DNA of 43,855 nt from Chiloscyllium plagiosum (lineage: Eukaryota). Made by a program: the position numbers and the translations under genes. Positions 1-43,855 of this stretch are shown here, piece after piece; position 1 is the stretch's first letter; the number at the start of each line of letters is the position of its first letter. The stretch spans positions 5,018,290 through 5,062,144 of the forward strand of contig NC_057719.1 of NCBI RefSeq assembly GCF_004010195.1, given 5' to 3'. A model generated the notes under the pieces. It did not search any database, was not told the origin of the DNA, and worked only from the letters and a program-made list of their open reading frames with translations.

Positions 1-252
1 ATAAGCACATCGACCTGGACCCAATATACCGACCACTGCAACGGAGAGCTGGAACTGACAACCGGAAGCAGCAGATTCAAACCACTACAAATGGTGGAGG
101 AAAGATCACAGAAGCGCTTCACAGGAGGCTCCCAAGCACTGAGGATGTCACCTAGACAGGGGATGAAACGTCTACAACACCAATTCCCAGCTCGATGAAC
201 AGAACCACAACAACGAGCACCCGAGCTACAAATCTTCTCACAAACTTTGAAC
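1..252 (+). mobile_element. 3' end of a Penelope-like element (ORF tail KHIDLDPIYRPLQ plus pLTR with hammerhead-like motif)
   Basis: Peptide resembles PLE GIY-YIG C-termini; followed by CTGAGGA..GAAACGTC at 139-172. Confidence 0.65.
139..172 (+). ncRNA. Minimal type I hammerhead ribozyme-like motif (partly decayed)
   Basis: CUGAGGA-U-[GUCACCU/AGGGGAU stem II, AGAC loop]-GAAA-C-GUC; stem I GCA/UAC has one mismatch. Confidence 0.55.
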
Positions 253-319
253 TATCTCATACAGTCATACAGCCTCTCTGACACTCTCCCCTTTTTTACT
301 TTCCCCCACACTTTCGCCA

Positions 320-650
320 ACAGCGTTAGTGCTTATATTTTCCCCAGCACCCATGTTGTGTGTGCGTAGATGTGAGACAGTGAAGGACAACAGGTGTATA
401 AATCTTTGTTCATTTTCCACCACCAGGAAGAAAGGAAACATTCGAGTGGCCGGTGACAAGCAATGCCCTTCTCATCAAAGGGCAATGCTGTGTGATCAAA
501 CAGTGAAGGGAGAGGGCAGGGATTAAATCAAAATGGAGTTGGAGGGGGGAGTAAAACATTCCACTCCCTGTGGTGCCCACTTCTCCCTGAACAGCTCGAG
601 GGTGTTGGGAGACACCGTGTGCACCTTCTCGAGAGACACCTGGGCACGAC
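320..650 (-). mobile_element. Tx1/L1-like LINE 3' fragment
   Basis: Minus strand reads RAQVSLEKVHTVSPNTLELFREKWAPQGVEC..ILI*, typical of a Tx1 ORF2 C-terminus. Confidence 0.55.
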
Positions 651-1261
651 TCAACCCTTTTATGTCAGCCAGGGCTCCCTGTTTGGGTCAGGTTAACAGC
701 CCTATTCAGGGAATTCTTATGAGGTCCAGCTGGCTGATCACCTTACAGTCACTACAGAGTTATGTTCGAATATTCAACCGTGATCTCTTTGTCAGGTTCA
801 GTCCTTTAGCTTTTGAGGAGAAATTTGGGAATTTGGCTGTCAGAGGATGATACATTCGGTGCTAGCATTTATAATATTCAGAATTACAAAATGGTGAGAT
901 TCTTAAAGGGTAATAAATGTGGGTGAGTTGGTGAGCGGAATTTGGCGTTGAGGAGACACAGTACAAACCTGATAAAAATCCAGGTTGGTCAAACTATGCA
1001 GTACAGGTATGGATAAAGAAAGAGGCGGAATTGGACAGTACACTGCATAGAGGAATAACGGTCTAATTCCGAGACCGGGGCACTTTGAGAAATGCGTATG
1101 TTGGAACATATTCGGTCACTGGGAGCAAGAAGAAATAAACCAAACAGTGTGCTGCACTGACCAGACAAGGAAGGCAGATGCTTGTGGGTCAAGGCGAGAG
1201 TTGGATGGACTCAAGCTAAAGCTGACTCTGACCAGACCAAACTTCCAAGTGTTCCTTGTCA

Positions 1262-1990
1262 CAGAGTCATACATCACGGAAGCAGACCCTTTGGTCCAAC
1301 CAGTCCATGCCGACCATGTTCCCAACTAAACTCACCCCACCTGCCTGTACTTGGCCCATATCCCTCCAAATCTTTCCTATTCATGTACTTATCCAAATAT
1401 CTTTTAACTGTTGTAACCATACCCAGATCCACCACTTCCTCTGACAGTTCATTCTACACACTCTTTGTGGGGGGAAAAAAAGGTTGCCTCTCATGTCCTT
1501 TTTAAAACTTTCTCCTCTCACTTTAGTTTCTCCTCTGCCCCTAGTTTTGAACTCCCCCCATCCTAGAGAAAAAACCTTGCATTTACCTTATCTAAGCCCC
1601 TCATGATTTTAAAAACCTACATAGATCACTCCTCAACCTCATGCTTCAGTGAAAAAAGACCTCAGCCTATCCAACCTCCTCCTTAAGTCTCAAACCCTCA
1701 ATTCCCGGCAACATCCCGGTAAATCTCTTCTGAAGCTTCTCCAGCTTAATAATATCCTTCCTAAAACAGGGCGATGAGAACTGGACACAGTGCTCCAGGA
1801 GAGGCCTCACTAACATCCTGTACAACCTCAACATGACGTCCCAACTCCTATACTCAAAGGTCTGACCAATGAAGGCAAGCCTGCTAAATGCCTCCTTAAC
1901 CCACTATTGACATGTGATGCAAATTTCAAAGAATTATGTACCTGAACCCCTAAGTCTTTCTGTCCTACGACACCACCCAGGGCCTGACCA
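1262..1990 (-). mobile_element. CR1/HER1 LINE 3' fragment
   Basis: Shares the 3' UTR (acagcatggaaacagacccttcggtccaac-type) and ORF2 tail with other copies in the window. Confidence 0.85.
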
Positions 1991-2134
1991 TTAATTGTTT
2001 AAGTCCTGTTGTTTGTTTTACCAACCCTGTTCCCAAAACCATTCAAGCCTGAAAGACACTGCAGAGAAGGGGATAGTGCCAGAGGATTGGAAGGAGAACT
2101 GGAGGGATACTGGTTCTTCGGTTGAAATGACTCC

Positions 2135-2158
2135 GTGTGTGTGTGTGTGTGTGTGTGT
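2135..2158. repeat. (GT)12 microsatellite
   Basis: Read directly from the sequence. Confidence 0.95.
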
Positions 2159-2436
2159 TTTTATTGGCCAATCCTAACTACCCAGAGGGACAGTTAAAAG
2201 TCAGCCACAATGCTATGGATCTGGAGACTTATGTAGGATGGACCAGGTAGGAATAGCAGATTTTCTTCCCTAATGGAGATTCATGAACGGGTGGGTTTTT
2301 TATGACAATCAGCACTGGACACCTGTCAATACCAGATTGTTTGAATTGAATTTTAACTTCAAGTTGGGATTTGAACTGGAAATGTGTTGCTGGAAAAGCG
2401 CAGCAGGTCAGACAGCATCCAGGGAACAGGAGAATC

Positions 2437-2464
2437 GACGTTTCGGGCATAAGCCCTTCTTCAG
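2437..2464 (-). ncRNA. Minimal hammerhead ribozyme core
   Basis: Minus strand: CUGAAGA-A-GGGC-UUAU-GCCC-GAAA-C-GUC; stem I appears disrupted by the junction. Confidence 0.6.
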
Positions 2465-2479
2465 TTGAGGAATCCTCAA

Positions 2480-2507
2480 CTGAAGAAGGGCTTATGCCCG
2501 AAACATC
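2480..2507 (+). ncRNA. Minimal hammerhead ribozyme core (CpG-decayed stem III)
   Basis: CUGAAGA-A-GGGC-UUAU-GCCC-GAAA-C-AUC. Confidence 0.5.
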
Positions 2508-3315
2508 GATTCTCCTGTTCCCTGGATGCTGTCTGACCTGCTGCGCTTTTCCAGCAACACATTTCCAGCTCTGATCTCCAGCATCTGCAGACCTCACTTT
2601 CTCCTCCTTGGGATTTGAACCCATGTTGCCAGAACATTAGCCTGGGGTTCCACAGTTATTAGTGCCAATACCATGAAGATTTGGGTTGAATTGTGAAGAA
2701 TATCTTTACATGAACTGTAAAGGAGTGTTGAGGTTTGTTGTCCATGTTGATTGCATTATCTGGTCATGTACTTCATGTAACTAAATCTACCATACACACA
2801 ATCCTTCCAATCTCCCCTGCACTTTGTTAAACTATACCCCTGTCCTATATCCAAGTGAATGTGCTAAGTTAGGATTTTTCCATGTGCTAAGAATTTAATC
2901 CTCCATCATTGTCATCATTATGTAACCGATGCAATGTTGACTATGAGCATCTATAATAAAGGGATGCTGATTTCTATACTTGCCTCTCAATAGTTCATCT
3001 TCACTTTGAAGTTATGACCCAAGTGCCTGAGTAAATAGAATGCAGCAACTCTGCAGCTGTGCTACGCTTTAGCCTCCTACCATTCTTCCTCATCAAGCCA
3101 TCAGCATAACCCCGCACTCCCTTCATCTCCTGATTTCGTTCCTGATTATTCACCTCAACCACTTCCTGTGGTCACCAGTTCCACATTTGCACAATTATCT
3201 GGGTAGAGAACTTGTTCTCAGTTCCCTATTTGATTTTTTTCTTTTCAGTGAATATTTTGATTAAAGCCTCTAGTTTTGTTCTTTCCCACGAGTGGAAATA
3301 CACAAGCAGCAAGAA

Positions 3316-3712
3316 CAGCCCAGTCCATCACACAAACCAACCTTCCATCCACTGACTCCATCTATACTTCCCACTGCCTTGGGAAAGCAACCAACATCAT
3401 CAAAGACTCCTCCCACCCCGATTATAATCTCTTCCAGCCTCGGCAGAAGATACAAAAGTTTAAACACATGTACTGACAGATTTAAGAACAGATTCTTCCA
3501 TGCTGCCATCAGATTTCTGAATGGACCACTCAAATTTCAAATTTAAACACTGATCTTGCTCTGTGTACCTTCTCTATAGCTGTAACATTGTATTTCTCAC
3601 TCTGTTCTGTTACCCTAATGCACTTTGTATATGATCTGATCTGCCTGTACTGCACGCAAAACAAAACTTTTAACTGTATCATGTGACAATAATAAATCAA
3701 ATCAAATCAAAT
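3316..3712 (+). mobile_element. Rex1/Babar-like LINE 3' end
   Basis: Frameshifted LPSTDSIYTSHCLGKATNIIKDSSHP..GRRYKSL..DRFKNRFFHAAIRFLN, then AATAAA and a (TCAAA)n tail. A shorter copy lies at about 27397-27590. Confidence 0.75.
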
Positions 3713-3802
3713 CTGATCAGCCCATCAAGCCTGCGCTGCCATTCCAGATCACAGCCAATCAATCACTGTCCGTGTAGCTAACTTCAAATCTTTTCATAAA
3801 TT

Positions 3803-4305
3803 TAGTCATAGATGTACAGCATGGAAACAGACCCTTTGGTCCAACCTGTCCATGCCAACCAGATATCCCAACCCAGTCTAGTCCCACCTGCCAGCACGCG
3901 GCCCATATCCCTCCAAACCCTTCCTATTCATATACCCATCCAGGTGACTTTTAAATGTTGCAATTGTACCAGCCTCCACCACTCCTCTGGCAGCTCATTC
4001 CATACACGTACCACTCTCGCGTGAAAAAGTTGCCCCTTAGGGGTCTCTTATATCTTTCCCCTCTCACCCTAAACCTATGCCCTCTAGTTCTGGACTCCCC
4101 TCACCCCAGAGAAAAGACTTTGTCTATTTATCCCATCCATGCCCCTCATAATTTTGTAAATCTCTATAAGTTCACTCTTCAGCTTCATACGCTCCAGGGA
4201 AAACAGCCCCAGCCTGTTCAGCCTCTCCCTGTAGCTCAAAACCCTGTGGCAACATCCTTGTAAATCTTTTCTGAACCCTTTCAAGTTTCACAACCTCCTT
4301 CAGCT
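3803..4305 (-). mobile_element. CR1/HER1 LINE 3' fragment
   Basis: Minus [27 protein letters not shown]; near-identical to 17381-17810. Confidence 0.9.
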
Positions 4306-4615
4306 AGGAATTACTCTTCAGAGTTTGCTTTTCATGAGAAAAGAGACCCCGCCCCTTACGATAGGACTGACCTTGGAGTTCTGGTATTGTCCTCATCAGT
4401 CTTTTCTGCACCCTCTCCATGTATCTGAATTAAAGTATGGCTTTTGGAGGTCTGTGTAGTACTCCAAATGCAGAACGAACATCTGCCTTAGGGGTCAGAT
4501 CTGCTCTGTTTTATTTCCTCTTGACCCCTCTGGTTACTGGGTTAGCAGTATGCTCAGTATTGCTCAATTAACTGTTTAACTCCAGACTGACCGAATCTGT
4601 ACATCTCTACCCCAG

Positions 4616-4743
4616 GAACTGGTCCATGAGAAACTGAAGAGCCAACAGATGTCAAATGAATTGGAAAAGCTTAACTATGAATTGGAGAAAATTGGTCTAA
4701 CAAAAGAGCGACTGCTGCAGGAGGAACACAACAGTGATGATAA
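4616..4743 (+). CDS. CCDC88C: CCDC88-family exon: [42 protein letters not shown](N)
   Basis: ccccag|GAA acceptor and AA|gtacga donor; 128 nt, phase 0-2. Matches the Girdin/Daple segment LVxEKLKxQQ..ELEKIGL. Not in the ORF track. Confidence 0.92.
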
Positions 4744-7700
4744 GTACGAGAGCCCCCCTTTCTATTGGAGTGGTTTGATTCCATGATGCATTATTTAGTC
4801 TTTCCTCCATTAGCTGCCACACATAGAATAGTTTGTAGTTAATGGGAAGTGTCGATGAAAACGTAAACAAACGACTTTAGGTTTCGAGTCTCGTAAAAAG
4901 AAATCTAATTGATGAAGGGATTAAGCCCAAAACGTCGACTCTCCTGCTCCTCGGATGCTGCCTGACCGGCTGTGCTTTTCCAGCACCACACTCAACCCTG
5001 AATCGTTATTTGGTCTAACAGTTGTTTACACCATGACATATTACAAGCATATACTTCCTGACTCAACCACAATGTCAGTGCACTCCTCTCCATTTCTTTT
5101 TTGAAGCAACAGTCTGGCTGTGTAATTACACTTCTCCGTGGCCATGTGATTAGAACCCAGTCCTTCTGGCCCCAGGGTTGGAACACTACCATTGTATCAC
5201 AGAACTCTCGAGGAGAACCCCATTTAATGCCCTTCACTACACATCATTAAATATTGTTCATACACAAGTTACACCTGGAACGTATCTGTCAACAAATACT
5301 GAACAGGAATGCCACCTAATATAAGACAGCATTGGAAACTTTTCAAACTGTCAATTTAATGAGAAAGGAACATTGATGTTGATTAGGGTGAAGTGCTACA
5401 CTCTAAGGAAAACTGGAATCAGTGACTGTACCCTTGAACTTACAAAATTTGAATGGGGGGAAAATAGGCAAGAGGTTAGAGACCGAGGTAAATACCATTG
5501 TAAAAGACTTTGCGGTCAGAAAAACATTTTAAAAATGCTAACCAGCTTTAGGATTTATTTCTAGAGGTTTGTTTGAGAATGTGACTAGTTGAACTGATAA
5601 GGGGGATGTCCACTGGGTGGTGTTTAGTTGGACTTTCAGGTTTTTGATCAGGTCTGACACAGGATATTAACCTGTGAAATTAAAGTGCAAGGCACTGAGG
5701 GGTTAGTGTACTGACCTGGACAGAGAACTGGTCAGCACACAGTATTCTAACAGGACTAGACAGGGTGAACACAGGAACATTGTTGCTGATGACCCGGGAG
5801 TCTAGAACCAGGAGCTACAGTCTGAGGATATGGGGTAGACCATTTATGGCCAAGAGGAGGAGAGATCTCTTCACCCAGGGAGTGGGGAGCCTGTGGAATT
5901 CTCTACCACACAGGGTGGCTCAGGCTAGGGCACTGAGTGTTTTCAAGAAGCAATGGGACGTGGTTCTTGAGGCTGGAGGGATTGTGGGGATATGGGGAGA
6001 GAGTGAGAGCAGAGTGCTGACTTGGATGGTCAGCCGTGGGCAGGTTGGGTGGCGGAACAGGCTCGAGGGGCTGAATGGCCTACTTGTGCACCCATTTCCT
6101 ATGTTTCTGTTGCATGTAAACCAGAAGGAATCTATGGAGTCAGTACAGCACCGAGAGAGGCCATGTCAGTTCTCTGGAGTAAATGTTAAGGGCTTTCGAG
6201 GAATATAAAACCAAGAGTTTCTTGTCGGCAGCTGGTGGTGGTGGTGGCCTGGCTGGAGAGGCTGGTTAACCTGATGGGGTCGGTGCAGGAAGGAGTTAAT
6301 GTGGGAAATGCTGAAAAATGTGTTGCTGGAAAAGCGCAGCAGGTCCGGCAGCATCTAAGGAGCCCTTCTTCAGGAAGGGCTCATGCCCAAAACGTCGATC
6401 CTCCTGCTCCTTGGATGCTGCCTGACCTGCTGCACTTTTCCAGCAACACATTTTTCAGCTCTGATCTCCAGCGTCTGCAGTCCTCACTTTCTCCTCCTTA
6501 ACGTGGGAAAGCCTACTTGAGGAGCTCCAATGGGGCAGCTCCAACCTGGGGCTAGAGATAGAATGAAGCAGGAGGTCGATCTCCGGTCAGAGCCTGATTG
6601 AGGGACACGGCGCCAGGAAGTGGGTGACACAGTGGGAATGGGGAGCGTCTGCTGGGAGCTCCCAAACTCTGACCACCCCACCCCCCTAATCCCACTACTC
6701 TCCTACTCTCCCTGCTTCTTCTCACCTACCTCCATCCCATCCCTTGCCTTTATCACAGGGTCATCCCATAGCTCCTCCAACACCTTCCATACCTACAACC
6801 ACTTCCATAAGACCATAAGACATAGGAGCGGAAGTAAGGCTATTCGGCCCATCGAGTCCACTCCGCCATTCAATCATGGCTGATGGGCATTTCAACTCCA
6901 CTTACACGCATTCTCCCCGTAGCCCTTAATTCCTTGTGACATCAAGAATTTATCAATTTCTGCCTTGAAGACGTTTAGCGTCCCAGCCTCCACTGCACTC
7001 TGCGGCAATGAATTCCACAGGCCCACCACACTCTGGCTGAAGAAATGTCTCCGCATTTCTGTTCTGAATTTACCCCCTCTAATTCTAAGGCTGTGTCCAC
7101 GGGTCCTGGTCTCCTCGCCTAACGGAAACAATTTCCTAGCGTCCACCCTGTCAACGCCATCTAGAAGGACAAGGTCAGCAGATATGTGAGAACCCCACCC
7201 CCTGCAAGTTCCCTTCCGAGCCACTCACCCATCCTGACTTGGAAATATATTGCCAGTCCTTCACTGTCACTGGATCAAATTCCTGGAATTTCCTCCCTAA
7301 TGGTAAACCTAGGTCTATATGGACTGCAGCGGTTCAAGAAGGCAGTTCCCACCTTTTTTAGGGGGCGGCTAGGGACGATCAATAAATGCTGGGCCAGGCA
7401 GCGATGCCCACTTCCCATAAGTGAATGTCCATATCAGCACAAACTGCTTTCCAGCTGCCCATGATTTGGGTCAGCCCCATGCCTAGGTCATCTACCCCAG
7501 CAAGTGGTATCAGTGACACAGGGCCCATGGGTTAGTCTGCCTGAGATTGTTGTCCAAGATGTAGCGAACCCTGCCATCTGGTGGCCATGTCACAAACTGA
7601 TCAAGTTCTGCCTCTACAGCATCAAATATTTGAAAGGACTCTGCCAACAGTGAACTTTTCTTGAAGCTTAACATAAATTTACATGTAATTGCACCTTTCG

Positions 7701-10700
7701 TGTTCCTTAGCTCAAGCCAAAGTGATCCTGTCCTTTCCATCTCTGGGACATCAAAGAAAGATCAGCAGGAGGAGGCCATTCAGACCTTCAAGCCTGCCTC
7801 ACTATTCAGTATGATCATGGCTGATCATCTAACTCCATACCCTGTTCCTGTTTATTCCCTTTCTCTCTCGTCAGTAATGTTCCTCTGAATCAATGCTAAA
7901 ACTTGGCTTCCTTTTCCAACTTGGTGTCCAGGTCTTTGTATCATACACAGACCTGCCTTTCTTTGAGCCAGCTCACCACGTCATGTTTCCATGTGGGTAT
8001 CTGCATCTGTAACCATCTGTATTTATCACACTACTTGTGGTTCTGGTTTGGCTGTACAGACACGCTGTGAATTCCTACAGGGCTGAATGGCCTCTTTCTG
8101 CACATCAAATTAACACCAACCCTTTGAAGAACATCCCACTCAGACCCAGACCCCACCCTATACTGATAACCCTGTATTTCCCACAGCCAATCACCTAACT
8201 GGCACATCTTTGGACTATGGGAAGAAACCAGAGCACTCTGAGGAATCCCACGCAGGCACTGGGAGAATGTGCAAACTCCACACGGTTAGTATAGTTGTAC
8301 AGCACAGAAACAGACCCTTCAGTCCATGCCAAAACTAATCCCAAACTAAACTAGTCCTATCTGCGTGTGCTTGACCCATATCCCTCCAAACCTTACTTTT
8401 CATGAACTTATCCAAATGTCTTTTAAACATTGTAACTGTATCTACATCCACTACTTCCTCTGGAAGTTCATTCCACACACTAACTGTATAAAACGAAAAA
8501 GTTGCCCTCATGGCCTTTTTAAATTCTTAATATTGAAATCCCCCACCCTAGGGAAAAGACACATGCCATACACCTTATCTATACCCTTCATGATTTTAAA
8601 AACCTCTCAAGTCGCCCCTCAACATCCTATGCTCCAGTGACAAAAGTCCCAGCCTATCCAGCACCTGCCTTTAACTCAAACCCTCCATTTCCAGCAACCT
8701 CCTGCTAACTCTTTTCTGAACCGTCTCCAGCTTAATAATCTCCTTCCTATAACAGGGCGACCAGAACTGGACACCGTACTCTAGAAGTGGCATCAGCAAT
8801 GTCATGTACAACCTCAACATCACATCGCAACTCCTATACACTGAGCAATGAAGGCAAGCATGCTAAATGCCTTCTTAACCACTTACACGCGATGCAGACT
8901 TGAGGCTGGAATTGAACCCTGGTCTCTGGTGCTGTGAGGCAGTAGTGCTAGCCACTGTGCCACCCCTAATGTTCTAACTGCCTGTGGCTCTGGTTAAATT
9001 TGTATTTATGTGTTTGTTTTTTGATGTTATTATCATCACAGATTCAAGGTGTTTGAATAAGGCTGTGGGATACCACAGGAGTGATTGGCGTAAATGTTGT
9101 TCATGTATGTCCGGCCCCAACTATTTAATCGTAAACACAGAGCCTGTGAAAACAGGAGAGAGTTGCAGCAATTTCGAATGTAGATGGTGTACGTTTTTCT
9201 GCAAGCAATATGTTTTTTGCAAAATACTTGCTAATTCCCAAAGAGAGCTGAGCAAAGTAGGAGAGGAATTAAATGCAAGGGTTATGAAGGTTATGCTTCA
9301 GTTATGTGGGGCACTAGTGAGACCACATCTAAAATATCTAAAATAAGAATCGGTCACTTCTTATGTAAGGAAGGATGTGAATACATTGCAGGAAATTCAG
9401 AGAAGCAATACTTGACTAATTCCTGGATTAGGTGGGTTGTTTTATGTGGAAAGGTAGTCAGGCTAGTTCAGGATGGTAAGATGTGATTTGATTAAAACAA
9501 ACAAACTCTTGAGGTGTCTCGACAAGATGGGCGTGGGAATGATGTTTCCACTTTTGGGGGAACCTAGAACGAGGGGTCACTGTTTAAAAATAAGGGGTCG
9601 CCCATTTAAGATGGAAATGAGGGGTAAATTTGTCTGCTTTCCTGAAAAAGTGGTGGAAACAGAGCCTGCAATACTTTTAACATAGAGTGAAATTAATTCT
9701 GGAAAGGTAAGGGCAGGTGGGGGTGAGGATAAGTGGGAAGATGGTGTTATCAATTCAGCTCGGTCAAGGTCAAACTTGGATTTCTCCGCTGCCTTTGGGT
9801 AGCTGACCTCTTGTGTTTTTGTGATTTTTCTCCAAAATCGCTTTTGTTTTCTCTATAAATTTCCCCCCCCGCAACAGCTGACACTCTGGGGTCCTAACAT
9901 TTAATGTGATCAGCTCTGTGGAATACTGTCGCCCATTCCCCAGTCAGCGTAAGTCTCAAAAGCTTGAAAGAATTTTTCCGGTCTTCCCCTGACAGTCTCT
10001 AACTCTATGTTGGTCCCCATCGCCATCAGCTCTTTCTCAGAGGTTTGTCAGGTTTTTCCCCAGTTGGGAAGTGGCTGTGCGCGAGTGTGGGGAGAGAGGA
10101 ACTGGAGGAATGGGGAGGCTGGGCTCTATAAAATCATAGGAGCTCCCGCCTCTCCAACTTGGTATGATTGTAAACTTCACCCAAACATCACTGGGCTTCA
10201 AATCACAAAAGAAAGCAACCCTTGTTCCTCTTTTTCTTTCAGCAAGTACAAAATCTTGGAGACCAAGATAGAATCAACACTGAAGAAAACACTAGAGATT
10301 AAAGAGGAGAAGATTCAGGCACTCGAATCGAGACTGGTGGAGTCTAGCAACCTGAACCAGCAACTACGCACGGAACTGAGCACGGTAAATCAACCAGTGA
10401 TTAACCACTGATTAAACAGCCAGTGGTCGCACTGGGAAGGAAGGGCCCAGTGGTCGCACTGGGAGGGAAGGGCCAAGTGGTCGCACTGGGAAGGAAGGGC
10501 CAAGTGGTCGCACTGGGAGGGAAGGGCCAAGTGGTCGCACTGGGAGGGAAGGGCCAGTGACCGCACTGGGAGGGGGGCACAGCCAGTGGAAGTGCTGTGA
10601 AGGTCAGTGATCTCATTGTACAATGGCTCCTTTAGCAGACAGTGGGAAGGGTTAGCATTGATTCATTGAAATGTGGATTGGCTGGGTTATCTTTTCAGTA

Positions 10701-13700
10701 ATACCTGGGACGTAATAATGTGAATTGTTTGAGACTGGGCATGAATGAGGGTAACAGGCTGAGCAGGAACAGCTGACTACTTCTTCTTAAAATTCTCCAC
10801 AGCTAAGAGTTACTCTCAACTTGGCACATAGTTAGGGGAATGTGCAGACAGGTAGCAGGTGTGAGGTAATGCACTTCGGTCAGCAGAAAAGGGCACAACG
10901 CTAAAGGGTTTGCAGGAGTAGAGACCTGTGTAAACCATTAAAAGTGGAGAGTGCTGTAAATAAACTGGAGAAGTTCCCCAGAAAATTAAGGTTTACATGA
11001 GATTTGATAGAGGTGTTCAATATGATGAGGGGTCTGAACAGAGTAGATAGAGAGAAACTGTTCCCATTGATGGTGGCTTCAGTAATGAGAGGGACTAGAT
11101 TTAAGGTCATTGAAGATGGAGACTGGAGGAGAATCTTTCTCTTGCAGCGAGTGGTTTGGGTCTGAAATGTGGAGAAGGGAATGAGATCATTATCTAAACA
11201 GGAACAATGCACAGGGCTCAGGGCAGCAGCTCGGGAAATGGGACTAAGTGCATTGTTCTTTGGAAGAGCTAGTAAAGACACAGTAGGCTGAATGGCCCCC
11301 TTCTGCACTATAATAATTTGATTCTCTTCTAGCCTTTATCGTCTCTCAGTTCCTGCGCATCTTTGTATCAGCAGTGTATCGCCGAAGAGCTTCCCCCCCC
11401 CCCCACCTGCACAAGTGTGACACGTCTACCCTTGATTGGTGGGTAATGCCAAATCTGTGATCTGCATTCCAAGCTGAGCGGAACATTGAATACCAGTGAG
11501 GTGGTTATGATATTGGAAATTAGCTCAAATCACAGATTGAGAAGTTGCAATTGTTTTTTCCTGAAATCTAGAAATAATGAGCTCGGATCAAGAAAATTTG
11601 ATTTTCTTTTTATTTTGTGGGACATGGAGGTTGATATTGCTCTGCCTTGAATTGTGCAGTCCCAGAACACCCCAGTGCTGTTGGGGAGTGACTAACATTG
11701 AATGGAACACAGGAAAGATCTGCAGGTTTCTGTATTTAAGAACACAATTCATTACAAATAAATAGTTTCTGGCTACAGGTAAACAATTATGAACCATTGG
11801 CACATAACTCCACTAATTAAAACTCTAAAAGCCTGTATGAAACCCCATTGACACATACATGCGTGCACACACATCTGCATCCACACACATCTGTGTCTCT
11901 CTCGTCTCTCTCTCTCTATGTTTTCTGGGTGGGGGAAAAGACTGGGAAGGCAGTGTGATGGCCCCTACTCATAGGGTTCACAGAGATGGTCCTTTTGGCT
12001 TGCTGCTCTTCAGTCTTCAAAACTGAACAAAGAACAGTACAGCACATAAACATCCCCTTTGTTGACCCATGATGCTTTTCTAACCTAAAACCTTTTTCCC
12101 TCTGAGGTCCACTCCCTCTATTCCCTGTCTGTTCGTGTATTTCTGCCGAAATGCCTCTTCGATGTTGCTGTTGTTACAATCTCCTCCACCTCCTCTGGTA
12201 ACGTATTCCTGGCACTTACCACCATCTGTGTTTTTTAAAAAAAAAAAGCCTACCTTTCATATCCACATTAAACATACCCCCTTTTACCTTAAACCTATGT
12301 TCCCAAGTAATTGATATTTGTATCCTGGGAAAAAGACTCTTGACTATTCATTCTATCCAGGCTCATGGTTTTGTAAATTTCTACCAGATTGCTCCTCAGC
12401 CTTCGATGTTCACCTGAAAACAGTCCAAGTTTGTTCAATCTCTCCTTGAAGCTAATACCTTCCAAACAGGCAACAACCTGGTAAACCATTTCTGGACCCT
12501 CTCCAAAGAGTGGCAACCAGAACTGGACGCAATATTCCAAACGCAGCCAAACCAACTGCCTCATGAGTTGCCAATTTTTATACTCTATGCCCCAATCAAT
12601 GAGGGCAAGCATGCTATTGGTCTGACATGCTCTTATCTACTTGTGTTGCCATTTTCAGGGAACTGTGGACCTGTATACCCCTCTGTACAGTGATACTTCT
12701 AAGGATTCTGTCATTTAGTGTATACTTCCCCCCTCTATTAGATTTTCCAAAAATGCATCACCGCACATTTGTCCAGATTAAATTCCATCTGCCATTTCTC
12801 CACCTAAATCTCCAGCCTATCTATATCCTGCTGTATCCTCTGGCAATCCTCCTCATTATCCACAGCTCCTCAACCTTTGTGTCATCTGCAAACTTACTAA
12901 TTAGGCTGTCTTACGTTCTCCATCAAATCATTTGTATATATTTAATAGAACAAGGTTCCCAGCACTGATCCCTGCAGAGCACTGTTCTCCAGTCAGAAAA
13001 ACCTCCTTCCACTGTTGCTCTGTCTTCTATGACTAAATCAGCTCTGTATCTATCTAACCAGCTCACTGCAGATCCCACATGGCTTCATCTTCTGTATCAG
13101 CCTGCCATGAGGAACCTTGTCAAAGGCCTTGTTAAAGTCCTTACAGACAACATCCACTGGCCTGCTCTCCTCTTTGTCACTTCCTGAACAAACTCAAATC
13201 AAGTTTGTGAGACAGGACCTTCCCTTCACAAAGCCAAGCTGCCTATAATTAATGAGTCCAGTTTTCCAAATGTGAGTAAATCCTTTCTGAAGAATCTTCT
13301 ACAGATACTAAGAACTAGGAGCAGGAGTTGCCCATTCAGTCCCTTGAGCCTGCTCCACCATTCAGTACACCAATAGATAATCTCACCTCAGCGTCACTTC
13401 CAATTTCCTGCCTACTCCCATAACCACTCCAGCCCATTACTTCCACTTGCTTGCAGGAGGCACAGAGTGACTGGTTCACAATTTATAAAATCTCTCTTAT
13501 TGGTTAAAAGCTACAGTTTACAGCAACCGCTGGGTGAAAATAAACTGACTGTCTTCAGGGTTGAGGTGATTTACTGCACAGTGAAGCTCAGCATCTTCCT
13601 TCTGGAAGTCCAATGGCTTCTGTCTAATCATTCACACTCTCAAGCTGTTCAGCTGCCTGGCAGCCAATCACACAGTTGTTGGCAAGCAGGCAGTCTTTAT

Positions 13701-16700
13701 CATTGGTCTGGAGAATGGTGTCCAGTTGTCAATCAGTTACTTGGTGCTGGCCAAACCTACCTTTGTGTACACACACCTTTTGAAAAAGTGCAGTACTCTT
13801 TACCGCAATCCTTGGTTTTAAGGTCATAAGTTTCAAGAACAAGATAGGCCATTCGGCCCCTCGACCCATTCAATGGGATCCTGACTGATCAGATATTGCT
13901 CACATTCCATTTTCCTCCTCTCTCCTCGTAATCCTCAATTTCCCAACTGATCAAGAAACAAGGTCTCTGCCCCACAGCTGTCTGTGGCAAGGAGTTCCAA
14001 ACACACTCAGCCCTTTCCCATTAGGGATGTGGGGGGGTGGGGCCAATGAGTGCTGAATGTCGCAGTTCCATGTAACAGTCGGTGCTTTGTCACACTGAGC
14101 TTTGGTGCCCCTGGGTGGGGGAGTGATATTCCATATTTACTTTGAATCTTTCTGATTGCAGCTCCTCTTCAGTGTTCATGGAGGGGATGCTCGTAAATTT
14201 CTGGTTGCACCCCGTGTGGAGAGGAATGGGCAGGTCGGAGAGACTCCTCGTCGGCCTGCACCCAGACCTGGCCAAAGTGGCCAATAACAGGCTGGGCAGA
14301 GGCCTAGGGAGGGGCTCATTTGTCTGCCTGCCTGCCCCTTTATTACAGTCACCTCCACGCTCAAGGTGTCCAATGAGAGGGAGCGTGCACCAACACAATA
14401 GAGACCTTTTGAGAACATTGGCACAGCAAGTGTGTCTTCAAACAAGCTAATGTTAATTTGATTTGATAAATTTCCAATCACCGTTTGTAAGGGGGTTAAT
14501 TGTTAGTTTGTATTTTTCTTGCAGTGCCCATCAGCTGCTGTCTAACCTAATTTTGGGTGGTTTAAAAGAATAGAAAGTGCTTCATCCTGGAACACCATGG
14601 GCCAAGGAAATTATTCCCAACAGAAGTAACAACTCGATCACTAAGTCTGAGCCTCCCAGTTGTGTTCCATGCCGAGTCTCGGGCGGCTTCGCTTTGGCTG
14701 TTACTGTGGCTGTAGCACTGACCACTCTAACACCGGACGGCCCTCCCAGATACAATTAACACCCTTCCCTTCCTTTCCAGGTGAAGTGGAATTTCGAAGC
14801 ACTACTGCAACGTCAGGATGAGGAAGGACTGGCCAATAACTCTGTCCCGAAGTGTCCACAGAGCCCCCACCCAGAATTCACGGAGAAAGAGAAGTGGGAG
14901 AAGGAGAACAGGGAGACCACCTTGGAGCTGCTGAAAGTAAAGGACAACATTATTGAGGTGGAGAGGAACGTGAGTGTTTATTTAAAATTCATTCACCGGA
15001 TGTGCGTGTCACTGGCTAGGCCAGAGGGCAGTTAAGAATCAAGCACATTGGTGTGGGTCTGGAGGTCTGGACTCTCGTGTAGGCCAGACTAGGTATGGAT
15101 GGCAGTTTCCTTCCCTAAAGGACCATCAGAGATCCAATTGGGTTCTTCCAGAAATTGAAAATGGATTCATGGCCAGCATTAAATTCTTTATTCCAGACTT
15201 TCTTCTTATTGCTGTTATCTGTCCTGGCAGGATTTGAACCTGGGTCCTCAAAACTTTACCTGGGACTTAGTTAAACTGAGTCCGGATTAACAAGGGGATT
15301 AACAAGTAGAAACCAAAACAACTGCAGATTCTGTAAATCAGAGACAAAAATAGAAATTTCTGGAAAAGCTCGACAGATCTGGCAGCATCTGTGGAGAGAG
15401 AAATATTTTGTCTCTGATTTACAGCATCTGCAGTTTGTTTGGTTTTTATTTGTTAATCCAGAGACAGCCGGGAGGTGACTGCCGAGTGGTAATATTGCTG
15501 GACTGTTAATCCAAAGACAAAAACAGAAATTGCTGGAAAAGCGCAGCAGATCTGGCAGCATCTGTGGAGAGAGACATCAGAGTTAATCAGAACTGAGGAA
15601 GTGTCACTCCACCCGAAACATAAACTCTGATTGATTTAGAGTCCTAGAGATGTACAGCATGGAGACAGACCCTTCGGTCCAACCCGTCCATGCCGACCAG
15701 ATATCCCAACCCAATCTAGTCCCACCTGCCAGCACCCGGCCCATATCCCTCCAAACCCTTCCTATTCGCATACCCATCCAGATGCCTCTTAAATGTTGCA
15801 ATTGTACCATCCTCCACCACTTCCTCTGGCAGCTCATTCCATACATGTACCACCCTCTGCATGAAAAAGTTGCCCCTTGGGTCTCTCTTATACCTTTCTC
15901 TCCACAGATGCTGTCAGACCTGCTGAGCTTTTCCAGCAAATCTGTTTTTGTCTCTGGATTAACAGTACAGCAATATTACCACCCGGCAGTCACCTCTCCA
16001 ATAGGGGCTGCATTTGATGTTTAACGCTGCTGTGGGGAGACAATGTAGAACAGAGGAGAAATCGATCCCCTTAAAAGAGAGAGCTGGAATTGTACAATGC
16101 CTTTTACAACCACTGGGCCTTTTGAAGTATTTTATAGTCCTGAGTACTTTCTCCGTATAGTCACTGTTGTAACATAGGAAATGTGCAGCTAATTTTCACA
16201 CAGATAAGATTAAATCGGTTCCAGACCTGATGATAAAGTATGAAATGAAGCTCATGTCCCTTTCTTAATTTTTAAAATTTATTTTTACAGAATTACAGGG
16301 TCACCTACATCTGCCTCCCACCCACTAACTCGCATAAGGAGTGTTCATACCACAGTTCAATACACTCAACCAACCCGGGAATCCTCCCGACCCCTCCTCA
16401 CAATTCTCCGAAGGAGAAAACTGTGTGTGAGGAAACATATTTCCCTAGTGTCACAGCTTTTAAAAAAATCAGTGAGCTGTCCCTCTTTATATTTTTTCAA
16501 AAACCCATAAGGAGCTAAGAAACAAGTGAACAAATTCACAGGTGACAGCCCCTTAACAGGGCTCTGTAACAAAAAACAGTGTTGAAAGGACTGTTACTAA
16601 ACTACGATGTGGTGGTGGTAGAGGCTGGAGATCAGGGACCATGCAGCACCATCTCCAGGGAACCCACTGGCTGTATGTTGTAATCACTGGAGAAGGGGTG

Positions 16701-19700
16701 GTCAGGTCTAATGATGGTCTTCATCAGCCCCCTGTGTAGACCTATTTATTGTCACCTTGGCCAGGTCCAGGAGCAGACCCACGAGCTGTTATCCAGTCAG
16801 ACCACACCAAGTGGTAACAAATCAGGGGTTTTGGGTTGAAGAGCAAACAAAGGTGGATAAGAAGCCCCGAACCATATCTGATTCCAGTGAACAATGAATT
16901 TGAACTCTTTGAGGTTGCTGAGTCCATGAATCACTTTAAGCTTCTATTGCACAGCACTGCCCTGCCTAAACCCTCCATGTGCCAAATGCTCAATTGTGAA
17001 GGGCAGACCCTCTTTATATGTACTCAAAACATCTCTGAATGGATTGACTAGGAAATGTTTAGACACACCTCAGGAGCAGATGGGACTTGAACCTAGGCTT
17101 CCTGGTTCAGAGGTATGGACATTACCACTACACCAAAGAGCCCTATCTAACCTCAAGGTATTTAATTAGTTGATATCCTCCACTTGCTTATCTTTAATAA
17201 CATTATCTGTTTGTTAGAGGTTGCTTTTTAATGTTAATTTGTTAAGTGATTTTGATTAAAAGGTAAATATTAGCCACAGGATGGGTGAAAATAGCTCCTT
17301 TTTCCTAGAATTATTTGCGTTCACCTGAAAGGACAGAGATTCTGGTTTACCATTTGGGCCTTTCTTGTGTCCAACTGCAGGTCATAGAGATGTACAGCAT
17401 GGAAACAGACCCTTCGGTCCAACCCGTCCATGCCGACCAGATATCCCAACCCAATCTAGTCCCACCTGCCAGCACCCGGCCCATATCCCTCCAAACCCTT
17501 CCTACTCATATACCCATCCAAATGCCTCTTAAATGTTGCAATTGTACCAGCCTCCATCACATCCTCTGGCAGCTCATTCCATACACGTACCACCCTCTGC
17601 GTGAAAAAATTGCCCCTTAGGTCTCTTTTATATCTTTCCCCTCTCACCCTAAACCTATGCCCTCTAGTTCTGGACTCCCCAATCCCAGGGAAAAGACTTT
17701 GTCTATTTATCCTATCCATGCCCCTCATAATTTTGTAAACCTCTATAAGGTCACCCCTCAGCCTCCGACGCTCCCGGGAAAACAGCCCAGCCTGTTCAGC
17801 CTCTCCCTATGACCTTGTGACTTAAGTGACAATGCTGCCGTCTGAGACACAGCTAACACACGGTTGAGGAAGCAAATGGTCCCATGGCCATGAAGAATAG
17901 CAGCGAGGCCCTTCCCAGTGTCCTGCTTACTGTTTATCCCTCAATCCACAACAGTAAAACAAAAAGCACATCACCTGGTCATATTCTAGGGGCAGCACAG
18001 TGGCTCAGTGGTTAGCACTGCTGCCTCACAGTGCCAGGCACCTAGGTTCGATTCCAGCCTCTAGTAACTGTGTGGAGTTTGCACATTCTCCCTGGGTCTG
18101 CGTGGGTTTCCCGGGTGCTCTGGTTTCCTCCCACACAGGGTGGATTGGCCATGCTCCGTTGTCCATTGTGTTCAGGGATGTGCAGGCTCGGTGGGTTAGC
18201 CATGGGAAATGCGGGGTTACAGAGGGAAGGGTTGGTCTGGGTGGCATGCTGTTTGGAAGATCAGTGCTGAATGGCCTGCTTCTACACTGTAGGGATTCTA
18301 TCTTTCTCATTCTTGTATGTGAGAGCTTGCTGTGTGTAAATTGGCTATGACCTTTCCTATGGGGGAGCTCGACTTCAAAAAGACTGCCAATACTTTAGGA
18401 TTTCCCAGAGCTGTGAAAAGCATGATAGAGATACAATGCTATTCAAACTGGGTTGGGTTTTGAATTTGATTTGCGGTTTTGTCTTCCTCCCCACTCTCCG
18501 TAACCCTAAGACGACTCTGTATTTCATTCTTTTGATTGTTTTTTAAACCAAGGATATTCTTTGAAGAGTTACCAAAAGCCTGATTTATGATGTTTCTGGG
18601 ACATTGAAATAAATATTTTGTTCTGTTTGGGCCTGTTGACCAGTTGGTTTAAAATTTTGTGACAGACAATTTATTTTTACACCGAGGATGGTTTGCATGT
18701 GGAATCAACTTCTTGAGGAAGTGGTGGATGTGGGTATAGTTACAATGTTTAAAACCCATCTGGATAAGTACATGAATAGGAAAATATTCGGAGGGATATG
18801 GGCAAAAAACGGGCAGGTGGGACTAGTTTAGTTTGGGATTGTGTTCAGCATGGACTGGTTGGACCGATAGATTGGTTTCTGTGCTGTATGATTCCATGAC
18901 TCTATCTCTTTGTTTCACTTCGACAATTTAAATGAATTGACTGTTCGTTTTTTTTGCTCCGGCAACTGGAGCCAGTTGTGATTTGCTGCTGGTTGTATTG
19001 GCAGAACGCTGCATTGCAGGCAGAGAAAGAGCTGCTGAAGGACCAGCTCAGGCAGCTTGAAGCACAGAACAACGCAGTCAACTCTCAGCTAGTGGCACTG
19101 CAGCGACAGACAGCCTCCCTGCAGGAACATAGTACCACACTGCAGATACAGAACGCCAAGCTACAGGTCAGTACTCCCTTCCCTGGTATTGTGCAGCGAG
19201 ATAGGATTAACGAATGATCTCATAGTGATGGGACTCCTAGGTAGCAGTGATCATAATGTTGTACATTCAGGTTGAGGGAGAGAGGAGTGAGTCTGAGACC
19301 ATCTTTTTAAACTTAAATTGGGGTAATTATAAGACTGTAATACATAGGAGCAAAAGTAGGTAATTCAGCCCATTGAATCTGCTCCAAAGTCAGTGAGGTC
19401 GTGAGTGATCTGATAATGCTCCACATTTTTGTCTCCTTCCTATAACACTCAATTCCCTTACTGATTAAAAATCTGGCTATCTCTGTCTTGAACATACTTA
19501 ATGACCCAGCTTCAATAGCCCACTATATTTAAAAAAAAGTCCATGGATTCACAGAAAAGAGATTCCTCATTCGGAATACGAAATGTTGCATGGATAAACC
19601 ATAGGGTTCACTGGAGTTCATATGAGTTTGAAAGATACCATTTCTGGAAAGGGAACCCAAAATGAAAACCTATCGGATTAAATTGTAGGTTTGACTCCAA

Positions 19701-22700
19701 CTATGGGACCGAAGGTAGACGTTGCTGTGAGCACAGGAGAGGTGAATAAGGTAACTGAGAGATGTAAAGGACTTTTGTCAAGATTATTTCAAGAATGAAT
19801 TAGTGTTTATGGCTAAAGGGATCAAAGGGTAGGAGGAGAAAGTAGGAACAGGGGACTGAATTGGATGATTGGCCATGATCATAGTGAAGGATGGATAGAA
19901 TTTGAAAGGCTGAATGGCCTACACCTGCTGCTATTTTCTATGTTCCTCTGTCTTTATGAAAAATCACCTTTTATTCCTCAAATGATACAGCTAATCCCAT
20001 CACTATTTTGAGGAATACAGGAGCTCGTGCAAATCTTTTGCTGGAGAAAGGCATGATTATTCCTCCAGAGAGTACATTAAAAACCAAATATTAATAAATG
20101 GAATTAGTGGAGAATATATAACCATTGTTTTGTACAAAGTGCACTTAGAGGGGGACTTGACATACAGAACAGTAATGATAGAATCTGATGAGAAATTTAA
20201 AACCCTGGAGAGAGATCAAAGGAAATTTGCCGGAATGATACCAGGAATGAGGCATTTTGGATACAGTTAGAGAGATTGGGTTTGTTCTCCTTGGAGCAGA
20301 GAAGATTAAGAAGTGACGTTATGGAAGTGCTTGAAATTCTGAACAATTTTGACAGGGTAAAGAAGGGTATTCTGTTTCCACTAGTTGCTATATCAGTAAC
20401 TAGGGGTCACAATTTCAGCAAGAGAGCCAGAAGAAACTTCTTTACTCAGAGTTGTTAGGATTTGGAATGTGCCGCCTGGGAGAGTGGGGGAGGTGGATTC
20501 TATAGGGGGTTTCAAAAGACAGCTGGATATGTGTTTGAAAGTGATGAAGTTAGAGAGTCACGGAAATAGGCCAGAGAATGGGACCATCTGGGTAGCTCTT
20601 TTGGGAGCCTGTAAAGACATGATGGAAAGACATCTCGGCCTAACCTTTCACCTAATTTATCCATTCATTTCAGCCAGCTCTGCTTTAATGGGGAGCCTCC
20701 TACTCTAATGTAAAATTCTATTGTTCTTTGTTTTGTTAACTAGGAGGGGAAGGTAGTATCTAACTTAAAGAAAAAGCATATAATTATACAAAGACATGTA
20801 GCAAGTCAAAAAAAAATTGGACAGTATACTAAAAGCAGAAAAGAATGACCAGGTTTAATAATGAGGGAAAAGTTAGAGTAGTTGAGAAAGCTAACCAGAA
20901 TAATATTTTCAAAAAGCTAGTGAGTGTTTCTATAAACATATATTTTTTTAAAGAAACGTGAACAAAATGAGTGGTCCAATGGAAAGTGAGTCTGGGAAAA
21001 TGTGGAGCTGGCAGATGAATTGAACGGGTACTCTGCATTGGGGTCCTACTATCCTGGGCATGAGTAACAAGCCAGGCACAGCTATATATAAGAAATGGAA
21101 GTGAGGATGGAACTTAGTAATATTATAATCAAGAGTAGCGTTGAGTAAATTGATAAAGCTGAAATCTGTTAAGTGCCCAGATTCTAATTTACTTTGTCCT
21201 CTGAATATTAAAAAAAAAACTGGCAAGCAATATATTTGATGCATAAAAACTGAGGAGATGTTGGGTGTTTTGAATGGCATTAAGGTAGACAGGTCCCCAG
21301 GGCCTGAAGGGATCCAGCTCAGAATGCTGAGGGAGAAAATTGCTGGGATGTAGGAGGAAATCTCTGCATCCTCTTCAATTACAGGCAAGGACTCCAAGCT
21401 CAGGAGAATATGTTGTTCCTTTGTTTAAGAAGGGCAACAGGGATATTCTGGGAAATTACAGCCTTCCATCAGTGATGAAAGAAATTATTGGAGAAGATTC
21501 ACATTTGGAAATATATCGACTTAATTGCGATAAGCAGCACTGCTTTGTGCAGAGAAAGTCATGTCTGATAAACATGGAGGTTTTTGAGGGAGTGACGAAG
21601 ATGATTTGAAGAGGGCAGGGCGTTGGATGTTGTCTAGAACAGTGGATATTGTCTACATGGACTTTAGCAAGGCCTTTGACAAGGCCTGCCTCGACAGGCT
21701 GATACAGATAGTAAAGTCACATGGGACCTGCAGTGAGCTGGTAAAATGGATACAGAACTTGTTTGGTCATAGAAGACAGAGTATCAGTGGAAAAGTGTTT
21801 TTCTGACTGGAGAGCTGTAACCAGTAGTGTTCTGCAGGAATCAGTGCTTAGATCCCAGTTGATTGGAATATATATAAATGGTTTGGAAGAGAATGTAAGT
21901 GATCTGATGAGCAAGTTTGTGGATGACACAAAGGCTGAGGGGAGGATTGCCAGAGGATACAGCAAGATATAGATAGGCTGAAGACTTGGGCAGAGAAATG
22001 GTAAATGGAATTTGGAGAGGGTGCAAAGGATGTTTATCAGGATGCTGCCTGATCTGGAGGGCTTGTCTTATGAGGAGAGATTGACTTTACTCTCTGGAGA
22101 GAAGGACGAAGGGAGGTGACCTGATCGAGGTGTACAAGGTCATGAGAGGCATGGATAAAGTCGATAGCCAGAGACTCTTCCTCAGGGCAGGATTGACTGC
22201 CACGAGGCATTATAGTTTTAAAGTGTGGAGTGAAAGAGGGGGTGGAGTTGCATTGCTGGTCAGGGACGATATCTTGGCTGTGCTAAAGGAGGACACTATG
22301 GAGGTCTTGGGTAGTGAGGCATTATGGGTGGAGCTGAGAAATAAGAAGGGTGCAGTTACACTGTAGGGGCCATATTGGACCTGGTTCTGGGGAACGAGCC
22401 AGGACAATTGGTAGAAGTTGCGGTGGGGGATTTCTTTGGGAACATTGACCACAATTCTGTAAGTTTTAGAATACTTGTAGATAAAGAAGAGAGTGGTCCT
22501 AAGGGAAGAGTACTAAACTGGGCCAAGGCCAATTATATCAAAATTAGGCAGGAGTAGGGAAATGTGGATTGGTCACAACTATTTGAAGGGAAGTCCACGT
22601 TTGAGATGTGGGAGGCTTTCAAAGATAGGTTAAAGATTGTGCAGGATAGGCATGTCCCGTTGAAGACTAAAGGATAGGAAGGGCAAGATTCGTGAACTGT

Positions 22701-25700
22701 TGATGACAGGAGAATTTGTACGACGAGCCAAAAGGAAAAGGGAAGTGAACATAAGGTCTAGGCAGCTAAGAACAGAATGGGCCCTGGAGGAATATCGGAA
22801 GAGTAGGATAAGTCTTAAACAAGGACAGAAATGGCTAACACGAGGGGTCATAGTTTTAAGCTGGTTGGAGGAAAGTATAGAGGGGATGTTAGAGGCGGGT
22901 TCTTTACACAGAGATTTGTGAGAGCATGGAATGCGTTGCCAGCAGCAGTTGTGGAAGCAGGGTCATTGGGGACATTTAAGAGACTGCTGGACATGTATAT
23001 GGTCACAGAAATCTGAGAGTGCATACATGAGGATCAGTGGTCGGCACAACATCGTGGGCTGAAGGGCCTGTTCTGTGCTGTACTGTTCTATGTTCTAAGG
23101 AATAAAGCGGGCTAAAAGGGGTCATGAAATAGCTTTAGCAAGCAGAATTAAGGAAAATCCCAAAGCATTTTATTCTTAGGTAAGAAGCAAGCGGGTAACT
23201 AGAGAAAGGATTGGTCCACTAAAAGATAATGAAGGAAGGCTGTGTGCCGAACCTGAGAGAATTCTGAATGATTATTTTGCATCAGTGTTCACTGAGGAGA
23301 GGAATATGATGAATCTTGAGATTAGATAGAAGTTTGATTACTCTGAATCACGGTGGCAAAAGTCGGGAAGATGTGTTGGGTAGGCTAGAGGTTATTAAGG
23401 TGGACAAATCCCCAAGACCGGTTGGGATTAGATTAGATTACTTACAGTGTGGAAACAGGCCCTTCGGCCCAACAAGTCCACACCGACCTGCCGAAGCGCA
23501 ACCCACCCATCCCCTACATTTACCCCTTTAACCTAACACTACGGGCAATTTAGCATGGCCAATTCACCTGACCCGCACATCTTTGGACTGTGGGAGGAAA
23601 CCGGAGCACCCGGAGGAAACCCACGCAGACACGGGGAGAATGTGCAAACTCCACACAGTCAGTCGCCTGAGTCGGGAATTGAACCCAGGTCTCTGGCACT
23701 GTGAGGCAGCAGTGCTAACCACTGTGCCACCGTACCGCCCACTGATCTATCCCAGGTTGCTGAGGGAGGGGAGAGAGAAAATAGCTGGGGCCCTGACAGA
23801 TATCTTTGTGGCATCCTTAAATACAGGTGAGGTGCCAGAGGACTGGAGGGGATAGCTTATGTTGTCCCCCTGTACAAGAAGGGTAGTAGGGATATTCCGG
23901 ATAACTACGGACCAGTGAGCCTGACGTCGGTGATGGGGAAGTTGCTGGAGAGGGTACTGAGGGATAGCGTCTATTTATATTTGGAAAGGAATGAGCTTAT
24001 CAGTGATAGGCAACATGGTTTTGTGCGGGGTAGATCGTGCCTTACCAACTTGATAGAGTTTTTCGAGGAAGTGACCAAGTTGTTAGATGAACGAAGGGCT
24101 GTTGATGTCATATACATGGACTTTAGATAAGGTTCCCCATTGTAGACTAATGGAGAAAGCAAAGTCACATGGTGTGCAGGGTGTTCTAGCAGGTGGATAA
24201 AGAACTGGTTGAGCAACAGGGGACAGAGTAGTAGTTGAAGGGAGTTTTCTCGAAGTGGAGAGAGGTGACCAGTGGTGTTCCACAGGGGTCAGTATTGGGG
24301 CCACTGTTGTTTGTGATATACATAAATGATCTAGAAGAGGGCACTGTTGGTATGATCAGCAAGTTTACAGATGACACAAAGATTGGTGGAGTAGCAGAAA
24401 GCATAAGGGACTGTTAGAGAATACAGGAGGATCTAGATAGACTGGAGAGTTGGATGGCTTTCAATCCAGACAAATGTGAGGTGATGCATTTAGGCAAGTC
24501 TAATTCCAGAGCGAATTATACAATGAATGAAAGAGCCTTGGGAAAAGTTGATGGGCAGAGAGATCTGAGAGTGCAGGCCCATTGTACCCTGAAGGTTGCT
24601 GCACAGGTGGATAGAGTGGTCAAGAAGGCATATAGTATGCTTGCCTTCATTGGACGGGGTATTGAGTATAAGAGCTGGTAAATCATGTTAAATTTGTACA
24701 AGACATTGGTTCGGCCGCATTTAGAATATTGTGTACAGTTCTGGTCACCACATAACCGTCTCTGCAGCCTCCAAAGTGTCCACATTCTTTTGGTAATGAG
24801 GATGTTACCTGGTATGGAAGGTACTCGCTATGAAGAGAGGTTGAGTAGGTCAGATTTATTTTCACTAGAAAAAAGGAGATTGAGGGGGGAGGTTTACAAA
24901 ATCATGAAGGGTATAGAAAGGGTGAATAGAGACCAGCTTTTTCCCAGGGTGAAGGATTCAATAACGAGAGGTCACACTTTCAAGTTGAGAGGTGGAAAGT
25001 TTAAGGGGGATACACGCGGCAAGTACTTCACACAGAGGGTGGTGGGCGTTTGGAACGCGTTGCCAGCAGAGGTGGTAGAGGCAGGCACGGTAGATTCATT
25101 TAAGATGCGTCTGGATAGATGCATGAGTAGGTGGGGAGCAGAGGGATACAAACGCTTAGGAATTGACCAACAGGTTTAGACAGTTGATTTGTATCGGCTC
25201 AGGCTTGGAGGGCCGAAGGTCCTGTTCCTGGGCTGTAAATTTTCTTTGTTCAGAGGAAGGTGTAGAGGAAGGTTCTTTACACAGAGTTGTGAGCGCATGG
25301 AATGCATTGCCAGCAGCAGTGGTGGGAGAGGCAGAGTCATTAGAGATATTTAAGCGACTGCTGGACATGCATATGGACAGCAGTGAATTGAGGGGTGCGT
25401 AGGTTAGGTTATTTTGTTTTAGGGAGAAAGTGAGGACTGGAGATCAGAGCTGAAAATGTGTTACTGGAAAAGCGCAGCAGGTCAGGCAGCATCCAAGGAN
25501 NNNNNNNNNNNNNNNNNNNNNNNNNNNNNNNNNNNNNNNNNNNNNNNNNNNNNNNNNNNNNNNNNNNNNNNNNNNNNNNNNNNNNNNNNNNNNNNNNNNN
25601 NNNNNNNNNNNNNNNNNNNNNNNNNNNNNNNNNNNNNNNNNNNNNNNNNNNNNNNNNNNNNNNNNNNNNNNNNNNNNNNNNNNNNNNNNNNNNNNNNNNN

Positions 25701-28700
25701 NNNNNNNNNNNNNNNNNNNNNNNNNNNNNNNNNNNNNNNNNNNNNNNNNNNNNNNNNNNNNNNNNNNNNNNNNNNNNNNNNNNNNNNNNNNNNGGCCACA
25801 TCGGGTGCAGCGGATACAGTAAATGATGTGTGTGGAGGTGCAGGTGAATTTGTGGCGGATATGGAAGTTTCCCTTGGGGCCTTGGAGGGAGGTGAGGGGG
25901 GAGGTGTGGGCGCAAGTTTTGCATTTCTTGCAGTTGCAGGGGAAGGTGCCGGGAGTGGAGGTTGGGTTGGTGGGGGGGGGTGTGGACCTGATGAAGGAGT
26001 CACGGAGGGAGTGGTCTTTTCGGAACACTGATAGGGGAGGGGAGGGAAATATATTTTATTTTAGATTAGGATTAATCCTCAGCACAACACGGTGGGCTTG
26101 TTCTGTGCTGTACTTTTCTATCTTCTATGTTCTAATTTAATCTAGACAAATGAGACTGCTAAGGTTTAATGCAGGAGGGAAGGAGACATTAAATGGCAGA
26201 GCCCTTGGAAGCACTAACATACAGAGGGATCTAGGCGTACACAGTTCCCTGAAAATGGCAACACAAGTAGATAAGGGGGTCAAGAAGGTAGATGGCATGC
26301 TTGCCTTCATCAGTTGCTACATCGAAGATTAAAAATTGGCAAGCCATGTTGCAGCTATGTAGAACTTTTAGTTAGGCCACATTTGGAATAATGTGTGCAG
26401 TTCTGGTCACCAGGCTAACAGAAGGATGTTCGAGGCTTTGGAGAGGGTACAGAAACAATTTACCAGAATATTGTCTGGTTTTGGAGGGGATTAGCTATGA
26501 GAAGAGATTGGACAAACTTGGTTTGTTTTCACTTGAATGTTGGAGACTGAGGGGTAACCTAACAGAGGTTTATAAAATTATGAGAGGCGTAAATAGAATG
26601 GATAGCTGGAGTCTTTTTCCAGGGATAGAAATGTCAATAGGCAATGTAGGTTTAAGATAAAGGAGAAAAATTTAAAGGAGGTAAGTTTTTTTTTTACAGA
26701 GGCTGTTAAGTGCTTGGAATGTGCTGCCAGAGGAGGTGGTGAAGGTGGATACAGTATCAGTGTTTAAGAAGAATCTTGACAAATTTTTGAGGAGGAAAGG
26801 ATTAGAGGGATTCAGACCACATAGAGGGAAAAGGGTTTTAGTTTGAAAAAGTCGTCATGTATCAGCGCAGAATTGGTGGGCCGAAGGGCCTGTTCTTGTG
26901 CTATACTGGTCTGTATTCTTTATCTTTTACTTTTTCAAACTCCCTAGATTTGAGGAAGGTTCCATTACTTTGGAGAAGTAATTCATTTACTTTAAAACAT
27001 GTGGGGGACAGAAAAGGAAACTGCAGGCTCATTGTCTTAACATTCTCCCAATGAAAGATTTTTTAAAAGCTATTACCAATGAGGTTATCATAAAACAAAG
27101 AACTGCAGATGCTGGAAATCTGAAACAAAATCAGAAGATGCTAGAGAAACACAACAGGTCTGGCAGCATCTGTGGAGAGAAAACAGATTTATTGTTGTGG
27201 GTCCAGTGAGGTTATTAAAGAGTTTGTAGCAGGGACTTGAACAAGTTCAAGGAGGTTAGACAGAAACAATAGGGTTTTGTGGAATGAATATCAATGTTTA
27301 ATCAATCTATTGGAGTTCTTTGAAGAAATAGCACATGCTGTGGTTAAAGGGGATCTGAAGGTATTAGATAAGGTGCCACACCAGAGGTTACTGCAGATAT
27401 TTATCAGACTTTTGAATGGATCTCTTTAATGTTATGTTGATCCCCCTTTCTCTGTAGCTGTAACACTGTATTCCACACTCTGTTCTGCTATCCCTGATGC
27501 ACATTGTGTGGTACGATCTGTCTGCACAGCACGCAAAGCAACACTTCTCACTGTATCTCGGTACATGTGACAGCAATAAAACAAATCAATTTAAATGCTA
27601 ATGGTGTTGAGGAAATCATATTGACCAGGATAGAAGATTGTCTGGCTAACAGGAAGCAGAAATGGGTATTTTTCAGGCTGGCAAGTCGTGTGCCGCAGGG
27701 ATCGGTGCTAGGATGTCAACTGTTTATAAGTGACTTTGTGGAACCATGACGAACACACTCAGGCTCCCCTTTATCCACAGAGCATGGTAATCCTTCAGAG
27801 AATTGCAATGGATTGGTTAAACATTTCCCTTTTGCAAAACCACTCCGACTCTTCCCCATAACCTTGAGTTTTCTCAAGTGTCCAGTTATAATATCCGTAG
27901 TAATTGATCCGAACACCTTCCCCATAACATATATCAAACAAACTGGCTTATAGTTTCCTGTTTACTGCTGCCTTTAATCGCACAGTTATATTTGCTACTA
28001 TCCAATATAAAGGAGCTGTTCTGGAATCAAATAAATTTTGGAAAATGACCAGCGATGCGTCTGCTACCACATTAGGCATCTCTGTTGTAACACTGGCCTT
28101 CAGGATCCAGAGATATATCACTCACATCTCCATCACTTTGTTCAGTACTACCTACCTAGTTCTATTTCTCCCCTTGCCTCCCCAAACCCCCACTCACTCA
28201 TCCTCAATTTTCTTACTTGTCCACCTCCCATCCTCTCCCTCCCTATACCTGGGGTGGCACGGTGGCTCAGTGGTTAGCACTGCTTCCTCACAGTGCCAGG
28301 GACCCAGGCTCGATTACAGCAGTGGGCGACTGTCTGGGTGGAGTTTGCACGTTGTCCCGGTGTCTGTGTGGGTTTCCTCCAGGTACTCTGGTTTCCTCCC
28401 ACAGACCAAGGATGTGCAGGTTCGGTGGATTGGCTATGATAAATTGCCCATAGTGTCCAGGAAGGTGTAGGTTAGCCATGGGGAAATGCAGTATTATACG
28501 GTAAGGGGAGTTGGGTTTGGGTGGGATACTCTTTGGAGAGTAGGTGTGGACTTGATGGACCAGATGGCCTGCTTCCACACTATAGGGATTCAATGATTCT
28601 CTCTGATAATTACACACTCTCCTCTGCTCCACTTAGCCCATTCCCACTTCCTTCTGCTCCAGCCTTTCTGTCCTCCAAACCCAATCCCATGCAACCCTTC

Positions 28701-31700
28701 CCACACCTCCATCCATCCTATCCCATTATGTTTGCAACATTTTCAGCTGTTTCACAGATTGAAGACTGAGAATGTGTCTGAGTTGGTGGAAATTGTTAGG
28801 TTTGAGTGAAATCATGGCCATTCTGCCAATTTTGACTGTGTTTAGTTTTTTGATGGGTGGATCTGGGTTCTTTCAATATCCAAACATATAGAACAATAGA
28901 TGCTTCCTGCTTTAGCTACGGGTCATTGCGTTCTAAAACGATGACAGTTTTAATGCGGACTTTGAAGTGACGGTGGGACATTTTGCTCTGTTGCAGGTGG
29001 AGAATTCGACTTTGAATTCCCAGGGTGCAGCTCTGATGGGTCAGAATGCCACCCTGCAGAACCTGCAGTCCAGCCTGGAGAGCGAGATTGAGAAACTGAC
29101 TCGGCAGAAGGAGGAAATGAAGGCCACCTATGACTCTCTGCTGCAGGATCATGAGCGACTGATGGGGCTGAATGAGCGTCAGTCCACTGAGTGCGAGACA
29201 CTGATCAGTCAACAGGCTGGCCTGAAGGCAGCATACAAGAACCTGGAGTCACAGCATAAAGACCTGGAGCAAAGGTGACACAATCACTGCTCAGAAGATC
29301 CAACGCTGGAATAATTATGTGGTTGTCTTTGACCAGCACAGAAATGATGGGCTGAAAGGCCTTGCTTTTCCATGCTATAGATTTCTGTGATTGTGTGAGG
29401 GTTCTGACTACAAAAAAGCATGTACCCCCTTGGTGTCCCTCCGAGTTTAGAACAATGAGATGTGATTCTTTTACGGTTCTTTCGTAGGGTTTGAATGTCA
29501 CCTGCTGTGGGTCTGGAGTTACCTGGATGCTAGACCAGCCCCTCAGCAAGGGCATTAATGATTGGCTAAAATTCATCAATTTTAGCAGCCTCCATCCAAT
29601 TGCACTGCCAGTGATGATCGGTTATGTTTCTGTTTTTAGCTCGAGCCAAATCGAACCAGATGGGGTTTTTTTTTTTTGCAACAATCAATAATGCTTGTTA
29701 TGGTCACCCATTGCTAACAGTAGCTTTTAATTCCTGAATTTAAATTTTCACCAGCTGCCATACAACCCAGAGGTCTCTATTCTTCCTCCACCCTCTCCCC
29801 CAGCGTTAGCCTGCACCCCTGGATTACCATGATGCTGCACCATTACCACCCAGGGATAATTGATAGGGGAGTTCTGAATGGGACAAAGGAATTCCAGGAA
29901 AACTGAGCACTGTCCACATGACAGAAGGAACTGGGCTTCATTACCAGCTGGTTTCGGAGCAATACCCAACAAAGGTCCGTCAAGTAAAAGCAAAATACCT
30001 CAGATGCTGGAAATCCAAACCAAACACTGAGAATGCTGGAGAAACTCAGCAGATCTCACAGCATCTGAGGGGGGAGAGAGACGGTGTTAATATTTTGAGT
30101 CAGGTATGACTCCTTCAGAGGATCCTGAAGAAAAGCCGTACCAGACTCGCAACGTTACCTCTGTTTCTGCCTCCATAGGCGCTGGCAGACCTGTCGAGTT
30201 TTTCCAGCATTTTCGGTGTTTGTTTCAAAAGACCTTCGGTCTCTGATTGAAAACTTCAGCCATGTCCCCAACAAGTTTTAAACAGGGAGAATGTGTTTAA
30301 GATTATGCAGAGAATTGTTTTCGGATATTTTAGTTCTTAATCAGTCTGCCCCTGGTTGTAGATTCTACTCTGCCATCAGAGCAAATAACTACTGGCTATA
30401 ATTCATCATTTTGAACAAACTCATCCAATTGCACAGTCAATGATGGCCAATTATATTTCTGTTTTTAACTCTAACCAAGTTTATTGAATTTGACTGAAGC
30501 ACTCCTGATTAGCCAGCGTGCCCCTCTCTTTCCCTGTGGCACAGTTTGGGCTGGTTGAGTGTTGGACTGTTTGACCATCTCCTGGTCCTGTCTGTGTCTT
30601 TGTCCCTCCCTTGGGGGTCGCTCCTGGTCTGACGCAGCCATGTGAGCTCTCCCTGCTTTGTGCCTCTCCTTCACAGGTACAGGGGCCTGCTGAAACAGAA
30701 GAGGGAGATGGAGGAGTTGGACTCCACACTGAGAGACCAGCACGAGAGCCTGCAGCGAGAGACCAAGAGGAGTGCAGCCATTGCAGAGGAGAACAGACAG
30801 CTACACACTGACCTGAACAGGTGAGACATCTAGTGACCATAGAGTCATGGGTGAAGGAGGGGACTTAGTGAGGGGGGTGCAGGAGGGGTTGGGGTGTCTG
30901 AATAGAGTGTCTGTCTGTCCGAGACCGGGTCTGCCCAGGAAAGCTATAGCTCAGGCTTAGGACTTGCAAGAATAAGCAAATTTTCTTGATCCTCCTTCAG
31001 TCTACCATTAGGAAACAGGAAGTGTGCTTCCAGAGATGCCATGGGAAACAGTATAAATACTTAGGAACATAGGGACTGGAGTAGACCATTCAGCCCATCG
31101 AATCTGCCCTGCCATTCAATATAATCATTGTTGACAGAACACTTCAGTGCCTTTTACCCACCCCATTCCCATAACCATGTACTCCACTAGTAATCAGAAA
31201 TCTATCAGTCTCTACCTTGAGCAAGTTCTCTTCCCATAGCCTCTGAGCAGCTTTCAAAGTCCTTCAAAGCCGATGGGTAATTTTGAAGCATAGCTAAAGT
31301 TGTGAGCGAGGAATTATAGTAAACTCCAATAAGCAGGATCCCACAAGCTGATGACCAATGTTTGCTAAGTATTGGCCAAGAGACCGGAGAAAGCTCCCCT
31401 ACCCTTCATAATGCTGCCATGGAGTCTTTCATTTCCACCTGAGAGAGCAAACAGGCCTTCAGTGCAGCATCTTATCCAGAAGGTGGCGCCCCTTGACACA
31501 GCAACACACCCTTTGTACACACTCAGAATGTCAGCCTCATTATGTGCCTGAGGAAAGTACCGGATGTAGGAATATACTGTTGAGGTGGGATCGATTGCAA
31601 TGCTGCTTCTCTGGACATGCTGCCTTTCACCCGTAGAACCTTCTAAATATCTACTCGGCCAAGCCTACTACAGATGTTGCAGCAAAATCAGAAACTGCTG

Positions 31701-34700
31701 GAGAAACTCAGCAAATCTGGCAGCATCTGTGGAGAGAGAAACAGTTAACGTTTCAGATTCAGTGACACTAGACTCAAAACGCTGACTCTGCTTTCTCTCC
31801 ATAGATACTGTCAGACCTGCTGGGTTTCACCAGCAGCTTCTGATTTTGTTTTAGATTTCCAGCATCCACAGTTCTTCAATTTACTTTAAGAATTTTGTGT
31901 GTTCAATTGATGGCAGAGTGGGCTTGAGGGTCTGTCTGGCTGACTCCTTTTCTCACGAAGTCTATCCAAGATGCCATTGAGTTGACATGGTCTTACCCTG
32001 GCTGCTTTAGGTTGAACTCAGTGAATGCCCAGTTGAAGGAGGAATATGACGGTCTGCAGACACATATCAAGGAGTTCAAGAGTGCCCTGAACAACACTGA
32101 GCTGGAGCTGACAAGGTGGCAGTCGGAGTACCACGGCTTAAAGGAGCAGCACCAGAACCTGGACATCTCTCATACCAAACTGGACAATCACTGTGAGGTA
32201 CGGGTGGGAGTCATACAACACGGAAACACATCCTTCGGTCCAACTCGTCCATGCCTACCGAGTTTCCCAAACTGAATTTTTATTTATTTTTTGGGATGTG
32301 AGTGTCGCTGACTGGGCCCAGTATTCGTGGCCTGTCCCTAGTTGTCCCTTGAAAAGGTGAAGGTGAGTGCCGTTTTGAACTGCTGCAGTCCATGTGCTGT
32401 GCGTTGACCCACAATGTCCTTAGGGAGGGAATTCCAGGATTTTGACCCAGTGACGGTGAAGGAATGGTGATATATTTTCAAGTCGGGATGGTGAGTGAGT
32501 TGGAGGGGAACTTGCAGGAGGTGGTGTTCCCATGTATTTGCTGCACTTGTCCTTCTAGATGTAAATGGTCATCGGTTTCAGCTTCAGACGACTGACTGTG
32601 TGGAGTTTGCACATTCTCCCCGTGTCTGCATGGGTTTCCTCCAGGTGCTCCAGTTTCCACCCACCGTCCAAAGATGTACAGGTTAGGGTGAATTGGCACT
32701 GAATTGTCTGTAGTGTTCAGAGAGGTGCATGCTGGGTGGATTATCCATGGTAAATGCATGGTTACATGGATAGGAGTCAGGGCTGGTCTGGGTATGGTGC
32801 TGTTCGGAGGACGGGTACGGACTCAATGGGCCAAATGGCCTCTTTCCACACTGTAAGGATCCGATGATTGTCCAGTCTCTCGATGGGATTAAACTACATC
32901 TTTTCAGGGGATTCTTCATTATTTCCTCCTCTGTCAAAGGGTCAGTATTCTTTCTAATCCAAGGTAGGTGCAGTTCACTGTTTAAAAACCCCAGTGTTTT
33001 GCACCTTAAATCATCCCCCTCGGGTCACTTCTGCAATCTTTCATTGTACCCCTCTTAACTTACCCCTCTTATTTTTCTGAACAAATAGATCTTGGAGTGC
33101 AGGTTCATAGTTCCTTGAAAGCAGAGTTGATAGCAGACAAGATAGTGAAGAAGGTATTTGGTATGTTTGCCTCTATTGGTTGGTGCGTTGAGTATAGGAG
33201 TTAGAAGGTCATGTTGCAGCTGTACAAGACATTGGTGAGGCCACTTTTGGAATAATGTGTGCAATTCTTGAAAGGGTACTGAAAAGATTTACAAGTATGT
33301 TGCCAGGGTTGGAGGAAATGAGCCATAGGGAGAGGCTAAATAGGCTAGGGCTGTTTTCCCTGGAGCATCGGAGGGTGAGGGGTGACCTTAGAGGTATATA
33401 AAATCTGAGGGGCATAGATAGGGTAAGTAGACCAAGTCTTTACCTGAGGTGGGGGAGTTCAGAACTAGAGGGTATAGGTTTAGGGTGAGAGGGGAAAGAT
33501 GTAAAAGGGACCTAAGGGGCAATGTTTTCACAGTGGTGGAGGTTGGTACAATTACAACATTTAAAAGGCATTTGGATGGGTATATGAATAGGAAAAGGTT
33601 AAAGAGATATAGGTCAAATGCTGACAAATGGGACTGGATTAATTTAGGATATCTGGTTAGCATGGATGAGTTGGACCGAAGGGTCTATTTCTGTGCTGTA
33701 CATCTGTGACTCTATGACTCCATATCATTGCAAAAAGAGACCTGTTGCTGAAGCTTTCCCTCTCACGATCGTCAGGACACATGCAAGAATACCAAAATTT
33801 CATCCTATCACAACAGTTTCTATTACAGGAGAAAAACTTGTTGATTTGTTGGCAAATTTAGCTAAGGCCTTGCTACAGAAGAAGCAGGGAACTATGGCCC
33901 CTGCTCATCTTCCAGATATTTCAAAACTGGCGCAGTGTTTGCACGTATTCACTTTTCTGCTGTCATCTAAATTGTTGTGACCATTTGAAATTTGGAATTC
34001 TTGCATTTGTGCTGGTAAGTGCAGAGCTAAAAAACAGAAACAAGTTGCTGAAGTTTTGTCAGCAAGATTTGAGGTTTGTATACAGAGCAATCTTCCTTCT
34101 GTTTAAATGTATCCACAGCATTCGCCTCAAACACTTGCACGTTCCCATCTCTCTCACTCTCACGTGTCCCTACCGCCGTTTTGAACCATTTGCGCGCTCA
34201 GTGAAAAAGGTTCAGTTCCCCTCTCACCTGGCAGTCCTCACCTTTTCTCTCTTTGTTTCTCTTCTTGCAAAAGCTGCTGACCCAGCTGAAGGGAAACCTG
34301 GAGGAGGAGAACCACTATTTGCTGAGTCAAGTTCAAATGCTGAATCAGCAGAACCAAAACCTCCTCGAGCAGTCCATGGAGAGCAAGGAACACTACCATG
34401 AAGAGCAGAAGCAGTATATGTGAGTGAAGAGGTCCTTTAATCAGTGGGGGTGTTCGTCATGGCTGTTTGGCCCATCCATCCTGTACTAGATCATAATTAC
34501 AGAATCTCTGTGCTGTTGTATTCAAGTTTATTTTAATTGTATTTTTCTGTGGGGTGCGCAGTTTCTTCCTTAAGGCTGGCATTAGTTGCTCACCTCTCCT
34601 TGCCCTTGAATGAATTGGCTTGCTCGGCCATTTCAGTTACTGTAGGGCTGGAGTCACATGTAGACTAGACCAGGTAAGGACAACAGATTTCCTGCCAAAA

Positions 34701-37700
34701 AATCATTAATGAATTGGTGAGGTTTTACAATAATCGATAATATTTACGTAGGCGCTATCACCAAGTCTTGATTTCAATTCCAGATTTATTAATTGAATTT
34801 TAATTCCACCGGCTGTGATTGTAGGATTTGAACCATGTGCCCAGAGCATTAGTGTGGGCCTTTGGAATTACTGATCATTACTGATCAGTATTACGATTCT
34901 GTTAGCAGAGGGGTTGGCAGTGTCAATACTGAGGGTCTGTTACCACTCTGTGAGAGAATCTGCAATGAGGGCTCAGAGTCTGAGTAAGGGGTCTACTATT
35001 TAGGACTGAAAGAAGGAGCAAATATTTTACTCACACACACAGCCTCTGGATGATCCTACCCCAGAGGCCTCTCTGTGCCTAAGTTGCTCAGTAGAGAGAG
35101 ATGGTGATGTGATGGTAATGTCACTGGACTAGAAATCACGATGTTCAGACTAATACTCTGGAGACATGTTCAATTCCACCATTGGGAAGGCCTATGAATG
35201 CTAGCTAGCCAGTGACGCCCAAGTCCCATGTGAGAATAAAAAACAAAGTAAAGCTGGTGTGATGGATACACCTGGAGTTGAAAACTAGTCTCATTGATGA
35301 CGACCATGAAGCCATTATGGATTGGTATAAAAACCCATCTGGTTCACTAATGCCCTTTGGGGGCTGCAATCTGCTGTCTTTGCCAGTCCTGGCTAACAAG
35401 AGAGTGCAGACCCACTTCAATGTGGTTGACTCTGAAATGTTTAGAGAGAGCCACTCGGTTCAGGTACGGGCAACAAATACTGGCCTGGCCTGGCCAATGA
35501 TGCCCACATCCCATGAAAGAATCAATATTCCAAGACTATGATTGATACATTTTTGGGCTGTAAATGAATCAAAGGATATGGTAGGCCTGTCCAGTTATTT
35601 TTGGAACATCAGCAATTATTGAATGGAAGGGCAAACTCATGGGGCCTTTTCACCTACTCCTGCTCCTGTTTCTTATGATCTGTTTGTGTAACATGGAAGT
35701 TAGAGTAAGTGTAGATGGTAGAATAAAATTACAAAGTGATATTGATAATCTAGATGAATGAGATGGATTTCAGTATCGGTTATCCATTTTGGACAGAGAA
35801 AGGATGGATCACGGTACCTTCTGGATGGTAGCAAGTTTAAGTACAGTTTATGTCGAAGAGACTTGGGGTTCAGGTGCATTGATATTTGAAATGCCATGAA
35901 CAGGTGCAGACAATAATCAAGGATGCTAATAGAACGCTGGCTTTAATATTGAATGGACTGGAGTGAAAGGACGTAGAAGTTGTTCTGCAGTTAGACAAAG
36001 CCCTGGTTTGACCCTACTTGGAGTACTATGAGTAGGTCTGGGCAGCACACTATAGGAAGGAGATGTTTGGCCTGACAGCACCTTCCAAACCCACGACCAC
36101 TTCCATCTAGAAGGACAAGGGCAGCAGATACATGGGAACACCACCCACTGCAAGTTCCCCTCCAAGTCACACACCATCCTGGCTTGGAAAATATCGCCGT
36201 TCCTTCAGTGTGGCTGGGTCAGAATCCTGGAATTCCCTCCCTAAGGGCATTGTGGGTCTACCTATGGCACATGGACTTCAGCGGGTCAAGAAGGCAGCTC
36301 ACCCCCACCTTCTCAAGGGGCAACTAGGGCAATGAATTTTAAAGGAACGTACGTTTACAGGAATGATACCTGGACTTTAGGAGGTAGACACGGACATACA
36401 CAGAGTCACTCTCTGATGCGCATGCAGACAACGACACATACCTGGGGTGTGAAGCTAATGAGGGATTTGGGATGGTTGGTGTGGAGGTGAGGGATGAGTG
36501 GTAAAGCAGTTCCTGCCTTCTCATCTGAGGTGTGGTGATTTCTTCTCTCCCTTCCTTCTCTCCCTTCTTTCCCTTTCTCCCCCCCCCCCCCACACACTCC
36601 CTTATCTCTCCCCCTCTCCCATGAAGGGATGTCTGGGTACACTGGGATCACATTATTGTCCTGTGAGTATATTGGTTGTCGGAAGAGTGCCCTCACTGAA
36701 ATGTCCAAGATTCTGAAGGGGTTGGACAGAATAAATACTGGGCGATTTGGGGCCTTTTCACAGATCTTCCAAGGAGCTAAACAATTAACTCTACACACCA
36801 CAGCCCACACCCTAACCCCACCAACTCTCTTCCCCATCTATTTACTTAGTCCTGAATGGTGACCTTGAGTTGTGGAGATTCTGTTGATGAATTATTGATT
36901 CTCAGAATTGCTCTGGTACAGGAGGAGGCCATTTGGCCCATCATGCCAGTACCATCTCTCTGAGCATTTTGACTTGGTCCCAGTCTCCTTGCCAAATGGC
37001 CGACTGTGGGTCCAAGTACCTATGTTTTTCCCTGTAATCCTGCCCATTGTTTCTATTTAAATTATCATTGAACCCCTCTCCACCACAATTCCAGGCAGTG
37101 CATTCCACACCCAGATCACATGCTGTGCGAGAACATTTTTCCTCCCCCCTTTGCATTTACTACTTTTGCAAATCATTTAAATCTGTGTGGATTCCTGTTC
37201 CTGATCTAGCTGTAAGCGGGGGAAGAAAATCTGCCCACCCGCTCAGAAATTTGAATAGGTTCATGAATAGGAAAGGTTTGGAGGAATATGGGATGAGTTT
37301 AGTTTGGCAACTGGTTGAACTGAAGGGTCTGTTTCCATGCTGCTATGACTCTATACTCTGTCCAGATCCCTCGTGGTTTTGAATGCATGTAAAGTTGGGA
37401 TATCACACTTTTGACTTCCCCACAGGACCAGTGTAGATCGGCAGTGAGGGGGGAGTAAGTGGATTTGAGGCATACATTAGCTCTGATTGAATTGAATGGT
37501 TGAAGAGATGCAAGGGGCTGATTTGTCTACTCCCGCTCCTAGACTCCATACAATGCCTACAGTACGGTAGCAGACCATTCGGCCTATTGAGTCCACACTG
37601 ACCCTCTGAAGCACATCTCATCCAGACCCCCTACCTTATAACTCTGCATTTCCCATGCTAATTGCTAATCTACACATCCCTCCAAAGGCTAATTCTCCTA

Positions 37701-40329
37701 ACTGTGAACTCTGGAACTGTGGAAGGAAACTAGAGCACCCAGGGGAATTTCACACCGGCATGAGGACGATGTGCAATCTCCACACAGACAGTCACCCAAA
37801 GTTGGAAATGAATCCAGGTCCCTGGCACTATGAGGCCAGCAGTGCTAACCACTGAGCCACCGTGCGGCTCCTGCCTCTGTTGTTCTGATATGGGGTTAGA
37901 CTGTCACTTCTGATTTCCTCTTCGTGTCACAGACCATCCAACTTAGACATGTATGATGTTCCCTCATTGCAATGAGGTTCCTGACCTAATTATACTGTGA
38001 ATGTAGATTGCTCAAATCAGGTAATGGATTTAATTTTGAGACAATCTTATGGCAAATAGGGTTTGGCAATGAAAGTGGACCTTGCATGGGGCACCCATAA
38101 CCCAAGAACATGTATTTGATGGAGCCTTGTTTGTCTCTTACTATGTAACTTCCAGGAATCCAGTTCTGATCAGTTATTTTGCACTCACTTCCTTCCTCAG
38201 AGACAAGTTAAATTCCCTTCGAAGGCAAAAGGAGAAACTGGAAGAGAAAATAATGGACCAGTATAAATTCTATGAGCCAACCCCTAAAAGGTATGTCTCC
38301 TATTTTGCAAATTAAATTTTACTGAAAGGGTTAATGGCATATACCACTTGTTACTATTGTGTATTTACCACCCCTTTTAATCGCAACTTTTACCCCGTCA
38401 CACCCTCTAATAACCAGCCCCACAGTTCAATAATTGTAAAAATCCTTATTAAGTCCTCAGGGGTTCAGATAGCTCAGTTGGCTGATTGCATTGTGGAGTG
38501 AGAGTCGAAAAGTGGGGCGCTGGAAAAGCGCAGCTGGTCAGGCAGCATCCGAGGAGCAGGAGAGTCAATGTTTCAGGCATAAGTCCTTCATCAGGAATGT
38601 CACCGAATCTGTGGAGAGAAATCAGAGTCACCTGCCTCAACATGCATTAATGTTTCACGTCAAATGTATTCCTTAGAATGGAGTTCCAAAGGACAGTTCT
38701 ACCAGACTCAAAATCAGCTTTGTTTCTCTATCCACAGGTGCTGCCAGACTTGAGTTTCTCCAACACTTTCTGTTTTAAGCCAATTTACACACCCTCAAAT
38801 TCCCACAAATAGCTGTGTAACCAATCTTCTTTTTTTTAAATGAAATAATTTAAGGCTAAATATTGGATAGAAAATCAGGAAGAACTCCTCCTAACGTTTG
38901 GATTTTTTTTAGTTCCTTTGACTTGTTAAATATCTCTGGGTTGTTCCTTTTTATTCTTTTTTGGCACACAGGGAATATCCCAGTTCCGTTTTCATGTTGC
39001 AGCATATGGTTTCAGTAATAAATGCTGTCCTCACCAGCGTTGCTTGTAAACTTGAATAAATAAGTAAATTAGGAAGAAGCACTTGACAAATTGCAATGGT
39101 CACTCAAAATGTTAACTGTCCTCTGCTGCAGGAAGAGTAACTGGGTAGCTGCAAAGGCCCTTGTGAAGTTCATGAAACCCAAGAAGGAGAGTGCAAAGGA
39201 GCGGCTGAAGATTGCTCCCGAGAGTTCAGTTCAGCAGCAGCTAGAACTGCCCGAAATGGCACCGCTGCCAACTGCTTCTCGGGTGCAGAGAACCAGTCTA
39301 GACAACTCCTCATTAGGATCCAACTCCCTGGAGGAAAATGGTCTGAGTCCGACCAGTAAAGGTAAAGATGGTGCCGAGGGAAGTAAATGTTTACAGGGAG
39401 TCCACTGTAAAGCAGTATAGCAAAGTCTATGTTGTAGCTTGGAGCTGGGGACAGAGATAGTAGAGGATTCAATTTGTTTGTCCATCACATGGCCGATTCT
39501 ACCTCTCCTACTCTTACTGCCTGCCTTTGGTGTATGTTTGAAGGATTTACAGATTGATGCTCGGACTGTCTGGCCATGTTATGAATTCATTTTCCTTGGT
39601 CCTCTAGTCCTGTGGTAAGACTGGAACCTGGCGATCCTAGCCCAGAGGCAGGGACAGTATCCACTACACCACAACTGCTCTTGTCGGCTGTATGCAGGAG
39701 ACAAAGCTGGGGTAGTGTTTGAAATGTCTTACATCCTGAAATGTTGAGCAGCATTTAAATTTTAAACTCATCTCATTCTGTGAATAGCAAATGAGGAAGA
39801 TCTCCAGAATTAATTAATTATTGGCCAATCTACATTGTTCTCTCAACTGTTGATAAAATAGCAAACTGAATCTAGTTTTCTTTTCAGTGATTTTAACTTT
39901 GGGTGAAGTAATCTTTGGTGGTGGGGAGTTTTCTATTATTGCATGTATTTTGGTTTACTTCATGTTTATTTTAAAGTTTCTTCTCTCCTTTTTTTTTGTT
40001 TTATTCTCTCCCTGCTCCCCCAATTCTTGTGATGGTGGGGTTTTCCCTTTCTTCTGGTTTGCAATTAAGTGTCCACGCGGAAAAAGTTTGCCTTTCTGAA
40101 GAGTAAAAGCAAAGAGAAACTCAAGGCCAAATCGACACCAGATAACCAACGCCGACTGCTGTCCTTGCACCTGAGGTTTTGGTCGTCCAGTGACATGTCG
40201 GACCCTGCTAACGAGTCATTCGGTCAGCTGTCTGAGACAGGCCTTTCTAACTCCCCTGTCTCTCATGTCCCACCATCATCTCCATCCGGCACACTAGAGG
40301 ACTCAGTCACGCCAGAACACAGGCCATAG
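4616..40329 (+). CDS. CCDC88C: Spliced, 5'-partial CCDC88-family (Girdin/Daple/Gipie) coiled-coil gene, Daple-like; join(4616..4743,10243..10384,14781..14969,19005..19166,28997..29274,30677..30820,32011..32197,34274..34419,38201..38290,39132..39361,40070..40329)
   Basis: All introns are GT-AG with matching phases. 1956 nt with no internal stop. Contains family-diagnostic runs [33 protein letters not shown] and AKALVK. Family is clear; the paralog (CCDC88C proper vs a Daple-like paralog) is uncertain. Confidence 0.9.
4910..4992 (+). mobile_element. Penelope pLTR fragment with a decayed hammerhead core
   Basis: TGATGA-agggattaagccc-AAAACGTC followed by the same body as 2500-2565. Confidence 0.7.
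5560..6108 (+). mobile_element. Degraded CR1 LINE fragments
   Basis: [24 protein letters not shown] motif and CR1-type 3' UTR. Confidence 0.75.
6309..6497. mobile_element. Fold-back Penelope-derived insertion with a 13-bp TSD
   Basis: Same family and same 3' end (cctcactttctcctcc) as 2377-2607. Flanked by TTAATGTGGGAAA (6296-6308) and TTAACGTGGGAAA (6498-6510). Confidence 0.85.
6806..7150 (-). mobile_element. CR1 LINE 3' fragment
   Basis: ORF 6892..7224: [37 protein letters not shown]. Confidence 0.9.
7157..7425 (+). mobile_element. LINE 3' fragment of another CR1-superfamily lineage
   Basis: The ccatctagaaggacaagg..cctggaatt body recurs at about 32280-32570 (-) and 36070-36330 (+). Confidence 0.65.
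8110..8965 (-). mobile_element. HE1 SINE split by a CR1 3' fragment (about 8286-8898)
   Basis: V-domain half at 8110-8283 and tRNA head at 8899-8965 flank a CR1 piece. Confidence 0.8.
10243..10384 (+). CDS. CCDC88C: CCDC88-family exon: [47 protein letters not shown]
   Basis: Polypyrimidine ttcag|C acceptor and ACG|gtaaat donor; 142 nt, phase 2-0; inside ORF 10007..10411. Confidence 0.95.
10421..10577. repeat. 27-bp G-rich minisatellite, about 5.7 copies
   Basis: Unit (c/a)agtggtcgcactggga(a/g)ggaagggcc; seen as 9-aa repeats in the minus ORFs. Confidence 0.95.
10860..11310 (+). mobile_element. Degraded CR1 fragments
   Basis: [29 protein letters not shown]-like motif. Confidence 0.7.
12028..13300 (-). 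mobile_element. CR1 LINE, RT C-terminal half to 3' UTR (degraded)
   Basis: Minus strand shows SKFADD and LEYCVQFW motifs. Confidence 0.85.
14150..14400 (+). mobile_element. Degraded Tx1-like ORF2 C-terminal fragment
   Basis: [21 protein letters not shown]; a related [12 protein letters not shown] is on the minus strand near 16750-16785. Confidence 0.5.
14781..14969 (+). CDS. CCDC88C: CCDC88-family exon: [15 protein letters not shown]...[26 protein letters not shown]
   Basis: ttccag|GTG acceptor and AAC|gtgagt donor; 189 nt, phase 0-0. Confidence 0.95.
15297..15996. mobile_element. Composite double fold-back Penelope-type insertion in a SINE, with a nested CR1 piece
   Basis: Inverted pairs 15297-15350/15406-15459 and 15472-15572/15895-15996; CR1 3' end at 15637-15893. 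Confidence 0.8.
17381..17810 (-). mobile_element. Young CR1/HER1 LINE 3' fragment
   Basis: Clean ORF 17456..17728: [37 protein letters not shown]. Confidence 0.92.
17989..18300 (+). mobile_element. HE1-type tRNA-derived V-SINE
   Basis: A box tggctcagtgg, B box ggttcgattcc, V domain gtggagtttgcacattctcc, CR1-like tail. Confidence 0.9.
18665..18905 (+). mobile_element. CR1 3' fragment
   Basis: [22 protein letters not shown] segment plus CR1 3' UTR. Confidence 0.8.
19005..19166 (+). CDS. CCDC88C: CCDC88-family exon: [23 protein letters not shown]...[11 protein letters not shown]
   Basis: ggcag|AAC acceptor and CAG|gtcagt donor; 162 nt, phase 0-0. Confidence 0.95.
20770..22222 (+). mobile_element. 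Degraded CR1 ORF2 fragments
   Basis: [25 protein letters not shown] and SKFVDDTK motifs. Confidence 0.85.
22826..23096 (+). mobile_element. CR1 3' end nested in the longer CR1
   Basis: Ends in (tgttcta)n; AAGGA is duplicated at 22821-22825 and 23097-23101. Confidence 0.85.
23429..23740 (-). mobile_element. Full-length young HE1 SINE nested in CR1 ORF2
   Basis: Intact A/B boxes, V domain and (TAATC)n tail; interrupts the KSPxPxGI|YPRLL motif with GAT on both sides. Confidence 0.92.
25423..26051 (-). mobile_element. 5'-truncated Penelope-like element: Cys-rich linker and GIY-YIG start plus pLTR tail, spanning the assembly gap
   Basis: [42 protein letters not shown]. Flanked by TATTTTGTTTTAG (25410-25422) and TATTTTATTTTAG (26052-26064). 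Inserted in a CR1 3' tail. Confidence 0.85.
25500..25793. other. Assembly gap (294 N)
   Basis: Run of N. Confidence 1.
26150..26920 (+). mobile_element. CR1 LINE 3' portion
   Basis: [22 protein letters not shown] motif plus 3' UTR. Confidence 0.85.
28251..28598 (+). mobile_element. HE1 V-SINE
   Basis: Same head, V domain and tail as 17989-18300. Confidence 0.9.
28997..29274 (+). CDS. CCDC88C: CCDC88-family exon: [17 protein letters not shown]...[11 protein letters not shown]...KDLEQ(R)
   Basis: ttgcag|GTG acceptor and AG|gtgaca donor; 278 nt, phase 0-2. Confidence 0.95.
29985..30227. mobile_element. Older fold-back Penelope-derived element with a decayed hammerhead
   Basis: Inverted arms around cttcag-aggatc-ctgaag (about 30113-30130); CTGAAGA..GCAACGTT. 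Confidence 0.75.
30677..30820 (+). CDS. CCDC88C: CCDC88-family exon: [47 protein letters not shown](R)
   Basis: tcacag|G acceptor and AG|gtgaga donor; 144 nt, phase 2-2. Confidence 0.93.
31684..31880. mobile_element. Older fold-back Penelope-derived element
   Basis: aaaatcagaaactgctgg..ggagagag pairs with ctctcc..ccagcagcttctgatttt. Confidence 0.75.
32011..32197 (+). CDS. CCDC88C: CCDC88-family exon: [28 protein letters not shown]...[13 protein letters not shown]
   Basis: ctttag|G acceptor and GAG|gtacgg donor; 187 nt, phase 2-0. TKLDNHCE is Daple-type. Confidence 0.95.
32585..32866 (+). mobile_element. 5'-truncated HE1 SINE
   Basis: V domain and tail without the A box. Confidence 0.75.
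33085..33720 (+). mobile_element. CR1/HER1 3' portion
   Basis: [24 protein letters not shown]; 3' end tgactctatgactc. Confidence 0.88.
34274..34419 (+). CDS. CCDC88C: CCDC88-family exon: [48 protein letters not shown](I)
   Basis: Long pyrimidine tract, aaaag|CTG acceptor and AT|gtgagt donor; 146 nt, phase 0-2. Confidence 0.95.
37545..37868 (-). mobile_element. Diverged HE1 SINE
   Basis: Reverse head cagtgctaaccactgagccaccgtg. Confidence 0.8.
38201..38290 (+). CDS. CCDC88C: CCDC88-family exon: [29 protein letters not shown](R)
   Basis: cctcag|A acceptor and AG|gtatgt donor; 90 nt, phase 2-2. Highly conserved family motif. Confidence 0.96.
38495..38775. mobile_element. Penelope pLTR fragments (minus-strand decayed hammerhead near 38564-38598)
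   Basis: Minus strand: attc-CTGATGA-aggacttatgcct-GAAAC-ATT-gact. Confidence 0.7.
39132..39361 (+). CDS. CCDC88C: CCDC88-family exon: [26 protein letters not shown]...[16 protein letters not shown]
   Basis: ctgcag|G acceptor and G|gtaaag donor; 230 nt, phase 2-1. Basic segment resembling Daple AKALVKLIKPKKE. Confidence 0.92.
40070..40329 (+). CDS. CCDC88C: Probable alternative terminal (or cassette) exon: (V)[24 protein letters not shown]...VTPEHRP*
   Basis: ttaag|TG acceptor after about 90 nt with no AG. Phase 1 fits the previous donor. The basic start resembles Girdin VALKRLPFLRNRPKDKDK. TAG at 40327-40329. Confidence 0.72.
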
Positions 40330-40346
40330 TTTACATTGCAAATTGT

Positions 40347-40352
40347 AATAAA
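40347..40352 (+). promoter_or_regulatory. Candidate polyadenylation signal AATAAA
   Basis: Canonical hexamer 17 nt after the stop of the 40070-40329 exon. Confidence 0.45.
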
Positions 40353-41242
40353 GTTGATTCCGATGCTAATCCCAAATATGTAAAACAATTAAAGTCAATC
40401 TAGAAAAAAAAGTAAGCAATTGAGAGACTACATCTGAGACCGCACCTGTCGTTTAATTGTCGAGTGTTTCAGAACAGATCCTTTCTCCCATCATTCATGA
40501 CTGTGCAGCACACTTTTTTTTTAAAAAAAAAGCATACAATGTTTGGGCCTCCAAAAACTTCAGTCGTAAGTAACAATATGTTTGTGTGCTGTTATGCATT
40601 GCAACTGTAATTCTTACTTGGTTTGAAAATCCATTTGCAAGTTCAATCTGTTTTCAAAGCAAGAATTTAAAAAAACTTGCCATGATCTGGTAAAGGAATG
40701 GGGTTGGGGACACTTTGCATTAATCGTTGCTGAATTTGGCATTTTTACTGAACAGTGAAACCTGTATAAATGGGCATTTCCATTAAATAGATTGTGGGAA
40801 TGGGACTGCTCTACAATGAGCTGGCACAGTCTTGAAGGGGCCCTGTGTGAGGTTTCTGTGTGAGGTGACTCTCTGACCTATACGCTGTAAAGACTTATTG
40901 AGAAACCCCCAAGTCTCTTGCATACAAAAGACAGACCCCTCTCTGCATTTTTAAAGATGTATCAAACCTTTTTGTAACAAAACATGCAACACACGCATGA
41001 CAACACAGGTTATATGCAGGTAATGGGCTTTGTGCAATGGGTGCTTTTTAACCCAGAATGCACAGGGGCACAGAAACAGCTGTATCTCTGGCAAGTTTCT
41101 GACCCAAGGACAGTGTGGTTTATCTGAGGCTATGCATCCTGGGTAAAGAACTCCACATTTTAACAATTTATCTTTAAAATACATAAACTCTTTGAAAATA
41201 AAGCCACCTGCAAAAGAAAGAAGACAACTGATGCCATTGCTT

Positions 41243-41482
41243 AAGGGGACATAAATTTAAGGTGAAGGGTGGAAGGTATAGGGGGGATGTCAGGTAGGTT
41301 CTTTACCCAGAGAGTAGTGGGGACATGGAATGCGCTGCCTCTGGGAGTGGCAGAGTCAGAATCAATGGTGACCTTTTAGCGGCAATTGGATAGGTACATG
41401 GATGGGTGCTTAAGCTAGGACAAATGTTCAGCACAACATCGTGGGCCGAAGGGCCTGTTCTGTGCTGTATTGTTCTATGTTC
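41243..41482 (+). mobile_element. CR1 3' end
   Basis: RGHKFKVKGGRYRGDV..FTQRVVGTWNALP, (tgttcta)n tail. Confidence 0.88.
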
Positions 41483-43716
41483 TCAATAGTATACAGGTTT
41501 CACTGCATATAAATGGTTCATAAATATGGGATGGTTTTTAATAAGGGGTCAGTTGCAATGCAGTGAATGTTGCCCCTAAAGCTGCCTGTCTTGTGCCCTC
41601 CTTTCACCAAGCCCTTCAGTGGGTTGTGTGTGTGCCTTCGGATCATCCGTTTGCCCTGGCCCATTCTGTTGGTCTGCCGCATTTTGTTGTGCCCCCCCCC
41701 TGCATTTCCCTCCCTCTGCCTCTGTCACAGTTTCTCAGCAGCTGCCCATCTCTCAGACGAGCCTATCCCTCAGTGTTTCACCCCTGACCCCACTCAGCTG
41801 ATCTCAACATTAAAAAATTGAAGTGCCAAAATTCTCTTTGTTGGCCACTCTTTGTTTCCAGCAGCGAGTTAATGGTGAAGCTCCATGCGCTGGATGACAA
41901 CTAGCTCCAGACAGCCTTTCTTTAAGAAGATCATTCAGGAGGTGTGGGCCTGGCTGACAATGCTGACGTTTATTTCCCATCCCTAGTTGCCCCTGAGAGG
42001 GTGGTCATAGGCCATTGCCTTGAGCCAGGGTGGAAGAAATTTACTCCGCGATGACCATATTTCGAAGTGACGTGTGAGTGTGTGAGTGTGATGTTCCCCT
42101 GGGATAGCTACCCATGTTCTGATTGATTGTGGTAGTGTGTTTCATTGTATATCTTACGCATCTGCCGACTTCCCGTTGATATTCAGGGGACATTCCGCAG
42201 TGGGATTAGTGTGCAGCTACCAGAGGTTTCAGCTTCACAGTGAGGCTTGTACTGAGGGAGGCCACTTCTATCACATTCAGGGAGATATGACAGCCCAACA
42301 AGGAGGGATCGGGAAGGATTTTGATTATTCCCCTGTGGCTGAGGGGAATGCTGAAGGAAAGTGGGCATTCATCAAATCCGGGCATGAGCTGAGCCTTCCT
42401 GCCAAATCCTTCTATACACGCACACAGGCATACACACACAGCCCCTCCACAATGAACCAGACTATTACCAATAATCATGTACTAAGATCCTGGCCGCAGA
42501 GATAACTGCTTTAACAGTGTATGAAAAGGTGACCAGCACCTGTCAAATCCTACATCAGCAACAAGGATGGAGATGCAAGGCTTTTTGTCCCTTGTTTATG
42601 GATCTTTAATAATTTAAATCTTTGTCTTTGTTTAATCTGCTCACCGCTTCCAGTCCTTGTGCTGTTTTTGAGTATTGCTTATTGTGTACAGTAGCTGAAC
42701 TAGACTTCAGAAGGATTTTTTAATATACATTGTGCATTTAAAAAAACTTGAGGCATTATGTGATTGACAATCCGTATCTGTGCAATATTTTATACATCTT
42801 TCATCTGAATGCACTTCTTTTCCCATTCTATGTTCCCATTTACAATGGAAATAACCAATGCAAATTGGTCAGGCTGTAATTAGACCCTCCTATATGAGAG
42901 GCACTACAGCAGTACATGCAACATTATAAATTCATTGGAATTTATAACTAATACTATGTAAGACCATTACAAAGATTTATGCTGACATGTTCTGTTCTAA
43001 GAATTTAATCCACTCAGTCTTTCACATGAACATCCACATTTTCTTTGAAGTGTCAGATATTGTGTTCCTGCAGCATCCCAAACCCCTTCAGCTTAGTCTG
43101 AAACCTCAGAAAAATGACTTTAATTTCATTTCCTACAATTAAAAGAAATCGGGTTTTTTAAAAATATTTTTGACCAATCTGTTATTTGCAGCAGGACCAG
43201 AAGGTACCAGCAGGTGGCCTCTGTAATCCATTTTACGCACTGATCTTTTTAAAAACCTATTTTGTGAAATATGCAGCGTGCAGAATATGCAATATTTATC
43301 CTGTCTTCTTCCCATAATTTTAATCATCTGTCTGTTCTCCTGGAGCTGATCCACAACACAATAACTTGGCAATGCGTACATTCCTCATGGAGTGAGTGCC
43401 AGCAAGAAGCACTTCACCTCTAAGGAGATCCCACTCCCACAGACTCTTCTAATTTCTTTTTGTCCTTGCACAGGTGTCACTGACTAGGCCACCTTTTGTT
43501 GCCCATCCATAATTAGATTAGAACTGAGCTTCCTGATAGGCCAAGTCAGAGGGCTGTTAAGAATCAACACCATTGCTGTGGCTCTGAAGGTATGTCTGGG
43601 CCAGATCAGGCCAATGTTGGTTCCATGGTCACCATTGGCAGATTAGCTTTTAATGCCATAGTGGGATTTGAGCCCATGTCCCCAGTACATTGGCCTGGAC
43701 TCTATAAACTAAACTG

Positions 43717-43741
43717 CCCCTTTTCTCCCTCTCCCCTCCCC

Positions 43742-43774
<33 letters not shown>

Positions 43775-43855
43775 CATTCTCTCTCCTGTCTCTTCCCTTT
43801 TCCCTCTTACACTCCTCTCTTTGACTCCTCTCTTTTTCTTTCTCTTCCTTTCTTC
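43717..43855 (+). repeat. Polypyrimidine tract with a (CT)n microsatellite
   Basis: About 140 nt that are almost all C/T, running to the window end. Confidence 0.9.

Follow-up and report, generated by a model that had tools for sequence, protein, structure and literature searches.

How does a near-perfect palindrome carrying two hammerhead ribozyme cores, one on each strand, come to lie inside a shark gene, and does it do anything there? Positions 2364–2620 of the 43,855-nucleotide stretch of Chiloscyllium plagiosum DNA analyzed here (the window) raise this question. A first-pass annotation, made from the sequence alone, treated the segment as a special non-coding unit. In our analysis, it is instead very probably a single, fairly recent, dead-on-arrival pLTR insertion of a Neptune-type, endonuclease-bearing (EN+) Penelope-like element (PLE), located in an old SINE-like repeat within a Daple/CCDC88C intron, i.e., a routine insertion of a very abundant family.

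Geometry of the Insertion and Its Empty Site

The two arms, 95 nt each (2376–2470 and 2474–2568), are reverse complements around the loop AAT with a sole mismatch (2439 versus 2505), and the A2471–T2473 pair extends the DNA palindrome to 96 bp, leaving 2472 as the lone central base. Comparison of the arms and alignment with other copies divide the 244-bp fold-back insert into an inverted, tail-less pLTR arm on the minus strand (2376–2472), a direct pLTR arm on the plus strand (2473–2568), and a plus-strand Penelope ‘tail’ of 39 nt (2569–2607), found only on the direct arm. The tail represents the 3′ end of the family, marked by loose ends at 2603–2606 in four of four runs. A perfect 13-nt direct repeat flanks the unit as a target site duplication (TSD): its left copy (2364–2376) shares its last base, 2376, with the inverted arm, and its identical right copy (2608–2620) falls within the part of the host repeat that forms its B-box-like head. 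The near-perfect fold-back and the perfect 13-bp TSD of the first-pass annotation are both confirmed in the window sequence; its anatomy of arms, loop, and TSD was right and omitted the tail. The fold energy of the fold-back is −208.3 kcal/mol (z −28.66), and none of 200 shuffles was equally stable.

Four of 24 sequencing runs were compared with window positions 1950–3300. A 499-nt contig of organism C (run X12, record 2) joins 2231–2363 to 2608–2910 gap-free; it is the empty site with a single copy of the duplication, and it supplies, in one contig, the insertion-free ortholog that had been proposed as a check in related sharks. A contig of organism B (run X9, record 17) also ends at 2363, with its remaining 39 letters not listed, and gives no more than a hint of an empty site. 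None of the listed contigs and reads of organism A spans the central junction, so the palindrome itself is without read confirmation.

The insertion splits an older SINE-like repeat on the minus strand, with approximate limits of 2170–2680 drawn from copy alignment and from raised depth on both flanks. These flanks align unbroken across the insertion point with other repeats of the window (64% to 34648–34858; 78% to 43648–43698), and a minus-strand motif resembling a tRNA B-box is common to the host repeat and the other window copies. From this motif and general knowledge, we take the host repeat to be a SINE, in line with the earlier placement of the unit inside one. A (TG)n microsatellite occupies 2126–2168, ~200 bp upstream of the insertion. 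Ten tblastn matches to Daple/CCDC88C of sharks lie on the plus strand between 4592 and 39399, covering about residues 903–1472 of a carpet-shark protein. The first exon match of the window (4592–4747, tblastn limits) lies downstream of the fold-back; since these plus-strand matches begin at about residue 903, we infer that the insertion is intronic, with the upstream exon outside the window, which agrees with the location in a host pre-mRNA assumed previously.

Family Identity and Related Copies

The insert is the terminal repeat (pLTR end) of an endonuclease-bearing PLE, probably of Neptune type. Complex insertions of EN+ PLEs are described as combining an inverted pLTR, a 31-bp tail, a TSD, and junction palindromes (PMC3846280), and an inverted, 5′-truncated pLTR with a 30–40-bp tail and TSD is called typical in the available text of PMC8557442. 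The fold-back shares with these insertions the head-to-head pLTRs, a short TSD, a palindromic junction, and a one-sided tail within the 30–40-bp range (39 nt here, 38 nt in a second copy at 6296–6510). It differs in comprising only the last 135 nt with no ORF, in having arms equal within 1 nt, and in the length of its TSD (13 bp versus 8–10 bp in the rotifer examples given in the available parts of PMC3846280 and PMC8557442).

Four further copies in the window, at 4907, 6296, 25410, and 38494, belong to the same family or close subfamilies. A longer, 5′-truncated copy on the minus strand (25410–26064) contains an RT-EN linker with Cx4CxxC followed by the first part of the endonuclease region and then, beyond a gap of 294 N, the same pLTR end; the sole link between coding piece and pLTR across the gap is a 13-bp TSD (one mismatch). 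This gap, the only one in the window, spans 25500–25793. Upstream of it, the copy encodes an 87-aa peptide with Cx4CxxC, of which the best five of seven relatives are shark or eukaryote proteins with 55–68% identity, three of the five being named from Rhincodon and Chiloscyllium. A Pfam search with the 87-aa peptide itself returned no family; its relative P0002 clears the cut-off for Pfam GIY-YIG, with an RT match that stays below threshold, and the Cx4CxxC linker is found in P0001, P0002, and P0003. It is through the relatives of this peptide, and across the N gap, that an element with RT plus a GIY-YIG domain at the C terminus is connected to the pLTR. A CX2-5CxxC linker between RT and EN marks Neptune and Nematis (PMC8557442, available text); the Neptune-type assignment draws on the linker motif, which is common to Nematis, and on the host range. 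The Penelope-like origin with an inverted 5′ piece, already suspected in the first-pass annotation, is thus upheld by the pLTR match, the tail, and the RT/GIY-YIG link at 25410–26064.

The copy at 6296–6510 is a second fold-back of the same family on the plus strand, with a 13-bp TSD (one mismatch), a 38-nt tail, and a decayed core. Its inverted arm stops within 1 nt of the same place as in the 2364–2620 unit, and both of its arms have an extra T of their own in common; its centre, a 3-nt overlap with a 5-nt loop, differs from that at 2472. Its inverted arm is also short of ~27 nt at 6354–6355, spanning stem II up to the cleavage site and flanked by short letter repeats. A TSD search of the five same-family copies found 13 bp in all three with a flanking duplication and nothing convincing at 4907 and 38594. 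The search found a 9-bp duplication at 27080/27207 and none convincing for the four fold-backs of a related but older family, whose stem II is longer and which lie at about 15296, 15495, 30018, and 31683 (15290–15465, 15495–15990, 29980–30240, and 31670–31890). The one at 15495 is interrupted by a ~258-bp piece of another repeat (15641–15898).

Outside the window, the insert is a high-copy repeat, matching tens of thousands of contigs per run: 48,432, 29,350, and 36,171 contigs in three DNA-type runs, a count that is not copy number. Depth in these runs is concentrated on 2364–2639. The 15 joints listed of 318 each connect left arm to right arm at varied positions, as other head-to-head copies would. 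Two metagenome scans gave first no match and then 43 loci, rejected as chance (longest BLAST match to the arm, 32 nt), and a bacterial promoter/terminator scan, irrelevant for eukaryotic sequence, gave none. In the literature covered, mainly open-access main texts, we found no paper devoted to this shark Penelope family.

Mechanism of Integration

The origin of inverted PLE structures is still called open in the available text of PMC8557442, and among the sources covered, mainly open-access main texts, we found no two-primer model for PLE inversions. On balance, we lean towards an origin from two target-primed cDNAs made on one template and then joined. In this scheme, the GIY-YIG endonuclease would cut both target strands 13 nt apart. 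Each target 3′ end would then prime cDNA synthesis from an element RNA, the same for both or a sister copy, with one start at the end of the tail and the other 39 nt inside. Both cDNAs would stop upstream of the hammerhead core, at a distance of 9–10 family bases, before being joined end to end, the hammerhead being a passenger.

Three features of the insert bear on this scheme. The centre is blunt: measured from the core against the loose-end consensus, family sequence extends as far as −10 in the left arm, and the right arm begins at −9. Minority family letters are common to both arms (2412/2532 and 2379/2565), as is the same change upstream of the core, and the tail is one-sided. Together, these features fit the priming of one RNA by both target ends. 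Other window copies, a small and decayed sample, also start within ~10 nt of the core start, which fits a defined template end. A more explicit version, which we advance tentatively and at a little less than even confidence, is that a dimeric RT-endonuclease primes both ends on one RNA, with start sites a tail-length apart, run-off at a defined 5′ end of the RNA ~10 nt upstream of the hammerhead, and blunt joining. At the target 3′ end (2373–2376), three of four letters agree with what the family has past the inverted arm, a possible priming microhomology.

A biochemical precedent has been reported for a PLE protein, namely cutting and extension at both strands of the target and two RT start sites that bound the tail (PMC11167929). 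The Anolis Poseidon element PAc of that study resembles the shark family in that a hammerhead lies near the pLTR end and two element ends, separated by the length of a tail, come after it; it differs in belonging to the Poseidon clade and in coding for protein. Cleavage by the PAc hammerhead depended on the element protein, insertion did not need this hammerhead, and inverted products are not described in the available text.

The same element could also have acquired its mirror arm by fold-back self-priming of a cDNA or by later arm-to-arm repair, an alternative that we consider somewhat less likely. It would directly explain the near-equal arms and the shared variants, it is how junction palindromes are read in the available text of PMC3846280, and the 3-nt overlap and 5-nt loop at the centre of the 6296 copy speak for it. 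However, the centre at 2472 is one unpaired base with no templated loop, and the tail cannot come from a plus-strand fold-back. A minus-strand fold-back would have to halt 38–39 nt short in both window copies, a stop that better matches the two RT start sites reported in PMC11167929.

Hammerhead Cores

A relaxed minimal-hammerhead descriptor, run over the 43.9-kb window and 200 shuffles, matched the window exactly twice, at 2480(+) and 2464(−); one site appeared in 6 of the 200 shuffles and two sites in none. The minus-strand core (2437–2464) has both boxes, a 4-bp stem II, and the palindromic ACGU of stem III intact, and reads GUC. The core on the plus strand, the strand of the host gene (2480–2507), also retains boxes and stem II, reads AUC, and has ACAU at stem III (A at 2505, where the family letter is G). 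The palindromic 15.1-16.1 for a dimer stem III is accordingly present in the minus core and lost from the plus core. Both cores have the extra base before a G-C-closed stem II, and the first description of them as minimal type I hammerheads holds. The one in the host pre-mRNA is without the ACGU palindrome; and because each strand carries a single core, dimer formation between them in cis is impossible.

Stem I is unpaired in both cores, with none of five positions pairing. Its disruption had been recognized and placed at the junction; it stems not from truncation there but from a short change upstream of the core, where the family reads CATTC (loose ends behind 2464 in 301, 222, and 152 contigs and in 292 RNA reads) and both arms read CAA. 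Even in the family, stem I appears weak, with three of the first five positions pairing in the copy at 38594. Rfam hammerhead models, one of the checks suggested in the first-pass annotation, gave no match up to E 10 nor at the gathering score in four scans, and matches to Rfam miRNA precursors, hairpin-driven and below the gathering score, were rejected. For stem II, 12 decayed window segments were aligned; the older family has, by eye, a different 5-bp stem.

Minimal hammerheads (min-HHRs) are known from metazoan PLE pLTRs, and in Schistosoma, dual motifs lie on opposite strands 100–700 bp apart (PMC4209133, available text). Both opposite-strand minimal hammerheads and the layout of inverted pLTR, tail, and TSD are thus already published. 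The cores described here share with min-HHRs the CUGANGA and GAAA boxes, the extra base before stem II, the G10.1-C11.1 pair, and, in the minus core, the palindromic 15.2-16.2; they differ in a stem II of only 4 bp, the absence of stem I, and their separation by 15 bp. Sharks are not mentioned in the available text of that account. A second 4-nt palindrome, UCGA (2506–2509), spans the cleavage site and overlaps that of stem III. Duplex folding favors the UCGA register, so those energies were left out as evidence on stem III, and this register might compete with the active dimer.

The prediction that the hairpin would mask the core was borne out in silico: the computed probability of stem II, 0.93–1.0 for each arm taken alone, falls to 0.0 on both strands once the whole unit is folded, and in computed folds, plus-strand prefixes close up from the centre while the core is emerging. 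Whichever strand is read through, transcription would reach the antisense arm first, and that arm would capture the core on its emergence, so that no self-cleavage is expected from this copy. The ribozyme motifs, as modeled, look damaged and masked rather than functional. Intact PLE minimal hammerheads have weak activity (PMC4209133), and cutting by a PLE hammerhead requires the element protein (PMC11167929), according to the available texts.

Function, Mobility, and Authenticity of the Unit

Through the insertion, the intron would have acquired a 96-bp hairpin. Long intronic hairpins are generic ADAR substrates, and processing of this one by ADAR or Dicer is plausible by analogy. Within the RNA run, 97% of the matching reads continue into other loci and the unique flanks have almost no depth, and therefore there is no locus-specific RNA signal either way. 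We do not take the A>G difference at 2505 in RNA run X21 (151 of 251 reads) for editing, because G is the family letter and 97% of those reads run into other loci. No position where many molecules begin or end was seen in ~2% of a polyA single-cell run, a result uninformative on cleavage. That the unit works, either as a dsRNA in the intron that serves ADAR or small-RNA machinery and affects Daple or as a conditional ribozyme, is suggested by such a near-perfect hairpin in the inferred intron of a plus-strand gene and by what is generally known of ADAR substrates. We consider it very unlikely: the unit is absent from organism C and hence not conserved, the identity of the arms is explained by youth, the lone mismatch looks like CpG decay, and stem I is missing in both cores.

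Hardly any credence attaches to the idea that the insert, compact, non-coding, TSD-bounded, and with inverted ends, is a palindromic mini-element in its own right, non-autonomous, resembling a MITE or a retrozyme, and mobile as a unit. Non-LTR retrozymes are likewise short, non-coding, and pLTR-derived, carry a type I hammerhead, and occur in vertebrates, one chondrichthyan among them (bioRxiv 10.64898/2026.07.22.740005, available text). They differ in forming head-to-tail tandems that permit dimer cleavage, whereas the fold-back is head-to-head, and no tandem array with a hammerhead in each unit is found here. Moreover, no common centre is seen, either in the two same-family fold-backs or in the 15 listed of 318 joints, and the same end is joined to coding sequence at 25410–26064. 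Least probable of all is a fold-back chimera of assembly, for which the lack of a centre-spanning record among those listed and the N gap inside another family copy could be cited, since the inversion halts at element boundaries, the tail is one-sided, the TSD is perfect, the arms contain one mismatch, and the organism C flanks meet at exactly the insertion ends.

Implications

As a single locus, the fold-back is of little weight, since dead copies like it are very numerous; taken together, hairpins of this kind in introns could be a large source of nuclear dsRNA in sharks. What the locus offers is a clean case of the geometry of a Penelope insertion, with TSD, empty site, tail, blunt centre, and shared arm variants in one place. 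If the model of two primed ends on one RNA is true, the centre of a fold-back would map the transcription start of the element rather than the cut site of its ribozyme, and the model could be tested on the very large natural data set that shark genomes would then provide.
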